From Candidatus Daviesbacteria bacterium (lineage in GTDB: Bacteria; Patescibacteriota; Microgenomatia; Daviesbacterales; UBA10151), in contig JACPDA010000004.1 in the NCBI GenBank assembly GCA_016184225.1, positions 70,800 to 134,799 of the forward strand: 64,000 bases of DNA, in the 5' to 3' direction. Shown here one piece after another: positions 1 to 64,000 of this stretch. A program made the position numbers and the translations under genes. The stretch's first letter is position 1. Each line of letters opens with the position of its first letter. Under the pieces are notes generated by a model, which had not been told where the DNA came from, ran no database searches, and was given only the letters and a program-made list of their open reading frames with translations.

Positions 1-57
1 GCTACAGTTCCAAATTTTGATTGCAAGACACCCGCTCTACCGTTGAGCTACGGGCCT
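1..57 (-). tRNA. tRNA-like 5' segment (acceptor strand AGGCCCG + canonical D-arm TAGCTCAACGGTAGAGC) running off the window edge; the downstream region does not fold as a normal anticodon arm
   Basis: The reverse complement of 30-57 gives GGCCCGTAGCTCAACGGTAGAGCGGG. The D-arm is identical to that of the intron-containing tRNA at 14.7-15.0 kb. The following 32 nt do not form a canonical anticodon/T arm. Confidence 0.3.
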
Positions 58-108
58 GTGATTGGAATTATAGCAAAATCGAGATTAGGATACTACGATA
101 TTAAGATA

Positions 109-486
109 TTAGGAGTTTTTAGATAATTCGCTGGTCTTGCGAATTAAACCACCAAGCAATAAATGAACTCTCTCGGTTTGCGGCCAGACTTTATCTAAGA
201 CAGATTGATTTATTAAACCCACTTTAAGCGCATCAAGTAATTCACTCTGGACTTCGCTAAGAGAACCCCTAGCATCATAATAGAATCGCAAACGATCCTT
301 ATAGTGAAACCTACTAAATCCTTCAGCTATATTAGCAGTAATAGAAACTACTGCTCTCCGAAGTTGCGAGGTTAAACCGTAAACTTCTGATTTCGGGAAT
401 CTATTAGTCAGCTTATAGACTAAATCAACCAACATGTGTGCTTCTTGCCAAGCATCCAAATCGCTGAATTTTGTAATCTTCCCCAT
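109..486 (-). CDS. four-helix-bundle protein (23S rRNA intervening-sequence protein family; Avd-like)
   Basis: 125 aa with the family-typical motifs ...FPKSEVYGLTSQLRRAVVSITANIAEGFSR...; two paralogs lie at 41439-41795 and 43064-43420. Confidence 0.7.
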   Translation of the reverse strand: MGKITKFSDLDAWQEAHMLVDLVYKLTNRFPKSEVYGLTSQLRRAVVSITANIAEGFSRFHYKDRLRFYYDARGSLSEVQSELLDALKVGLINQSVLDKVWPQTERVHLLLGGLIRKTSELSKNS

Positions 487-522
487 CTCGTAATATCCTT
501 ATATCCCAATATCCCCTATCTC

Positions 523-2868
523 TTACAATCTCGCTCTTGATGCTATGTCTCCTTCTACCTGAGTCACATCTTTGCCAAACTTAAGTCTCGACAGCTCCCT
601 GATAGCAGTACCTACTTGCGGGTTTAACATGGCCTTCCATTTTTTCATATCCTTGGTGGTATCCAGGGAAAACGGCACCACCGGTTCGCCGTTGACTATG
701 GTCTTAATATAAACATGCGGTGATTCAATGTTAACCAAATCTGCCTCGGTAAAAGTGGGTGAGAATTCATGCTGCAGGTAATTGGCATCTGTTACCCCCA
801 CCCGGAAAGCAACCAGTGTACCGACATTGCCAAATACGGCATTTTTTAAATCCTCCCCAATTTGTCCGATAAACTGATTAGCCACAATTAAGTTCAAGCG
901 GTATTTTCTGGCCTCAGATAAAATATCGGCAAAAGTATCGGTAGCAAAATTTTGAAACTCATCAACATACAAATAAAAATCCCGTCGAGATTCCATGGGG
1001 ATATCGGAGCGTGACATGGCGGCAGCTAAGATTTTTGGTACCAGGATAAGTCCTAAGAAATTGGAGTTTTCCTCCCCTATCCGGCCTTTAGATAAATTCA
1101 TAATTAGGATCTTGCCTTCATCCATAACTTTTCTAAGGTTAAAGGCAGACTTTGACTGGCCAATGATATTTCTCATCATCTTATTAGTTACAAAACGGCC
1201 GAATTTGGAAACAGTGTAGTCCAAAACTTCAGATTTGTGGAAATCCGTAGTTTGGGCGATTTGGTCTGTCCAATAACGCCTGACAACCGGGTCAGCAACT
1301 TTTGGTAGCAGTTCTTTGACAAAATCCGCATCAGTCATGATCCGGACCACTTCCACAAAAGTGGCTCCTGGATCGCTCATGGCAGTTAACATGGCATTTC
1401 TGACACCATGCTCAAATCTGGGACCGATAATTCCGGTTTTGTTGGGGTCAAACAGTTTATACATCAGGCCGATAATGGAAGCTACCACAAAGTGTTTCTG
1501 CTCCTCATTGTAGGCCTCCAGCATATTTAAGCCAAAAGGCCTGGCCATATCAGAGGGGTCAAAATAAATGACATCCTCGGCCCGGGAAGGCGGGATCAGC
1601 TGCAACATCTCCTCTGCCGCATCCCCGTGGGGATCTATAAAACATAAGCCCTTTCCGGCTAGCACATCCTGCAACATCAAGGTTTTTAAAAGCTCAGACT
1701 TACCAGTACCAGTCCGGCCGATGATATACATATGCCTTCGCCTGTCATCCTCAGCCAGATAAACCGGTCTATCCACACCCCTAAATACAGATCTTCCTAA
1801 ATAGAGACCCGATGTGGGGATTTTTTCCGGGGCCGGAGCCCGTTTGGACGAAAGCCAGCTGATGTAAGGGGTTTCTATGGATTTATTCGGAAAGTGGAAA
1901 ATAGACGCCAGCTCATCAGGAGTCAAGACCGGCACTTTCGAGTATTTCGGCATATACCGGTAAATAAAATCAGTCAAAAAACCCTTTTCCGAATAAATCT
2001 TGGCACCGGTAAACTGATTATAGGGGCCGGATAATTGTTCAAAACCAGCCTTGATATTTGCCAGGTGCGCCTTGGCAGATTCTTTAGAAGTACTGGAAAC
2101 GGCAATTCTAACCACCGCCTCAAAGCCTGACCTGGCCAGTTTCCCTTCAACTGCCTCCAACTCCTTAGCATCCGGAGGAGCTTTGGGATTTTTTTCATCC
2201 CCCGGCTCTTTTTGCTTTTTTAGCCATTTCTTCCCTGTCTCCTGCCAGTTGCCGGCTGCTGGGGAAATAATCAGCTGAATAGCTGCCCCTTCGTTAAACT
2301 GCATCTTAGCCAAGGCTGAAGTCATGGCAGAAAGAGGATCTGTTGGCAAATCACGGAAGGTTTTAATTGGGAAATGGTCAGCCTGCTTTAATTTAAGCTG
2401 GGCATAGGCCGTTTCACCGGTTTCGGAAAAGATATTATATTCAGATACTTCTTTGATTTCAGCATCCGGGTAGGCGCCGTGAATTTGTTTTTCGATCAAA
2501 TCCTGATGGGATTTATGGACTGAGACGAAAAATCTGATTGACTCATGCAAAGCTACAATCTCAAAAGATAAATGCGGCTGCGGCGTAAACACCCCAAACA
2601 ACCCACCTGATTTTCGAAGTGAAGCTAAAGTAGCAAACAATTGTTCGGCCACATCAATTTTAATCTCGTTACCCCGGGGCACTTTTATTTGCAAAAGCAC
2701 ATATTGCAAGGAAAGTTTTTCCCTATCCCGGTATTTAATCCAGCCTATGAAATATTTTTTTAACAGAAAAAATAAGCCCACCAGTACCCCGAGAGCCGCC
2801 AAAACTCCAATGATGGCTACAATCAGGCTATCAAAATTTGTTCCTGTAGTAGTTTGTGTAACTTCCAT
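523..2868 (-). CDS. membrane-anchored FtsK/HerA-superfamily ATPase, VirD4/TraG/TcpA-like type IV coupling protein
   Basis: N-terminal TM segment; Walker A GRTGTGKSE; Walker B LYVDEFQNF; arginine-finger/sensor block ARKYRLNLIVANQFIGQI. Confidence 0.5.
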   Translation of the reverse strand: MEVTQTTTGTNFDSLIVAIIGVLAALGVLVGLFFLLKKYFIGWIKYRDREKLSLQYVLLQIKVPRGNEIKIDVAEQLFATLASLRKSGGLFGVFTPQPHLSFEIVALHESIRFFVSVHKSHQDLIEKQIHGAYPDAEIKEVSEYNIFSETGETAYAQLKLKQADHFPIKTFRDLPTDPLSAMTSALAKMQFNEGAAIQLIISPAAGNWQETGKKWLKKQKEPGDEKNPKAPPDAKELEAVEGKLARSGFEAVVRIAVSSTSKESAKAHLANIKAGFEQLSGPYNQFTGAKIYSEKGFLTDFIYRYMPKYSKVPVLTPDELASIFHFPNKSIETPYISWLSSKRAPAPEKIPTSGLYLGRSVFRGVDRPVYLAEDDRRRHMYIIGRTGTGKSELLKTLMLQDVLAGKGLCFIDPHGDAAEEMLQLIPPSRAEDVIYFDPSDMARPFGLNMLEAYNEEQKHFVVASIIGLMYKLFDPNKTGIIGPRFEHGVRNAMLTAMSDPGATFVEVVRIMTDADFVKELLPKVADPVVRRYWTDQIAQTTDFHKSEVLDYTVSKFGRFVTNKMMRNIIGQSKSAFNLRKVMDEGKILIMNLSKGRIGEENSNFLGLILVPKILAAAMSRSDIPMESRRDFYLYVDEFQNFATDTFADILSEARKYRLNLIVANQFIGQIGEDLKNAVFGNVGTLVAFRVGVTDANYLQHEFSPTFTEADLVNIESPHVYIKTIVNGEPVVPFSLDTTKDMKKWKAMLNPQVGTAIRELSRLKFGKDVTQVEGDIASRARL

Positions 2869-2873
2869 AATTT

Positions 2874-3254
2874 TTAGGCTGCTTTTCTAAATAGCCTCCC
2901 TTTTAGCATTGAAATTGGTGTTCTTCCTTGTGCAGTTCGAATGTGAGTTGTGTCATTGGTGCCGCCAAACACTTCCTGAATCGTGCTTCCTACTGTATGA
3001 GTAACATCTGCCAATTTAATATCTGGTTCTGCGCCTACCCTTTCGGCTCTAGCCTGCTTTAAGGCTTGGCTGTCTGGGATGGGTTGGGTAGCATGGGGAG
3101 TTGCTTCATTTGTTGTGAAAGAAGGACCTATTTTCTTCTGGACATGTTGCACCACACGCTCTCTCCATTTTCTTTCCTGCGTCGGCAGATGCACAATCTT
3201 AGCGTTTTCTCCAGTTGGTATGCTTTGAATTTCTGTGGGAGCAGGTCCTGCCAT
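2874..3254 (-). CDS. hypothetical protein
   Basis: 126-aa ORF directly upstream of the VirD4-like gene on the same strand; no recognisable motifs. Confidence 0.3.
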   Translation of the reverse strand: MAGPAPTEIQSIPTGENAKIVHLPTQERKWRERVVQHVQKKIGPSFTTNEATPHATQPIPDSQALKQARAERVGAEPDIKLADVTHTVGSTIQEVFGGTNDTTHIRTAQGRTPISMLKGRLFRKAA

Positions 3255-3277
3255 AACAGTATTATCTCACATTCTGA

Positions 3278-3640
3278 CTACCGGACAAATATCACCTTAC
3301 CGATAATCTCCGACTGATCAATCAGACCGAAGTTCCTGCTGTCAGTACTATACCTTGCATTATCACCTATCAAATATACTTTATTACCCTCCACTTTCTG
3401 AATTCTTTTGACTATTTCACTTTGCACTTTGAACTTTGCACTTTGCACTATTACCATATCCCCTTTTTTTGGTTTGGAAAAAATATATGCCCAGTTAAAA
3501 CACAACACGTCCTGACCGGATCTTAGGGTTGGAAACATACTGTTACCATGAATCGTAAATCTCTGAATAGGAAAAATATTCATCACCAGACTATTTCTTT
3601 GTCTGCTCAAAAACTTCTGCAATTTTATCCACCGCTTCAA
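3278..3640 (-). CDS. sodX: S26-family signal-peptidase-like protease, probable NiSOD maturation peptidase
   Basis: GNSMFPTL...GD.V...GDN..S.DSR motif set; overlaps and follows sodN in an operon. Confidence 0.55.
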   Translation of the reverse strand: MKRWIKLQKFLSRQRNSLVMNIFPIQRFTIHGNSMFPTLRSGQDVLCFNWAYIFSKPKKGDMVIVQSAKFKVQSEIVKRIQKVEGNKVYLIGDNARYSTDSRNFGLIDQSEIIGKVIFVR

Positions 3641-4034
3641 TTAACTCCGCTGCCTTACCTTCATCCACTGTCCTTTTATTTTCAGAACAAAGCTTAGTTA
3701 CCTTCCAGACTAAATCATGCAAATTAGGAAACTTTTCTAAATGTTCAGCCTTAAAATAATCTGTCCAAAGAATTAAAATTTCTCTTTTGCAAAGTTCGGC
3801 ATGATCCTCCTTCACTCTAGTGAGTCTGGAGATTTGAGAGATAATCTTTTTTCTTTCATCAAAAGGGGGCTCGGAGACGCTTGGTTGCAACTCATTTATG
3901 AGTGAAACCATCTTTAGCACTGTCTTGGCAGCCAGTTGTGCAGCGTGGGGATCATAAATCCCGCAAGGAATATCACAATGGGCCAAAACCACTCTGGTTG
4001 GCAGAAGCCTGATTACTAACTTCATTAAATCCAT
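3591..4034 (-). CDS. sodN: nickel superoxide dismutase precursor
   Basis: N-terminal leader followed by the Ni-hook HCDIPCGIYDP (canonical HCDLPCGVYDP); size about 147 aa. Confidence 0.8.
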   Translation of the reverse strand: MDLMKLVIRLLPTRVVLAHCDIPCGIYDPHAAQLAAKTVLKMVSLINELQPSVSEPPFDERKKIISQISRLTRVKEDHAELCKREILILWTDYFKAEHLEKFPNLHDLVWKVTKLCSENKRTVDEGKAAELIEAVDKIAEVFEQTKK

Positions 4035-4049
4035 AAATCAATTATACAC

Positions 4050-5069
4050 TCACCCGCCGTTACCTTCTGTAGGCAATTTCATTGCTTCCAAGTACTCCTC
4101 GATATCAAAAGCTGCTTTACATCCCGCCCCGGCCGCTGTAACTGCCTGTCTATATCTATAATCTGCCAAATCACCTGCTATAAAAACCCCGGGAATTTTT
4201 GTCCGGGTTTCACCCTCAACAACTACATAACCTTTTTCATTTAGTTCCAGTTGTTCTTTTAAAAAATCCGTATTAGGCTTGTGGCCTATCGCCACAAAGA
4301 GTCCGTCAATTGGGAGTTCGCTAATCTGTCCGGTTTGAGTATTCTTTAACTTCACTCCGGTTACTTTTTCCTGTCCCAACACTTCTACTACCTCAGTATT
4401 CCAGACAAATTCCACATTTGGTTTTGTCTTCACCAACTCCGCCAAAACCGGTTGGGCTCTTAAAACATCTCTCCTGTGAATAATGATGACTTTTTGGCAG
4501 AGTTTAGCAAGATAATTCGCCTCCCTCATAGCAGTATCCCCTCCTCCCACTACTGCCACTACCTTACCTTTAAAGAAAAAGCCGTCACAAACAGCACAGG
4601 CAGATACACCTTTACCACGTAGTCTTTGTTCGGAATCCAATCCAAGCCACATGGCTGAAGCTCCGGTAGCGATAATCAAGCTGTCAGCTGTCAGTCGTCG
4701 GCTTTCAGACTGAATCACAAAAGGTTTAGCCTTTAAATCTACCGAGACAACATCCTCATTAATAAACCTGGTATTAAACCGTTCGGCTTGTTTTCGCATC
4801 TTGGCCATCAACTCCGGACCCTGGATGCCCTCTTCAAAACCCGGAAAGTCATCCACATCAGTAGTCAGCGTCAGTTGCCCGCCTGCTTCTCTACCGGCAA
4901 TAACTAGTGGATTTAAATTCCCACGGGCAGCGTAAATAGCAGCTGTTAAGCCTGCCGGACCAGAACCCACGATGATTAATTTCTCAACTTCAGCCTGAGA
5001 TCTGTTCATTATATGTATTTTAACAGATGGTTTAATCTTCCGGTTTATCAGCACCACTTCGTCTATCAC
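4050..5069 (-). CDS. trxB: thioredoxin-disulfide reductase
   Basis: FAD motif IIVGSGPAGLTAA; redox-active CAVCDG; NADPH motif VVGGGDTA; FIAGD. Confidence 0.85.
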   Translation of the reverse strand: MIDEVVLINRKIKPSVKIHIMNRSQAEVEKLIIVGSGPAGLTAAIYAARGNLNPLVIAGREAGGQLTLTTDVDDFPGFEEGIQGPELMAKMRKQAERFNTRFINEDVVSVDLKAKPFVIQSESRRLTADSLIIATGASAMWLGLDSEQRLRGKGVSACAVCDGFFFKGKVVAVVGGGDTAMREANYLAKLCQKVIIIHRRDVLRAQPVLAELVKTKPNVEFVWNTEVVEVLGQEKVTGVKLKNTQTGQISELPIDGLFVAIGHKPNTDFLKEQLELNEKGYVVVEGETRTKIPGVFIAGDLADYRYRQAVTAAGAGCKAAFDIEEYLEAMKLPTEGNGG

Positions 5070-5340
5070 TCCCAGTTGGACTTGAGGTAGGACTCGAAGT
5101 TGGACGCGGTGAGGCGGTCCGTTGCACTGCTCCCCTTGTTGCTTCCTTGCCCGAAGGTGTAGCAGATGGACTGGCTGTTGAAGTTACTTCCGGTGTTGGT
5201 GTAACCTCCTGCACTTGCTCCTCTAGCTGAGGAGAAACAGTCGGAGCAACCCTACTTCGAAGCCATACCAAATATCCGGCGATAACCACTAACACCAGTA
5301 AAACTACTACAATTGAAACATTTCTATTCATTCTCTTCAC
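5032..5340 (-). CDS. hypothetical membrane-anchored Pro/Ser/Thr-rich protein
   Basis: N-terminal TM helix followed by a low-complexity PTS-rich tail. Confidence 0.3.
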   Translation of the reverse strand: MKRMNRNVSIVVVLLVLVVIAGYLVWLRSRVAPTVSPQLEEQVQEVTPTPEVTSTASPSATPSGKEATRGAVQRTASPRPTSSPTSSPTGSDRRSGADKPED

Positions 5341-5364
5341 CTCCCCCCGGGCATTTTCCGTATC

Positions 5365-6009
5365 TTAAACCTTTTTCACTCTTAAAATCAATATAGAAGC
5401 AAAAAGGCCTGTTGAAAGTCCCAGCAGTCCCCCGCCCAATACATCCGACAACCAATGCTCACCCAAATAAACCCTGGTTATACCCATCAATACAGCTAGC
5501 AAGATTAGGGAACAAACCATAAAAAACCGGAGGGGAATGTTCCTTGAAGAAAAAACGGCCAGGAGAACAAAAATAGTGATAATGAAAATTGTCCTGGTCA
5601 TATGGCCTGATGGATAAGAAAAATCAGTGTGGATGTAAAAAGAAGGCAGTGAAGTAGGCAGGAGGCTACGGTGGAAAAAGACCGGCGGGCCGGGATGGAA
5701 AAGAACCAGCTTTCCGAAAACTTCTGCCAGGGATGCCGGAACAATCACCAACCAGCCCGGTATTGCCAGCCAGTGCCTTCTGAGAAACGACAGAAAAGCC
5801 AATGCCGCACAAAAGCCTACTGTTACCTCGGCTGAACCCAACAAGCTAAAATAGGAAAAGATGCCGTCAAAACGGCGCGAAATATGGTCTTGCAGTTTAA
5901 CCGTGGTGTCGAAATCAATCTGCTGCCATCTTTCTTTTGCCACCGTATATGAAAAGTAGGTAAAAAGGCCAACGGAAGAGATTGCGAGCAGAAATAATTT
6001 AGTTTTCAT
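5365..6009 (-). CDS. PAP2-family membrane phosphatase (BcrC/PgpB-like)
   Basis: multi-TM protein; PSGH motif (FSYPSGH); HWLSDVLGG block. Confidence 0.6.
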   Translation of the reverse strand: MKTKLFLLAISSVGLFTYFSYTVAKERWQQIDFDTTVKLQDHISRRFDGIFSYFSLLGSAEVTVGFCAALAFLSFLRRHWLAIPGWLVIVPASLAEVFGKLVLFHPGPPVFFHRSLLPTSLPSFYIHTDFSYPSGHMTRTIFIITIFVLLAVFSSRNIPLRFFMVCSLILLAVLMGITRVYLGEHWLSDVLGGGLLGLSTGLFASILILRVKKV

Positions 6010-6479
6010 TAATTGTTTAAAATTCTACTGGTGGAATGATTACCTATGACCTTTGTCACATAACGTAGTTTAGCCCCGCTTAGCTTAGCTGTACGCTTTT
6101 GGTGGTTCTTGTTTGCATAACCTGCTGTTAGCGCAATGGTATCAGGTCTAAATTTCTGTACTAGTTTATCATACAAGGTTTCCGACTCCATAAAAGGCAA
6201 CATCACAACGAGATCTACAAATTCCAGGGCTGATAAAACTTTAGCTCTCATCGGCTGAGAGTGGACCGGGCGGTTAGCTCCTTTTAATCTTTTGACCTTT
6301 TTATCGCTTTCTAATAAGACTACTAAATAGTCCCCTTCTGCCTTGGCTTTTTCCAAAAAAATCACATGCCCTGGGTGTAAAATATCAAAACAGCCTCCCA
6401 CCAATACAATCTTCTTGCCCTGAATTTTCAAATCTTTAACAATGCCTGTCGATTCCCTAATTGACACAATTTTTCCCAT
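6009..6479 (-). CDS. cytidylyltransferase-family nucleotidyltransferase (TagD / RfaE domain II-like)
   Basis: HxGH motif in GGCFDILHPGHVIFLEKAKAEGDYLVV. Confidence 0.55.
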   Translation of the reverse strand: MGKIVSIRESTGIVKDLKIQGKKIVLVGGCFDILHPGHVIFLEKAKAEGDYLVVLLESDKKVKRLKGANRPVHSQPMRAKVLSALEFVDLVVMLPFMESETLYDKLVQKFRPDTIALTAGYANKNHQKRTAKLSGAKLRYVTKVIGNHSTSRILNN

Positions 6480-6732
6480 CTTTCAAGTATACCAGGCTCA
6501 CCTGAATTCAAGCAAATAGGACTACTCATTCCTGCTCTTTTCCATGACCATAAGAGTCTCATTGAGGAGAATTTTGACCATGTATCAGCTGGTCCTTTTG
6601 AAAGAGCTGCAGGAGTTCCGGGTGATAGACCTATTATTGTCTGTGGAGCATATGATGCTGTTTGATGCTTATATTTCTAAAGAAGGGACTCTACCATTTA
6701 CTCCCAACCAACCAGCATTCAAACAAAAATGA

Positions 6733-7224
6733 CTACAATTCTGAAGCTAATTTGAAGCCTTTACTTTTATAGAACTTATCAAAGCTAAAAATAGCATCAG
6801 CTTTATATTCTTCTGCCACTGCTGCAACCACGCAATCAAATAAAGTATTTTTCTTACTAGAATTAGGGCTAAAATATTTTTGGGCATTAGTTAGAGTTTG
6901 TTTATTTACCTCCACCACCTGAACAGCTGGGTTAATCATTAACTCGGCAGTACCATAAGCAGTTGCTCCACTATTTAAGGCTCTTTGAATATGAGTAACA
7001 GCTTCAACAACTGCAGTCGCTGGATAAATTACATTGACTTGTGAATCAACCAATCCTTGGGCTATTTTAACCGCTTCATTATGATTTGAATCATCAGAGT
7101 TAGCTTGGGCAATGATTGCATCTGCATCCCCTACTACCAAATTATTTTTCATCCTTACTCCAATCCTTATCCCATAAATACTCATCCATTCTAGTAGAAG
7201 AATCTCTGGGACCTTTAACCCCAA
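6733..7224 (-). CDS. vapC: PIN-domain ribonuclease toxin (VapC-like); true start probably an internal Met (MKNNLVVGDAD...)
   Basis: acidic PIN residues and C-terminal ...DCVVAAVAEEYKADAIFSFD; preceded by a small RHH gene. Confidence 0.55.
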   Translation of the reverse strand: MGLKVPEILLLEWMSIYGIRIGVRMKNNLVVGDADAIIAQANSDDSNHNEAVKIAQGLVDSQVNVIYPATAVVEAVTHIQRALNSGATAYGTAELMINPAVQVVEVNKQTLTNAQKYFSPNSSKKNTLFDCVVAAVAEEYKADAIFSFDKFYKSKGFKLASEL

Positions 7225-7411
7225 ACTTCTTACCTAGTTCGGCTATTTTAAGCAATACCTCAGCAGAAGCAGTTCCTTGTTGTTGCACTGTACCAATACC
7301 AGTTTCTAGGGCTTGCCTGATAACTTCTGCTTTACTTCTGTTCTGAGTTTTTGCAGTATAATCAATTTTTTTATTTAAATGCTCTGGAATGTATAAATAA
7401 GTTTTTAGCAT
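7142..7411 (-). CDS. vapB: ribbon-helix-helix antitoxin (VapB/CopG-like)
   Basis: 89 aa; ...YIPEHLNKKIDYTAKTQNRSKAEVIRQALE; immediately upstream of the PIN gene. Confidence 0.5.
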   Translation of the reverse strand: MLKTYLYIPEHLNKKIDYTAKTQNRSKAEVIRQALETGIGTVQQQGTASAEVLLKIAELGKKFGVKGPRDSSTRMDEYLWDKDWSKDEK

Positions 7412-7526
7412 AAATCTATGCTAACATGTTGTATGATATGTTGTCAAGAGGTTATACTAAGACTTGTAGTGCTCTACTTAAGTTGGAGAGGCTAGGACTA
7501 GCCACATTGGAATCGGAAGAGTTGGA

Positions 7527-8621
7527 TCATGGCTGTGCAGGAATTCCTTCCTGGATCGGATGAGTTTCGGTTTTGGTTGAACCTCCTGATTTAGTTTCAA
7601 TACTGGGAGCCTTTGAAGGTATCGGAAGTGGGCGTTTTATGGTTGTTGGCGGTTCGTCATGGTGCACTATTACAGGACACCAGTCCCACCACCCTACGCC
7701 ATCGGTAAATTCTACCGAGTAAGGAATAGAATCGGGCTCATCGCGTCTTGGGCCATCAACTTTTTTTGATTTATAAGTAAAACTATTCCCATTTTGGGTT
7801 ATTTTCCTTCTATCATTGTCGGGCTTGACTAAAGTGCTCAAAGCAACCGATTTAATTTTTTGGGAAAGTGGGTCTGCTTTGATTGTAACCGTTTTTTCAT
7901 CGCCATGATTTAGAACCAAGGGATTCGGATCGCAATACGAGAAATAATCTTTTGGTGTTTCAGTTAGGTTCCAATCCTCAATCTCGCCGCTTAAAAATTC
8001 ACCGGTAGCGGTTTCATTCATTTGTTGATCTAAAGTTACTGCACCCCGAAACCAAATCTCTCTGGTATTTTTTCCAGCAGTAAATAGAACTTGGTAAAGG
8101 GCAATTTCTTCGGTTTGTTTGCTAACATCAACAGCAAAATTTTGTACTGCCCACTCAGTTCCGCATTCATCTTGGCCACCCCACCTGCCGTCCTTATTCC
8201 AATCTGCATACAAATTTAGATAGGCGGTGCCTGTCATTTTCCCCGGATTTTTAATATGCACAAAGAAGTAGGCGCTACTTTGCTTGCAAGAAGGTCCCAC
8301 AAGCTTCACCCCATCATCATTTTCATCCTTATCCACTTGTTTGGAATCTCTTTCAACAGTTACTGCTTGCCCAAGCCAGACCTCATCGGTTTTTTTAGTA
8401 CGGGCTCCATTGGAGCTAAGAAGAGAGGGGAAATTTTGTCCTTGGCTACCGTCAGGCGCATCTCCGAAGTCAAAGTCAGCCCCAACTACCTTGGGTTGTT
8501 TATCTGTAGAAAAATTTTGCTTATTTGCTATGTTTGCAGAGATAAAATACCCGACAAAACCTAAAACAAGAAGGCCTAAAACTCCAGCAACTAGTTTTTG
8601 ATTCATAACAAACTCCGTCAT
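7527..8621 (-). CDS. hypothetical secreted/membrane-anchored protein
   Basis: N-terminal hydrophobic segment; acidic repeat-poor body; no enzymatic motifs recognised. Confidence 0.4.
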   Translation of the reverse strand: MTEFVMNQKLVAGVLGLLVLGFVGYFISANIANKQNFSTDKQPKVVGADFDFGDAPDGSQGQNFPSLLSSNGARTKKTDEVWLGQAVTVERDSKQVDKDENDDGVKLVGPSCKQSSAYFFVHIKNPGKMTGTAYLNLYADWNKDGRWGGQDECGTEWAVQNFAVDVSKQTEEIALYQVLFTAGKNTREIWFRGAVTLDQQMNETATGEFLSGEIEDWNLTETPKDYFSYCDPNPLVLNHGDEKTVTIKADPLSQKIKSVALSTLVKPDNDRRKITQNGNSFTYKSKKVDGPRRDEPDSIPYSVEFTDGVGWWDWCPVIVHHDEPPTTIKRPLPIPSKAPSIETKSGGSTKTETHPIQEGIPAQP

Positions 8622-8682
8622 ACTACCACAACTGTTTTAAGTTGACAATTTGGCTCCACTTAAGTTGGAACACCACCATCAT

Positions 8683-9552
8683 TTAACCCCCAATTTTCCA
8701 TACTCCTTTTTCCCTAAAAGCCGGAATGGTCTGGCGTTTGGCAGCATTTAATATAACCGGAGCAGGTTTGTTTTGTTTAGCTGCAAATTCAGTAGCCTCA
8801 ATAATTTTGTTTCCCTTAAGATAGGCTATCCTTTTATGCAAGGACTCCATTAGAGCAAGGGTAATTACCTCCTCCATTGTTTTGGTTTTTCTGTCATCCC
8901 GATATTCCACAAAAGACCGGTAATAAACAGCTTTCTCTTTATCACGGATAATTACTCCAGGAAACCCCAATCTATATAGTTGATAATTTATAATCACTCT
9001 GCCGATTCTGCCGTTACCGTCATTAAAAGGGTGAATTGTCTCAAATTGCAAGTGAAATTTAGAAATCTTATCTACAAAATAAGCAATCTGATCACTTGAA
9101 TGTTCAATTAAAGCCTCCTCAAGCATCCGTTCTATATGCTCCGGAGCCGGAGCAATAAAAGTGCCCACCCGCACATACTCTCCCTTTTTTCGTAATCTGC
9201 CGGCAACACTGTCGTCAATATTTCCAATTAACATTTGATGAAGCAACAAAATAATCTCTTTAGAAAGTTCTTCTGAAGATTTACCCCGGATATATTCCAT
9301 TACCCGAGCCAGATTCTTAGCTTCAAATACTTCACGCAAACTGACATTTTTCGATACCTCCATCTCTAGAAGTATCTTCTCTGTTTCTTTTAAAGTAAGG
9401 GTGGAGTTTTCTATGGCATTGGAATTGTAAACACTTTCCGGGATTTCCACTTCATCAATAATTTTAAGCAAAGACTGCTTACCAAGCTTTAAACGGTCAT
9501 ACTCTTTTTTCAGAATTTCTATTCTCTTTTGAAGGTGGAGTGGCGTTGGCAT
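8683..9552 (-). CDS. Fic/Doc-family protein (AMPylase-type)
   Basis: canonical Fic motif HPFNDGNGRIGR. Confidence 0.85.
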   Translation of the reverse strand: MPTPLHLQKRIEILKKEYDRLKLGKQSLLKIIDEVEIPESVYNSNAIENSTLTLKETEKILLEMEVSKNVSLREVFEAKNLARVMEYIRGKSSEELSKEIILLLHQMLIGNIDDSVAGRLRKKGEYVRVGTFIAPAPEHIERMLEEALIEHSSDQIAYFVDKISKFHLQFETIHPFNDGNGRIGRVIINYQLYRLGFPGVIIRDKEKAVYYRSFVEYRDDRKTKTMEEVITLALMESLHKRIAYLKGNKIIEATEFAAKQNKPAPVILNAAKRQTIPAFREKGVWKIGG

Positions 9553-9631
9553 AACACGTGTATTATAGCAAATTCACGTTATTTTGTCAATTTACCGTGA
9601 ATTTAGTGCCATTTACACTATAAATTCACGG
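9553..9631 (-). promoter_or_regulatory. sigma-70-like promoter of Fic gene 1 with overlapping inverted-repeat operator
   Basis: Read on the minus strand: TTGACA (9585-9590), a 17-nt spacer, TATAAT (9562-9567), then ATG 9 nt downstream. There is a perfect 10-bp inverted repeat CCGTGAATTT(17 nt)AAATTCACGG at 9595-9631, and a third half-site ACGTGAATTT inside the spacer. Confidence 0.5.
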
Positions 9632-9791
9632 TATTTATGAATCCTAATTGGCTCGAGAATCGTAACACTAATATAACCAAGCAATTGTCTCATATTTTCA
9701 AAGCTTTCTCTGACTTTAGGCTGGTAGCTCAGATTCGAGAGGAGATTGAAAAACTGGAGACGAGTATCGCTCTGGTCAATTCGTAGAATAT

Positions 9792-10316
9792 TTAGCCAAA
9801 TTTTATTCCGCCATAAATAATTCCTGGATCATATATTTTTATCGTATCTTGAACCCTGCTTACTACTACGTTATTTCTCGATACATCTTTTAGCCATTTT
9901 TCTGCCGAATCACAAATATCCCCACAAAAAATATCAACTCTAAGTTGTAAACTTGTTTTCATTCTTTGGCCATTAACATAGTTATTTTGCATATATGTGC
10001 AATGAGGGCCACCTGTCATAAAAATAAATTTTTCTAAAATTTTTTGAGCACGCTGTTTTGTAATATCGTCACTCCCTTCATGTAAAACCGCGCATCGTAA
10101 CGCATAACAATCATTACCAGATAGAAAAGTTGTTCCGTTGTGCTCATATTTAGTACTCATATATTTGTCGAACCAGTCTTTATACCTCTTAGGGGAAGAA
10201 AGATTTGGATGTTCTACTTTACCGCAAATATCTGGAAGTGTGAGGGCCATAAATAACGCGCCATACCAATTCTTATTTTTTATAGATTTTTTTATAGCCT
10301 CGATAAAATCATTCAT
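9792..10316 (-). CDS. hypothetical protein with Rx4H motif (HEPN-like?), paralog of the adjacent gene
   Basis: ...YALRCAVLHEGSDD...; co-oriented and 22 nt from the upstream partner. Confidence 0.3.
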   Translation of the reverse strand: MNDFIEAIKKSIKNKNWYGALFMALTLPDICGKVEHPNLSSPKRYKDWFDKYMSTKYEHNGTTFLSGNDCYALRCAVLHEGSDDITKQRAQKILEKFIFMTGGPHCTYMQNNYVNGQRMKTSLQLRVDIFCGDICDSAEKWLKDVSRNNVVVSRVQDTIKIYDPGIIYGGIKFG

Positions 10317-10338
10317 AACAATACTCCAATATAAAAAC

Positions 10339-10998
10339 TTACTTTATTGAAGGGTCAAGAGTTGTAGTATTTTTGATTGGGCCAGGATATCCACTCGCTC
10401 CACTTGAAAGTGTTGTCGTACGCGTATTTGGAGAACGATATATCTGTCCTTCTCTTAAACTGTCTATTAGGGTTTTGTGTTTTGTTTTAAATCTTTCAAT
10501 CTCATCTAGCGCCTTACTCATCCTTTTCTGATATTTTTCCTCAGTCAATTGTACCTTGAATTTGTCGAGCGAATCCAAAAAATCCATTACTAAAGTTTCA
10601 ACATCCAATATTGCACCAATCCCACTCTGTTTATATACAACAGGCCTCAAATTATTCCTACTAATAGCGCCTCTTGCAAAATACTCATGCGCCAATCCAT
10701 TTCTGAAAATATCTCTCAAAATATCAATCGGGTACTCATTTTTGTGAGTAAAACATTTATCAATGTATTCTGTGGCATTATTGGTAAAGCTCCCTTCTTC
10801 TCCCAATAAAAATCCACCAAGATACTCTATGTAAGCTAGAACGCAAAGAGCAAGAGGAAAATTGATATTGCCAACCGCACCATCTAGAGCAGGAATTTCC
10901 GTTCTCATTCTCTCTAAATCATGCTTAATCCAACCAAAGACTATTTTGTTATGAAAAGTATCTAAATCCATAAAATATTTGGGTATATTAAGTGCCAA
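10339..10998 (-). CDS. hypothetical protein with Rx4H motif (HEPN/Abi-like?)
   Basis: ...DIFRNGLAHEYFARG...; the pattern resembles the HEPN Rx4-6H signature. Confidence 0.35.
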   Translation of the reverse strand: MALNIPKYFMDLDTFHNKIVFGWIKHDLERMRTEIPALDGAVGNINFPLALCVLAYIEYLGGFLLGEEGSFTNNATEYIDKCFTHKNEYPIDILRDIFRNGLAHEYFARGAISRNNLRPVVYKQSGIGAILDVETLVMDFLDSLDKFKVQLTEEKYQKRMSKALDEIERFKTKHKTLIDSLREGQIYRSPNTRTTTLSSGASGYPGPIKNTTTLDPSIK

Positions 10999-11109
10999 CT
11001 GGCTCCCCTGACCTTGAATTATTATACCCCAAAGTTTTGGAGGCTTTCAGCAATAAAAGTTACCTTGGAGAATTAAGACAAAGGTGGCTAGAGATTAAAA
11101 GGTTAAGTC

Positions 11110-11562
11110 CTAGCCTTCCTTCTTAACTAACTCTAACCGGGGTTCTCCATCACCAAAGTAGTTATCCTTCCAGCCAATGATCTTAAACCCCACCTTAAGG
11201 TAAATTCGTAATGCAACACTGTTTTGTGGATGGACAACCAGTTCCGCCTTTTTAATATTTTGGATTTGGTCCATCACCCATCTCATAGCCTCAGTTCCAT
11301 ATCCTTTACCAGTACAACTGGGGACAATAGCCAAACCATCGATATGTGCAAGCTCCTGGCCCTTAGTATTAAAGGCTACTGTTCCCACTGGCTGTTCATC
11401 TTCCATCACTAAAAATACCTGGTCTTTTTGTAAATAGTCCTTAATCTCCTTTTCAGACTCATAGGCAAGGAAAAATCGGGGTGAAACAGAAGCAGCCTCT
11501 TTTTCTAAATCCCGGACCAATTCCCAGTCGTTCTCAGTAGCTTTTCTATAGCTTAAACTCAT
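11110..11562 (-). CDS. GNAT-family N-acetyltransferase
   Basis: acetyl-CoA binding block ...IDGLAIVPSCTGKGYGTEAM... Confidence 0.8.
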   Translation of the reverse strand: MSLSYRKATENDWELVRDLEKEAASVSPRFFLAYESEKEIKDYLQKDQVFLVMEDEQPVGTVAFNTKGQELAHIDGLAIVPSCTGKGYGTEAMRWVMDQIQNIKKAELVVHPQNSVALRIYLKVGFKIIGWKDNYFGDGEPRLELVKKEG

Positions 11563-12191
11563 ATTACACTCACTTCATTTAAGTAATGTTGAATTTCCTC
11601 AAATATAATCCTGTGACCCTCTGTAGTAGGGTGTAAACCGTCAGTAAGCAGTGCCTGGTATCTTTCTTCGGGGAATTTACTCATAACCTCAACGAAAGGA
11701 ATATTTTGCTCTTTACTAACTTCTTTTAGAACTTCTTCATATTTCTTAACAAATTCAATCCTGTATGCTTTACCCGGGGTCCACGGGGTAGGATCAACTC
11801 TTTGGTCAACGGGGGTTAGACCAACAAAAATCAGATCTGCACCGTTTTGTTTAGATTGATTGATTAAAGTTACTAAATTTTTCCTGTAATCCTCTGGCAC
11901 TACCCTATGCTGATTTTCTTCTAAAACAAATTGAGAATCGTTTATACCAATTTCAATTAGTATTAAGGTCTTTTCTTCCTCATCTATTCTAGCCTTAACT
12001 TCGGTATCAAACCTTTCTAGTAGATCAGTAGTTTTGTCCCCGGAAACACCTAAACAATAAGCAGCAGTGTAATCGTCGAAATTAGCCTCGACCGCCTTAC
12101 TATCACAATAGCTTTTTAATCTTTGTGCCCAACCACCTTCTTTATCCCATGCGCCCCAAGTAATACTTGAACCAAATATAAGTAGATTCAT
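11559..12191 (-). CDS. SGNH/GDSL hydrolase
   Basis: block I FGSSIT (GDS(L)-like), block III GINDS, block V DGLHPT. Confidence 0.75.
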   Translation of the reverse strand: MNLLIFGSSITWGAWDKEGGWAQRLKSYCDSKAVEANFDDYTAAYCLGVSGDKTTDLLERFDTEVKARIDEEEKTLILIEIGINDSQFVLEENQHRVVPEDYRKNLVTLINQSKQNGADLIFVGLTPVDQRVDPTPWTPGKAYRIEFVKKYEEVLKEVSKEQNIPFVEVMSKFPEERYQALLTDGLHPTTEGHRIIFEEIQHYLNEVSVI

Positions 12192-12192
12192 T

Positions 12193-12759
12193 TTATTTTT
12201 CCATCTCCATAATCGCTTCTAAAACCTCCGGTAACGAGGTTACACTTTTTGTGTCATCTACTGGACCAGAAAAATGACCCTTATTATGTTTAATAATTAG
12301 CTTCGCCCCCAGTTTTTCTTTGAAAATATCACCATGTTTTAAGGGTACATAAGGATCATTATCTGAATGAATCGCTATGAAGCGGCTGGCTTTGCCTTTT
12401 ATCTTTTCAAAATCAATTGGAGTTTCAAAAAAGTTTTCAAGCTCTTTATAACCCAAGTTATCAGTAAAACCGGCAACCATAATTACACCGCCTATTTTCT
12501 TGCCTTCCGCCAATTGTTCTAAGTATCGGAGAATAGTAATTACTCCCGCACTATGGCCAACCAAATATAAATCTCCATCTGCTTCGCCAATTACTTCTTT
12601 AAGTTTTGGCAGCCACAAGGCAAGCTTGGGTAGATTTGTTTCTGGCATAACAGGAACTAAAACCTCGAAACCTTTTGCTTCAAGTGCTCTTTTAGTTTGG
12701 GGATACCAACAATACTCCGGATAACCATCCCAACAATGTACTATTACTGCTCTTTTCAT
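12193..12759 (-). CDS. alpha/beta-hydrolase-fold serine hydrolase (YdeN/RBBP9-like)
   Basis: nucleophile elbow LVGHSAG; size 188 aa. Confidence 0.6.
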   Translation of the reverse strand: MKRAVIVHCWDGYPEYCWYPQTKRALEAKGFEVLVPVMPETNLPKLALWLPKLKEVIGEADGDLYLVGHSAGVITILRYLEQLAEGKKIGGVIMVAGFTDNLGYKELENFFETPIDFEKIKGKASRFIAIHSDNDPYVPLKHGDIFKEKLGAKLIIKHNKGHFSGPVDDTKSVTSLPEVLEAIMEMEK

Positions 12760-12761
12760 AT

Positions 12762-13979
12762 TTATTTAAAATAAGTTTCATTGGCAAATTTGACTTGTTC
12801 AACAAACAACCTTTTAACATGGACAATACTTAACTGCTCATAAAAAAGTATTAAGGCCTTCTTAAATTCCTCTTCATCCACACTCCTGTAGGATAAAGGG
12901 TAAAGATCCCAGGCCAGCAAAATAGCGTTGGTTAACATCCTTCCTGTCCTTTTATTCCCATCAGAATAGGGCTGAAGGTAAGGAATCATAAAATGGGCAA
13001 TTAAGGCCTTCTCAAAAGGATCTTGAGTCAAATTTATTACTTTCACTATTCTCTCAAATGCCTCTTTTATTTGAAATTCATTGTCAGGCGGTCTATAAAG
13101 AGTGCCTGTTATGCCGACTGCTTGTTTTCTAATTCCAGTCGAAATAGATAAATCCTTAACTAAAATATTATGCAGTTGATTAATGACTGAAGTAGAAATT
13201 ACTTGAAAATCATTTTTATTTTTAAGTATGGTATCAAAAGCTAATTTATGATTTAAAATCATGATAGCCTCATCCTTGGTTTTACCCCTTGCTTCTTCTT
13301 GCTCCTTGATTAAACTTTCTGTTTCTAGAAGGGTATAAGTGTTGCCTTCAATTTTGGACGATTTCCAAGACAATTCAATGACAAATCTTTCCAGTTCCCT
13401 TTGTAAGATGTCTGGTTCTAAATGGCTGGTTTTTTGTTGAAAACTGAACTTCGATTTTTGCAAATCAGCCAGTTCGTTGGGTAATAAAAGATTATGCAGA
13501 AATTTAAATACACTCTCATCAAAACCTTTTTTAACATCTGCTCTTTTATCAGGATCCAGGGCAAAATACTGTTCAAGATCAAAATAGCGCAAGAGTGGAT
13601 TATCTGCAATAGATAAGTAACGAGTTGCCTTTGCGCGACCAACAATTTTTATCAGCTTAGCGCTAAGAAGAATATTCAAATCCCGGATTAATGTTGGTTT
13701 AGAAATTGGGTATAATTCTGCAACTTTTCCCTGGATTTCTTCTCTTAACAACCCTTCTGATTGGTTGATGATATTTAAAATATAACTTTGCCTTGGGGTA
13801 ATCGTATCACTCATATACATCAATCGTATCATATTGAGACGATCTGTCAAGAGGTTATAATAGACAAGGCCTGTTACAACGCTTCGCGTTATAATAACTA
13901 ATTCCAGCTCGAGAATCGTAACTCTAATATAACCACACAAGTTGCCTAAACTTGATATATTAATGACACTTGGCTCCAT
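12762..13979 (-). CDS. Fic-family protein (second paralog); real start probably an internal Met near 13814-13832
   Basis: Fic-like motif ...QPYSDGNKRTGR...; the N-terminal 50 codons of the longest ORF cover a conserved upstream element. Confidence 0.65.
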   Translation of the reverse strand: MEPSVINISSLGNLCGYIRVTILELELVIITRSVVTGLVYYNLLTDRLNMIRLMYMSDTITPRQSYILNIINQSEGLLREEIQGKVAELYPISKPTLIRDLNILLSAKLIKIVGRAKATRYLSIADNPLLRYFDLEQYFALDPDKRADVKKGFDESVFKFLHNLLLPNELADLQKSKFSFQQKTSHLEPDILQRELERFVIELSWKSSKIEGNTYTLLETESLIKEQEEARGKTKDEAIMILNHKLAFDTILKNKNDFQVISTSVINQLHNILVKDLSISTGIRKQAVGITGTLYRPPDNEFQIKEAFERIVKVINLTQDPFEKALIAHFMIPYLQPYSDGNKRTGRMLTNAILLAWDLYPLSYRSVDEEEFKKALILFYEQLSIVHVKRLFVEQVKFANETYFK

Positions 13980-14016
13980 CTGATGGAACCATTCGGAACC
14001 TATTTTCAGTTAAATA

Positions 14017-14661
14017 CTATTTCCTTAATTTCACCGTCTCATTGAATTTATCTTCGGAAATATTTCCAAATGCATGTTTTTTAACAAATAATTCATCACC
14101 AGTTTTCTTTAAAACTTTTAATCTTTCATTGTCGGGGTACAAAACCAACAACCTGTCCAAAAAGGAAGGTATTCCCAACGTTCTTCTGCCTTTAATAACT
14201 TGAGCAGCACTTTTAATCATCTTTTTATCGTTTGCTACAAGTGTTAATTGGGGATGATTTTGGCATACCAATATCTGTGCATAATCTGTCGCAGAAATGC
14301 TGTTGAGAACAATATATTTTATTTCCCCATCTTCACTTATCAAAAATCTATTTTCTTTCCGACTTCTATCCATTGATGACTCCACGTTAAGTATATGATT
14401 CAAAAAACTACCCAATTGTGTTGGGTTTATTGCTTTTGAACCCTGCATTAATTCAGAAAGAACATCATTTAGTACAAAAAAGGTAACATCAGGACATTCT
14501 TCAATAGCTTTAAATATGCTTGCCCCACAGTACTTATGCATTTCTTGGAAATAAAGTATCGTGCTAGTATCGAAAAGGAAGTTGTATTTTTTACCCTTAG
14601 ATAAAAGCAATTTGTTATTTTCCTCCATAGGGAAGGACGTTCTAAATATTAGGGTGTCCAT
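14017..14661 (-). CDS. hypothetical protein, possibly PIN-like
   Basis: ...KKYNFLFDTSTILYF... with further acidic positions; weak. Confidence 0.3.
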   Translation of the reverse strand: MDTLIFRTSFPMEENNKLLLSKGKKYNFLFDTSTILYFQEMHKYCGASIFKAIEECPDVTFFVLNDVLSELMQGSKAINPTQLGSFLNHILNVESSMDRSRKENRFLISEDGEIKYIVLNSISATDYAQILVCQNHPQLTLVANDKKMIKSAAQVIKGRRTLGIPSFLDRLLVLYPDNERLKVLKKTGDELFVKKHAFGNISEDKFNETVKLRK

Positions 14662-14711
14662 CTGTCTAAGATACCAGAAAATAAAACAAAACTTGGTATA
14701 TTAAATGCCAC

Positions 14712-14994
14712 TTGGCTCCTCGACCTGGATTCGAACCAGGAACCTTCTCGTTACACAAATCCCCATATTTCTATGAAGCGTGGACTATCTCATCTCCTTA
14801 TCCAAATACTTTTAGAGTTAGGAGTCGGATTATTAGTCTCTGAACCTTCCCACCTCTTATGGGAGTGGCTGCGGATTACCATCTGCGAATTATTTTGCCA
14901 TTAGGCTTCCCGCAATTAACCCGATTTTCACCCTGAAGTTTCCCTCAGAGGCTGCGTTCTCACAGCGAGCCGCTCTACCGTTGAGCTATCGAGG
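14712..14994 (-). tRNA. tRNA gene interrupted by a group I intron in the anticodon loop; anticodon GUU (Asn) if splicing follows the U·G pair of P1
   Basis: 5' exon: TCCTCGA-TA-GCTCAACGGTAGAGC-G-GCTCG-CTGT. 3' exon: TAA-CGAGA-AGGTT-CCTGG-TTCGAAT-CCAGG-TCGAGGA-G-CCA. The 208-nt insert carries group I P4 (AATTGCGGGAA) and P7 (GTTCAGAGACTA) consensus elements and ends in G. Confidence 0.6.
14753..14960 (-). ncRNA. group I self-splicing intron (about 208 nt) within the tRNA anticodon loop
   Basis: GGGAAACTTCAGGG, TTAATTGCGGGAAGCC and GGTTCAGAGACTAATAATCCGACTCC closely match the Tetrahymena/Anabaena P3-P4 and P7 cores. P1 can form as CTGTG/CGCAG with the U·G at the splice site. Confidence 0.55.
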
Positions 14995-15039
14995 AATATT
15001 AAGTTGTTAAAGTAACTTCTCCCCTCCCCAACCAAAAGA

Positions 15040-15122
15040 AGTTAAAGCGGCGAGCCGCTCCCCCTGGGAGTCATTTAGACTCCCGTCCGCACTTCGTGCA
15101 GGACCCGTTGGAGCTATCGAGG
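15040..15122 (-). pseudogene. partial duplicate of the tRNA 5' exon (acceptor + D-stem) carrying a roughly 45-nt hairpin insertion in the D-loop
   Basis: AATATTCCTCGATAGCTC and GAGCGGCTCGC are shared with the real 5' exon. The insert contains the hairpin GGGAGTC-TAAAT-GACTCCC. Confidence 0.4.
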
Positions 15123-15126
15123 AATA

Positions 15127-15858
15127 TTAATGTACGTCAGCTATTTTATCACCCATCAAAGCTGAAATCCATCCCATTATTTTTCTTTGCTTATCACTAT
15201 CGCTAAACTTAATGGCAAAAACCCCATATTCATGAATATTCTTCCTAATCTTTTTGCTATCAATTTTATTCTTAGCTATATATGTTTTATGAAACTGATC
15301 CTGCGGAATTTCAGTTAATGTTGACCAATACTTCTTTGCCTTTTCTGCATCTAATCCCTCATGTATCCAGATTGCTCCTCTAAACCTAGACATTGGTACC
15401 TCGCAAAATTCTTTGAACCATTTAATCATAAATTTGATAATTTTAGGGTCTGAATTAGCAAGTCCACCATCACCGTCAGCTTTATTTCCCTCACCCGCAT
15501 AAAAAGCAATGCCTGCTAAAAACCTATCTCTTTTATTTACCTCTCCAAGTTCAATTTTAGATTTTTCAAAGATTTCTTTAGTTCTCAAAAGTCTCTTTTG
15601 CCTTTTATTTTCAGCGGCAACCTGTGAACCCTTTCTTTGACCATATATCTTATTTTCAAGAAGCCTCTTTTTTTGAACTTCTGTAAGAACAATATCCCTG
15701 CACCACCTGCTGACTGTATCTTTCGAAACAGAGATTTGTAGCATTATTTCCCCATATGAAAGACCCTTGCGGCGCAGTTCTTGCGCCTCCAATTTCTCCT
15801 CTAGTTTTCCAAAATATCCCATTAACTCCATTATCAATAACGAACTTAGATACGTCAA
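15127..15858 (-). CDS. HTH-domain protein with degenerate LAGLIDADG-like block; candidate intron-associated homing endonuclease (TTG start, or internal MELMGY...)
   Basis: N-terminal HTH LSYGEIMLQISVSKDTVSRWCRD; FLAGIAFYAGEGNKADGDGG; the stop codon abuts the duplicated tRNA 5' fragment. Confidence 0.3.
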   Translation of the reverse strand: MTYLSSLLIMELMGYFGKLEEKLEAQELRRKGLSYGEIMLQISVSKDTVSRWCRDIVLTEVQKKRLLENKIYGQRKGSQVAAENKRQKRLLRTKEIFEKSKIELGEVNKRDRFLAGIAFYAGEGNKADGDGGLANSDPKIIKFMIKWFKEFCEVPMSRFRGAIWIHEGLDAEKAKKYWSTLTEIPQDQFHKTYIAKNKIDSKKIRKNIHEYGVFAIKFSDSDKQRKIMGWISALMGDKIADVH

Positions 15859-15949
15859 GTGAGTAAATATTGATTGGAGGTAAGTATAGTTCGGAATTTG
15901 AATTTTCCAATTAAAAGTAGCAAACTAAATTAGAGAGGGGGTGAGATAA

Positions 15950-16210
15950 ATGAAATTAAATCCTGGTAAAGTAGGTCTGACTGTGGGAGCCTTTGCCGGA
16001 CTTTGGCATGTAGTCTGGGGGATATTGGTGGCCTTGGGATGGGCATCAGCCTTGCAGAGCTGGATTTTGGATCTTCATTTTTTGAATAATCCATTTACTA
16101 TCCAGCCATTTGATATAACCAAGTGGGTAACTTTGATACTCGTTACCGCCATCATAGGCTATATTTTTGGGTTTGTCTTTGCCAACCTTTGGAATAGAAT
16201 CCAGAAATAG
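15950..16210 (+). CDS. small 2-TM membrane protein
   Basis: 86 aa with two hydrophobic helices. Confidence 0.3.
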   Translation: MKLNPGKVGLTVGAFAGLWHVVWGILVALGWASALQSWILDLHFLNNPFTIQPFDITKWVTLILVTAIIGYIFGFVFANLWNRIQK

Positions 16211-16220
16211 AAAATTAAGG

Positions 16221-17309
16221 TTATTCTAGGTAATCCCGAAGCTTTTTGGCACGCGTGGGGTGCTTGAGTTTCCTGATGGCTTTGGCTTCAATTTGCCTGA
16301 TTCTTTCCCTGGTGACCCCAAACTCTTTCCCTACTTCTTCCAGAGTCCGCTGTTTACCGTCTTCCAGCCCAAATCGAAGCTGGAGCACCCTTTTTTCCCG
16401 GGGTGACAGAGAGTCCAAAACTTCATCCAGGTGAATCTTTAATAGCTCTCTGGTGGCCTGTTCATCCGGCTGTAATCCCTGATCAGCGATAAAATCCCCC
16501 AAGTGGGAATCTTCCTCATCCCCTACCGGAGTCTCCAAAGAAGTTGGCTCCTGTGAAACCTTAATAATCTCCCGGGCTTTATTCTCATCTATCCCTAATA
16601 CTTTGGCTACTTCATCCGGGGTAGGTTCCCTACCCAGCTCCTGCATTAATCTCCGCTGGGTCCGGTTAAACCTATTGATTGTTTCCACCATATGGACAGG
16701 GATACGGATAGTCCTGGCCTGGTCGGCAATAGCCCTGGTAATAGCCTGTCTGATCCACCAGGTGGCATAAGTAGAAAATTTATAACCCCTTCTCCAATCA
16801 TATTTATCAACCGCCCTCATCAAACCAATATTGCCCTCTTCAATTAAATCCAACAAGCTCATCCCCCGCCCGACGTATTTTTTGGCTATTGATACTACCA
16901 ACCGCAAATTGGCACTGATCAGCTTATCCCGGGCCCTCTTTTCATTTTTTTCTGCTTTTTTGGCCAGCTCTATCTCGTCTTGTGCTGTTAAAAGCGGAAT
17001 TTTACCGATATCACGAAGGTATTGCCTAACAGGATCTGTCACCGCACCTCCCTCCAGAGTAGATAATATCTCCAACTCTTTTTCCAACTCAGAAGGGGTT
17101 TTACTCTCAGCCTCAAGTTCTTCCGTAGTAGTTTCAAAAACATCAATGTTTTCCGCAATTAACTTAATATAAAACTCGTCTAGCTCTTTTATTGTTTCCT
17201 CCGGCTTTGGGAAAATCTGCAAGATCTCTTCTTGGGTCACAAACCCCCGATCCTTACCTAATTTCAGGAGTTTTTTAACGTCTAATTGTACTTGTTTTTT
17301 CTTAGCCAT
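16221..17309 (-). CDS. rpoD: RNA polymerase sigma-70 factor RpoD
   Basis: region 2.4/3/4 blocks [24 protein letters not shown]..., [20 protein letters not shown]. Confidence 0.9.
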
Positions 17310-17320
17310 ATATTTAATTA

Positions 17321-17396
17321 GTCGTCAGCTTTCAGCTTTCAGTCGTCAGATTTTTAATTTTTAGTCTGATAGCTGAAGACTGATGACTGATAGCTA
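17321..17396. repeat. TCAG/CTGA-rich palindromic intergenic repeat (copy 1 of 3), filling the dnaG-stop to rpoD-start spacer
   Basis: The arm gtcgtcagctttcagctttcagtcgtcag is separated by an AT-rich loop from tctgatagctgaagactgatgactgatagct. Related copies lie at 36907-36984 and 60715-60784. Confidence 0.5.
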
Positions 17397-19199
17397 CTAG
17401 AGATTCTTCAACTTTACCGACAAGTCTCTAAACCGCCTGTTCAAAGACTCTACTGTTTCCATCTTATCAAATTCCTGGGCATTCTTGATTTCCAGGGAAA
17501 GTTTTTCTAGGGATGCCTTGATTAAGGCTTTTTTAAGTTCTGAAACTACCCCCTCCAGCTCCTTCTGCCAGTATTTTGCATCAATCAGCTTGCTGTCAAG
17601 TTCTATTAAGTATAATCTATCTATCTCTGAAAGCAACTCTTTTGGCAGGCCGGAGGCAAATTCATTAATATCAAATGCCCTACTCTTAAAAGATATGGAA
17701 TCCAGGTATAATACCAGCAAAACAAAAATCTGGCGCCATTTTTCGGCTAAGAATAATGTTTCCGGAAAATTAGGAAAAAAATTGGATTCCTGTGGCGGAT
17801 GTAGCAGCAAAGTAATTAAATATTCCTCCAACAGCTCCCTTCTTGATTTGATAGAAACCACATTATCAGCAGTGGTTTTCTTCAGCAAATTAACATAGCT
17901 TTTTGAGGTCTCCTGACGGGCTTTTTCTACGCTTTCTCTGATTATTTTTTCTTCGGTTTTCAAGAAGGCTGCCAGCCTTTGGATATAGCGCTCCCTGATT
18001 AAGTCATCCGTAATCTTAGCCCAGATCGGAATTAGCTCGCCCCCGATTTTCCTTAAATCTGCCGCTTTTTTAGTATCATACCTTCTGGCAGTAGAAGTCA
18101 GATAATAATCATAAATAGGAACGGACTGCTCCAGAGCTTTTTGCCAAAGCGCGGGATTCTCGCGGATTACTTCTGCCGCATCCTTCCCGCCCTCAAGTTG
18201 AATTACTTTAATATTTAACCCGGCTTTATCTGCCATTTCAATGCCGCGGCGGGAGGCGCTATCCCCGGCCAAATCCATATCAAAGCCTAGGACAATATCT
18301 TCTGTATATTTTTTAATCAGGTCAATTTGCCCCTCGGTCAAAGCAGTCCCTTTTGAGGCCACAATATTTTTAAAGCCGGCCTGGAAAGAGGCAATCATAT
18401 CCATCTCCCCTTCTACTAAAATAGCCTCTTTTTTATTCCTGATCTCTCCTTTAGCCAGATTAAGACCAAACAGAAAACTACCCTTATCAAAAATTGCAGT
18501 TTGGGGGGTATTTATATACTTTGGTTCGGCAGGAAGTAAAACTCTCCCTGAAAAACCCCGCAATTTTTCCTTGCTGTCAAGTAAGGGGAAAATAATCCTG
18601 CCTCTGAAGCGGTCGTAATTGCCGGATCTCGCGGCTACTCCCAAACCGGAGAGAGTGATTTCCTGGTTGGTAAAACCTCTTTTAAGTAAAAACTTAGTCA
18701 TGGATTCCCAAGAATTGGGGGCATAGCCTAAACCAAATTCTTCAATGGAAGAATCTGTCACCCCCCTGCTTTTAAGGTACTCCAAAGCCTTTTTGCCAAA
18801 GGAGTGTTTGGTGAGCATATAGTGAAAAAATTCCTGGGCTTTTAAATTAACTTCAAATAATCTGTCTTTAAAATCCTTTTTGTCATCAGTTCTTCTCTGC
18901 AAGATAACCCCGGCTTTTTTAGCCAGCATCTCCAAAGCTTCCTTAAATTCCATGCCCTCTTTTTCCATCAAAAAGGTGAAGATGTCGCCTCCGGCCGAAC
19001 AACCAAAACAATGCCAGATCGCTCGTTCCGGAGACACTACAAAAGAAGGGGTCTTTTCCTGATGAAAAGGGCAGTTGGCTTTAAAGTTAACACCTGATTT
19101 TTTTAAAGGGAGATATTCGGAGATTAAATCTACAATATTCAGTTTTTCTTTAATGAGTTCTGTATCATCCATAGCTTTACAATAATCCCAAAGGCTCAT
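17397..19199 (-). CDS. dnaG: DNA primase
   Basis: CHC2 zinc finger CPFHQEKTPSF...HCFGCSAGGD; TOPRIM region. Confidence 0.9.
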   Translation of the reverse strand: MSLWDYCKAMDDTELIKEKLNIVDLISEYLPLKKSGVNFKANCPFHQEKTPSFVVSPERAIWHCFGCSAGGDIFTFLMEKEGMEFKEALEMLAKKAGVILQRRTDDKKDFKDRLFEVNLKAQEFFHYMLTKHSFGKKALEYLKSRGVTDSSIEEFGLGYAPNSWESMTKFLLKRGFTNQEITLSGLGVAARSGNYDRFRGRIIFPLLDSKEKLRGFSGRVLLPAEPKYINTPQTAIFDKGSFLFGLNLAKGEIRNKKEAILVEGEMDMIASFQAGFKNIVASKGTALTEGQIDLIKKYTEDIVLGFDMDLAGDSASRRGIEMADKAGLNIKVIQLEGGKDAAEVIRENPALWQKALEQSVPIYDYYLTSTARRYDTKKAADLRKIGGELIPIWAKITDDLIRERYIQRLAAFLKTEEKIIRESVEKARQETSKSYVNLLKKTTADNVVSIKSRRELLEEYLITLLLHPPQESNFFPNFPETLFLAEKWRQIFVLLVLYLDSISFKSRAFDINEFASGLPKELLSEIDRLYLIELDSKLIDAKYWQKELEGVVSELKKALIKASLEKLSLEIKNAQEFDKMETVESLNRRFRDLSVKLKNL

Positions 19200-19275
19200 G
19201 CGAATTTGTGGCTTTCAGGTATTGCTGGCGCAATTGTACACCAAACAAATCCCAAAAACAAGCCTAAAAGAGGAT

Positions 19276-19307
19276 CTAGTGACTAGAGTCAAGAGTCAAG
19301 GTATAAT
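19276..19307 (+). promoter_or_regulatory. CTAGAGTCAAGAGTC-family repeat ending in a TATAAT -10 box just upstream of tRNA-Ser(GGA)
   Basis: ctagtgactagagtcaagagtcaagg + tataat at 19302-19307, 10 nt before the tRNA 5' end. Confidence 0.4.
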
Positions 19308-19316
19308 ATGTGAACC

Positions 19317-19404
19317 TGGAGGGATCGCATAGTGGCCTAGTGCACGATCTTGGAAAGATCGCATATCCGCAAGGGTATCGTGGGTTCAAATCCCACTCCC
19401 TCCG
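19317..19404 (+). tRNA. tRNA-Ser (anticodon GGA)
   Basis: GGAGGGA acceptor; anticodon arm CGATC-TTGGAAA-GATCG; long variable arm; T-arm GTGGG-TTCAAAT-CCCAC. Confidence 0.75.
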
Positions 19405-19480
19405 CCTTAAATCTTACGAAGGAAGACATCTAACTAGTCATCTAAAGTTGGGATGAATAAATCCTGAAGTGACTTTTGAT

Positions 19481-20026
19481 TTAGATTCCGAATCTTTTAC
19501 CTAACTCTTTAGCCTCAAGAGTTCTTTTTATTAAAAAGTAAACATCCGCCGCGCCGTTATAAAATATTTCTTTGGTCGGATTGTATTTGGTCATCTCTTT
19601 GATGGCGTTTCCTAACTCCGGCTCTTCGGCAATTACCCTTTCAACTAACTTTCTATTATACCCAGCTTTGGTCTGATCTATATTACCACTCTTTAATTCC
19701 TTAATGCGGTCTTCTACGTATATAATCGTAGCATCGCTAGATACCCGTGGTAAATTTATACCATTTAATTCTGCCTGTCTTCTTAAGATTCGATAAGTAA
19801 ACAGCGCGCCTTGCGAATATGGTAGTTGCTCAATAGGGGACGTCCTATATCTAGTGTCAAGCGCCTGAGAAAGCACCGGATTTTGGTTTTGTAGAATATC
19901 ACGTTCCTCCTTCAAAGCCTTCAATGGATCTTGTGCAATTTCTCGGAGTGCTTGTTCAGCAGCTTCTTTGCTAACGGGCAACGGCGACGACTCTTTAATT
20001 GCTTCTGGTTTTGCTTCTTCTGGCAT
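19481..20026 (-). CDS. hypothetical protein
   Basis: 181 aa; no recognisable motifs. Confidence 0.35.
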   Translation of the reverse strand: MPEEAKPEAIKESSPLPVSKEAAEQALREIAQDPLKALKEERDILQNQNPVLSQALDTRYRTSPIEQLPYSQGALFTYRILRRQAELNGINLPRVSSDATIIYVEDRIKELKSGNIDQTKAGYNRKLVERVIAEEPELGNAIKEMTKYNPTKEIFYNGAADVYFLIKRTLEAKELGKRFGI

Positions 20027-20088
20027 AGTAATTTTGATTATCCCATACTATTTCCCTAACTACAAACTTTATGTTATATAATTAATAT

Positions 20089-20334
20089 ATGTTTAACTGG
20101 AATTTGCCAAATTTTGGGCCGGCTGTTTTCTTGCTCATTTTATGGGAGGCTTTTTGGAAAGGCATTGGCCTTTGGAAATCTGCCAAAAGAGGTGATACTC
20201 TCTGGTTTATCGCCATATTTTTAATTAACCTTTTTGGGATCCTACCCATCTTTTACCTTTGGAGAACCAAACAATTGAAGGGTGTAGTAATAGATTTCCA
20301 GAATTTCTTTAAGTCAAAGTTTAAAGGTAAGTAG
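20089..20334 (+). CDS. small 2-TM membrane protein
   Basis: 81 aa; two hydrophobic helices. Confidence 0.3.
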   Translation: MFNWNLPNFGPAVFLLILWEAFWKGIGLWKSAKRGDTLWFIAIFLINLFGILPIFYLWRTKQLKGVVIDFQNFFKSKFKGK

Positions 20335-20337
20335 AAT

Positions 20338-21630
20338 TTAAGCAGCCTTTGCTGTTCTGCCTAAAGTTGCAAAAACTGCCCAGGCTTGTGGGCTACAAGC
20401 GACCGGTACACCCTTTTCCCGATACTGTAGTAAATGACCTCTTTCCCTTTCAACTGCCACTAATTCCTTTCTTTTTAGCCTTCTTTCAAGTGCGAATGCC
20501 TTATTATCCAGACTCTCCGCAAATTCAATATCCCCATAATTTTCCACTGCCTTAGCAGCGATCAGCGTTTGGTGCAGCCAAACTGTCCCGTTGTGGTAGG
20601 CGCGAGCACCGTTTACCCTAAATTGGGAAGACAAACTGCTTCTCGTTCTTAAACCCCGCTCTGTATTCATATCCGGTTGCTTTAATCTGTCAATCACAAG
20701 CTTGGCATATTCCGGATCAATCACCTTAGCCCATAAAGCAATTACCGGATCATCAGCGATAAATTCAACTCGATTACCCTTGCCGTCTATCATAGGGGCA
20801 TAAGTTCCTAAATCAGGCGCAAAAAAGCGATTATGAAACTCTTTTTTGCCTCTTGCATAGCTGCCGTTAAGTTCTGCGGCAAAAGCGGTTTCCCCCATCT
20901 CTTTTGCCAATTCCACTCCCTCGCGCAGTGCCCAAAGGTAATAGCTATTGTTAGTCAGGTATTTATAGGGAGGTTTGGGAATTCTGCCTTTTTCGTCACG
21001 GTAAGCATCATTAGAATCTTTCCAGGTATGATTTAGTAGGGCATTTTTGTTTTGGGGATCAGACTCTATTAAGCCATCATTATCTAAATCTGCAATCTTA
21101 GTATCATGATGAAAAGCCGCTTTTACATGAGGCCACATCTCTTCCAGGTATATCTGAGCAGCCAGTTGATCTCTTGATGCAAGAGCTCGATGAACTACTG
21201 CCACTGAAATGTTAAATAAGGGCGTCGCATCCCCGGCTCCGTAGTAAACCATTCCAAGTCTACCATTTTCTAGTCTATATCCGGGCCAACCAATTTCAAT
21301 CATTTCTGCTAATCTCTGTTGAGGTGAATCTCCAGTATGAATTTCGTGAGCTATTTTTCCCTTATCTTCTTCAGTAAACGGATTACACTTTTTACCTTGA
21401 TAAGCAATTGCTAATCGCTGTGAAGTTTTAGCGCACTCAAGCAAGATAGGAAGCTCGCCGTTTTGCGGCTCTGATAAAGCCGTTATAATAGAAATGTAAG
21501 CATCTCTTCCGTAGTGAACGCCGCTAAAACGTCCTCCTCCGCTCGCTTTGATACCCAAAAAGTCGTCCACAATAAAGGGAAGTTCTTCTAGACACTCTGC
21601 TCTTAAAAACCTGATAAATTCAGGTGACAT
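20338..21630 (-). CDS. six-hairpin glycoside hydrolase (glycogen-debranching / GH63-like)
   Basis: (alpha/alpha)6-type blocks ...GMVYYGAGDATPLFNISV... and ...YHNGTVWLHQT... Confidence 0.4.
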   Translation of the reverse strand: MSPEFIRFLRAECLEELPFIVDDFLGIKASGGGRFSGVHYGRDAYISIITALSEPQNGELPILLECAKTSQRLAIAYQGKKCNPFTEEDKGKIAHEIHTGDSPQQRLAEMIEIGWPGYRLENGRLGMVYYGAGDATPLFNISVAVVHRALASRDQLAAQIYLEEMWPHVKAAFHHDTKIADLDNDGLIESDPQNKNALLNHTWKDSNDAYRDEKGRIPKPPYKYLTNNSYYLWALREGVELAKEMGETAFAAELNGSYARGKKEFHNRFFAPDLGTYAPMIDGKGNRVEFIADDPVIALWAKVIDPEYAKLVIDRLKQPDMNTERGLRTRSSLSSQFRVNGARAYHNGTVWLHQTLIAAKAVENYGDIEFAESLDNKAFALERRLKRKELVAVERERGHLLQYREKGVPVACSPQAWAVFATLGRTAKAA

Positions 21631-21721
21631 ATATTGCCATTATAGGCTTATAGGCTTAAATTTATCTCCTATTAAATTACTATAAGTTAACTAGGATGCA
21701 AAAACAGTCTATGGATTTATA

Positions 21722-22387
21722 CTAAGATAATTTCTTCTGAAAAGTCAAATGGAGTAAGTATTCTTTGTTTCCGGCTCCACCCAGGATCGGTGATTCCATA
21801 ACTTTTTCTACTCTGTACCCTGTACCCTGCAACCTGTCCACTACCTCCTCTTTAACAGCTGCTGCTTTTTCTACCGGCAAGACTCCTTTTATCAAATCCC
21901 TTCTGCTTGCTTCATAGTGAGGTTTCAGTAAGGCAATAATTATTCCATCAGGCTTTAAGAAATTACTGACAACCGGCAAAACCAGCTCTAATTTTGTCCA
22001 GCCGGCATCAATGGTGACTAAGTCTACTTTCCCAGAATCCACCTCGGAGGAGTCATGGCTTCGTAAACTCAGCCTGCCACCATCCGAGGTGTTGCCATTC
22101 TCACCTTCCAGGTGGGCTTTGACTCCTGGAAGGTGGTCCAATTGCAGGATATTGGTCCGTTCCATTACTACTACCCGCGGGTCATTTCGGAGCTTCCAAG
22201 CCAACTCGCCGTATGCAGTATCCAGGGCATAAACTTTTTTGGCCCCATTTTGCAGCAGACAATCTACAAACCCGCCGGTGGATGATCCGACATCAAGAAT
22301 CACTTGATCCTTAACATCAACTTGGAATCGGCCTAATGCAGCTTGCAGTTTAACCCCACCCCTGGAAACGAATTTCTCACTTGCCAT
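21722..22387 (-). CDS. tlyA: TlyA-family rRNA 2'-O-methyltransferase (FtsJ-like), carrying an internal acidic/Gly-rich insertion
   Basis: SRGGVKLQAALGRFQVDVKDQVILDVGSSTGGFVDCLL...ALDTAYGELAW. Confidence 0.7.
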   Translation of the reverse strand: MASEKFVSRGGVKLQAALGRFQVDVKDQVILDVGSSTGGFVDCLLQNGAKKVYALDTAYGELAWKLRNDPRVVVMERTNILQLDHLPGVKAHLEGENGNTSDGGRLSLRSHDSSEVDSGKVDLVTIDAGWTKLELVLPVVSNFLKPDGIIIALLKPHYEASRRDLIKGVLPVEKAAAVKEEVVDRLQGTGYRVEKVMESPILGGAGNKEYLLHLTFQKKLS

Positions 22388-22826
22388 ATATTTCTAAAGC
22401 TTTTTTAAGAAGCACTTTATCCTGAGAAAAAGTTAATTGCCCTAGTGCCTCCTCCGGCTTAAACCAGCCTATGTCACTGACCTCCCAGTCGTGGTCTTTG
22501 ATATCACCGGAAACATATTTCATCAGAAAATAAGTCACCACTTTAAAGATTTTTTCTCCATTCAAGGTGTAGACATATTTAGAATAACCTACTTTACCAG
22601 TAATTTCAGCCACCACTCCGCCTTCTTCCTTAACTTCCCGCAAAGCTGCTTCCTCGGTGGTCTGTCCCGAGTCAATTAAGCCCTTAGGAAAACTCCAATG
22701 GTGATTTTGGGAATGCTGAGTTAGAAGCGCTTGACCTTTACTATTAAAAACTATTCCACCGGCCGAGAATTCTCGTTTCACGTTTTTTATTTCCTTTTTG
22801 GCGCCCCCAGCGGGATTCGAACCCAC
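22377..22826 (-). CDS. NUDIX hydrolase
   Basis: Nudix box ...TEEAALREVKEEGGV... Confidence 0.75.
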   Translation of the reverse strand: MGSNPAGGAKKEIKNVKREFSAGGIVFNSKGQALLTQHSQNHHWSFPKGLIDSGQTTEEAALREVKEEGGVVAEITGKVGYSKYVYTLNGEKIFKVVTYFLMKYVSGDIKDHDWEVSDIGWFKPEEALGQLTFSQDKVLLKKALEIYGK

Positions 22827-22873
22827 ATATCAGGATCCGGAATCCTGTGGTCTATCCATTAGCCTATGAGGGC
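22799..22873 (-). tRNA. tRNA-Arg (anticodon CCG)
   Basis: reverse complement GCCCTCA...CAGGA-TTCCGGA-TCCTG...GTGGG-TTCGAAT-CCCGC-TGGGGGC-G-CCA. Confidence 0.7.
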
Positions 22874-22874
22874 A

Positions 22875-22964
22875 TGGCGGTGGGAGCAGGATTCGAACCT
22901 GCGCGAGGCTTACGCCTCGATTGGTTTTCGAAACCATCCGAATAGGCCTCTCTCGCATCCCACC
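22875..22964 (-). tRNA. tRNA-Ser (anticodon CGA)
   Basis: GGTGGGA acceptor; loop TTCGAAA; long variable arm CGAGGCGTAAGCCTCG; T-arm GCAGG-TTCGAAT-CCTGC; CCA encoded. Confidence 0.7.
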
Positions 22965-22969
22965 TCAAG

Positions 22970-23042
22970 CGCGCCCGGCGGGACTCGAACCCACAACCGC
23001 ATCGTCCGCAACGATGTGCACGATCCATTGTGCTACGGGCGC
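22970..23042 (-). tRNA. tRNA-Arg (anticodon GCG, unusual for bacteria)
   Basis: GCGCCCG-TA-GCAC-AATGGATC-GTGC-A-CATCG-TTGCGGA-CGATG-CGGTT-GTGGG-TTCGAGT-CCCGC-CGGGCGC-G; perfect 5-bp anticodon stem; no encoded CCA. Confidence 0.55.
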
Positions 23043-23108
23043 AATATGGGTATTCTAGCACGAATGAGATTGCCACGGCCACTGCGTGGCCTCGCAATGA
23101 CAGAATGA

Positions 23109-23666
23109 TTAACGATGCACGTTTTCCAGCGGTAAATGCTTCTGCAGCGATTCTGACCACTTTTCCATCCATGATTTATAAGGCTTTTCGTGAAATGGTA
23201 AAAAGCGGGCTACTGTCTTTTTTATCTTTTCTTCATCCTCCTTGCCTAACACTAACATCAGTTGAGTCGGAAACCTCAGTAGTGTTTGGATATGCAAAAC
23301 TTTTAAACCGTCTTTTTCCTTAAACCAAAACGAATCTAAAAAATGCCAGAAATAAAAATCCTCCCCAATGGTAATGCCTTGGGTAGAAATCTGGTAAGTG
23401 ATGTTATGTGGCGGGACAAAGGCCAAAACATAGGTCACAAAAGCAAAAGAAGCTATTACTCCAATCAGTAAAAAATCCTGCAGCCAAAAGAAAACAACCA
23501 AAACCAAAAATATGGCTAAAACAGCAATAGTAGTGTAATAAGAACGGTCTTTTTTTCTAAAAGGCCGGGCCGGCGCTTCCCAGGAAAGCAAAGTCTTAAT
23601 TTCCTCCGTTTCCATCATCTTGGGAGTAAAAAATTCCAGTGGATTTTGTTTTTTTTCTTTGGGCAT
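23109..23666 (-). CDS. hypothetical membrane protein (two central TM helices)
   Basis: 185 aa; hydrophobic core IAVLAIFLVLVVFFW...IGVIASFAFVTYVLAFV. Confidence 0.35.
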   Translation of the reverse strand: MPKEKKQNPLEFFTPKMMETEEIKTLLSWEAPARPFRKKDRSYYTTIAVLAIFLVLVVFFWLQDFLLIGVIASFAFVTYVLAFVPPHNITYQISTQGITIGEDFYFWHFLDSFWFKEKDGLKVLHIQTLLRFPTQLMLVLGKEDEEKIKKTVARFLPFHEKPYKSWMEKWSESLQKHLPLENVHR

Positions 23667-23842
23667 TTGTTTTTAGTTTAACTTTAAAAGAGTTTTATGT
23701 AAAGATGCGGTGCCTAGTCGACTATGTTGGAAATTATTTCAAGGAACAATTAGAGCAAATTGCTACTCCTTTTCCTCAAGTCAAACCGGCACTTGTTTAC
23801 TCTAAATTATAGCAGAAGTGAAGCCCAAAATAAGTTATGTAC

Positions 23843-24502
23843 TCACCACATTACCCTTGCTTGTACCAATTGTTGCAAATTAAATAGGTGTTGTGCAAAA
23901 TCTCGCCGTTCAACCGACCATATGCAATTTTGCAACCCACTGCCTACTCCAAAGTACACTTTTGCTCCAACTAGTTTACCATTTTTTACAAGAAGCGACG
24001 CACGATGCGTACCATCAATAATTGTTAATGGTGTACTTTGTTTGTTTGATGAAATTATTACAATATCATCGGTTTTTAAATCAGCAAGCTTTGACATAAT
24101 TTCTATCTTATTATGGTGGTGTACAACCACGGGAGGCTCATTATTTAAGCGATAACCCCTATTTTGTGATAGGTGCTTAGGTACATTAGCTACCTTGAAC
24201 GTACTACCTGTATCAAGATACCAGTCAAAGACTGGCAAGATAAATATACTGTCAACATCGATGCTTTCAATTTCGGCTTCAAACCAGTCTAAAGAACTTG
24301 GAATCTCATTTAGTATGGCGCTTCTACCATAAACGTTAAATATTAAATTTTCTCGCTCATTATTTTCTTGAGGGCTATTTAAATCGGGTTGTTCTATAAG
24401 CTTAATTTGCTCGCTTGTAAGACTGGGTTTCATACGAAAAAGCTCGCTTTTTAGCCAAGCAGCATGCATATGATGTTTTGTAGTTGGTTTAACTATTTTC
24501 AT
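23843..24502 (-). CDS. hypothetical protein with ParB/Srx-like DGxHR motif
   Basis: ...TPLTIIDGTHRASLL... Confidence 0.3.
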   Translation of the reverse strand: MKIVKPTTKHHMHAAWLKSELFRMKPSLTSEQIKLIEQPDLNSPQENNERENLIFNVYGRSAILNEIPSSLDWFEAEIESIDVDSIFILPVFDWYLDTGSTFKVANVPKHLSQNRGYRLNNEPPVVVHHHNKIEIMSKLADLKTDDIVIISSNKQSTPLTIIDGTHRASLLVKNGKLVGAKVYFGVGSGLQNCIWSVERRDFAQHLFNLQQLVQARVMW

Positions 24503-24628
24503 TAGCGGATATTATAGCGTATATACAGGAGAAAAATGCTAAAATAGTAGAAGTAATTCATAAAGGGGTAACTGCTTGCCATGAAGGCACACAGGACGCC
24601 ACAGGGGCTAAAAGGAGGCTGTTAGGTT

Positions 24629-25189
24629 ATGAGTGATAAACCAGTGAGAGAAAATATAAGACAGCATCAGGCATTTCTGGCATACAGCAGCATGTCTGAT
24701 CCTTCAGTTCAAAACATGTGGGAAACATGGGGGAAAATAGGGGGGCTTTCGGAATATAAAAGACCCTCATTTAGAACTTTGGAGTTATGGTGCACTAAAT
24801 ACCAATGGGTAGAAAGGTCTCAGGCCATCCATCAGGCGGCAAAAGAGGAGGCAATAAAGAAGGTTATCGCTAATCTAACAATGGGGAAAGAGGAAATTTT
24901 GGCGATCACCCGGGCTATCATGATCCGCTTTGGTCAGCAGTTGCAGGAAAATACACAAGGGAGACTTACCATCTCGGACTTTGAGAAGGCATGGAAAATT
25001 CAAAGGATAGAGCTGGGTCTACCAACAGAGATTGGAAACCAAGAGGTTGTTGTAAAAGACAGCTATGCAGGAGTAAGTGACGAGGATCTCATTTTGCAAC
25101 TTGAGACCTTAACAGCCAAATATAAACAGAGTTTGTTACTTCGTAATAAAGAAAGGCTTAATAAATCTGGCCACTTGCAATCGTCTTGA
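24629..25189 (+). CDS. hypothetical protein (island-encoded; only a weak resemblance to phage small terminase / DNA-binding proteins)
   Basis: 186 aa; lone plus-strand gene; no firm motifs. Confidence 0.3.
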   Translation: MSDKPVRENIRQHQAFLAYSSMSDPSVQNMWETWGKIGGLSEYKRPSFRTLELWCTKYQWVERSQAIHQAAKEEAIKKVIANLTMGKEEILAITRAIMIRFGQQLQENTQGRLTISDFEKAWKIQRIELGLPTEIGNQEVVVKDSYAGVSDEDLILQLETLTAKYKQSLLLRNKERLNKSGHLQSS

Positions 25190-25269
25190 CAAGTGGTATA
25201 GTTAAATTAACTTAAGCTCTCTGTAAGTGAAAGCAGGCTTCATGCCTTGCGCGAGGAAACTCGTCTAGC

Positions 25270-26052
25270 TTACAGGGGGCTTATTTTAGTAACATCAAAT
25301 TTATTCTTTGAGTGATAAAAGTTCTTGGGATAAATATCTGTATCGTAAATATCAACTAAATAACGTATTTTATCTCCGATAAATTTATAGAACCTCATAT
25401 CTTGCTTGATAAACGCCCTTTGTATTGCCCAATTTACATAATCAATAACTTGTAAACATGGTTCGCCTGATGGGGATTGTGGATTCACTTTAACTGAGGA
25501 TTCTACCTTTTTGCCCCATTTTTTCTCAAAGCTTTGGATTGCTTTTTGAATTGCATTTTCCAGCGGAATTTGACGGGTCTTACTGCCCCTCACGGCAAAG
25601 AAAATTTCATTATGTTTTGATAAGTGAATCTTATTTTCAAATAATTTACTTACTAAGTCGTCATAAAACTCACTCTCGTTTTTATGATGTTTTTTGTTAA
25701 AGATATTTTTAATTTTTCTTGCAACAAAAATTTCAGCTGTAAAATCCAGTTTAACGATTGTTCTATAGACTCTTTCACGAACTTCTGCGCAGTCATCCTT
25801 TGCATGGAAAGATACTGCGCTTTTTTGAAGAGAAGGAATACCCTCTAAATATTCATCGGAGGCAATTTCTTTCCTTAAATTTTCAAGTTTCTGCCTAATT
25901 GTCCTGGGATCATCTGTTTTAATAAACCCAAGAATAAGAATTTTAGAGACACCTTCTTGACCGACGATATAATTGCCATATCTATCGTAAAAAGTTGGAT
26001 CCCCGGATTCATCAACAAAAAAATATGTAGTTTTCTCCTGTAATTTTTTCAT
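25270..26052 (-). CDS. DUF3800-family protein
   Basis: N-terminal ...TYFFVDESGDP... and C-terminal ...CLQVIDYVNWAIQRAF... match the DUF3800 signature positions. Confidence 0.5.
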   Translation of the reverse strand: MKKLQEKTTYFFVDESGDPTFYDRYGNYIVGQEGVSKILILGFIKTDDPRTIRQKLENLRKEIASDEYLEGIPSLQKSAVSFHAKDDCAEVRERVYRTIVKLDFTAEIFVARKIKNIFNKKHHKNESEFYDDLVSKLFENKIHLSKHNEIFFAVRGSKTRQIPLENAIQKAIQSFEKKWGKKVESSVKVNPQSPSGEPCLQVIDYVNWAIQRAFIKQDMRFYKFIGDKIRYLVDIYDTDIYPKNFYHSKNKFDVTKISPL

Positions 26053-26110
26053 TTAAGTAAAAGTGTTAGTTAAAATAATCTAGATTCTTGACCAGTAATT
26101 TCCTCCTGGC

Positions 26111-27205
26111 TCACTTCTTCCTCAGGCGTTGTATATATTCTTTATTAGGATCTTTTATATCTAGGTTCCTATAAAATTTTTCTGTCTCAGAGTGAAATTT
26201 ATGTATTAGCGATACCATCCTCGGGTTACCTTTTATTCTCTCTTTTATTTCAAGTACCTTGGTGTTTCTAATAAATTCTGTAATCTCGTCTATTTTTTTA
26301 AAAAATGAATCTCCAGTTTCAGGTCGATCAGCATATAGCTTCTCTTTAGCTGCTTGAACAGCATCTTCAGGGGTAGATTGCAAAAACTCCTTACGAGCAG
26401 GCTTACTTTTAAGAATCTCCGCTAAATCTTTTTTTACATCATAGGCAGCAGATCTAATTCTTTCCTCTAGTACCCAATTAATAAATTTCTCATTACTTAG
26501 AATTTCTGGATTTTCTCTGGCTATGCTCTGAAGCTCCGAACTCTTAAAATATTCTTCAAATATGCTGAATTTTTTTAATTGTTCTTTTTCATCTAATCCA
26601 GCAAGTTCAGTAAGTTTAGGTAAGTAACCATCTCTCATCAATTCATAAGCCTTTAGTTGAATTTTGATAGCACTAGCTGTCATACCTACAATTGCGGCTA
26701 CATAATCTATATCCATTCTATTTTCATTAATCATTCTATAGATATAACTAGCCTTTTCATAAGGATCCCAGGGAGCTTTACCTTTTATATGTAGATTTCC
26801 AAGAAGTAAAAATAGATCTTCATCGCTTATCTTAGAAAGTATTACTTTAGCTCTAATTTTCCTCCAATTTTCTTTTTGTTCAGCTGGACTGTCTCTATAG
26901 ATGTACCTATAAGCACAAAGTCTACGGTTACCCTCTATCACCTGATTACCCATAACAAATACCTCTTCCATCAATCCACCATTTTTTCTGATATCATCAG
27001 CCAAAACTTTAGTTGAATCTAGTCTCCAGAGATTTTCTTCAATTTTAGTTTGATCCAAAGAATCTCCATATTTGCTCAACACATAATTCATTCTAGGGTT
27101 CTGTGGGTAATAATTTAACTCGAATATATCAATTTCCCTAATCTCAGTAGGTATTTTTCTGTCACCAATAACAATATTTTCTGAAGTGTCTGTTAAATCA
27201 GGCAT
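26111..27205 (-). CDS. ParB/Srx-fold protein of DGQHR/DUF262-like type (paralog A)
   Basis: ...VIEGNRRLCAYRYI... plus a shared block KAPWDPYEKASYIY. Confidence 0.45.
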   Translation of the reverse strand: MPDLTDTSENIVIGDRKIPTEIREIDIFELNYYPQNPRMNYVLSKYGDSLDQTKIEENLWRLDSTKVLADDIRKNGGLMEEVFVMGNQVIEGNRRLCAYRYIYRDSPAEQKENWRKIRAKVILSKISDEDLFLLLGNLHIKGKAPWDPYEKASYIYRMINENRMDIDYVAAIVGMTASAIKIQLKAYELMRDGYLPKLTELAGLDEKEQLKKFSIFEEYFKSSELQSIARENPEILSNEKFINWVLEERIRSAAYDVKKDLAEILKSKPARKEFLQSTPEDAVQAAKEKLYADRPETGDSFFKKIDEITEFIRNTKVLEIKERIKGNPRMVSLIHKFHSETEKFYRNLDIKDPNKEYIQRLRKK

Positions 27206-27206
27206 A

Positions 27207-28616
27207 TTAATGCAAAAGTTCGATTATTTCCTCCTTAGTCAAGTAACTACTTTCGTCAATTTTATCTGTATCTCCCTGTATTACTCTTGCTATGTCTTGT
27301 TTCTTGATTAATTTATCTTCGATAAAAAGGTCAATAGTATTTTGAGCTACTAACTTGATTATATTACATCTTTTATCCTGAGAAATCCTATGGATTCTAT
27401 CTTGTGATTGAAGATAGTCAACTAGATTAAAGGATCTATCTATATAGATAGCATTATTTGCAGCTGTTAATGTAATCCCCTCCCTTGCAGCTGCAGGATT
27501 AGCCACCATTACTCTGTAATCAGGATCTTCTTGAAATAACTGAATAAATTTATTTCTTTCTAATATTGGTATCTCTCCATGTATATTTAAAGAACCGAAT
27601 CCTCTATACCTATTCCTTAAAGTCTTTACATTCCCTACAAAGGACGACCAAATGATTACTTTTTCGTTCGATTCCATAATTTCTTTTAATAGCTCATCGA
27701 GTTTTGTAAACTTACAAGGTACTTCTTGATAGTCAGGTATTAACAAACCTGGATTACTTGCGACCTGAACAAGTCTTAGAAGCTTCTTGAGAATTGCTTT
27801 TGCTTCGTCAATAATTACTCTTTCGTCAGTATTTACAATTTCTATTAGTAGCTCTTCCTTTAACTTCCTATAGATCTCATTTTGCCTGGGTGATAGCTCT
27901 ACTAAAACTGTTTTATATACTTTTTCAGGCAACTCCAAGACATCATCCTTCAGTCTCCTAATAGATTTAGGTCTAATCTTCGTTTGAAGTTCAGCAAGCT
28001 TTTCTTTTGTTAAGCTGGAATCTTTGTAATTTTTTTTAAAAGCACCAAAATCTTCCCCTAAAGTTTTACCCCCATCCAAAAAATAGAATTGAGACCATAA
28101 ATCTATCGCCTTATTAGCTACAGGAGTTCCAGTTAAAATAATTCTTCTCGATACAAGTTCTCTCACTGCATTAATGGCTTTAAAAGTTTGGCTATCGGGA
28201 TCCTTTATGCGTTGAGATTCATCTAAAACTATTAAACATTTTCTAGCTTCAAGTAACAATTTAATAATATCTAGTTCTGCCTTAACTCCCTCGTAATTTA
28301 TAATGTACATGTTGGCAAAAGAGAGAAATTTATAACCTTTCGTCTTGCCTGCCCCTTCAATAACTACTGGAATTAGATAACTATGTTTCTTAATTTCGTT
28401 CTGCCAGACATACATCAATGTTTTGGGGCATATTATTAAAACTGCTTCTGACCTCTTTTGTTTAAGAATTGTTATAACTGCATCGATAACCTCTTTAGTT
28501 TTACCTACTCCCTGTTCGTCAAATAAGGCTGCCTCACTTTTCTGTACTAGAAAATTTGTAGCTTCTAATTGATGAGGAAGAGGAGATGTTTTAGCTTTAT
28601 ATAACGTTTTCTTCAT
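27207..28616 (-). CDS. SNF2/SWI2-family helicase (SF2 ATPase)
   Basis: motif I DEQGVGKT; motif II LVLDESQRIKD; III ILTGTPVAN; C-terminal helicase domain ...QSQDRIHRISQ... Confidence 0.8.
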   Translation of the reverse strand: MKKTLYKAKTSPLPHQLEATNFLVQKSEAALFDEQGVGKTKEVIDAVITILKQKRSEAVLIICPKTLMYVWQNEIKKHSYLIPVVIEGAGKTKGYKFLSFANMYIINYEGVKAELDIIKLLLEARKCLIVLDESQRIKDPDSQTFKAINAVRELVSRRIILTGTPVANKAIDLWSQFYFLDGGKTLGEDFGAFKKNYKDSSLTKEKLAELQTKIRPKSIRRLKDDVLELPEKVYKTVLVELSPRQNEIYRKLKEELLIEIVNTDERVIIDEAKAILKKLLRLVQVASNPGLLIPDYQEVPCKFTKLDELLKEIMESNEKVIIWSSFVGNVKTLRNRYRGFGSLNIHGEIPILERNKFIQLFQEDPDYRVMVANPAAAREGITLTAANNAIYIDRSFNLVDYLQSQDRIHRISQDKRCNIIKLVAQNTIDLFIEDKLIKKQDIARVIQGDTDKIDESSYLTKEEIIELLH

Positions 28617-29013
28617 AAGGTAAAAGCCTGTCTGGTACAGGTAAAATAATTAAATTTTCGTCGTTAACCCCCAGATCTTTAATGATCTTTTGAAACTTAT
28701 CCTGTACTGACATCGGGATCCCAAAAAAAACCTGATGCCCAATTTGGTTAGACCAATTTGTATCATTAGTAAAATCTTGGAGTTGCTCCAGTGTTCTGAC
28801 AGTTAAATCGTCTGCTGTTTTTGCTTCACCTATTGCTACACCGTTTGGTTTTATTCCAATTAAATCTGGTCTGTGTCTTAGAATTTTTGGAGGCAGCTTT
28901 AGCTTTATTGCCTCTACTTCGCTAGCACCTTCAAAACCCACTACTTCATAGCCTTCTAGATTCATTCGTCTCGCTATTAAATCTGCAATAAACTGATGAG
29001 CTTTCGATGCCAT
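28597..29013 (-). CDS. small PD-(D/E)xK nuclease-fold protein
   Basis: ...RPDLIGIKPNGVAIGEAKT... (D...E-x-K); 138 aa; overlaps the SNF2 gene by 20 nt. Confidence 0.4.
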   Translation of the reverse strand: MASKAHQFIADLIARRMNLEGYEVVGFEGASEVEAIKLKLPPKILRHRPDLIGIKPNGVAIGEAKTADDLTVRTLEQLQDFTNDTNWSNQIGHQVFFGIPMSVQDKFQKIIKDLGVNDENLIILPVPDRLLPYEENVI

Positions 29014-29024
29014 CCATTCGCCTC

Positions 29025-30035
29025 CTATTCTACTACCGACTTAGTCACTACAATTAACTTTTTAAGAAGATCTTTCTTTGCTGGTTCTTCTTCTCTAATC
29101 AAATTAATTTCATATTGCCTCAAGTTTTGAAGCTGATCAATTACTTTTTCAACATCTCTAAATAAGGGTGAAGCTACGTCAGGCTTTATAGTGGCTAATA
29201 AGTCCATTGCTGTTTCATATCCTTTATCCTTAAAGACTTTGGCTACTTCTTCATTAGAAAATATCTCTGGCAGATCTCTTACATCAATAGCCCTAGGAAT
29301 TCTTTCTTCCGCCACCCACCGACAAAAATCGTCTATTGAAAAAACTCTAGTTATTTCTAAATTGCGAACCTTCTTTTTGCCTACAAGCTCTACAAAATAG
29401 CTATATTTACTAACAGGATTATCTAAGTTATCTCCATACTTAGCTAAAAAGTGATCATGCATTATCTTAAATGCTGCTAAATCATTTTTTATTTCTGTCT
29501 CTTTACTTCTAGTCTCTCGTGCTAACCTTGCAGTGGGATAACCTTTTTGATTTAAGGTATATAAATATCTAGCTCTTTCATAAGGGTCCCATGGTTGTTT
29601 ACCGCCCAAGTGAAATTCGAGCCTAAGAAAAGCTATAACTTCCTCTGAAGTATCTGGGGGTAAAATTCGTGCTTCTATTGTCTGCCATTCAGTATCATGA
29701 GGGTACTTATCATATAACTCATCGAATATTAGTTTCCTGGTATTACCCTCTATGACTACATACTTCCCGTTTTTTTCAAAAACCCAGATTGGCTCAAGCA
29801 ACCCCGCTGTCTCTATAGACTCTTTGAGAGAATCATAGTTAGTTTTAGTTTTCACCCTTTGTCCAAGCTTTAATTTAGCCTGTGTTATTTCGTCGTCTTT
29901 TACTCCTCGTGCATACTCACTGTCAATTAAGAACTGGATTCTAGGATTTTCCTTATCTAACTCTATGAGTTCTAACGGAATTTTATGAAGGGGAGCTTTG
30001 CTTATAAGAGCTGTGAGGTATTTAGATTTACTCAT
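29025..30035 (-). CDS. ParB/Srx-fold protein of DGQHR/DUF262-like type (paralog B)
   Basis: ...VVIEGNTRKLIFDEL... plus the shared block KQPWDPYERARYLY. Confidence 0.45.
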   Translation of the reverse strand: MSKSKYLTALISKAPLHKIPLELIELDKENPRIQFLIDSEYARGVKDDEITQAKLKLGQRVKTKTNYDSLKESIETAGLLEPIWVFEKNGKYVVIEGNTRKLIFDELYDKYPHDTEWQTIEARILPPDTSEEVIAFLRLEFHLGGKQPWDPYERARYLYTLNQKGYPTARLARETRSKETEIKNDLAAFKIMHDHFLAKYGDNLDNPVSKYSYFVELVGKKKVRNLEITRVFSIDDFCRWVAEERIPRAIDVRDLPEIFSNEEVAKVFKDKGYETAMDLLATIKPDVASPLFRDVEKVIDQLQNLRQYEINLIREEEPAKKDLLKKLIVVTKSVVE

Positions 30036-30046
30036 AAGAATTCTTT

Positions 30047-31420
30047 TTATTTACGTTTACAAATGAGCAGGTATTCGTTAACTATATGGTTTCCTCGCCC
30101 ATTATGCTTAAAGCGAGATCCTTGGGCAGAGTGATTATAACCGTTCTTTTTATCTATGATCTCGTAATATTGACTGGCTATCTCTATTAGTTTATCGACG
30201 GGTTTCAATAAACTATTATCCGAATAGCTTATAGCCAAGGTTGCATCGGTGCTGGAAGATATTATACCAAACATTTCCTGAAATGCTTCTTCTACTTTGC
30301 TTGTATGGGAAAAGGAGGATTGATAACGATCATCTCTATAACCCCCCTTCACTGGTGTAGTTTTTGCCCGATCTAGAGTGAGCGTAGGATAATCATACCT
30401 AACCAAAGTCTCCGGGATATGGTAAAAGCGACTGTATTGTGCATTTGTGTAAGGAGGGTCAATATAAATTAGTTTCACCCCGTTTATTTCACCATCCTTG
30501 GCCATTTGTTTAACGAGATCTTTGTAATCATAATTATAAACTTTGTTTTCCCATCTTTTTTGAAGATAGACATTGCCAAAATCCAATAATTTATTTTGGA
30601 ACTCCGAGACAATCGATATGGCACGTTGCTTAAGTAATAAGTCTTGTGCGCTTAACGAATTTTGATTCAAATATTCTGCGAAGTGTCCACTACTATTGAC
30701 CGCCTTGCTCATGGCAAACATTAAACAACTTAGATACAGGGCTTGTTTGTCTTTGTCTGATATTTGATCTATTGCATATCGCAAACTATCTATTTCGGCG
30801 CACTGTTTAAGGCTAAAAAAGGTATTCGAGTAGTAGATGGCGAAGAGTAAATAGGGGAAGCTTTTTTTGGCAACCCTTCTTTTATCTATAAATTGTTTAC
30901 TAAAATAGGGTGCTAGTTTGTATTCATCGGAGGTAACGCCTCTGCCGTAAATGGGTATTTTGAGGAAGAACTTCTTGTACTCGTCAAAACTCCCCTTATT
31001 TACTAATCTTTGTTCATCTTCGATTGCTTTGCCAAATATATCAGTAAGCTGATCAAGATTTTTGTCGTAATACTTACTCAGAGTGTCATTAAAATCGTTT
31101 TCTCTAATTTGTTCATTAAATTGAAGTAGTGCCCTTGATATTACTGCGGAGTATCCTTGAATATCATTTGCAATAATTCTCGCCTTTGGCTTCATTGCGT
31201 ATCCAATTGAAGAAGTTCCAGCAAACAAGTCTAGCACTGTATCTCCTAAGTCTAAGTATTCCTCTAAGAGAGGTACTAACCAATTTAGTAGCCTTCTTTT
31301 ATTACCCATATATTTAAGGATTTGCATTTGAGGGTATTGACCGTATGAAAAGTTTTTAGCTAGTGAAACTTGTGGGAATAGTATTGCCTGTGGATATATA
31401 AAGGATGCCATTAGTTCCAT
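30047..31420 (-). CDS. D12-class (Dam-like) N6-adenine DNA methyltransferase with long inserted region
   Basis: YMGNKRRLL (D12 signature), motif I DLFAGTSS, motif IV IYIDPPY. Confidence 0.75.
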   Translation of the reverse strand: MELMASFIYPQAILFPQVSLAKNFSYGQYPQMQILKYMGNKRRLLNWLVPLLEEYLDLGDTVLDLFAGTSSIGYAMKPKARIIANDIQGYSAVISRALLQFNEQIRENDFNDTLSKYYDKNLDQLTDIFGKAIEDEQRLVNKGSFDEYKKFFLKIPIYGRGVTSDEYKLAPYFSKQFIDKRRVAKKSFPYLLFAIYYSNTFFSLKQCAEIDSLRYAIDQISDKDKQALYLSCLMFAMSKAVNSSGHFAEYLNQNSLSAQDLLLKQRAISIVSEFQNKLLDFGNVYLQKRWENKVYNYDYKDLVKQMAKDGEINGVKLIYIDPPYTNAQYSRFYHIPETLVRYDYPTLTLDRAKTTPVKGGYRDDRYQSSFSHTSKVEEAFQEMFGIISSSTDATLAISYSDNSLLKPVDKLIEIASQYYEIIDKKNGYNHSAQGSRFKHNGRGNHIVNEYLLICKRK

Positions 31421-31524
31421 GATAGCATGTATGGTGACTTAGTGAACATTAAAATACAATAAAACTGGTAAAATACAAGCCACCCAACATTTCGGGTAAA
31501 CTGTCTTTAAACATTAAAATTATC

Positions 31525-32502
31525 ATGAAAATAACGATATTTGATAATTTGTTTATCTTCCCTCATCGGGCAAAAGTTGTTAGCCTGGAAACAAAGAACT
31601 TCTTACATTTTTTGCTTGAAGATGAATACTTCCAAAACGAACAGAAGCAATTGAGAGAAAAATATGGCATTCCGAAAGACGGCTATCCACTTGATAAGCT
31701 TTACAAGGCGGTTGAAATCATAGACGAAGTGCCTGAGGGGCTAAGTGTTGAAAAGATGGATGAATTCCATAGATTCCTTTATGAAATTGATAGCTCTGAT
31801 GAAGTTATTTTTGCTCCGGAGGATAAAGCAGCAGTGATAGACAAAAATAAAGTGAAGCTGGATACATTTTATAGCTCACTTAATAAAACAGAACGATTAG
31901 CTTTTGAAGTGTATCTCAAGAAGTACAAAGCAAGAAAAGAAAATAATAGTAAGTATAGCAACCATAAAGAAGAGTTTAGCATTCATGCATTTATGAAGCA
32001 GATGGAAAATGATTTAGACAGGCTTGCTACTTACTATAATCTCCCTTCACATTTTGATACACAGTTTTTCCTGCTTATTGCTTTTAATGCGCTTCGAGAT
32101 ATCAGGCCGCAGCCATTCCTCTTTATGACAACCAATAGGATGACCATTAGGGATCTTCTCGAGGCGGTGCCGAAAAGCAAAGAGCCAATTGGCGCTTTGA
32201 TCGTATATGAACAGGTTACGAAAAATCAACTTACCAAATGGATTGAGAATAACTGGAAGATTCTAAAAGACCTCATGCAAGAGCTACCCAAAGTCTCATT
32301 TCCCAAAAGCACAATGCTTGATATTTCAAAAGAGATCGCTGACCTTCGAGATAGAAAACATAAGCTCTTTCGAGAAATTGCATCGGATCTTACAGACAAG
32401 TATCCCGACGACATGCGGGTTACTGATGAAACATGGGTAAAAGAAACATATAGACGATATAAGAATCGATTGCGAGCCTTCACAAAAAATAAGCAACAAT
32501 AA
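31525..32502 (+). CDS. hypothetical protein (island, plus-strand module)
   Basis: 325 aa; no motifs recognised. Confidence 0.35.
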   Translation: MKITIFDNLFIFPHRAKVVSLETKNFLHFLLEDEYFQNEQKQLREKYGIPKDGYPLDKLYKAVEIIDEVPEGLSVEKMDEFHRFLYEIDSSDEVIFAPEDKAAVIDKNKVKLDTFYSSLNKTERLAFEVYLKKYKARKENNSKYSNHKEEFSIHAFMKQMENDLDRLATYYNLPSHFDTQFFLLIAFNALRDIRPQPFLFMTTNRMTIRDLLEAVPKSKEPIGALIVYEQVTKNQLTKWIENNWKILKDLMQELPKVSFPKSTMLDISKEIADLRDRKHKLFREIASDLTDKYPDDMRVTDETWVKETYRRYKNRLRAFTKNKQQ

Positions 32503-32547
32503 GTTACCAAACCCGTTGTTTCCCGAATTCATTGTTTCCCAAACATC

Positions 32548-32850
32548 TTGTTATTTTTGCCTCTTTGTATCTGTGATAGCGTGCTTGGTAACATGAGCAT
32601 TAGCAAAGATTTTCCTCGCAACCTTTTTGCCACCTATGATATTGGGCTCTCTTCTGTATTGCTTAGTTTAGGTTTTGCTTTAGATTCTCTTGATAAAACC
32701 AATCCTCAAAAAGTTCAGTTTATCTTCCAAAAAAATAAGGGTTTAGCTGAAGCGATCCAAGCGTATTGGGCTAAAAGATTAACCCTTGAACCGCAGACAC
32801 TCTTGGCAAATCTCAAACTTTTAAAGAACAGGTTGTATTCAGATGAATAG
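32548..32850 (+). CDS. hypothetical small protein
   Basis: 100 aa; start overlaps the next ORF. Confidence 0.3.
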   Translation: MLFLPLCICDSVLGNMSISKDFPRNLFATYDIGLSSVLLSLGFALDSLDKTNPQKVQFIFQKNKGLAEAIQAYWAKRLTLEPQTLLANLKLLKNRLYSDE

Positions 32851-33028
32851 CTATGGCACGAAGGGCTGGCTAAATGAAGATCTTAAAAAAGAGATTAAGA
32901 AGGTTTTTGAGCCTCGTTATAAGAGATCCTTAACTGATGAGGAGGTAACTGTGATAGCCGAAAACCTGACAGAGGTTATGGAGGCCTTTTTGAAGATGAA
33001 ATGGAAACAAAAATATGGACAACCTTGA
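32843..33028 (+). CDS. hypothetical small protein
   Basis: 61 aa; translationally coupled overlaps on both sides. Confidence 0.25.
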   Translation: MNSYGTKGWLNEDLKKEIKKVFEPRYKRSLTDEEVTVIAENLTEVMEAFLKMKWKQKYGQP

Positions 33029-33377
33029 ACTTAATATTAATATCACCGGATTCTCAGTTGAAGTAAAACCGGTCATACGCCAAGACAATATCAAGGCCTT
33101 TGTGACCTGGATATTCTTAACAGAGTCAGGAGTAGTTAAGGTATATGGAGGCACCATCCGGATAAAACCATTCGGCAAAGACAATAAACTGATATTAACT
33201 TATGAACCGCCGGCTATAAAGACCAGGGGCGGCTACATCAAGGCTATGTTTATTGAAGATAAGCAGCTGTTTAAAACGCTCTGTGACTACACTATTAATT
33301 TGTACTGCAAGCTAACCGGCGAAGTAAGAGGAATACTATCGCCAGAAGATGTTAACATCGACGAGATACCTATCTAG
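33015..33377 (+). CDS. hypothetical protein, SpoVG-like fold?
   Basis: ...IKAFVTWIFLTESGVVKVYGGTIRIKPFGKDNKLIL... resembles the SpoVG pattern; weak. Confidence 0.3.
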   Translation: MDNLELNINITGFSVEVKPVIRQDNIKAFVTWIFLTESGVVKVYGGTIRIKPFGKDNKLILTYEPPAIKTRGGYIKAMFIEDKQLFKTLCDYTINLYCKLTGEVRGILSPEDVNIDEIPI

Positions 33378-33476
33378 CCATATAGTAACAATAGATAACT
33401 ATATAGTTACTGGTATCAATATAGTAACAAGAGTTAGTATCCAGTAAGGAGTAACTATACTTAAGTTAAGATCAAT
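33378..33476 (+). promoter_or_regulatory. cluster of four TATAGTWAC 9-mers (three direct, one inverted) immediately upstream of the serine recombinase gene; candidate recombinase binding / crossover site or operator
   Basis: tatagtaac (33381-33389), tatagttac (33403-33411), tatagtaac (33420-33428), gtaactata (33451-33459). Confidence 0.4.
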
Positions 33477-35033
33477 ATGAATATAAACGGCGAGCAATTA
33501 AAATATTTTATCTACTGTAGAAAATCCTCGGATGATGAGGATAGGCAAATTTTGTCAATCGAGAGCCAAATAAGAGAGCTTAAAGAGTACGCACTAAAGT
33601 ATAATTTACAAGTAGTAGATATATTAACTGAGAGTAAAAGCGCACATTATCCCGGGCGTGAGGTATTTGATGAGATGTTAGTGCATATTAAAAGTGGCGA
33701 GGCTAATGGTTTGCTGGTTTGGCATGCTAACCGTATTGCCCGCAACTCAAAAGATGGTGGTGAGGTTATCTGGCTTATGGATAGTGGAGTAATTGCGCAA
33801 ATTGATACCCCCGGTAAGCAGTATCTCAATACTCCTGATGATAAGTTTTATTTAAGTTTAGAGTTCAGTATGGCTAAAAAGTCATCGGATGATTTAAGTG
33901 TTGTAGTTAAGCGAGGTATAAGACAAAAATATGAGCGCGGTGAATATCCCAACTTTGCCCCTATTGGTTACATCAATACAAAAATAAATGGAGTAACTAA
34001 TATCTCCCCTGATCCGGAGCGCAAAGATTTGGTTATTAAACTCTTTAACGAATACTCAACCGGCAAGTATTCTCTTGGTCAAATGGCTGAACTGATATTC
34101 ACCTGGGGACTTCGGACCCGCAGAGGTAAGCCTGTTAGTAAATCGCATCTCCACCGGATCCTTAAAAATCCGATATATTACGGTGTTTATGAACATGCAG
34201 GAGAGTTACACAATGGAACATACGAACCTCTTATCTCAAAACGTCTGTTTGATGATCTACAGGTAGTCTTACATAATAAGGCCAAGCCGAAAAAGATTAA
34301 CAACGACTGGCCATATGCTGCGCTTTTGAAATGCGGATGCGGATGCGGAGCTTCAATCATCTTTGAAACCAAGCGCAAGTATTATAAGAAGACTGACCGC
34401 TGGGCAGAATATACTTATGCCCGCTCAAGTAAAAGGTGTAGTAAGTGTACTCAAAAGGGAATAGATCTGGCTGAACTTGAGCGTCAGCTGGATGAAAAAA
34501 TTGCCCCTGTTACTATTGATGAAGAAACATGGCGTTTAGGTATTAAACTGCTCAATACCAAGTATGAATCAGAGGCAAAGCAACGGGCACAGGTGGTGGA
34601 AAGCCGGCAAAGGCAGTATCAAAGGTTACAAGGCGAGCTGGATGGCTATTTCAAGATGCGGGCCCGGGAGGAAATGACTGCTGATGAGTTTACCACCAGG
34701 AAAAAGGCCATCTTTGATGAGCAGGCAAAATTAAAAGAAAAAATAGATGACGGATTAAACGGCCAGCGCAGCTGGTTGGAACTTGCTGAAGATTTCTTTA
34801 CAACAGCCTATCAGGCACGGGAGATGCTAAATAGTGATGATTTAGAGGCAAAACGCAGGGCAGTTGCAAAGATCGGTTGGAACGTCTTGCTAAAAGACGA
34901 AAAGCTTGTCTGGACGTACCAAAAGCCTTATGACATACTGCTTAAACCTCAATACCGTTCTGACCTGCGGAGGCGGCAGGATTCGAACCTGCGAGCCCTT
35001 TCGAGCCAATGGTTTTCAAGACCATCTCCATAA
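33477..35033 (+). CDS. large serine recombinase (resolvase catalytic domain + recombinase domain + zinc ribbon)
   Basis: YCRKSSDDEDRQILSIESQ (nucleophile Ser), ...LLVWHANRIARN..., CGCGCGASI...C zinc ribbon; the last roughly 22 codons run into the tRNA-Ser on the opposite strand. Confidence 0.85.
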   Translation: MNINGEQLKYFIYCRKSSDDEDRQILSIESQIRELKEYALKYNLQVVDILTESKSAHYPGREVFDEMLVHIKSGEANGLLVWHANRIARNSKDGGEVIWLMDSGVIAQIDTPGKQYLNTPDDKFYLSLEFSMAKKSSDDLSVVVKRGIRQKYERGEYPNFAPIGYINTKINGVTNISPDPERKDLVIKLFNEYSTGKYSLGQMAELIFTWGLRTRRGKPVSKSHLHRILKNPIYYGVYEHAGELHNGTYEPLISKRLFDDLQVVLHNKAKPKKINNDWPYAALLKCGCGCGASIIFETKRKYYKKTDRWAEYTYARSSKRCSKCTQKGIDLAELERQLDEKIAPVTIDEETWRLGIKLLNTKYESEAKQRAQVVESRQRQYQRLQGELDGYFKMRAREEMTADEFTTRKKAIFDEQAKLKEKIDDGLNGQRSWLELAEDFFTTAYQAREMLNSDDLEAKRRAVAKIGWNVLLKDEKLVWTYQKPYDILLKPQYRSDLRRRQDSNLRALSSQWFSRPSP

Positions 35034-35052
35034 ACCGCTCGGACACGCCTCC
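34968..35052 (-). tRNA. tRNA-Ser (anticodon UGA)
   Basis: GGAGGCG acceptor; ATGGT-CTTGAAA-ACCAT; long variable arm GGCTCGAAAGGGCTCG; GCAGG-TTCGAAT-CCTGC. Confidence 0.7.
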
Positions 35053-35057
35053 TTAAG

Positions 35058-35141
35058 CGGTGGGTACAGGATTCGAACCTGTGTGACATTTCTGCCAGCA
35101 GTTTAGCGAACTGCCCCCTTAAGCCACTCGGGCAACCCACC
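35058..35141 (-). tRNA. tRNA-Ser (anticodon GCU)
   Basis: GGTGGGT acceptor; GCAGT-TCGCTAA-ACTGC; long variable arm; CAGG-TTCGAAT-CCTG. Confidence 0.7.
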
Positions 35142-35221
35142 AGCTTGCCTCATTTTACCAGAACCCAGTTTATATCTCCATTAGTTACATAACTTGATAC
35201 GGCCGTTGCATGTTATGTAAA

Positions 35222-35959
35222 CTACCGAGCCAAAGTTAGGGCCCAGACTTTTTTGGCTCCGTTTCTTTTCAGCACATAAGCGCATTCTCTAAGGGTTGAA
35301 CCGGTGGTCCAGACGTCATCGATAAGAAGGGTATAGGGTACAGGGTTTAGGGTATAGTCGGGAGAAATCTCAAAAGCATCTTTGATGTTTTGATGACGGC
35401 CAAAACCTTTTAATTTTACCTGGGACTTGGTATAACGAGTGCGTTTTAAACCGTCACAGTAGGCTAAACCTATTTTTTTGGATAAAATTTGTCCAATGAG
35501 TGAAGACTGGTTAAAACCCCTGTCATTACCCCTCCACCAGTGCAGTGGTACAGGGATAATAGTCCATCCTACTCCCTTATCCTTACTAATCTGATCTAAA
35601 ACAAACGGTTGATATTTAACCCAATATTCCACCAGGATATCCACCAAAGTTTCCACCAAACCACTAACCCTGCCATATTTCAACTGTTTAATAGCCTCCC
35701 TTAACGAACCTTGATAGATCCCTAAACTCCACAGTCCATCTAAACCAAACTTTCTTTTGCAAATCGGGTGAGTTTGACCTCCAACAGCCAGCTTTTCACA
35801 CTTGGGACAAACCAAATCTGTTTGCAAGATATTAGAAATGCAATCTTTACAAAAGTAAGTATCTAATTTCTTACAACCAACACACCTTTTGGGGAATAAA
35901 AGGTCCAATAAAAAGTTCATAGTTCGTAGTTCAGAGTTTATAGTAGAACAACTAATCAC
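35222..35959 (-). CDS. comFC: ComF family protein (double zinc ribbon + phosphoribosyltransferase domain)
   Basis: CxxC...CxxC pairs at the N-terminus; PRTase motif LLIDDVWTTGSTL. Confidence 0.75.
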   Translation of the reverse strand: MISCSTINSELRTMNFLLDLLFPKRCVGCKKLDTYFCKDCISNILQTDLVCPKCEKLAVGGQTHPICKRKFGLDGLWSLGIYQGSLREAIKQLKYGRVSGLVETLVDILVEYWVKYQPFVLDQISKDKGVGWTIIPVPLHWWRGNDRGFNQSSLIGQILSKKIGLAYCDGLKRTRYTKSQVKLKGFGRHQNIKDAFEISPDYTLNPVPYTLLIDDVWTTGSTLRECAYVLKRNGAKKVWALTLAR

Positions 35960-35971
35960 TAATAACTACCC

Positions 35972-36002
35972 ACTAATCACTAAAAAACCCGCCGGAAAGC
36001 GG
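35972..36002 (-). terminator. rho-independent terminator after ssrA
   Basis: Minus strand reads AAAACCCGCTTTCCGGCGGGTTTTTT: a GC stem followed by a U-tract. Confidence 0.55.
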
Positions 36003-36010
36003 GTTTTTAA

Positions 36011-36425
36011 TGGTGGAGATGTCGGCTGTGAGCCGAGTCCAAAATTGTGACTAAAAAAACTTCTACAAGCTTAGCTAATTAATTTTTATTCATTAGTTGT
36101 AACCAATTAGCAGGAAAACTAATGAATGATCAAACTTATCTTTAAGTTAATACTGATCGATCAAAATTGTATTAACAGCATCCTGACTGGGTACATACTT
36201 TAGGTTCTAGCCAGAAAAAGAATTCCTAAAATAGATGCTTTAAGCTACTGCAAATCTGGGAGCGTAAGCTGAACCAAAAAGGTCAGCTACGATACCAGCA
36301 GCCATTGCTTTGGCATCACGGACAAGTTTATTGCCGTTTGTGTTTTGAAACAATATTTAACGCTTAATGTTTCCTAAGCGGCTTGCAGTTTTTAAAGAGC
36401 AATCCTGTCGAAACTATACATCCCC
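36011..36425 (-). ncRNA. ssrA: tmRNA (ssrA), about 415 nt
   Basis: 5' end GGGGATGTATAGTTTCGACAGGATTGC (canonical GGGGCUGAUUCUGGAUUCGACGGGAUUUGCG); 3' end ...TCGG-CTCACAG-CCGA-CATCTCC-A-CCA; adjacent to smpB; open tag frame ending ...YAPRFAVA-TAA. Confidence 0.65.
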
Positions 36426-36463
36426 AGGACTGTATATTACCACAACTTAAAGCTAAAAGCAAA

Positions 36464-36910
36464 TTACTCCTTCCCTCTTAACTCCTGCTCCACTCTGCGG
36501 GCATGGTCTTTTTCTTTAAGGATCTTCCTATGGTCAAATTCTTTCTTAGATTTGGCCAAGCCTACTTCTACCTTAAACCGGTTATTTTTCTCATACATAG
36601 ATACCGGCACTAAAGTCACACTTTTCCCGGAGACTTTTCCAATCAATGAGTTAATTTGATCTTTATGAAGCAATAACTTCCTGGACCTTTGGGCATCATA
36701 TTCTTTATCCGCAGCTTGATTATACCGGGGGATATTGGCATTTATCAAAAACGCTTCCCCATTCAGCACCCTGATATGGCTCTCTCCCAGATCTAATCTG
36801 CCGGCCCTGATGGATTTGACTTCAGCACCTGAAAGCACTATCCCAGCCTCTATATGTTCGAGAATGTGATAATTATGAAGGGCTTTTTTGTTAATAATGC
36901 GCATAGTCAT
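36464..36910 (-). CDS. smpB: SsrA-binding protein
   Basis: ...LSGAEVKSIRAGRLDLGESHIRV... with the C-terminal basic tail. Confidence 0.9.
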   Translation of the reverse strand: MTMRIINKKALHNYHILEHIEAGIVLSGAEVKSIRAGRLDLGESHIRVLNGEAFLINANIPRYNQAADKEYDAQRSRKLLLHKDQINSLIGKVSGKSVTLVPVSMYEKNNRFKVEVGLAKSKKEFDHRKILKEKDHARRVEQELRGKE

Positions 36911-36984
36911 CAGTCTTCAGCTTTCAGCTATCAGACTTGTTTTATTATACCAGTCTGATAGCTGACGACTGATAGCTGACGACT
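36907..36984. repeat. TCAG/CTGA-rich palindromic intergenic repeat (copy 2 of 3), spanning exactly from the upstream stop codon to the smpB start codon
   Basis: cagctatcagact / agtctgatagctg form a perfect 13-bp inverted repeat around the loop tgttttattatac; extended imperfect arms. Confidence 0.5.
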
Positions 36985-38827
36985 ATTTCAAGTCTGCTTG
37001 AAATATCTTACTTCCCTCCAGAAGATATACTTTCTTCCCTTTCTCATCAACCACCAAATCCGTGGCTGTGGCAAACTTATTGCCAGTAATTTGCCCTTTG
37101 TAGCTGCCTGTTTTGGTTAAAATCAACAGCCGGGAATTGCCGGAATCCAAAAGGTATAAATTATCTACGTCTGATGAAGTAAACAAACTTTTTGGGTCTT
37201 TAACCCCTGAGGGAAGTCCCGCATAGGAAAAATTGTCCTTATCCCCTTTGGTAAACCTTAAAATCTCTCCCCCGCTCTTGAGCACATAAACAGAGGACTC
37301 AATCTGCATCCTTAAGGCATTACTAAAATCAGCCGTAGCACCCTTACTTAAATATTCCCTTTTATCAGAATAGCCATCAGATGTAGCGACATATTTCCAA
37401 ATCTGTCCGGAATTCAAAAGGTAAACATTGCTGCCAAAGCCATAAAGGTCTTTAATTTCTCCCCAACCACTATCCTGTTTAGCAACAGTGCTCAGTTTGG
37501 AATTTGTGGTATCAATTCTTAAAATCCCCTTATCTACCGAATAAATAAAGGCCAGTCCGCCGTTTAATGAGGCAAAACTGGCTTCGCCTAGTTGTTCTGA
37601 CCCTGCCAAAATCTGGTTGCTCTTTTTCGCTATATCCACCACTGCTAAAGTCTTAACAGCCGGGTCCAGAAGCAGTAGTTTATCCCCCGACAGGCTCATC
37701 TGGGTAGCGCGGAAGTTTTTCTTAACTAAGTCCATATCCAAAAATAGCGGAAAATCAGAAACAACAGACTCTTGTAAAATCGCGGAGGATTCCTGTTCTA
37801 TTTGATTTTTAAAGTTTTGGGCCTCTCCGTCATTTGGCTTTAAAGTTAAGGCAGATTTTACCTTGTCTTTGGCCGAATCGAGCTTCTTTTTGGCTTCAAG
37901 AGGATTTAAACTGGTTAATCCTTTAGCAGCATTAAAATCATCCTTTGCCTCTTGCAATGTTTGGATAAACTGCAACGCCTTAGCCCGGTCACGGCCGGAC
38001 TTATACTGATACCCAACACCCAAGGCAATAATGATAATTAAGACAACCGCCACTACTAACCTCCCCCTGCCACTTCTGGGAAAATGTGTTCCAATCTTCT
38101 TGAGCAAATTCAACACCTGATTTAAAATATCTTTAAAAACTAAAACCCGCGATTTTTTTGGAAAATCTTCACCAATTTCTTGATCTGTTTGAACTGTTTG
38201 ACCATTATCTTCCGAAGGAAGAGGGGAAATTTCCAAATTCTCTCCGCCAGCTGGCGGACTAATTTCCACAATCAAACCAGCTAAGCTTTCGTTCTCTGCG
38301 CTCGAAGCGCCAATTTTACTCCCCAGTTCTTCTTCGAATGTTTCTATAGGCAAATTTAAAGATTTCTCAAGTTCGTCCCCTAAAAGGGTTATTAAGCTTC
38401 TGGTAGAAAGCAGTATTTTATCCCCATCCTGCAAAAATCCGGAAATCAGTTGTGAGGGTGTACCGACTGACAAAAGGGCTGATAGCGTATCCGCTCGTTT
38501 TAGGTAAACTTCAACATTGCCTTTACCGATAAGATAGAGTGCCTTCCCGGAAATAGCTGCCAAACACAAATCAAATTCAGCTCCCTCCGGAATTTTTTTC
38601 TCTGCTTCCTTAAAAGTGGCATTTAATTTCTCAGCCATTGTCCCTTCAAACTCAAAATAGAAATCTTCCAGCTCGGATAAAATTTGCCTGCCGGAAGTAA
38701 AAGCATCGTCGGAGGTAAGCTCTAAAACCGCCAGCAGCGAGTTGTCGTCTCCCCTAATGGAGGATGCTACCTGGGCGGCTTTTTGATCGGTATTTAAGCC
38801 AATAACTTGAGCTATTTTAAGCTTCAT
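36983..38827 (-). CDS. hypothetical membrane protein (N-terminal cytoplasmic domain, one TM, C-terminal repeat-rich extracellular domain)
   Basis: 614 aa; TM VVAVVLIIIIALGVGY; no catalytic motifs recognised. Confidence 0.35.
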   Translation of the reverse strand: MKLKIAQVIGLNTDQKAAQVASSIRGDDNSLLAVLELTSDDAFTSGRQILSELEDFYFEFEGTMAEKLNATFKEAEKKIPEGAEFDLCLAAISGKALYLIGKGNVEVYLKRADTLSALLSVGTPSQLISGFLQDGDKILLSTRSLITLLGDELEKSLNLPIETFEEELGSKIGASSAENESLAGLIVEISPPAGGENLEISPLPSEDNGQTVQTDQEIGEDFPKKSRVLVFKDILNQVLNLLKKIGTHFPRSGRGRLVVAVVLIIIIALGVGYQYKSGRDRAKALQFIQTLQEAKDDFNAAKGLTSLNPLEAKKKLDSAKDKVKSALTLKPNDGEAQNFKNQIEQESSAILQESVVSDFPLFLDMDLVKKNFRATQMSLSGDKLLLLDPAVKTLAVVDIAKKSNQILAGSEQLGEASFASLNGGLAFIYSVDKGILRIDTTNSKLSTVAKQDSGWGEIKDLYGFGSNVYLLNSGQIWKYVATSDGYSDKREYLSKGATADFSNALRMQIESSVYVLKSGGEILRFTKGDKDNFSYAGLPSGVKDPKSLFTSSDVDNLYLLDSGNSRLLILTKTGSYKGQITGNKFATATDLVVDEKGKKVYLLEGSKIFQADLK

Positions 38828-38840
38828 CTACACCCTTTCT

Positions 38841-39092
38841 CTAAAGTATTCCAAAAGCCAAAATAATTAATCCTACGGCAAAACCGGCATGTACGATAGA
38901 AAAAGCCTTAAGATAGGGGGAAACTTTGGTAATTAGAGTTTTACTCATTAAATCCACCTGTCTAATCACTATCAAAGCAAATATAGCGTAAAACGCCAAA
39001 ATTATCAAAATTGCAATTTTTGCAAACATCAAGACTATCTCAAATTCAAACAGACTAGTCTGGATGGTGGTAGGCATCTCTTCCTCTCCCAT
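38841..39092 (-). CDS. small 2-TM membrane protein
   Basis: 83 aa; hydrophobic. Confidence 0.3.
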   Translation of the reverse strand: MGEEEMPTTIQTSLFEFEIVLMFAKIAILIILAFYAIFALIVIRQVDLMSKTLITKVSPYLKAFSIVHAGFAVGLIILAFGIL

Positions 39093-39672
39093 AAATCTTA
39101 TGAGCTTCGTCTAAGATAAAATCCGCCACATGGTGCGGTCTTGATACCGAATGAAAATCAATGTTTCTGGTGGCTCCGGCTGTTTGGATAAAAACATTGC
39201 CGTAGTGAAAAATAGAGTTTAAGATACCGCCCATGGAAGATGAGGTATCTTCTATGTTTCTAAGGGGAGCTACATCAATATTTTTAAATAAAAGTGAGTG
39301 GAAATCCACATCAATGATATTTTTCTCGGTCACAATGTAAACATTAAAATACCAATGCAAAAAACCTTCAAAGGTAATTATTAAAACCAAAAGATAGTTA
39401 ATAATTAAAATCATTACAATAAAGGTTTGCGGAATAGTAGATAAGTTAAAATTGAAAAACCCTAAGATTTTCGGGACAAAAAACGGTCCCAAAAAAACTA
39501 CAATAGCCGCAGTAATCCAGCCTAAATTGGTAATTGGATGAGCCCGGAGTAAAAGAAGCACCTTCTCGTCAGGATCCTGGCCTTCAAAACAGAAATCTGT
39601 CGGATGCTCTAGGTAGGACGGGAACATTAAGGCAAGTATAGCACTTTTTGAGAGTCTAGTCGCTAGAGTCAA
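39055..39672 (-). CDS. membrane protein with bacterial PH (YdbT/DUF304-like) domain; likely internal start
   Basis: two TM helices followed by ...YFNVYIVTEKNIIDVDFHSLLFKNID... Confidence 0.45.
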   Translation of the reverse strand: MTLATRLSKSAILALMFPSYLEHPTDFCFEGQDPDEKVLLLLRAHPITNLGWITAAIVVFLGPFFVPKILGFFNFNLSTIPQTFIVMILIINYLLVLIITFEGFLHWYFNVYIVTEKNIIDVDFHSLLFKNIDVAPLRNIEDTSSSMGGILNSIFHYGNVFIQTAGATRNIDFHSVSRPHHVADFILDEAHKIYGRGRDAYHHPD

Positions 39673-39690
39673 GAATCAAGAATCAAGAAT
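39651..39690. repeat. CTAGAGTCAAGAGTC-family repeat followed by (AATCAAG)x3
   Basis: gagagtctagtcgctagagtcaagaatcaagaatcaagaat. Confidence 0.4.
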
Positions 39691-41363
39691 TATTTTTTCT
39701 CTATATTAAAGAAAGCAAAGCCGCTTTGAGGGATTGACAACCTACCCGGGGCGCGGATATTAAAGGCAGTCTTAAACTCCGAGCCGGAAAGTCTTACCTC
39801 CCCTTTGTCTGTTTGGAAAACAACCTCGCTGGTCGTTCCGTTCCCCTGCACCACCGTCACCGAACTTACGCTAGACGGTCCTCCGGCCTTCTCCCGCAAC
39901 TCGGCATGAGAGTAGGGGTTTCCTCCCCAGCAAGAAGTAGTAACAGGTGTTACCCGATCATCTCTGTATTTGGCCGCGTTAATAATATCCGCCACCTCTT
40001 CCCCTGAAAGCCAGGGGTTTGATCTTCCGCATTTATCACTTGACGGGCTATAGCCTTGTGTGTACCAAGCTTTATAGACCCAGGGGGACCCGCCTGCCTT
40101 ATCGTATGATTTGTCAACAAAACTGGATCCTCCGGAACCATCCGTCGTGTCCCAACCCATGGTAGTAGTAAACCCCCCGTGGGTTGAGGCATAATAAGTC
40201 ACCACATCTTCAATCACTTGTCCCCTGGTAGCATTCACCGCATCTTTCCAGGCCTGCGGAGGACTGTCTGACTTGGATTTAGAAAACACCTGGCAAGCTT
40301 CGGTGGTACAAATTGATTGGCCGTTTTGTTTATACCGGAAAGCATAAGTTCTGGCTGCTATGGCTTGAGCTTTAAGCGCTTCAGCATGCCAGTTTGAAGG
40401 CATCTCAGCTATGCCGTACAGATATTTTTCTTCAAAATTCATTGATCCGTACCCCGACACATTAATATCCCCTCCGGTATCTTTACCGACCGGCTCTTTA
40501 CCGTAGTAAGCCCGCAAAATTGCTTTGTAATCCTGACCTGACTGGGCTCTGCCCCTGGCTCCGTATTGACTCATCCCTTTTCTGTGGGTATAGCCACCAA
40601 AGGAAAAGACTGCAAAAGATCCCGAGGGAGCGGCTTCCCTAAAACCTTTAATGGAAGCATTGTAATCGTCTGCCAACTCGCTATCTCCGATACTGGCAGT
40701 AAACTGACCTGACCTGGCTGCTAAGATTTCCTGTTGTTTGGCAGAAAGCTCGGCAATTTTGCCTGATAAGTCAGATTGATATGCTTTAGCTTTTTTAATC
40801 TCTCCGCCCAAAAAGCCGGCATTCTTGTCTACCTGCTCTTGAAAAACGGCTAACTTAGCTTTGTCTTTTTCTAGGTTTTCTTTTTGGGTCAGCAAGTCTA
40901 CCACCTCGGCTGTAATTGAGGTAATAATTTGGCGGTCTTCCCGGGTGACGGATTGGCGGTAGGATAGCTCCCTGAATAAATCACCCGAGTGGACTGAGGA
41001 TAAAATGACCAGTAGTGGATCAGTCAGATATGAACGGATATAATAGGCCTTAACCCGCTGTTCCAGGAGCGCTTGCTGCAGGGCCAACTTATCTTCCCTG
41101 ATATCCAAATCTTTTTGTTTTTGCCTGATCTTAGCCGAAAGATTGTCTAAATTGGCTTGGATTTGGGCCAGCTGCAGTTTTAGGGAATTTAGTTGGCCTT
41201 CTAAAGGTTTAGTAGCTTTTACAGACAGCTCCCGGGCCTTATTTAGCTCATCGATCTGTTTTTGTAAATCTTCTATTTCACCAGCAAAGGTAGGGTATAG
41301 GGTATAGGGTATAGGGTATAGGAAAACAGATACTAAAAATAAAAAAAGAATAATTCTTTTCAT
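39690..41363 (-). CDS. SpoIID/LytB-domain peptidoglycan-remodelling protein with N-terminal coiled coil
   Basis: signal peptide; long coiled-coil region; SpoIID block ...GGYTHRKGMSQYGARGRA... and ICTTEACQVF. Confidence 0.65.
   Translation of the reverse strand: MKRIILFLFLVSVFLYPIPYTLYPTFAGEIEDLQKQIDELNKARELSVKATKPLEGQLNSLKLQLAQIQANLDNLSAKIRQKQKDLDIREDKLALQQALLEQRVKAYYIRSYLTDPLLVILSSVHSGDLFRELSYRQSVTREDRQIITSITAEVVDLLTQKENLEKDKAKLAVFQEQVDKNAGFLGGEIKKAKAYQSDLSGKIAELSAKQQEILAARSGQFTASIGDSELADDYNASIKGFREAAPSGSFAVFSFGGYTHRKGMSQYGARGRAQSGQDYKAILRAYYGKEPVGKDTGGDINVSGYGSMNFEEKYLYGIAEMPSNWHAEALKAQAIAARTYAFRYKQNGQSICTTEACQVFSKSKSDSPPQAWKDAVNATRGQVIEDVVTYYASTHGGFTTTMGWDTTDGSGGSSFVDKSYDKAGGSPWVYKAWYTQGYSPSSDKCGRSNPWLSGEEVADIINAAKYRDDRVTPVTTSCWGGNPYSHAELREKAGGPSSVSSVTVVQGNGTTSEVVFQTDKGEVRLSGSEFKTAFNIRAPGRLSIPQSGFAFFNIEKK
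41293..41316 (+). repeat. (GGGTATA)n heptamer repeat forming a canonical G3N4G3N4G3N4G3 quadruplex motif; encodes PYTLYPIPYTLYP in the signal peptide of the minus-strand gene
   Basis: GGGTATAGGGTATAGGGTATAGGG. Confidence 0.6.
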
Positions 41364-41415
41364 AAAGTGTCTTTAATTTTAGCAAAACTTATGCTGGCAT
41401 CGGCTTTCTAATAAA

Positions 41416-41439
41416 CCCTACCCCCTAATCCCTAGACCC
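41416..41439 (-). repeat. CCCTAA-type telomere-like heptamer repeat (G4 motif on minus strand) at the 3' end of a four-helix-bundle gene
   Basis: CCCTACCCCCTAATCCCTAGACCCT. Confidence 0.55.
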
Positions 41440-41795
41440 TAACTCTTTAAGCTACTAATAAGTTTATTTAACATCTTTTGAACTTCTGTAAGTAGATTAC
41501 TAATATCTTCGAAATCTTGAACATTTAAAAAATTTAATTCCTTGGCAATCAGTACTTGTGTTTCTAATTCAGCACCAGAAGCGAATGCAGTTCTTAGAAA
41601 CTGAAGGTATTCTTGCCTATAACCCCGTGAGTAACCTTCAGCTATATTCGAAGGGATTGATACCGCACATCGGCGCATTTGCGAAACTAAACCATATAAT
41701 TCTGACTTTGGAAATTTATTGGTGATTCTGAATATTTTAATTGATAAGTCAAAAGCTTTCTGCCAAACTGTCAGCTGTTGGTAGGAAGTTAGCAT
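41439..41795 (-). CDS. four-helix-bundle protein (23S rRNA IVS / Avd-like family)
   Basis: ...FPKSELYGLVSQMRRCAVSIPSNIAEGYSR... Confidence 0.7.
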   Translation of the reverse strand: MLTSYQQLTVWQKAFDLSIKIFRITNKFPKSELYGLVSQMRRCAVSIPSNIAEGYSRGYRQEYLQFLRTAFASGAELETQVLIAKELNFLNVQDFEDISNLLTEVQKMLNKLISSLKS

Positions 41796-41814
41796 AATCT
41801 TATTTTACACTAAA

Positions 41815-41838
41815 CCCTAACCCCTAGTCCCTAAACCC
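41815..41838 (-). repeat. CCCTAAA-type telomere-like repeat (G4 motif on minus strand) in the spacer between the four-helix-bundle gene and the first pilin-domain gene
   Basis: CCCTAACCCCTAGTCCCTAAACCCTAAAA. Confidence 0.55.
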
Positions 41839-41861
41839 TAAAATGTGCTAATCTGAAATCA

Positions 41862-43031
41862 ATGTCCAAAATTTTTTCTTATAAACTAATTGTTGCAATC
41901 TTCTTTCTGTTTTTTGCATTCTCTTTGCTACCAGAGAGTACGATGGCTACCTTAAACGATTGCAGCTTTACATTCGACCCACCACAACCTAATACCTATA
42001 TGAAAGATCTGACCATCACTGTATCAAGCGCAGGACTACCCTCAAGCGGAGGTAACTATTTAATGGTAGTACAAGATCCACGTGATCATTGTGCTTATAC
42101 ATGGTCACGTGGATCGCTACCAAGTTATATTTTTGGAGGGATGGATGGAAACTGTTTCGGCTCGTATAGAGGTTGGCAAAACAGAGATTACCAGGTTTAT
42201 CTTTTCAATGGTGACGTAGATTATAAATCCGGTGCATTCGGATTTATCGGAAGAACAGATTTAAAACAAGCGATTTGCGTGGGGTCATTTCAAGTTGCAT
42301 TGAAATCAATACAAGACAGTTGCAAAGCTATCATTACTACAAAACCAATTGACCCCAATACTACAGTTCAACTAGAAGTAGAAAATATTCTACCAGACAA
42401 ATATAAAATTATTGTTGAGCCCAGAACCGCTGCTGCTACCCCTAAAAAAGAGTTCGAGGAAAAAATTGATACTTCCACTGCTCCCGCAAGATTCAATCTA
42501 GATACTTTTATTCCGGGCACTTATAGCGTTTCAATTTATAAAGATAGCAAGCTTCAGTGCGCTCAAGAATCTTTTCAGGTCGGCCCGATGGGAAGCGGAG
42601 AAGGCGGCAGAATAGTAGCTTATGCAGGAATAGATCAATGTAAACAAAAAGATGTGGCTTGTTCTCTTGCTGGAGGACAGCCAGTTACGGGTTGCAATGA
42701 TGCAGAGGTACCAGATCCAAATGATCCAAATAAAACCATACCTAACCCTAACCCGGGTATTGCTACTGCCATTGGCTGCATTCATACTAACCCGGTAGAA
42801 TTTACTAAAGACATCATGAAGTTTGTGCTGGGTATTTCCGGAGGCTTAGCATTTTTAATGATGCTTTTGGGGGCATTTCAAATACTGTCCTCTGCTGATA
42901 ATCCTGATACCTTGCATGCCGGCAGGGAAAGGTTAACCAGCGCAGTGATCGGCCTCCTGATAGTCATTTTTGCTATTTTACTATTGCAAATTATTGGAGT
43001 TGGTATACTGGATATACCTGGATTTAAATAG
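41862..43031 (+). CDS. secreted protein with large N-terminal extracellular domain fused to a C-terminal VirB2/TrbC-like pilin domain
   Basis: signal peptide; the C-terminus GISGGLAFLMMLLGAFQILSSADNPDTLHAGRERLTSAVIGLLIVIFAILLL matches the pilin paralogs downstream. Confidence 0.45.
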   Translation: MSKIFSYKLIVAIFFLFFAFSLLPESTMATLNDCSFTFDPPQPNTYMKDLTITVSSAGLPSSGGNYLMVVQDPRDHCAYTWSRGSLPSYIFGGMDGNCFGSYRGWQNRDYQVYLFNGDVDYKSGAFGFIGRTDLKQAICVGSFQVALKSIQDSCKAIITTKPIDPNTTVQLEVENILPDKYKIIVEPRTAAATPKKEFEEKIDTSTAPARFNLDTFIPGTYSVSIYKDSKLQCAQESFQVGPMGSGEGGRIVAYAGIDQCKQKDVACSLAGGQPVTGCNDAEVPDPNDPNKTIPNPNPGIATAIGCIHTNPVEFTKDIMKFVLGISGGLAFLMMLLGAFQILSSADNPDTLHAGRERLTSAVIGLLIVIFAILLLQIIGVGILDIPGFK

Positions 43032-43060
43032 AGTCAAGAGTCTAGAATCTAGAGTCTAGG
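43029..43060. repeat. CTAGAGTCAAGAGTC-family repeat filling the stop-to-start spacer upstream of the four-helix-bundle gene
   Basis: tagagtcaagagtctagaatctagagtctagg; an inverted partner lies at 43418-43448. Confidence 0.45.
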
Positions 43061-43063
43061 AAA

Positions 43064-43420
43064 ATGAGAAACAATAAAGGTTACAGAAAATTAATTGCTT
43101 GGCAGAAAGGTAACCTACTAGCTCACTTAATTTATGATGTCACAGCTAAATTCCCTAGAAATGAGCTTTTCGGATTAACTTCTCAGATGCGTCGGGCTGT
43201 TTTATCTGTTTGCGCGAATATAGCCGAGGGGTATAGCAGAAGTGGTTTAAAAGATCGCAAACATTTCTATCAAATGGCGGTTGCTTCTTTAACAGAACTG
43301 GAGTTCTTTATTGACTTTGCTTCTGAAAGAAAGTTTATAAACTCTTTCGATTATGAGAGAATATTAGATGTCCATACAGAAACAGCTAGAGTTCTAAGTG
43401 GTCTATTGAAATCCACTTGA
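43064..43420 (+). CDS. four-helix-bundle protein (23S rRNA IVS / Avd-like family), flanked by inverted repeats
   Basis: ...FPRNELFGLTSQMRRAVLSVCANIAEGYSR... Confidence 0.7.
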   Translation: MRNNKGYRKLIAWQKGNLLAHLIYDVTAKFPRNELFGLTSQMRRAVLSVCANIAEGYSRSGLKDRKHFYQMAVASLTELEFFIDFASERKFINSFDYERILDVHTETARVLSGLLKST

Positions 43421-43448
43421 CTCTAGACTCTAGCGACTAGTCACTAAC
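43418..43448. repeat. CTAGAGTCAAGAGTC-family repeat (inverted copy) filling the spacer downstream of the four-helix-bundle gene
   Basis: tgactctagactctagcgactagtcactaac. Confidence 0.45.
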
Positions 43449-43449
43449 T

Positions 43450-43749
43450 ATGATACCTGGTTTAAATGATATCTTTAAAGCCAATCCAGCACCTCAGTTT
43501 AAAAACTTAGGCGATCTTTTGTCCGGCCTTTTAAACATTATCCTTTTTGCTGCTGCCTTTGTGGCTTTTTTCTATATACTTTGGGGGGCATTTTCTTATA
43601 TTACGGCCCAAGGCAAAAAAGAAGATTTGGCCAAAGCCCGTTCCAGAATTACCTGGGCTATAATTGGACTGATTGTCGTCTTCCTGGCTTTTATTATTTC
43701 CCGGTTTATTGCCGAAGTATTTAAACCCAAAGGAGGATTGCCATTCTGA
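43450..43749 (+). CDS. VirB2/TrbC-like pilin paralog 1
   Basis: signal-like N-terminus, two TM helices, conserved loop ...ITAQGKKEDLAKARSRITWAIIGLIVVFLAF... Confidence 0.5.
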   Translation: MIPGLNDIFKANPAPQFKNLGDLLSGLLNIILFAAAFVAFFYILWGAFSYITAQGKKEDLAKARSRITWAIIGLIVVFLAFIISRFIAEVFKPKGGLPF

Positions 43750-43753
43750 AAAA

Positions 43754-43777
43754 GGGTACAGGGTACAGGGTACAGGG
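43754..43777 (+). repeat. (GGGTACA)n heptamer repeat, canonical G4 motif, in the intergenic spacer between pilin genes
   Basis: GGGTACAGGGTACAGGGTACAGGG. Confidence 0.6.
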
Positions 43778-43796
43778 TACAGTTAAGAAAGCTTTT

Positions 43797-44165
43797 TTGG
43801 CTATAGTATTTTTTGTTTTGCTATACTACATGCCCACCCCTGCTTATGCTGCCTGTGTTGAACCGGGGAAAGGCGTCCAGATTAGTGACTGTTTTGGCTT
43901 TGGGGATATCAAATCTGTGGGAGAGGCAACCAATAGAGGGATTCCTCATCTCTTTTCTCTGTTGGCAGCCATAGTGGTGGTATATTTTGTCTGGGGGGCT
44001 TTTAAGTTTATACTATCCAGAGGCAATAAAGAGGAAGTGGCAGAAGCCAGAGGAATGATTACCCATGCCATAGTAGGGTTTATATTACTAATCTTTGCCT
44101 TTTTGATCCTGCAGGCTTTGCTAAGTAGCTTATTTAAGATACAATTTAGTATTATAGGGGGTTAA
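43797..44165 (+). CDS. VirB2/TrbC-like pilin paralog 2
   Basis: ...ILSRGNKEEVAEARGMITHAIVGFILLIFAFLIL... Confidence 0.5.
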   Translation: MAIVFFVLLYYMPTPAYAACVEPGKGVQISDCFGFGDIKSVGEATNRGIPHLFSLLAAIVVVYFVWGAFKFILSRGNKEEVAEARGMITHAIVGFILLIFAFLILQALLSSLFKIQFSIIGG

Positions 44166-44172
44166 TTCATTT

Positions 44173-44703
44173 ATGAAAATTTTATTTACTAGTTTAACTC
44201 TTCTGTTTATTATTTTTTTTATTAACCCTGCTAGTGTATTCGCTACCGGTTCTCTGGGTGAAAACTCTCGCTGCTACTATCCTGCTATCTCAAACGGCGG
44301 TTGTAATGAAGATTTAGGCTTATTTTGTGAACCATCCCAAGACGATTCAACTCGAGGCGTCTGCAAAAAATCAACTGTGAAGCAGATTTTTGGCACTATC
44401 ACAGCCCCTTCTCCCCTGGCAGGTTTCCTGGCAAAAGACCCCACAGGCACAGGGGGGGCTATCAGCCAATTTTTATCTAATCTGGTAGCTTTATTCTATT
44501 CCCTGGCAGCCATAGTGGCACTTTTTATGTTTTTGTGGGCAGCATTTGAATGGATGACTTCCGGCGGGGAAAAAGAAAAAGTGGCTTCTGCCCGCAATAA
44601 AATTATCTACACCATTATCGGAATCATTCTCCTTGCCCTGGCTTTTGCCATTATCAGGATAGTGGGCCAATTTACCGGGTTTACATTCTTCAAGGGGGCT
44701 TGA
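44173..44703 (+). CDS. VirB2/TrbC-like pilin paralog 3 (with Cys-rich N-terminal extension)
   Basis: ...MTSGGEKEKVASARNKIIYTIIGIILLALAFAII... Confidence 0.5.
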   Translation: MKILFTSLTLLFIIFFINPASVFATGSLGENSRCYYPAISNGGCNEDLGLFCEPSQDDSTRGVCKKSTVKQIFGTITAPSPLAGFLAKDPTGTGGAISQFLSNLVALFYSLAAIVALFMFLWAAFEWMTSGGEKEKVASARNKIIYTIIGIILLALAFAIIRIVGQFTGFTFFKGA

Positions 44704-44739
44704 CAAGCGGTTTACTATATAGATATAGTTAAGCTACAG

Positions 44740-45144
44740 ATGAAAAAATTAATATTTCTTGGTTCTGCAACACTATCTCTTTTAACACCTATCCGGGCTT
44801 TTGCGCAATCTCCTGGTCCTGCTGTTCAAATAAATGCACCCGCAGTAGGATTTCAATCATTGTCAGACTTTATCGCCAAAGCTCTCGTGCTTGTTTTCAC
44901 AGTGGGCGCTTTTTTGGTTTTGATTATGTTAATTATCGGGGCGTATGAGTGGATCGCCTCCGGCGGGGATAAAGAAAATGTGGCTAAAGCCCGCAACAGA
45001 ATTATTAATGCTTTAATTGGCTTGATAGTCTTGGCTGTTGCTTTTGCTCTGGTAAGACTCCTCGGCCAATTTACCGGATTAACCTTAACCAACTTGAGTA
45101 TCCCTGGCCCAGCAACAGGCACTCCCAACCCCAGCGTACTCTAA
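44740..45144 (+). CDS. VirB2/TrbC-like pilin paralog 4
   Basis: ...IASGGDKENVAKARNRIINALIGLIVLAVAFAL... Confidence 0.5.
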   Translation: MKKLIFLGSATLSLLTPIRAFAQSPGPAVQINAPAVGFQSLSDFIAKALVLVFTVGAFLVLIMLIIGAYEWIASGGDKENVAKARNRIINALIGLIVLAVAFALVRLLGQFTGLTLTNLSIPGPATGTPNPSVL

Positions 45145-45164
45145 ACTTCTTCATCTGTTCGTCA

Positions 45165-45181
45165 TTGATCCCGATTAAATC
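45165..45181. repeat. perfect palindrome TCCCGATTAAATCGGGA (hairpin); the same core recurs at 53283-53297
   Basis: cccgattaaatcggg occurs in the spacers at 45.17 kb and 53.29 kb. Confidence 0.4.
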
Positions 45182-45220
45182 GGGATTGATCTTCAAAACT
45201 ATTAGTGGTAATTTTAAAGG

Positions 45221-45559
45221 ATGGGGCCGGATCCGGCAGGTTTATCTGAACTTGAAAATCTCTTTGGCAATGTAATCTCTGTGATGGTGGCTCTGGGATT
45301 TATCGCCATGTTGGTTTTATTAATCATGGCCGGGTTTAAGTACTTAACTTCCGGCGGGGAACCCAAAGCCCTGCAAGCTGCCCACCACACCCTGGCCTGG
45401 GCTATTTTAGGGGTGTTGCTGATGATAGTAGCCTGGATACTTTTACAGCTAATCCAGGCCTTTACCGGGATTAATGTTACGGTATTTGATATAAAAACCT
45501 TGTGCAAAGATGCCACAGGAGCCTTGTTGTTCTGTCCATCACCCAGCCCTGGACCTTAA
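45221..45559 (+). CDS. VirB2/TrbC-like pilin paralog 5
   Basis: ...LTSGGEPKALQAAHHTLAWAILGVLLMIVAWIL... Confidence 0.5.
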   Translation: MGPDPAGLSELENLFGNVISVMVALGFIAMLVLLIMAGFKYLTSGGEPKALQAAHHTLAWAILGVLLMIVAWILLQLIQAFTGINVTVFDIKTLCKDATGALLFCPSPSPGP

Positions 45560-45600
45560 GGAGTTGCAAAGATAGTTTGATTTAGGTTAGTGTTATAAGT

Positions 45601-47373
45601 ATGCTGCCAAAGTTTATAGTTTATAGTTTATCGTTTATCGTTTTGATACTATTTACCATCCATCCTGCTCTTGCCCAAACCCCTTCGACAAGCTCAGGGC
45701 ACGCTGCTATCCCTTCTGCTTCTTCCTCTACACCCTATACCCTATACCCTATACCCTCATCTGTCTCCCCCACTTCTCCCCTTTATACCGACTTGTTGGT
45801 AAATAACCTCTTCCACTCTTTCTCCTGCCTGGCAATCGGCCAATCTGTTATTGGCCAGCCGTGTTTAACCTACCAGGTAACTAAAAATGCCCAGGGTGCC
45901 ATCCAAAGCATACCGGTACTTTCTTCAATAAACACCTCAGGCGGAACGCTGGGGGCTGTCACCTCTGTCATAGGGATGCTCTATACTAACCCGCCGGTCA
46001 GGACTGCTGATTATCTGGCCAGTGTCGGGACTGATTTGGGAATTGTCAAGCAAGTCCATGCCCAAGGAGTAGGGGGTTCAGGAGCTGCCGTACTAAACCC
46101 CATCTTAAAGCTTTGGCAAGTTTCCAGAAATATCTCCTATGTCATATTAATCATTATCTTTTTGATCATTGGCCTGATGGTCATGTTCAGGAATAAAATC
46201 AATCCTCAAACCGTTATTACCGCCCAAACTGCCCTGCCTGGATTAGTCATCGGCCTGGTGATGATTACCTTCTCCTACTTCTTTGCCGGTCTGATTTCGG
46301 ATTCTGCCTTTATTGGTACAAATTTAGTTGGTTATTATTTTTCTGCCGCTCAAAAACAATCTACCCCTCAAAATGTCGTTGAAAGTATGCAAAATCAAAA
46401 TGTGTTAAGTATTTTCAGTCCCTTTATCGGCATCGTTAATAAAGAAAACGCGGCAGACCTGATCAGTTCCATATGGACGAGTTTAAACCAAGATACTCGA
46501 AATTTTCTTACCGGCATTTCGGCGTTTCTGGTGGGTCAAATGACTTCACCAGTTGGTAGTTTATTCGGACCGGTCGGGCAGATGGTGGTAGGTTTTGGAA
46601 CATCAACCGTGACATTGGCAAACCCAACAGGAATCGTTGGTGTTCTACTGTGGATAATGGCTACCCTAATTTTGCTTTACTCCATGTTTAAATTGTTACT
46701 ACGCCTGATTAATAACTATCTCACTATTATCTTTCTGACATTTACTGCCCCTTTTCAACTTTTAATCGCTGCTTTACCGGGTAGGCAGGGCATGGCCACT
46801 AATTGGATCTTAAATATGCTGGCCAATATTTTGGCCTTTCCGGCTGTTTTGGCTGTGCTTTATTTTGTGGCTTATCTGATGGGGCCGGTTTTTATGAATC
46901 TACATTGTACCACTCCCTGTCCCTTTAAAATTACACAAGTTAACCAAATAAACAGTAATGATCTTGTGCCGAATGCATATGCAGAAGGGGCTTCAATTGT
47001 TGATAGCCAGACTTTTCCTTTATTTGGAGGTATGAACTTGGATTTCATGAGACTGCTTTTGGCATTTGGAGCTTTAATAGCATTACCATCAATACCGGAC
47101 GTACTGGGTCGGGCCATTGGTAAAATGGGTGAAACTGGACAGCTGATCGGCCAGGAAATTGGCGGTAGTGTCGGCCAAGGCAGAGGTTATTTTGGCCAAG
47201 CCAGCCGGGCACCGGGAGCCCTAGCCCAACAGGTTGGGCCAGTTATAAACCAACCTGGGTATATGATGGAGGGTGGCAAAGTAGTCAGAGTCTACGATCC
47301 TAGATTTGGTGGAAGTTTTGGAATATTCAGTAAATTTGGAAGTTGGCGTAGGCCAAAGGGAACTCCTCCGTAA
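45601..47373 (+). CDS. polytopic membrane protein, TrbL/VirB6-like
   Basis: 590 aa with at least 6 TM helices, directly following the pilin array; the N-terminal region contains TPYTLYPIP encoded by (CCCTATA)n. Confidence 0.45.
   Translation: MLPKFIVYSLSFIVLILFTIHPALAQTPSTSSGHAAIPSASSSTPYTLYPIPSSVSPTSPLYTDLLVNNLFHSFSCLAIGQSVIGQPCLTYQVTKNAQGAIQSIPVLSSINTSGGTLGAVTSVIGMLYTNPPVRTADYLASVGTDLGIVKQVHAQGVGGSGAAVLNPILKLWQVSRNISYVILIIIFLIIGLMVMFRNKINPQTVITAQTALPGLVIGLVMITFSYFFAGLISDSAFIGTNLVGYYFSAAQKQSTPQNVVESMQNQNVLSIFSPFIGIVNKENAADLISSIWTSLNQDTRNFLTGISAFLVGQMTSPVGSLFGPVGQMVVGFGTSTVTLANPTGIVGVLLWIMATLILLYSMFKLLLRLINNYLTIIFLTFTAPFQLLIAALPGRQGMATNWILNMLANILAFPAVLAVLYFVAYLMGPVFMNLHCTTPCPFKITQVNQINSNDLVPNAYAEGASIVDSQTFPLFGGMNLDFMRLLLAFGALIALPSIPDVLGRAIGKMGETGQLIGQEIGGSVGQGRGYFGQASRAPGALAQQVGPVINQPGYMMEGGKVVRVYDPRFGGSFGIFSKFGSWRRPKGTPP
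45733..45756 (-). repeat. (CCCTATA)n heptamer repeat, canonical G4 motif on the minus strand, inside the TrbL-like gene
   Basis: CCCTATACCCTATACCCTATACCC. Confidence 0.6.
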
Positions 47374-47383
47374 GCTTGATTAG

Positions 47384-50300
47384 CTACACATATGTGGGAG
47401 GGGGGACTTGTCCAGGAAGACGAGGATTGTGACTGGGGGTCATTTTCCTCCACACTTCAGTCCAGATGCTTGATCCTTCTCTATACGAACTAGGGGTAGT
47501 GATTAATCTAATAATATCTCTAATCTCTGTATTAGCCTCTATACCACCCTGTTCCCTCTCAATATCATCTCTTTTTTCACCCTTGCCTTTTTCCGATATT
47601 AACCATTCCAAAAATCTTAAAGCAAATTTTTCGTTTTCTTCATACCCTGCACCGGAAGATAAAGCTTGTCTGTCTTCTCCCAACAATTTCTCCGTTGCAG
47701 CAATGATTGGTTCAAATCTCTTGAAAGTAGTCTCCTGCAAGTAGTTAACAATGTTTTCTCTCCATAAATTGTAAGTAGCAACATTGTCATTTTCTTTATT
47801 AGTAAGATTTTTCAGAAAATCATCCAATTTAAACTTAATCCCTCCGAACACCTTCCATAAACTATTAGCATCCACTAAGGGCTTTTCCAAAAAGCCCCAC
47901 AGTTTCTTCAGACCTCCCCCTTGCTCCTCTGCTAGACTCCCTTCCTCTCTTCCCCTAATACTAAGCATGTCTTTGAATCTTTGGGCATACATGGTCAGCG
48001 CCGGATTATCAACAGACTCCATCCCATTAGCAGTTGTATTAACGCTTAAAGCCAAATCCAAAATACTGTCAAAATCCATCTCTCTGGAAAGAGAACCCAA
48101 ACTAAACGGCATGGCGTGTACCAAATCCGCCGCTCTTGGCATGGTTCTTCGCAAATTCGTATACCAAAAAGCCTTCAGGTGTTGCAACCTTTTTACTCCC
48201 CAATTCATGCCTTGAAAACCATAATCAATCCTGTCTGCTGAAAAAGGCAGCATTCTAGGATCTGGATCTTTCCCCGGTTGCGGGAGCCCGTGGGTAGCTT
48301 CAAAATAAGCCAGACGTTCCAGTTCAGCATCAAAGGCCCTGGAGTCCTCAATCATTTGGGTCAAGTTATCAATCCTTTGTTGGGTTGTGTCGCCTTTAAT
48401 CCCTTCCCTTCCCTTTAGTCCTAATCTTCTAAGAATCTTTTGTATAGGTATTAGTCTTCCCTTGGCCACCTGCTCCAACACCACCTCATTATTAATCTGG
48501 CTCTCGGAGGATTTATAATCTGCCAAAAAGTTATTCATCACCGGTTTAAGAGAGTTCATTTTAATAATGTCTTCAAACTTAGCCGCCCCAATTTTTGCAG
48601 TATGACCATGCTGCCTGAGTTCTGTTACTGCTGCGCTAAAAGCCTGCCATTCTTCTTTTGTTAAACCTGTTTCTTGGAAACCTTCTTGCAATTCAAACTC
48701 AATCATTTTACCGCCCTGGATAGAAACTTTAAATTTACGAGGAGCCTTCGCTCTATTCAAACCTGCATCTTTCCATCCTCGGATCCATTTTTTACTTCTC
48801 CACCTAATTAATGCCAAATTATCTGCTACGCCATCCTGTTTCCAATTTTCTTTAGCTTTTTGCAAGATAGCGTATTTGTAGAATAAAACCGCATCTTGTA
48901 CACTAATATAATCACCATTATCCATCACAATGGATGGGGCGCCAAGCATGGCTGACTCACCAAAAACATTCATCACTTGCTCCGCCACTTCAAAGGCACT
49001 TGTGGCTTTTCTTTCTATCTCCTCATATATACTCTGCACCCTAGCTAATTCACTTCTCGCTCCCCTGAAGCCCTCTAAATCCTCAAAGGTAGACTTGTCC
49101 TTTGATTCCTCCACTCTCTTTAAAACTTCTTGGTATTTCTTTTCAGCTTGATCTAATATCGCCTTCGGAGACTCTCTGCGGTCAAAACAAGATAAAAATT
49201 CATCCAAAGAAGAAACATTTGTTAACTTCTCTCTGTTTTGACTTTGCTCTTTTTCATCTACACCTTTAAGTTTGTATTGCATTAGTAAACCTATCATCTG
49301 TTCTTTAAGTAATTCTCTGATGTATTTATGTGTTGTATCATCATCAAAAAGCTGGCCTTTAAAGCCTTGCGGCCTGAAATAAAGTCGGAACTTTGGATCC
49401 ATAAATAGATACAAGGCGATCCCTGTTAAACCGTCACTCATAGCAGGCAGTCTTCTTAATTTTTCAACACCCCTAATCCGCAACCTCTGTTCCATATAAG
49501 AACTAAACAGTTCCATCTGCAGATTCCGTCCGGCCCAATCCAGGATAAAAAAGTCAATCTTGTTGGTAACCGAATCTTCAATCTGTTCCATCATTTTTTT
49601 TGCATCTTTTTCGGAAACCTTCTCGCTTCTTTGCAAATCAACCGATTTCTCTCTGATCGCCTTCAGCAACATTTCCATTCTCTGCTGTATGGTGTTAAGA
49701 TCAAAGGTGGTAGCACTTTGGATAATATTGTCAGCTGCTTGATCTGCGCCCAATTCTATTTGTTGTCTATTAGTCCCTAACAACCTAATCTTGTAATAGG
49801 ATTCTTCCTGGTAGAGCGGTTCCATTCCCTCTTCCAGAACCTGCTGTTCTCTTTGTTGCGCTATTGCCCTCTCTACTCCACGAACATTCCATTCACCTAA
49901 AATCCTGGCCGGTAAAGTAGCCCCTGAAAGGGAATCTATTATTTGGGCTTGAGCTCTCCGGACAAATTCTATTCTAATACCTTGTAGGGCTTCCTTAGCT
50001 GCAGGAGGAAGCATTCCTCTTCTTTGAAGGCGATCCCAACGAGCAGCATTCTCAACAAACTGTGGCTTGCTCTCATTCAACAGGGAATCAAAATATTCTA
50101 AAATCTCATCTTCGACTTCAGCAAAAGTTTTGCGGGGAAGGCGTCCCGGAGACCCTGTCAACATATCCATCTGGCTAACCTCCCGATGAGACACCATACT
50201 GTTGCGCCATTCTATATACTTATGCTCTAATCTTTCCTCCAAATCCCCAAAAATACCTCTTCTTCTTGCTTCATGGAAATACCAACTTAATCCTTTCTGT

Positions 50301-51283
50301 GCCATCTCCAGATTGGCTGGTACAAAATTTGGATCATTAGTTTCGCTTAGAAATTGTTGTTTTTGAAACTCAGCCAGTTGCAGAGAAAAAGTAGCTGCAA
50401 CTGATCCTGGTTCTGTAATAGTAGGTTCGGCATCTCTTAATAGTATCTCTTCTAACTCTTTTTCCCATTTTTCCGGCTCTGCCCGGCGCTGTTTCACTTT
50501 TTTTTCTTGTTTTTCTCTTTGGGCTACCGCTAACTTCTCTTTTTCCTGTTTTATCCCGTCTTCTGACTTCTTTCTCACGTCCAGAAAGTCTGGGCTAGTC
50601 ATAGCCGTAATTTGTTGTTCCAATTCAGATGTTTCTGTTTTAAGTTTACCCTCTGCTTCCTGCTTTTTTCTCCAGTCTTTGTCAGAATATAAAGCTTTTA
50701 GCCCATCTTCCTTTAAAGTGTTGCTAAGTCTTCTTGATTCCTCTCTTGTTGCATCAAAGTTATCTAATAACTGCTGTAATACCTGTTGTTTTTCCGGAGG
50801 CTGTTTTTGTATTTCCTCTTCATCCTGCTGATTAAGCTTTCTTTCTAGCTTGATAATATCGTCTTCTAAACCAAGCAACTTACTTTTATGGGCATATTCT
50901 TTTAATACATCACATGCCTGTTGGTATGCACTTTTTATACTCTCTTCCTCTCTTTGCTCAGCTGACATGGTGTCTATTGTCTGTAAAATCTCGACAACAG
51001 CTGCGGGACTTTTCCCTTCGGGATTTAAGGGGTTTTCTACTGCTAGTTGATTTCTAATTTCCCGGATCACTTGTACTGATTCAGGAACTTGCCTGATCTC
51101 TGGTGGCTGGATATACCCTGCCTGTCGGACAGCTTCTACAGAAGCAGAGACACCCGGGGTATCTGCTGGTTGAGTATTTACTTTTTGCTCCGGAGGAATA
51201 TTAGGACCTGCTTGGGATCCTGCTAATACACCTTCTGATCCTGGACCGGGTGTTACTTCTGTCATAATTTCTATTCTTGCCAT
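47384..51283 (-). CDS. very large (1299 aa) highly charged coiled-coil-rich hypothetical protein embedded in the T4SS-like locus
   Basis: uninterrupted ORF with long E/K/Q-rich predicted helical stretches; no ATPase or relaxase motifs recognised. Confidence 0.4.
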   Translation of the reverse strand: MARIEIMTEVTPGPGSEGVLAGSQAGPNIPPEQKVNTQPADTPGVSASVEAVRQAGYIQPPEIRQVPESVQVIREIRNQLAVENPLNPEGKSPAAVVEILQTIDTMSAEQREEESIKSAYQQACDVLKEYAHKSKLLGLEDDIIKLERKLNQQDEEEIQKQPPEKQQVLQQLLDNFDATREESRRLSNTLKEDGLKALYSDKDWRKKQEAEGKLKTETSELEQQITAMTSPDFLDVRKKSEDGIKQEKEKLAVAQREKQEKKVKQRRAEPEKWEKELEEILLRDAEPTITEPGSVAATFSLQLAEFQKQQFLSETNDPNFVPANLEMAQKGLSWYFHEARRRGIFGDLEERLEHKYIEWRNSMVSHREVSQMDMLTGSPGRLPRKTFAEVEDEILEYFDSLLNESKPQFVENAARWDRLQRRGMLPPAAKEALQGIRIEFVRRAQAQIIDSLSGATLPARILGEWNVRGVERAIAQQREQQVLEEGMEPLYQEESYYKIRLLGTNRQQIELGADQAADNIIQSATTFDLNTIQQRMEMLLKAIREKSVDLQRSEKVSEKDAKKMMEQIEDSVTNKIDFFILDWAGRNLQMELFSSYMEQRLRIRGVEKLRRLPAMSDGLTGIALYLFMDPKFRLYFRPQGFKGQLFDDDTTHKYIRELLKEQMIGLLMQYKLKGVDEKEQSQNREKLTNVSSLDEFLSCFDRRESPKAILDQAEKKYQEVLKRVEESKDKSTFEDLEGFRGARSELARVQSIYEEIERKATSAFEVAEQVMNVFGESAMLGAPSIVMDNGDYISVQDAVLFYKYAILQKAKENWKQDGVADNLALIRWRSKKWIRGWKDAGLNRAKAPRKFKVSIQGGKMIEFELQEGFQETGLTKEEWQAFSAAVTELRQHGHTAKIGAAKFEDIIKMNSLKPVMNNFLADYKSSESQINNEVVLEQVAKGRLIPIQKILRRLGLKGREGIKGDTTQQRIDNLTQMIEDSRAFDAELERLAYFEATHGLPQPGKDPDPRMLPFSADRIDYGFQGMNWGVKRLQHLKAFWYTNLRRTMPRAADLVHAMPFSLGSLSREMDFDSILDLALSVNTTANGMESVDNPALTMYAQRFKDMLSIRGREEGSLAEEQGGGLKKLWGFLEKPLVDANSLWKVFGGIKFKLDDFLKNLTNKENDNVATYNLWRENIVNYLQETTFKRFEPIIAATEKLLGEDRQALSSGAGYEENEKFALRFLEWLISEKGKGEKRDDIEREQGGIEANTEIRDIIRLITTPSSYREGSSIWTEVWRKMTPSHNPRLPGQVPPPTYV

Positions 51284-51495
51284 AACTTCCTTTCTTCAGG
51301 AAATTCTACGGCTCACTCCAGCATAGAACCTCCAAAACTAAATGTCAAAACTCAAATCTCAAAAGTCAAAACTATAACTCAAATCTTAAAACTAAAAGTA
51401 GTTTACACTGAGAGATGCGTAAGTGCTTGATTAAATGCTGAGAAAATCCTGACGGATTAGTTCGTAGTAGGTAGTTAGTAGCAAGCAATGAGGGA

Positions 51496-52152
51496 TTATT
51501 TTTTAACCACACTCATCCCCAATTGCTTTGCTTTTTTTTTATAAAACTCTTTTAATTCCTTTAGCTCAAGCGGCTTTAGCATTTGGGGTAATGTTTCAAA
51601 AGTATCTGCCTTGAGAAAATCTATCCCCACCAAAAAAGGATCTGTTTTAAGCCTAAATTTAACTTCTGCCCCCCTCATTAAATCCCAAATCGTAAATTTT
51701 TGCAGCAGAAAATATAAATCCACAAAATCTTTTACCTCTGTCCTTTGCATGATGGTGCTAATTTTATTGACGGCGATGTCGAACAAGCTATCAATCGCAA
51801 CTAATTCAATCTTTGGCCCCGCTTCTATCCTTTTGTATGGATAATAACCAAAGTCTACTTTTAGCTTTTCCCCGTCGGCAAACTCTAAAAGATAAATTTT
51901 TACCACTTCCTGCTCTTTCAAAAGGAACTTAAAATTATTTTTTTTACCCCAGCCGGTTAATAAATTCAGAATGGATAAGTTGTCGAATGTCTCCTCTGAA
52001 AAGAAATCCAGATCTTCGGATAATCTGTGTTGCAGATAAACAGCAGAGAGGGCTGTACCGCCGGTAAAATAGAAATTCTCTTTTAAATAATCACTGCTTC
52101 TAAACTCATCAAAAATAATTCTTTGCTTGACCGTCAGATTCACGTTCCCCAT
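51496..52152 (-). CDS. AbiEii/AbiGii-family nucleotidyltransferase toxin (type IV TA)
   Basis: ...FTGGTALSAVYLQHRLSEDLDFFSEE... matches the AbiEii GGTAL...RxSxDxDF signature. Confidence 0.6.
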   Translation of the reverse strand: MGNVNLTVKQRIIFDEFRSSDYLKENFYFTGGTALSAVYLQHRLSEDLDFFSEETFDNLSILNLLTGWGKKNNFKFLLKEQEVVKIYLLEFADGEKLKVDFGYYPYKRIEAGPKIELVAIDSLFDIAVNKISTIMQRTEVKDFVDLYFLLQKFTIWDLMRGAEVKFRLKTDPFLVGIDFLKADTFETLPQMLKPLELKELKEFYKKKAKQLGMSVVKK

Positions 52153-52340
52153 ATTAAAAGTTTCATCATTTTTTTCCGCAAAGGGTCAAGGTGAAGTTTG
52201 TCCCAATTTTTTTTGACTTCGGATAAACTGATCTTTTCCCCTTTGTCCGGACCAAAATTAATCATTCTTTCCAAAATCAGCAGCCTGCCGCTTTTGGTTT
52301 TCTTTAATTTATTGATATCATAATCCCAAATGAATGGCAT
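52140..52340 (-). CDS. small hypothetical protein upstream of the AbiEii gene (possible cognate antitoxin)
   Basis: 66 aa; overlaps the AbiEii start by 13 nt. Confidence 0.25.
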   Translation of the reverse strand: MPFIWDYDINKLKKTKSGRLLILERMINFGPDKGEKISLSEVKKNWDKLHLDPLRKKMMKLLIWGT

Positions 52341-52367
52341 AGTTAAATTATACCACTTATCCGCCCT

Positions 52368-53258
52368 TTACCCGCATCTTTTAACTGCCCTGCAATTGGG
52401 ACAACTACCACCCACCTTAACCACACAATTGATCTCTTTCTCGCAAATGGGGCAGACCCTGCAATAATCAGGGTCTCTGCTGATTGAACTTGCCACATAA
52501 GTGAGGGCATTTTCAGAAAATACCCGTAAAGCAGTTCTGCCGGTGGAATTTCTGGGAGGACAACTACCAGGATAAGACCCTATCATTTGTCTGGCCGCCA
52601 TTTGAGCTTCTTGGTAAGTAATTGGCTTTGTAGAAAAGAAAAGTTGTTTTTGAATGGTTCTGGCCTGTTCTAGAGCCTTTTTTTTGGCTACTTTATCCTC
52701 CCCTTGTCTGATACCTTCCCATAACTTAGGGTCATAAATTAATCTCTCTAAAATCTCGATCCAGGATCTATCTTTAGTATCTAAAACAAGCGGAGTAGCA
52801 CGAACCTGATCTAAATCAGTAAAAATAGGCTTATTCTTAGTAAAACTGGTTAAATTCCAAGCTAATACCATGCACTCACGATCACTAAAATCAAACAAAA
52901 TTGCCCGATTAAACAGTCTTTTTACTCCATTTGCGTACTCTATTTCACTAACAATTATTTTTGTGACAGGGTATACTCCCGGGGAAGGCGGGCTTACCCA
53001 AACACTTATTCCTTTATCACTGCGGGCCGCCCACTGCTCTGTAGCAACAACTGCCTGGTATTCCAATTGTCCCAAATGGCTGGTTCTATCTTCCACTGTA
53101 TCCCTAATCCGGCAATGAGCCGTAGGAGAAAACAGTTCGCTGTCTGCGATGGTGTAGTGGTAAGGATCAGGAATCCTATTGGTTTCCAAGCTTTGCGAGG
53201 CAAGTTCTTCGACAAATTGCTCAGACGGGGTAATATCTATTCGTTCTAATACTGGCAT
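52368..53258 (-). CDS. hypothetical protein with C-terminal Cys4 zinc ribbon
   Basis: ...CRVCPICEKEINCVVKVGGSCPNCRAV... Confidence 0.35.
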   Translation of the reverse strand: MPVLERIDITPSEQFVEELASQSLETNRIPDPYHYTIADSELFSPTAHCRIRDTVEDRTSHLGQLEYQAVVATEQWAARSDKGISVWVSPPSPGVYPVTKIIVSEIEYANGVKRLFNRAILFDFSDRECMVLAWNLTSFTKNKPIFTDLDQVRATPLVLDTKDRSWIEILERLIYDPKLWEGIRQGEDKVAKKKALEQARTIQKQLFFSTKPITYQEAQMAARQMIGSYPGSCPPRNSTGRTALRVFSENALTYVASSISRDPDYCRVCPICEKEINCVVKVGGSCPNCRAVKRCG

Positions 53259-53377
53259 ATTGCTCCTGCACGGGATTTAACCCCGATTAAATCGGGGGTG
53301 GTCGGTCTCCGGACTTATGATAGGGTTTAGGGTATAGTGACTAGGGTATAGTAAAACATTTTTAGTTTCTACCTAAA

Positions 53378-53401
53378 CCCTAACCCCTAAACCCTGTACC
53401 C
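53378..53401 (-). repeat. CCCTAA-type telomere-like repeat (G4 motif) in the divergent promoter region; the G-rich partner repeats at 53321-53346 form an inverted pair
   Basis: CCCTAACCCCTAAACCCTGTACCC; upstream lies gatagggtttagggtatagtgactagggtatag. Confidence 0.55.
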
Positions 53402-53533
53402 TAACAATCACCGTTGCGGCACAGCCCAGGACTTGCACCTGGTTCCCAGTTATCTCTTGTCCTTCGATTTCACTCAGGACGAGATACCACAAAATTAAGA
53501 TAGCAAGATCAATTTGAATTATCAAGTACTAAA

Positions 53534-54664
53534 TTGATCCTTTTTGTGCCGCTTGCCAATACTTTTTTCACGTTGTATATAGAGAGTATCGATATGGATG
53601 CCCACCCAATTCCTCAAAATGTCACATCCTTCCAATTTAAGCTAATTGGGGATATGACTTTAAAACAGTTTGCCTATCTGGCGGTCGGCTCTGCTACTGC
53701 TTACTTCTTATTTGTATTTTTGGCCCATGATTATCCCCTGATAGCCTGGCCTTTAATAGCTATTTCTGCTCTTTTAGGTATCGCTTTTGCTTTCTTGCCC
53801 ATTGGTTCAAGACCGCTTGATCATTGGACAAAAGCCTTTTTAAAAGCTGTTTATTCCCCTACCAAAAGAGTTTGGGGGAAAAATGGAAAAACTTTTAAGG
53901 AAGACCCTTTGTTTGGCAGCCGCCTGGTGATGTACCTGGCCGGAGCAACCCAGATAAATCAGCAGAATCAGAGTACCAGTGGATCAGAAAGACAGATAAA
54001 GCCGGATAAACCGGCAGTCCTGTTTTCTGAAACTCCGATACTCCGACACTCTGATACACCAGCTCCTCTGCCTACCCCGGAAGAACTGGGAAAGACCGTC
54101 GACTTAGCTCGCCAAGCACAACAGCTCCAAATGAAAATTATCCAAACCGAGCGTACCCTATCTCAGATCAAAACCCAGGCCCAAAACCCCACACCAATCC
54201 CGGTAGATTACAGCCAACAAGTCAACAAAGTCCTAACTGATTTACAAAACCTGGTTGGTCAGGCATCAAAGGTAAAACAACAAATCCAAACAGTGCAAGA
54301 ACCCCAGCCAAAAACCCCGGTAGAAACCAGCCAAGCGGTAGCACGGGAGAAGGTAAAAGTGGTAGTTGCCAATAAACCGCAAAAAGCTACCCTTGCCTTA
54401 ACCACATTTCCCAATGTCATTAATGGCATTGTTAAAGACAAGCAGGGGAATTACCTGGAAGGAGTAGTTACAGTTATTTATGATAAAGAAGGTTTACCTG
54501 TCAGGGCTTTAAAAACTAACAAACTTGGCCAATTTACCGGTTCAACACCGCTTTTGAACGGAACCTATACCCTGGAACTGGAAAAGGATGGTTTTACTTT
54601 TGATGTGCTGCAGATCGAGCTAACCGGACAGGTATTATCGCCGCTTGCGATAACGGCAAAGTAA
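53534..54664 (+). CDS. membrane protein, possible VirB3/PrgI-like N-terminal 2-TM domain with C-terminal extracellular extension
   Basis: two TM helices near the N-terminus (LAVGSATAYFLFVFL, LIAWPLIAISALLGIAFAFL) directly upstream of the VirB4-like genes. Confidence 0.3.
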   Translation: MILFVPLANTFFTLYIESIDMDAHPIPQNVTSFQFKLIGDMTLKQFAYLAVGSATAYFLFVFLAHDYPLIAWPLIAISALLGIAFAFLPIGSRPLDHWTKAFLKAVYSPTKRVWGKNGKTFKEDPLFGSRLVMYLAGATQINQQNQSTSGSERQIKPDKPAVLFSETPILRHSDTPAPLPTPEELGKTVDLARQAQQLQMKIIQTERTLSQIKTQAQNPTPIPVDYSQQVNKVLTDLQNLVGQASKVKQQIQTVQEPQPKTPVETSQAVAREKVKVVVANKPQKATLALTTFPNVINGIVKDKQGNYLEGVVTVIYDKEGLPVRALKTNKLGQFTGSTPLLNGTYTLELEKDGFTFDVLQIELTGQVLSPLAITAK

Positions 54665-54675
54665 GCGTATAGAAA

Positions 54676-55440
54676 ATGAACACAACACAACAACACTTAT
54701 CAATCAAAGACATCCAAGATGATATCCTGCTTTTAAAAGACGGGGGAGGGGCAATGGTGCTGCAAATTTCCGCTGTTAATTTTGGCCTGCTTTCAGATCG
54801 GGAACAAATGGCAATTATTGGCAGTTTCGCTCAAATGCTCAATTCCCTGTCATTTTCCATCCAAATTGTCATCCATTCACAAAGGCTCAATACTACCTCC
54901 TACCTGACAGCGCTTGACAAAGCCCAAAAAGCTCAAATTAACCCACTGCTTTCACAAATGATCACCGAATATAAGCAATTTATTCAAAGCGTAGTGAAAG
55001 ATATGGAAGTGTTAGATAAGAAATTTTATGTAGTCATTCCGCTGTTCAGCCTGGAACTGGGGTTGACAGCCTCAAAGACCAACCTTGAGCAAAAAATTAG
55101 AACAGTACTGCTGCCCAGGCGGGACCAGATTATCAGACAACTCAGCAGGGTCGGGCTTCAGGCAACCCAGTTAGACAGGACAAAATTAATTGAAGTTTTC
55201 TATGATATCTATAATGGGGAGGCGACGGAAAAACCCCTAGCTCAACCAATCAATCCACAAGACCTAACTGTCAGGCTCAAAAATCCTCTTCGACTCGCTG
55301 ACGCTCGCTCAGGGCCTTCGGCCCAACAACCAACAGAGATTCCTCCCCAACCAACTAATCAAGTTAAACCAGCTCCGCCACCAACCGGGACTCAGCCATC
55401 AAGAACCCATCCGTTTGTAGTAGAGGAGTTGAGCGAATGA
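54676..55440 (+). CDS. VirB4/TrbE N-terminal-domain-like protein (split VirB4, part 1)
   Basis: ...ILLLKDGGGAMVLQISAVNFGLLSDREQMAIIGSFAQMLNSL... resembles the VirB4 N-domain; stop overlaps the next start (ATGA). Confidence 0.45.
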   Translation: MNTTQQHLSIKDIQDDILLLKDGGGAMVLQISAVNFGLLSDREQMAIIGSFAQMLNSLSFSIQIVIHSQRLNTTSYLTALDKAQKAQINPLLSQMITEYKQFIQSVVKDMEVLDKKFYVVIPLFSLELGLTASKTNLEQKIRTVLLPRRDQIIRQLSRVGLQATQLDRTKLIEVFYDIYNGEATEKPLAQPINPQDLTVRLKNPLRLADARSGPSAQQPTEIPPQPTNQVKPAPPPTGTQPSRTHPFVVEELSE

Positions 55441-57197
55441 AAATACCTAACCCATTTAAAAAACCAAATGTCCAAAGTGAACCGACCGTTCCTCAATTAA
55501 CCTTAGAGGATGTCCTGGCTCCGGCAGAAACAGAGGTGGATTTTAGTTACCTCAGGGTAGACAGCCGATATTTCCGAACTTATTTTGTATCAAACTACCC
55601 CAGGTTTGTAGAACCCAATTGGCTGGAGCCGCTGATATCTTTCGACCACTCTTTGCTGGTTTCCATGTTTATTTACCCTTCGCAGTCGCAGGGGGTACTG
55701 GACGAACTAAAACGTAAAGTTGCCGAGATGGAAGCCACCATACAAACTGATCTCGAGCGAGGCAGAGCTATCGACCCGGCTGTTGAAGTGGCCTTGGAAG
55801 ATGCCAAAAGCCTGCAGGATCAACTGGTCAGGGGGGTGGAGAGATTTTTCCAATTTTCGCTCTATATCTCGGTCCCTGCCGGATCTTTGGAAGAGCTACA
55901 AAACACCTCAAAACTGGTGGAGTCCACCCTGGCTTCTCTTTCTATAACTGCCAAGCAGGTTTCCTTGCAAATGGAGGATGGTTTTAAATCCAGCCTGCCG
56001 CAAGGAACGGATTACTTAAATTTAACCCACAACATGGATACCACTTCTTTAGCGACCACTTTTCCTTTTGCCTCATCGGAGCTGACCGAGAACGAAGGTA
56101 TTATGTACGGCATCAACGAACACAATGATTCGCTGATTCTATTTGACAGGTTTAGTTTAGAGAACTATAACTCGGTAATATTTGCCAAAGCCGGAGCCGG
56201 TAAAAGTTTTCTAGTCAAACTGGAAGCACTGCGATCCTTAATGTTCGGCACCGAAATCATCGTCATTGACCCGGAACAAGAATACTTGTCGCTGTCACAA
56301 GCTGTCGGCGGCGAATATATTAATTTTTCCGCCTCTTCTCCGGTCAAAATCAACCCTTTTGATATGTCGGCCGAAATAATTCCTGGCGAAAATGAGTTGG
56401 GACGCAAAATCCTTTCTTTAACCAGCTTTTTAAGAATTGTCCTGGGTGCCTTAAGTGCCCAAGAAGCCGCTATCTTAGACAGAGCCTTAAAACAAACATA
56501 CCAACTAAAAGGCATCACTGATGATCCAAAAACGCAGAATAAGGAAGCGCCTTTAATGGAAGATCTATATAAAGTACTGATCGGAATGGAAGAGGCTCCG
56601 GCCATGGAACTGGCGGCCAGACTGGAAAGATTCATCAAAGGTTCTCTTACCGGAATATTTTCCGCCCAATCAAACATTGATCTGTCTAATTCCTTTACAG
56701 TATTTTCCGTGCGCGACCTGCCGGATCAACTCCGGCCCTTGGCTATCCATATGATCCTGGATTATGTCTGGACCAAAATTAGGGGAAAACTCAAAAAAAG
56801 ACTGTTAATTGTAGATGAGGCTTGGTATTTAATGAGAAACCAGGATTCTGCCGACTTTTTGGTGGATATAGCCAAAAGAGCCAGAAAGTATTATTTGGGG
56901 CTCACCACTATCACCCAAGACGTGGAGGATTTCTTGGGAAGCGAGCGCGGCAAAGAAATTATTTCCAACTCCTCCATTCAGATCCTTTTGAAACAAGCTC
57001 CTGCTTCCATTGATCTTTTGGCAGAGGTGTTCAACTTATCAGAAGGGGAACAGCGGCTGTTGATGTCGGAAGGAATCGGCGAAGGGATATTTTTCGCCGG
57101 CAGCACTCATGTGGCAATGAGGGTGGTGGCCTCAGAAAATGAACATCGGCTGATCACTACCAATCCGGCAGAAATACTGGCAAGACAAAAAGAATAA
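55437..57197 (+). CDS. VirB4/TrbE/CagE-family T4SS ATPase domain (split VirB4, part 2)
   Basis: Walker A AKAGAGKSF; Walker B/DEAW block LLIVDEAWYLM; C-terminal TQDVEDF. Confidence 0.65.
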   Translation: MKIPNPFKKPNVQSEPTVPQLTLEDVLAPAETEVDFSYLRVDSRYFRTYFVSNYPRFVEPNWLEPLISFDHSLLVSMFIYPSQSQGVLDELKRKVAEMEATIQTDLERGRAIDPAVEVALEDAKSLQDQLVRGVERFFQFSLYISVPAGSLEELQNTSKLVESTLASLSITAKQVSLQMEDGFKSSLPQGTDYLNLTHNMDTTSLATTFPFASSELTENEGIMYGINEHNDSLILFDRFSLENYNSVIFAKAGAGKSFLVKLEALRSLMFGTEIIVIDPEQEYLSLSQAVGGEYINFSASSPVKINPFDMSAEIIPGENELGRKILSLTSFLRIVLGALSAQEAAILDRALKQTYQLKGITDDPKTQNKEAPLMEDLYKVLIGMEEAPAMELAARLERFIKGSLTGIFSAQSNIDLSNSFTVFSVRDLPDQLRPLAIHMILDYVWTKIRGKLKKRLLIVDEAWYLMRNQDSADFLVDIAKRARKYYLGLTTITQDVEDFLGSERGKEIISNSSIQILLKQAPASIDLLAEVFNLSEGEQRLLMSEGIGEGIFFAGSTHVAMRVVASENEHRLITTNPAEILARQKE

Positions 57198-57212
57198 TGA
57201 TAACCTAAACCT

Positions 57213-59060
57213 ATGGCCTTTTTAAGCCCCTTAGAACTTGAACGACTTAAGTTACTGCTTTCAGGAAAAACACTCCCAATGGAGGCACAAATTAGCACTT
57301 TGGATATGTTGCGCTCCAGATTTCCTGATTTCCTTACCGCTCTGCCTAATATAACAAAAGAAAATCTGCAGGATAATAAGTTTCTCATTAAATACTTAAC
57401 CAATCCATATAATAGAAACGGAATTAAAAACGCCCTTCGCAGTGAACTGTCTCTATCTCCAACTCAACAAATCGACCTGGAACAGACACTAAATGAAAAA
57501 TTTGTCGCAGCAGAAGAAGTTGGCGGACAGTCAACTAGCCAAGAAACACAACCAGCAGGAGCAGCCGGCAGTTCTGCCGGAAACATGCCTTTTGGTGGTA
57601 TGTCATCCGCTTCGCCTGTACCTTTCACCCCAAGGCGTATTTTTGTAACTCAACAAACCCCGCCGGCCAGCGGGATGGAAGGTGGTACTGACCAAAACAT
57701 GGCTGCCACAAATAAAGCAGGCCAGAGGTTTAACTTTTCAACTTTTAGATCCAAGGTGGGATCAAAAATAACTGGAGCTGCCAAAACCGGACTGGAGAGA
57801 GCTAACCCATTTCTAAAACGGATGGGCAATGGTGGGATCAAGGCTCTTTCTGGTATGGCTAATTTAGGCGGGGGACATGGGGGCGTTTTCTCCTCGCTTG
57901 GAAGATTCAGTCAAAGAGGAGGACGCGAGGGATCTATAATCAGCAAGGCTAAAGGCAGGGGGGGGTTGATATTTGCAGGAAGCATTATCGGTTTAATGCT
58001 TCTCACGGGGACATTAGCTATTATGGGCACCACCCCAACCGGAGAGGCAGCGCCTATAAGTAATACTGTTGGCCTGGATTACACTCTGCCTTTAAAAAAT
58101 ACATCTGTTCAGCCTGTGGATATTAAAGCTCAAGTTAAAACAACTTTCCCTGGGGCAAAATTGGAATATTGGGATAAAATCGTCCAAAGCAGTGTAACTG
58201 CCGGTTTCAACCCGGCCCTAGCTTTAGCTTTATGGATTGAAGAAACAGGCGCCTCGCAAACAACGCTTGCCAAAAACGACGGGAGCGAAATCCCTGTTAA
58301 TGGGGCTTTTACCAGAGGCCACCTGGGTTGCGCACCAACAGAAGATCAGACTATGGATGAAAGCTTAAGCTGTTTATTTAAATTTATGGCCGCAAATAAC
58401 TTTACCAATGACCAATTTGCGGATTTTATGGCCAAGTATTCCGGAGGGCCTGCTAATGCCCCCTTTTCTAATAACCCAGACTTCCCGAAAAACATTAAAG
58501 ACTGGTATACAAGACTGGTGCCTGCCGGAACCGGAGCCATAGTGGCAGTCACCCCCAGTTCGCCGCCCAAACAAGCCATCGCTTCTTGCCCTGTAGCCGA
58601 GGGGCACATTAGCACACCTTCTTATAACGCCAACCCAAGTACGGGTCATTGCGGGGGCAGTTACAGTTATGCCTGCAAATGCGGAACATCAGGCAGAAGA
58701 GCCAAGGCAATCGATGTCCCGACTAATGGCCAAAGCGTAATTCTACCCACTATAGAGAATCAACAGGTGACTTGGAGGTTAATTGTCGGTCCCTATGCTG
58801 TTGACAGCGGAGAGGGTGGAGGACTCGGATACACTTTCCAAGCTACCCTTGGAGGTAACTCCTGGTACCTGGACATGTTACACTTAAATCAGTCGCCCCT
58901 TGCGCTAGGAGGAGAATACCCTTCCGGTACTCCTGTAGCAAAAAGTGCGATTACGCACGTACACATGACAATAGGCAAAAACTTAAGCAGTGCACCCGTA
59001 GCGGGTTCACCTACTGATTGCGACCCCAACTGGTTACCGTCTGACTTTTTATGTCAATAA
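57213..59060 (+). CDS. T4SS-associated secreted/membrane protein with putative cell-wall hydrolase region (M23/LytM-like C-terminal block)
   Basis: Gly-rich linker, TM, ...AIDVP..GQSVILP...YLDMLHLNQ...HVHMTIG... resembles M23 metallopeptidase spacing; weak. Confidence 0.35.
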   Translation: MAFLSPLELERLKLLLSGKTLPMEAQISTLDMLRSRFPDFLTALPNITKENLQDNKFLIKYLTNPYNRNGIKNALRSELSLSPTQQIDLEQTLNEKFVAAEEVGGQSTSQETQPAGAAGSSAGNMPFGGMSSASPVPFTPRRIFVTQQTPPASGMEGGTDQNMAATNKAGQRFNFSTFRSKVGSKITGAAKTGLERANPFLKRMGNGGIKALSGMANLGGGHGGVFSSLGRFSQRGGREGSIISKAKGRGGLIFAGSIIGLMLLTGTLAIMGTTPTGEAAPISNTVGLDYTLPLKNTSVQPVDIKAQVKTTFPGAKLEYWDKIVQSSVTAGFNPALALALWIEETGASQTTLAKNDGSEIPVNGAFTRGHLGCAPTEDQTMDESLSCLFKFMAANNFTNDQFADFMAKYSGGPANAPFSNNPDFPKNIKDWYTRLVPAGTGAIVAVTPSSPPKQAIASCPVAEGHISTPSYNANPSTGHCGGSYSYACKCGTSGRRAKAIDVPTNGQSVILPTIENQQVTWRLIVGPYAVDSGEGGGLGYTFQATLGGNSWYLDMLHLNQSPLALGGEYPSGTPVAKSAITHVHMTIGKNLSSAPVAGSPTDCDPNWLPSDFLCQ

Positions 59061-59494
59061 AATTTATAAAAATTATAATATTTATAATAATTATAACCGT
59101 TATATTTTTTGTTTGGAAAAACCGGGCTATTAGTAACCCCTCTTCGCCCTCCCCAACCTCAACCCCTTCCCAATCAGACAAACCCCAGGTTGTTTCTACC
59201 AAACCCGACCCTTTGGAAGAAACAATCATAGGAGCATCTGACACGATCGAGATTACCTTTAACAGACCCCTGGAAAATGTGGGGGAATTTAAAAGTAGAA
59301 TTGAACCAAAAATAAATTATAAAATAGAGTTATCCGGAGACAGAAAAACAGCCAGGATCATACCGGAAAAACCATATCAGCTGGGTACTACTTATACATT
59401 ATTTATAGGGACTGAAACCAAATTTGATGGGGTAGGCAGATGGGGAGAAGAGAAGATATACCATTTTAGGACAATAAAATATACAGGGGTATAA
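59051..59494 (+). CDS. hypothetical membrane-anchored protein
   Basis: N-terminal TM IIIFIIIITVIFFVW; 147 aa. Confidence 0.3.
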   Translation: MSIKFIKIIIFIIIITVIFFVWKNRAISNPSSPSPTSTPSQSDKPQVVSTKPDPLEETIIGASDTIEITFNRPLENVGEFKSRIEPKINYKIELSGDRKTARIIPEKPYQLGTTYTLFIGTETKFDGVGRWGEEKIYHFRTIKYTGV

Positions 59495-59609
59495 AACTGT
59501 CATTCTGAGCGAAGCGAAGAATCTCTTGACTTGTTCAAGAATCCGAACGAGATCCTTCGGCTAATCGCCTCAGGATGACAAAATGCGTTGGGAAATTTTA
59601 CGCATTTTG

Positions 59610-60710
59610 TCAACTTAATCTCACCGGCATCACAATATATTCTAAACCTACCACTCCAACCGGTTTAATCAAGACCGCAGATAATGCCCCGGAAAATTCC
59701 ATCATAATCTGGCTAGAGGGGGCGTTTGATATGGCATCCAATAAAAACTTGGTATTAAAAGCAATAGTTAACTCCTCTCCTTCCATCTCTCCTTCTACTT
59801 CATTTTCCTGGCTCCCCAGCTCTTTGGCATGAGATTCAAGTTTCAAAAGCCCTTTTTTGGTGGTTAAAACCACTACATTAGCTTCATTCTTGGCAAAAAT
59901 GGCCGCCAGCTTGACTCCTTTTAAAAATTCGTCTTTTACTACAACCGCTCTGGCCACAATCTTTTCCGGGATAATTTTCCCCCAAGCCGGGAATTGACCT
60001 TCAATCAGCCTCGATGAAACTATAGTGCTTCCCAAGTTAAAAACTACCTGGTTTTGGTTTTGACTGGTTGCAATACTCACCTCTTCAGCTTCTTCCTCAG
60101 ACATAATTCTGAGTAACTCTTCAAAAGTCCTTCTGGGAATTAAACTCTTAAATTGGTATTTGCCTTTCGGCAACTCAACCTGGCGATGGGCCAGCCTAAA
60201 ACCATCTGTGGCCACAAAATCTAACTTGCCACTGGAAGCTTCCGTGAGTATCCCTGTTAAGATAGGCCTGCCCTCGTCAATAGCTGAGGCGAATAAAATC
60301 TGGGATGAAGTTAAAAATGCTTCCTTAGGAAAACTGATTCCGGACTCATCTGAAAGAGGGATAGCCGGAAATTCCGCTGCTGCAATGCCATTAATACTGG
60401 CTTTCAGTTTCCCCGATTGAACCGTTAATAGCCCGCCCTCTGATATTAGACTCACCTTAGCTTGCCCTAAACTCGAGATTAAATCAACTAATGTTTTGGC
60501 AGGAACCGTAATTTCACCAGGGGTTTCTGCTTCCACCTTAAGATATTTGATTACCCCAATTTCTAAATTTGTAGCAGCAGCTTTTAATTTTTGATTCTCA
60601 ACTGATAATAAAATATTATCCAGAACCGGCAGGGTTGACCTTACCCCAACTGACCTGGCTACTGCCTGGAGTACCGGCAGTAAATCTTGTTGTAAACATG
60701 AAAATTTCAT
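59610..60710 (-). CDS. dnaN: DNA polymerase III beta sliding clamp
   Basis: three-domain clamp; N-terminus MKFSCLQQDLLPVLQAVARSVG... Confidence 0.9.
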   Translation of the reverse strand: MKFSCLQQDLLPVLQAVARSVGVRSTLPVLDNILLSVENQKLKAAATNLEIGVIKYLKVEAETPGEITVPAKTLVDLISSLGQAKVSLISEGGLLTVQSGKLKASINGIAAAEFPAIPLSDESGISFPKEAFLTSSQILFASAIDEGRPILTGILTEASSGKLDFVATDGFRLAHRQVELPKGKYQFKSLIPRRTFEELLRIMSEEEAEEVSIATSQNQNQVVFNLGSTIVSSRLIEGQFPAWGKIIPEKIVARAVVVKDEFLKGVKLAAIFAKNEANVVVLTTKKGLLKLESHAKELGSQENEVEGEMEGEELTIAFNTKFLLDAISNAPSSQIMMEFSGALSAVLIKPVGVVGLEYIVMPVRLS

Positions 60711-60714
60711 AAAA

Positions 60715-60784
60715 GTCGTCAGCTTTCAGTCTTCAGCTATCAGACTAAAATTGTCTGACGACTGACGTCTGATGACTGATAGCT
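60715..60784. repeat. TCAG/CTGA-rich palindromic intergenic repeat (copy 3 of 3), between the upstream stop and the dnaN start
   Basis: gtcgtcagctttcagtcttcagctatcagact - aaaattg - tctgacgactgacgtctgatgactgatagct. Confidence 0.5.
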
Positions 60785-61238
60785 ATTCATCCCCTTTCCG
60801 AGCAGCTACAAACCGATGCACCTCATCTTCAGTTACTTTAATTAACCGAAAATTAACTCTACCGTTTACAATAAGGTTTTTAATGTGTTTTTCTTCATCT
60901 GTCAAGATATGAAAGTTACCAGACTTAACTTCGATGAAATCTATCCGCTCGTTATTTTTAATACCGATAAAGTCAATCGGCCAGCCTAAAGGAATAATCC
61001 GGTCATAATCATAGCGCAGTTCAGCATAAGTTAGCAGCTCTGCCATTTTACCTTTCTGGGGGTTAATTGATCCCTGAATAGTCTGCAGCACCCTAGCCGG
61101 TAAATCCTGTACGCCTTTGTAAAGATCGATCAGGTCTGTGGGGATATCAGCTTTACCTTTTCCGTGAAGTCGGCCTAAAAGGTACGCAATTAACAAAATT
61201 AATCCTACAACTGCAATTATCCACCAGTTTATTAACAT
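60783..61238 (-). CDS. membrane-anchored PD-(D/E)xK (restriction-endonuclease-fold / NERD-like) protein
   Basis: N-terminal TM; ...IDFIGIKNNERIDFIEVKSG... (D...E.K). Confidence 0.4.
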   Translation of the reverse strand: MLINWWIIAVVGLILLIAYLLGRLHGKGKADIPTDLIDLYKGVQDLPARVLQTIQGSINPQKGKMAELLTYAELRYDYDRIIPLGWPIDFIGIKNNERIDFIEVKSGNFHILTDEEKHIKNLIVNGRVNFRLIKVTEDEVHRFVAARKGDE

Positions 61239-61411
61239 TTTCGTAGATTATACAGTATTTATTTTAAATACAGTAGTAATAGTAATATAACCGGTGGATA
61301 TGTTGGTAAGTAAAAATTATGAGTTCGCTTTTTGGTAAATTTTCGTGTTGAGCGCTTGTTTAAAAATGGTGGATAAGTTGTGGATAACCCCTTTTATCTT
61401 GTGGATAATAA
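61239..61411. other. candidate oriC: AT-rich unwinding region plus DnaA-box cluster between dnaA and dnaN
   Basis: GGTGGATAA, TGTGGATAA and TGTGGATAA at about 61368-61408, GGTGGATAT at about 61293; AT-rich tract at 61240-61290. Confidence 0.55.
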
Positions 61412-62779
61412 TTAAGAAGCGATAAGCTTTTGTTTTATCTCAATTAACACTCTTTGCACTTCCCTGTCTTGATTAATCAACTTTTTAATTTTATCCCGGC
61501 CATGCATAACGGTAGTGTGGTCGCGCTTACCTAAAAGAAAGCCTATTTTTTCTACAGTTAAGTTTAAATCCTCACTAAGGATAAACATGGCGATATGTCT
61601 GGGCAGCACAAACTCTTTTTGTCTTTTGGCTCCGATTAGTTCTTTCTGGTTTAAGTTAAAATATTGGCAAATGGTTTCTAAGACTTTCCTGGGCTCAGCC
61701 TTGAAACCGTTTTTAGGAGCAGTTTTAGTTTGTAAATGCCGGCTGATGTTTTCCTGGGTGGGAGGCAAATTTTGGGCCTGCAGTAGTTGCAGGATTCCTA
61801 CCAATTGGCCTTCCAGCTCCCGAATGTTAGTATCAAATGAGGAGGCCAGCATTTTTAAAGTTTCCTCCGGCAAGTTGACCTGATGCTCTAAGCATTTTGA
61901 CCGCAAAATTGCCACCCTGGTGTCAAAATCAGGAGCTTGGATATCAATCATTAGTCCTCCGGCAAAGCGAGATTTGAGCCGATCTTCCAGTTTGGCGATT
62001 TCGTGCGGCGAACGGTCTGAAGTCAGAACGATCTGGCTATTTTTGCCGACCAGTTCATTAAAGGTATGAAAAAATTCCTCCTGAGTGCCTTCCCGACCGG
62101 AGAAAAATTGGATATCATCTATTAGTAAAAGATCAGGCGAGCGGTATTTGGCGCGTAAGTCACCCATTTTGTGGGTTTGGATAGCTGCCACATAATCATT
62201 CATGAATTTTTCTGAAGGGGAATAGATAACTTTGGCGTGTGGTTTTTTATCTAAGATCGCATTGCCGATGCCCAGCATGAGGTGAGTTTTGCCTACCCCG
62301 GTTCCGCCGTACAAAAATAAGGGATTATAAGAGGTACCCGGGTTTTGTACTATTGCCTGGGCTGCAGCATAAGCGACATTATTGGAGGGACCAACTACAT
62401 AGTTGGCCAGGGTGTATTTAGGGTTTAAGATAGAGGTGGTAGTGTGAGCTGGTTGGAAGAAGTCGTCTTGCTCAATTTCCTGCTTGGTTTCCAGCTCTTT
62501 GACGATAAATTCTACCTGCACCTTTTTCCCTAACAAACTTTCAAAAGTAGATTCAATTAAGGGTAAGTGTTTTTGGTTTAGAGTTTCTTTGGCAAAAGCA
62601 TGAGGGGTAGAGATAATGATTTTATTCCCGTCAATTGATTTGAGCAAAGTTTTGGCAAAAAAAGTTTTGAAATTAGCAGGGCCGATACTGGGTTTGATGG
62701 TTTCTAAAAATTTATGCCAAAGGCGTAGGTTGTCCATAGGTTTCATTGAGCAGTAATGGAGTGTTGATAAGTTATCCAC
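61412..62779 (-). CDS. dnaA: chromosomal replication initiator DnaA (true start probably Met at 62737 or 62746)
   Basis: AAA+ Walker A GGTGVGKTHL; DnaA signature ...DDIQFFSGREGTQEEFFHTFN...; C-terminal DNA-binding domain; a TTATCCACA box sits at 62772-62780. Confidence 0.9.
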   Translation of the reverse strand: MDNLSTLHYCSMKPMDNLRLWHKFLETIKPSIGPANFKTFFAKTLLKSIDGNKIIISTPHAFAKETLNQKHLPLIESTFESLLGKKVQVEFIVKELETKQEIEQDDFFQPAHTTTSILNPKYTLANYVVGPSNNVAYAAAQAIVQNPGTSYNPLFLYGGTGVGKTHLMLGIGNAILDKKPHAKVIYSPSEKFMNDYVAAIQTHKMGDLRAKYRSPDLLLIDDIQFFSGREGTQEEFFHTFNELVGKNSQIVLTSDRSPHEIAKLEDRLKSRFAGGLMIDIQAPDFDTRVAILRSKCLEHQVNLPEETLKMLASSFDTNIRELEGQLVGILQLLQAQNLPPTQENISRHLQTKTAPKNGFKAEPRKVLETICQYFNLNQKELIGAKRQKEFVLPRHIAMFILSEDLNLTVEKIGFLLGKRDHTTVMHGRDKIKKLINQDREVQRVLIEIKQKLIAS

Positions 62780-62878
62780 AACTTAGTCTACTGGGTTGTA
62801 ATTAACAATATAGAGAAACTATTAAAAACTAGATCAAAAATCGATTGTCATTGCGAGGAGCGTAGCGACGAAGCAATC

Positions 62879-63295
62879 TCATACTAAAAATATTTCTGAG
62901 CGAGGTATTTCCTCATAAATTGCAAATTCTGGGTTTGTATAATCTCCTCTTCTATAAAGAGAAACATGTTTTCTGGTTTCCATTTTAAACCATGGTTCTG
63001 AATTTCCTTCTTGGACATAACAAACAATTCCAGGTTTTAGTATAGGTATATCGAATTTCATCAAGGCATTCACTGGTTCGCCGCTTACGGTTTCAATCCA
63101 CCTAATTAATTCAAATGTCTCTCTGTGTCCCCAAAGTAGTGGATGTTCGGGGATAACGTAGATTGGTTGAAAATCGCCGTTTAGATGTTTGGGTTTAAGA
63201 GATCCAATTTTATTAATATGCTGCCACTCGCTAGATGTGGCGTACCTAAAGACTTCCATTTGCAGAATTATAATAATTTTGCAGCTAAATAGCAA
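62879..63295 (-). CDS. hypothetical protein
   Basis: 138 aa between dnaA and rpmH; no motifs recognised. Confidence 0.3.
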   Translation of the reverse strand: MLFSCKIIIILQMEVFRYATSSEWQHINKIGSLKPKHLNGDFQPIYVIPEHPLLWGHRETFELIRWIETVSGEPVNALMKFDIPILKPGIVCYVQEGNSEPWFKMETRKHVSLYRRGDYTNPEFAIYEEIPRSEIFLV

Positions 63296-63407
63296 AACCG
63301 TAACGTTTATTTTATTAGTAGCAATGTAAACATACGCAATGACAAGAATGGGAGACTTGTGCCGACAGCATCTTGTGTAGGATGTTCAAATTTAGTAAAC
63401 TACACTT

Positions 63408-63545
63408 ATGCCAAAGCGCACTTATCAACCAAAGAAATTAAAAAGAGTCAGGAAACACGGCTTCAGGGCCAGGATAGCAACTTCTGGTGGACGTAGGGTT
63501 TTAAAAAGAAGAAGGGCGGAAGGTAGAGTTCGGCTCACAGTCTAA
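63408..63545 (+). CDS. rpmH: 50S ribosomal protein L34
   Basis: translates as [45 protein letters not shown]; below the ORF-track length cutoff; stop overlaps the rnpA start (TAATG). Confidence 0.85.
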
Positions 63546-63880
63546 TGCTCCCAAAGCCTTCCCGTTTAAACTTAAAAAAAGATTTCAAATGGGTGGCAGC
63601 CGGTAAAAAACTGGAGACTAAGTATTTAAAACTTTTTATTAAAGTTGGCGACAATCAGGAGCCCCGGTTGGGGATAGCAGGTTCTGGTAAAACCTTCCCA
63701 AAAGCCGTGGAAAGGAACCGGGCCAGAAGATTAGTGTCAGCGGCATTGGAAGCTTTATATTTAAATCTGCCGAAAAGTATTAATATAGTGGCTCTTCCCA
63801 AAGCCGGGGTGATTAAGGTAAAATCAGGAGATCTGCTTTTGGATTTAGAGGAAGGGTTGAAGAAAGCCGGGTTAGTATAA
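63545..63880 (+). CDS. rnpA: ribonuclease P protein component
   Basis: follows rpmH; basic RnpA-like ...FPKAVERNRARRLV... Confidence 0.75.
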   Translation: MLPKPSRLNLKKDFKWVAAGKKLETKYLKLFIKVGDNQEPRLGIAGSGKTFPKAVERNRARRLVSAALEALYLNLPKSINIVALPKAGVIKVKSGDLLLDLEEGLKKAGLV

Positions 63881-64000
63881 CAATTATTATGGTTATAATA
63901 ATTATAAAAATTATTAATTTCTATCAAACCTTTTTATCATTTGATAAAGGAGTACTGGCCATATTTGCGCCGGGCGGCGCATGCAGGTATAATCCGTCCT

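Follow-up and report, generated by a model that had tools for sequence, protein, structure and literature searches.

In Candidatus Daviesbacteria, an ultra-small bacterium, six pilin-like genes inside a chromosomal type IV secretion system (T4SS) locus make up a set that is ancient and fixed; the one part that changes between species is the large outer domain of protein 1 (P1). Judged by their profile matches, the six genes probably encode PF18895 pilin-like subunits of the relaxase-less T4SS that is found on Patescibacteria chromosomes near the replication origin.

Genomic context of the pilin-like array

The array was analysed within a window of 64 kb, which is the whole stretch of DNA under study (Table 1). 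Genes for a PrgI/VirB3-like protein and a VirB4-like ATPase, as well as dnaN and dnaA, all lie within 17 kb of the array. The VirB4-like protein scores 19.0 bits against CagE_TrbE_VirB, under the cut-off of 21, and no relaxase domain was identified among the ORFs scanned. The preliminary description of this DNA had reported six consecutive plus-strand genes; their number and strand are correct, but they are not consecutive, as a 23S_rRNA_IVP gene is located between P1 and P2.

Table 1. Coordinates of the pilin-like array and its neighbouring features in the window
Feature	Positions	Strand	Details
Coiled-coil + SpoIID domain protein (peptidoglycan-remodelling type)	39690-41363	-	PF08486 E 2.5e-19
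Second 23S_rRNA_IVP four-helix-bundle gene, between SpoIID gene and P1	41439-41795	-	PF05635 133.5 bits
Pilin-like array, six genes (P1-P6)	41862-45559	+	ORF coordinates
P1, orthogroup 1 pilin	41862-43031	+	389 aa; PF18895 31.9 bits
23S_rRNA_IVP four-helix-bundle gene, between P1 and P2	43064-43420	+	118 aa; PF05635 103.5 bits
P2, orthogroup 2 pilin	43450-43749	+	99 aa; PF18895 41.9 bits; NF045849 E 6e-9
(AGGGTAC) x4.3 heptamer array, G4-capable	43753-43782		between P2 and P3
P3, orthogroup 3 pilin	43797-44165	+	122 aa; TTG start; PF18895 40.4 bits
P4, orthogroup 4 pilin	44173-44703	+	176 aa; PF18895 45.2 bits
P5, orthogroup 5 pilin	44740-45144	+	134 aa; PF18895 41.5 bits
P6, orthogroup 6 pilin	45221-45559	+	112 aa; PF18895 31.7 bits
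M590, conserved polytopic membrane protein	45601-47373	+	directly after array
1299-aa protein, conserved neighbour by position	47384-51283	-	convergent with M590
PrgI (VirB3-like) membrane protein, C-terminal CarboxypepD_reg-like domain	53534-54664	+	PF12666 33.3 bits; cut-off 27
VirB4-like T4SS ATPase	55437-57197	+	TraG P-loop domain PF19044 E 3e-26; AAA_10
Other G4-capable arrays	41291-41322, 41412-41442, 41810-41842, 45728-45757		

The five small proteins differ in what surrounds their common module. P2 is leaderless, with a short N-tail followed by TM1 (residues 26-44), the loop QGKKEDLAKARSR and TM2 (70-88), as delineated by hydropathy, and P6 is likewise leaderless, with two Cys (95 and 105) in a C-terminal tail. 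P3 has a short hydrophobic N-terminal leader and Cys at 20 and 32; its TTG start is uncertain, the frame being still open upstream through the AGGGTAC array. In P4 a signal-peptide-like leader precedes an ectodomain of ~70 aa and then the module, and the four Cys of this ectodomain (34, 44, 52 and 64) account for the Cys-rich insert previously ascribed to one paralog. P5 begins with the signal-peptide-like leader MKKLIFLGSATLSLLTPIRAFA. A near-consensus sigma-70-like site (44700-44729; 11 of 12 positions match) is found directly upstream of P5, although the total count of such sites does not exceed that in shuffled sequence.

In practically all related loci, M590 is the next gene after the sixth pilin. 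Its homologues are 50-70% identical and it has approximately six TM-like segments plus a leader. No Pfam domain was found in M590, and comparison of its AF2 model with the PDB gave no significant fold match, the R388 stalk chains appearing only at E 1.3-1.7; from its position, M590 is an unproven candidate for a VirB6-like platform. On the other side of the array, the SpoIID gene is divergent from P1 and adjoins the first pilin in related loci, making its product a candidate cell-wall-opening partner. The 1299-aa protein has neither a Pfam match nor a recognisable domain, and its homologues adjoin M590 in loci L006, L016, L019, L021, L026, L027 and L036.

A shared two-helix module of the PF18895 family

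Multiple alignment upheld the earlier proposal that the six proteins have a C-terminal module in common, which comprises a helix, a polar loop and a second helix over ~70 residues. Identity to the P1 module is 19-27% and two columns (G and A) are invariant. The motif SGG(E/D)K, which had been given as part of this module, is literal in P4-P6, but P1-P3 read SADNP, AQGKK and SRGNK. All six independently pass the gathering score of PF18895 (T4SS_pilin; 26.6 bits) with 31.7-45.2 bits (E 1e-7 to 1e-11), scores far beyond chance. The 108 orthologous modules examined all pass it too. Within the window the module is confined to these six among ORFs of 45 aa or more. With these matches and the T4SS locus, the designation as T4SS pilin-family paralogs stands, and HMM searches placed the six in PF18895 rather than in an unrelated small membrane-protein family.

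The narrower label of VirB2/TrbC-like did not survive at the sequence level. P4 scores 17.9 bits against TrbC PF04956 (cut-off 27.9), and the matches to this family given by 8 of the 108 modules are all sub-threshold. In a profile-profile comparison with hhalign, sequence homology of the modules to eight real MPF_T VirB2/TrbC proteins was not detectable (probability 0.6%), nor did the modules match solved pilin chains. Since VirB2/TrbC sequence homology is undetectable, the "pilin" label rests on Pfam and NCBIfam names, topology, and the structure-based annotation of others.

The closest curated relative is NF045849, a pilin-like family of Mycoplasma ICEs ("Mbov_0395 family pilin-like conjugal transfer protein") and the sole curated family outside PF18895 to be matched consistently (91 of 108 modules at E<=1e-3; best 1.4e-9). 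The modules align end to end with its 80-position two-helix profile; scores reach at most 35.4 bits, under the curated cut-off of 40, and therefore the six proteins are not members of this equivalog. NF045849 comes from conjugative elements of monoderms that have no wall, with a T4SS of the MPF-FATA class; the VirB4 of Patescibacteria is related to that class. Whereas its NCBIfam name refers to an integrative conjugative element, the six Daviesbacteria genes are a chromosomal set, and the ORFs scanned include no relaxase domain.

Six positional orthogroups across species

In 38 related species-level loci, collected by a conserved P1 motif, the genes resolve into six orthogroups with no mixing between them, and gene order is constant: SpoIID (minus strand), the large pilin, five small pilins and M590. 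The pilin at a given position best matches the window pilin of that position in 29-36 loci per position, and a neighbour-joining tree of 207 modules comprises six clades with perfect separation. Median identity is 66% within an orthogroup between genomes (53-78% for single orthogroups) and 27.5% between paralogues within a genome. Paralogue number is fixed, not variable, among these loci; because the loci were collected via the P1 motif, this applies to the Daviesbacteria-like clade with P1 and not to all Patescibacteria. The suggestion that extensive paralogy next to G4 motifs signals a variable surface structure does not hold in the Neisseria sense, given this constancy of number and order; what does vary between species is the P1 ectodomain.

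Architecture and hypervariability of the P1 ectodomain

P1 consists of a signal-peptide-like helix (residues 2-21), two beta-sandwich domains (34-144 and 155-240), a Cys/Pro-rich linker (~250-298) that is of low confidence in the AF2 model, a beta-hairpin (299-308) with the motif TAIGCIHT, and the two-helix pilin module (311-343 and 348-382). Ectodomain and linker thus place ~280 residues between the signal-peptide-like helix and the module. The model (pLDDT 79) gave Foldseek matches to tandem Ig/FN3 proteins at E ~1e-5, and P1 is predicted to carry two Ig/FN3-like beta-sandwich domains. This agrees with the preliminary description of a first pilin fused to a large extracellular domain, which is predicted to be secreted.

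Across species the C-terminal third of P1 is 60-80% identical and the N-terminal part is unalignable. Its C-terminal 135 aa could be aligned in all 630 species pairs (median identity 66%), the ectodomain in only 48 of them. In the closest relative, L007, the flanking genes are 58-91% identical, P1 residues 1-260 found no match, and DNA homology is lost over 41281-42752. Identical P1 occurs on three independent metagenomic contigs. Between species, the ectodomain seems to have been replaced, or to have diverged beyond recognition.

Heptamer arrays and 23S_rRNA_IVP genes

Five of the eight canonical G3N1-7 motifs in the window lie at 41.3-45.8 kb, so the proximity of the pilin paralogs to G4 motifs reported earlier is real here, but 14 of 28 related loci have none in this region. 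Across the relatives, G4 density is 0.12 per kb in the region versus 0.02 per kb. All five motifs consist of heptamers repeated in tandem (TAGGGTA, AGGGTAC, CCCTAAA). Arrays of this class occur at boundaries between genes throughout the window and lineage-wide; the G4 motifs are a subset of these arrays and are not conserved.

Heptamer arrays also border both 23S_rRNA_IVP genes. The gene between P1 and P2 is flanked by inverted arrays (43029-43059 and 43419-43433), is not a pilin, and is found at this position in only ~9 of ~35 related loci; the second is flanked by CCCTAAA-type arrays (41412-41442 and 41810-41842).

Comparison with known systems

Classical VirB2/TraA pilins are small, T4SS-encoded proteins with two hydrophobic helices and a short polar or basic loop, some with a cleavable leader. 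The Daviesbacteria six have in common with VirB2/TrbC/TraA (PF04956; T-pilus, F-pilus) the small size, the two-helix layout with a polar or basic loop, a leader on some members, and the T4SS locus. They differ in a longer inter-helix loop, in six paralogues rather than one major pilin, in a member with a ~280-aa N-terminal ectodomain, and in a monoderm host. Type IV pili and type II pseudopili also co-encode divergent paralogues that share a hydrophobic assembly module and are each conserved as their own orthologue, some with extra domains mediating tip adhesion. A type IV pilin has only one helix, at its N-terminus, and is processed by a prepilin peptidase. The parallel would be one of function only, as family and assembly machine are unrelated and prepilin features do not apply here.

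A 2025 survey (PMC12102498, Quinonero-Coronel et al. 2025) described VirB2-like pilin arrays of 2-11 genes in Patescibacteria and above all in Microgenomatia, and the Daviesbacteria array does not differ from them in kind. PF18895 is found in both the published T4SS arrays (PMC12102498; PMC10633639, Wang et al. 2023) and ours, members are ~25% identical in both, the arrays are commonest in the class of this genome, Microgenomatia, and the neighbourhood is the same (VirB4, PrgI/VirB3, dnaA/dnaN, no recognisable relaxase). The T4SS locus of Southlakia likewise has six pilins (PMC12857230), and its pilin series is essential by Tn-seq (PMC10633639). Positional orthogroups across species, and a hypervariable Ig/FN3-like P1 ectodomain on a conserved neck and module, are not stated in the available portions of PMC12102498 and PMC10633639.

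Proposed role of the six proteins

The 2025 survey (PMC12102498) suggested a repertoire of alternative variants, an idea close in spirit to the preliminary description. On this view any of the paralogues could serve as the major pilin, giving antigenic or host-range variation in the manner proposed for the VirB2 paralogues of Bartonella and Anaplasma, and G4 motifs would promote recombination or switching. The high divergence of the paralogues and the G4 enrichment of the region fit this published interpretation, which we nevertheless consider improbable. It predicts lineage-specific gain, loss and homogenisation, and number, order and orthology are instead kept across the 38 loci, a pattern that argues against the survey's antigenic-variation reading. 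Southlakia cannot do without its pilin series, G4 motifs are absent from the region in half of the related loci, and the motifs belong to the gene-boundary arrays described above. No silent or partial pilin copies were found, and DNA similarity between paralogues is negligible (best match 141 nt at 70%), which makes gene conversion implausible. A still more remote reading takes the Avd-like four-helix-bundle genes beside P1 as marks of a diversity-generating retroelement (DGR) that mutagenises the ectodomain. Both genes do match bAvd and DGR-Avd, and the ectodomain is hypervariable between species. These matches are sub-threshold (for the gene between P1 and P2, bAvd 35.1 bits against a cut-off of 40), however, and both genes score far higher as 23S_rRNA_IVP. 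The IVP genes are missing from many related loci whose ectodomains still diverge, and P1 is identical on independent contigs. The longest repeats involving the array are the 141-nt paralogue match and short heptamer arrays; with no template/variable repeat pair, and no reverse-transcriptase domain among the ORFs scanned from 31 to 63 kb, DGR mutagenesis of P1 is essentially refuted.

A less improbable alternative, though one we still regard as unlikely, is that the two-helix modules stay in the membrane as part of the translocon or as anchors displaying ectodomains, and form no filament, much like the small proteins with two TM segments in Gram-positive conjugation systems. Pili are normally absent from monoderm T4SSs, and no T4SS filament has ever been seen in any Patescibacterium, reviews treating it as a possibility only. 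The modules have no detectable sequence homology to filament-forming VirB2 or any solved pilin, among curated families they are closest to a membrane protein of Mollicutes ICEs, and N-terminal extensions in other species, which reach 668 aa ahead of the module in orthogroup 3 and 268 aa in orthogroup 4, fit an anchor better than a packed filament. Against this, the separate conservation of six paralogues, always in one order, points to specific contacts between subunits and not to generic anchors, P2 and P6 are almost the module alone, so that function must lie in the module, and the structure-based annotation of others is as pilins.

We lean towards the six proteins being non-redundant subunits of one T4SS-assembled surface structure, with P1 as its host-binding subunit. 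The topology, co-assembly, filament formation and host binding of the six we infer as follows. As ancient paralogues that would not be interchangeable, each would be under purifying selection in its own operon position. Four have a putative Sec-type leader and two are leaderless with short N-tails; all would insert into the membrane so that the two termini face outwards and the loop, which is polar and mostly basic, faces inwards. A VirB4-driven machine, on or near M590, could then assemble them into one heteromeric pilus or short stalk, for which the SpoIID-type enzyme may open the wall. In P1, the Cys-rich neck and pilin module, both conserved, would anchor two predicted Ig/FN3-like domains to this structure. 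Since these ectodomains have been replaced, or have diverged past recognition, from one species to the next, P1 is likely the subunit that binds the host surface and may thereby set partner specificity.

Six genes of the array end in a shared two-helix module

The plus-strand interval 41862-45559 is filled by seven ORFs, six of which (P1-P6; see the table) finish in the same two-helix module. The array of six pilin-module paralogues proposed in the preliminary description is real: all six are complete ORFs that share the module, and each singly exceeds the gathering cut-off of PF18895 (T4SS_pilin; 26.6 bits, whole-protein score), with scores of 31.9, 41.9, 40.4, 45.2, 41.5 and 31.7 bits for P1 to P6, respectively. 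The same profile matched 108 of 108 orthologous modules. The six genes, described initially as consecutive and as carrying the motif SGG(E/D)K, are interrupted between P1 and P2 by the seventh ORF, which encodes a 23S_rRNA_IVP four-helix-bundle protein and no pilin, and the motif is found literally in P4-P6 only.

Judged from alignment, hydropathy and the helical hairpin of the P1 AF2 model, the module spans approximately 70 residues and consists of two hydrophobic helices with a short polar loop. The modules are 19-27% identical to that of P1, and two columns only of the alignment are invariant. Hydropathy analysis identified two TM-like segments per module in all six proteins and an additional N-terminal hydrophobic leader in P1, P3, P4 and P5; P2 and P6 are leaderless. 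Cysteines number four in the short ectodomain of P4 and ten in P1. No other ORF of the 64-kb window contains the module.

A promoter and terminator scan of the array gave counts not above those of shuffled sequences. The sole 11/12 promoter match within the array is a sigma-70-type near-consensus site (TTGACA, 18 nt, TATAGT) at 44700-44729, 10 nt 5' of the P5 start, and P5 could be separately and strongly expressed from this putative promoter. The frame of P3 is open 5' of its TTG start, through an AGGGTAC array and back to the P2 stop (43725-43800), with a Lys-Lys pair just ahead of the annotated start; the true start of P3, and the translation of the AGGGTAC array, are uncertain.

Features of the pilin array and the surrounding locus (positions in the window)
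Feature	Position	Strand	Length	Remark
614-aa ORF (U614)	36983-38827	-	614 aa	no Pfam hit; conserved neighbour in related loci
DUF5657 protein		-		upstream of array
205-aa ORF (U205)		-	205 aa	upstream of array
SpoIID-domain protein	39690-41363	-		upstream of array
IVP1	41439-41795	-		23S_rRNA_IVP gene
P1	41862-43031	+	389 aa	pilin module
IVP gene between P1 and P2	43064-43420	+		23S_rRNA_IVP gene
P2	43450-43749	+	99 aa	pilin module
P3	43797-44165	+	122 aa	pilin module
P4	44173-44703	+	176 aa	pilin module
P5	44740-45144	+	134 aa	pilin module
P6	45221-45559	+	112 aa	pilin module
M590	45601-47373	+	590 aa	polytopic membrane protein
1299-aa ORF	47384-51283	-	1299 aa	no Pfam hit; conserved neighbour in related loci
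AbiEii toxin	51496-52152	-		separates pilin part from VirB3/VirB4 part of T4SS locus
PrgI/VirB3-like protein	53534-54664
VirB4-like ATPase	55437-57197			seventh large ORF after P6
615-aa ORF	57213-59060	+	615 aa	no Pfam hit
dnaN	59610-60710
dnaA	61412-62779
G4-capable motifs	41293-41316, 41416-41439, 41815-41838, 43754-43777, 45733-45756			tandem heptamers; five of the window's eight
Heptamer arrays, 4-5 copies (examples)	3418-3449, 17325-17395, 35328-35357, 35914-35983, 39665-39690, 41291-41322, 43029-43059, 43753-43782, 45611-45643, 51333-51397, 53320-53404, 60755-60779

The array lies in a T4SS locus near dnaN and dnaA

P1 shows full identity to a hypothetical Candidatus Daviesbacteria protein encoded on a 770-kb contig. 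A 2025 survey that searched with PF18895 and PF04956, and whose dataset included Daviesbacteria genomes, defined "VirB2 arrays" of Patescibacteria as at least two pilin-profile genes in tandem or one non-pilin gene apart, with virB4 within +/-20 coding sequences (PMC12102498). P1-P6 correspond to this definition, and other MPF-FATA-type components accompany them. The array is thus an instance of an already published kind, and an ordinary but well-preserved one. The ORFs scanned from 31 to 63 kb, of which those of 614, 615 and 1299 aa are without domain hits, yielded no relaxase domain, and the locus appears to have the chromosomal, origin-proximal, relaxase-poor T4SS layout known from Patescibacteria (PMC12102498). 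A 254-aa ORF 5' of virB4 was considered as a TrsD-type relative of the VirB4 N-terminus and rejected, as BLASTP against the VirB4-like protein of the window and a Pfam search gave no match. A large serine recombinase ORF (33477-35033, +) runs into a tRNA-Ser pair (34967-35141, -); this site and the AbiEii gene may be remnants of integrated elements.

Directly after P6 lies M590, a polytopic membrane protein that nearly all related loci encode next to pilin 6; its homologues are 50-70% identical. Its hydropathy profile comprises a leader and about six TM segments. No Pfam or NCBIfam family matched it, and comparison with PDB sequences, as a single sequence or as a 45-sequence profile, returned nothing relevant. 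Its AF2 model (pLDDT 69) found no Foldseek match below an E-value of 0.4, with R388 stalk chains at ranks 10 and 13 (E 1.3-1.7). Since VirB6 homologues are scarce in Microgenomatia, probably through sequence divergence (PMC12102498), M590 is the obvious and best candidate for their "missing" VirB6, as its polytopic topology and conserved position suggest.

Six orthogroups are fixed in number and order

Using the conserved part of P1, we retrieved 39 loci from species-representative genomes, mostly labelled Daviesbacteria, Microgenomates or Patescibacteria. The array is present in 38 of them; the remaining one, a short fragment from Ignavibacteria, has no pilin genes. Gene order is near-universal: U614, DUF5657, U205 and SpoIID on the minus strand, followed on the plus strand by one large pilin, five small pilins and M590. 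The pilin at each position had its counterpart at the same position of the window as best match, by wide score margins, in 36, 33, 31, 32, 30 and 29 loci for positions 1 to 6. A neighbour-joining tree of 207 modules resolved into six clades with zero misplaced members. Modules of the same orthogroup share a median identity of 66% between genomes (5th-95th percentile 53-78%), against a median of 27.5% between different orthogroups within one genome.

From these clades and identities it follows that the duplications are old. Each paralogue appears to be under its own purifying selection, with number and order stable, and the pattern reads as that of non-redundant subunits of one assembly rather than of a repertoire that grows and shrinks. 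It also agrees with the essential pilin series of Southlakia (PMC10633639), which a 2025 review describes as six "structurally conserved but sequence-divergent" pilins, raising a pilus in a monoderm as a possibility (PMC12857230). Because the loci were found via P1, the statement that the set is fixed at six applies to the clade with a P1-type gene.

These data bear directly on the idea that such arrays hold a repertoire of variants. The survey authors propose antigenic variation or adaptation to different hosts for them (PMC12102498), and the preliminary description, whose identification of the genes largely stands, had likewise inferred a variable array. Six orthogroups in the same number and order across 38 related loci count against this reading, which we disfavour.

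The modules are related to a Mycoplasma conjugative-element family

The modules can be called VirB2/TrbC-like by family name and context, but not by demonstrable sequence homology, and in the latter sense the initial label does not hold. Among P1-P6 the TrbC profile PF04956 matched P4 only, at 17.9 bits (E 0.0037), below its gathering cut-off of 27.9 bits. At E<=0.05 it matched 8 of 108 modules, no better than the generic membrane families DctQ (21) and WLS-like_TM (20). When the 108 modules were compared by hhalign with eight annotated VirB2/TrbC proteins from MPF_T plasmid records, found with a VirB2 sequence as the search probe, the probability was 0.6% over 12 columns, the VirB2 alignment being shallow and alphaproteobacterial. 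Searches of all PDB chains for solved pilins with six-module and 108-module profiles yielded membrane-protein noise only. Very remote homology to VirB2/TrbC is possible.

A closer relationship emerged with NF045849, the Mycoplasma ICE Mbov_0395 pilin-like conjugal transfer protein family. P1-P6 matched it with E-values from 6e-9 to 4e-3, the top score being 35.4 bits (P2) against a curated cut-off of 40 bits, and 91 of 108 modules matched at E<=1e-3 (best E 1.4e-9), all scoring below that cut-off. P1-P6 are therefore related to this family without being members, and their nearest recognisable relatives belong to conjugative elements of wall-less monoderms. These Mycoplasma elements are of the same MPF-FATA-type T4SS class to which Patescibacteria VirB4 was assigned (PMC12102498). 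This suggests that the pilin-like subunit may have been inherited together with a monoderm (MPF-FATA-type) system and not borrowed from diderm, Gram-negative ones, in contrast to the Gram-negative recruitment that the 2025 survey left open (PMC12102498). A literature search by Mycoplasma locus tags returned nothing useful.

P1 joins a conserved neck and module to a hypervariable head

The AF2 monomer model of P1 (mean pLDDT 79) comprises a signal-peptide-like helix, beta-sandwich domains at residues 34-144 and 155-240, a low-confidence Cys/Pro-rich linker, a small beta-hairpin carrying the invariant motif TAIGCIHT, and a helical hairpin (311-343 and 348-382). Foldseek of the whole model against PDB, a search dominated by the beta-sandwich domains, found its matches in adhesion and receptor proteins with tandem Ig/FN3 modules (E about 1e-5). 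These matches point to a general-purpose binding fold and not to one particular family.

Conservation divides the protein sharply. Homologues are 60-80% identical over the C-terminal third, Cys 260, 267, 278 and 306 being nearly invariant; their N-terminal parts differ in length (total protein size 289-602 aa) and are mostly unalignable. Across 36 orthologues, the last 135 residues could be aligned in 630 of 630 pairs (median identity 66%), while the ectodomain showed any similarity in just 48. A Pfam scan of the ectodomains of 32 homologues gave isolated hits only. In the closest retrieved relative (L007), the flanking proteins are 58-91% identical, yet P1 residues 1-260 have no counterpart. 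DNA homology to this relative is lost over 41281-42752 (8842-10078 in locus L007), from the SpoIID-like gene's 5' end to the Pro/Asn-rich linker of P1, where it resumes. The unrelated stretch of 1.47 kb includes IVP1 as well as the ectodomain of P1, and a 9-nt tandem repeat (42714-42731) adjoins the point of resumption.

Orthogroups 2, 3, 4 and 6 likewise carry large N-terminal extensions in other species. The divergence of the heads, set beside the conservation of the modules, indicates that what varies is the predicted outward-facing head, most of all in subunit 1; pilin modules and gene number are not variable.

Heptamer arrays and G4 motifs around the pilin genes

Period-7 arrays of many unit sequences occur at gene boundaries throughout the window, accounting for 23 of 62 TRF rows. 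Near-perfect arrays have period 7 exclusively, and shuffled sequences contained none. In related Daviesbacteria loci (657 kb), we counted 240 arrays of period 7 but just 26 and 33 of periods 6 and 8, respectively. Array density is 0.59 per kb in the pilin region versus 0.22 per kb, although the pilin region is also richer in gene boundaries per kb. Many units contain TAG, such that about three copies suffice to close every frame of one strand with a stop codon. Our literature search for heptanucleotide repeats in CPR found nothing.

G4-capable motifs do lie beside the array, as first described, and in relatives their density is 0.12 per kb in the pilin region versus 0.02 per kb; the part in a variable surface structure assigned to them is not borne out, as 14 of 28 related loci have no G4 motif in the region. 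The paralogues share only two DNA matches, one of 141 nt (70%) and one of 60 nt (75%). With G4 motifs absent from half of the loci and no DNA suited to gene conversion, G4-driven switching of the Neisseria type is unsupported. The Neisseria pilin system combines one expressed gene, silent partial copies and a conserved G4, whereas here the six genes are all full ORFs, without silent partial copies, DNA segments shared for gene conversion or a conserved G4.

A TAGGGTA/TACCCTA array lies inside the 5' coding regions of the SpoIID-like gene (41291-41322, -) and M590 (45728-45757, +), where it is translated as YPIPYTLYPT and TPYTLYPIPS directly past the leaders. Gain or loss of a 7-nt unit here would shift the frame and could act as an on/off switch. 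Three metagenomic contigs with identical P1 contained no heptamer copy-number variants; they differ by one mismatch or none and end inside heptamer arrays.

Both IVP genes are bracketed by heptamers, IVP1 by CCCTAAA-type direct arrays and the gene between P1 and P2 by inverted TAGAGTC/GACTCTA arrays. Of the 17 IVP genes in relatives, 15 are flanked by an array on one side or on both. Only about a quarter of related loci have the IVP gene between pilins 1 and 2, which therefore looks like a variable insertion; more generally, IVP genes look like small mobile or variable cassettes. We also considered these Avd-like genes as parts of a diversity-generating retroelement (DGR) and rejected this, since there is no template/variable repeat pair and they score as 23S_rRNA_IVP, below the bAvd cut-off. 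The ORFs scanned (31-63 kb) contained no reverse-transcriptase domain.

A working model and its implications

Family membership, the T4SS context, six conserved orthogroups in constant order and, in P1, a conserved neck and module with a hypervariable beta-sandwich head are results of the analysis, and the model that follows is inferred from them. In the arrangement that we favour, the pilins would span the membrane with their termini outside and the loop facing inward; the module alignment shows net basic loops in P2, P4 and P5. A VirB4-type machine, beside M590, would then assemble them into one heteromeric pilus or stalk, assisted by the SpoIID-type wall enzyme, and P1 would display its Ig-like domains to the surface of the host cell. 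In the principal alternative, the modules would remain in the membrane as translocon parts or anchors.

Assembly into a heteromeric pilus can be extended to a broader scenario, which we consider rather unlikely as a whole. Here the six orthogroups would form one defined hetero-oligomeric pilus or tip complex that predates the Daviesbacteria radiation and is possibly common with the six-pilin set of Saccharibacteria. The orthogroup-1 subunit would resemble a phage receptor-binding protein, its Ig/FN3-like head being swapped as a cassette between lineages and setting which host bacterium can be attached; recombination could take place at the heptamer/G4 arrays and the Pro/Asn-rich linker, which flank the non-homologous segment 41281-42752.

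Among the host-interaction systems of the Candidate Phyla Radiation, few are both conserved and essential, and the T4SS-like machine is one of them. Three results are worth carrying forward: the fixed architecture of six subunits, the apparently swappable head that subunit 1 bears, and the tie to pilin-like proteins of Mollicutes ICEs. A fixed set of six subunits, rather than a variable repertoire, directs attention to stoichiometry, co-assembly and the roles of single subunits as the useful questions. In organisms that are mostly unculturable, the hypervariable Ig-like head of subunit 1 is a candidate determinant of host specificity.
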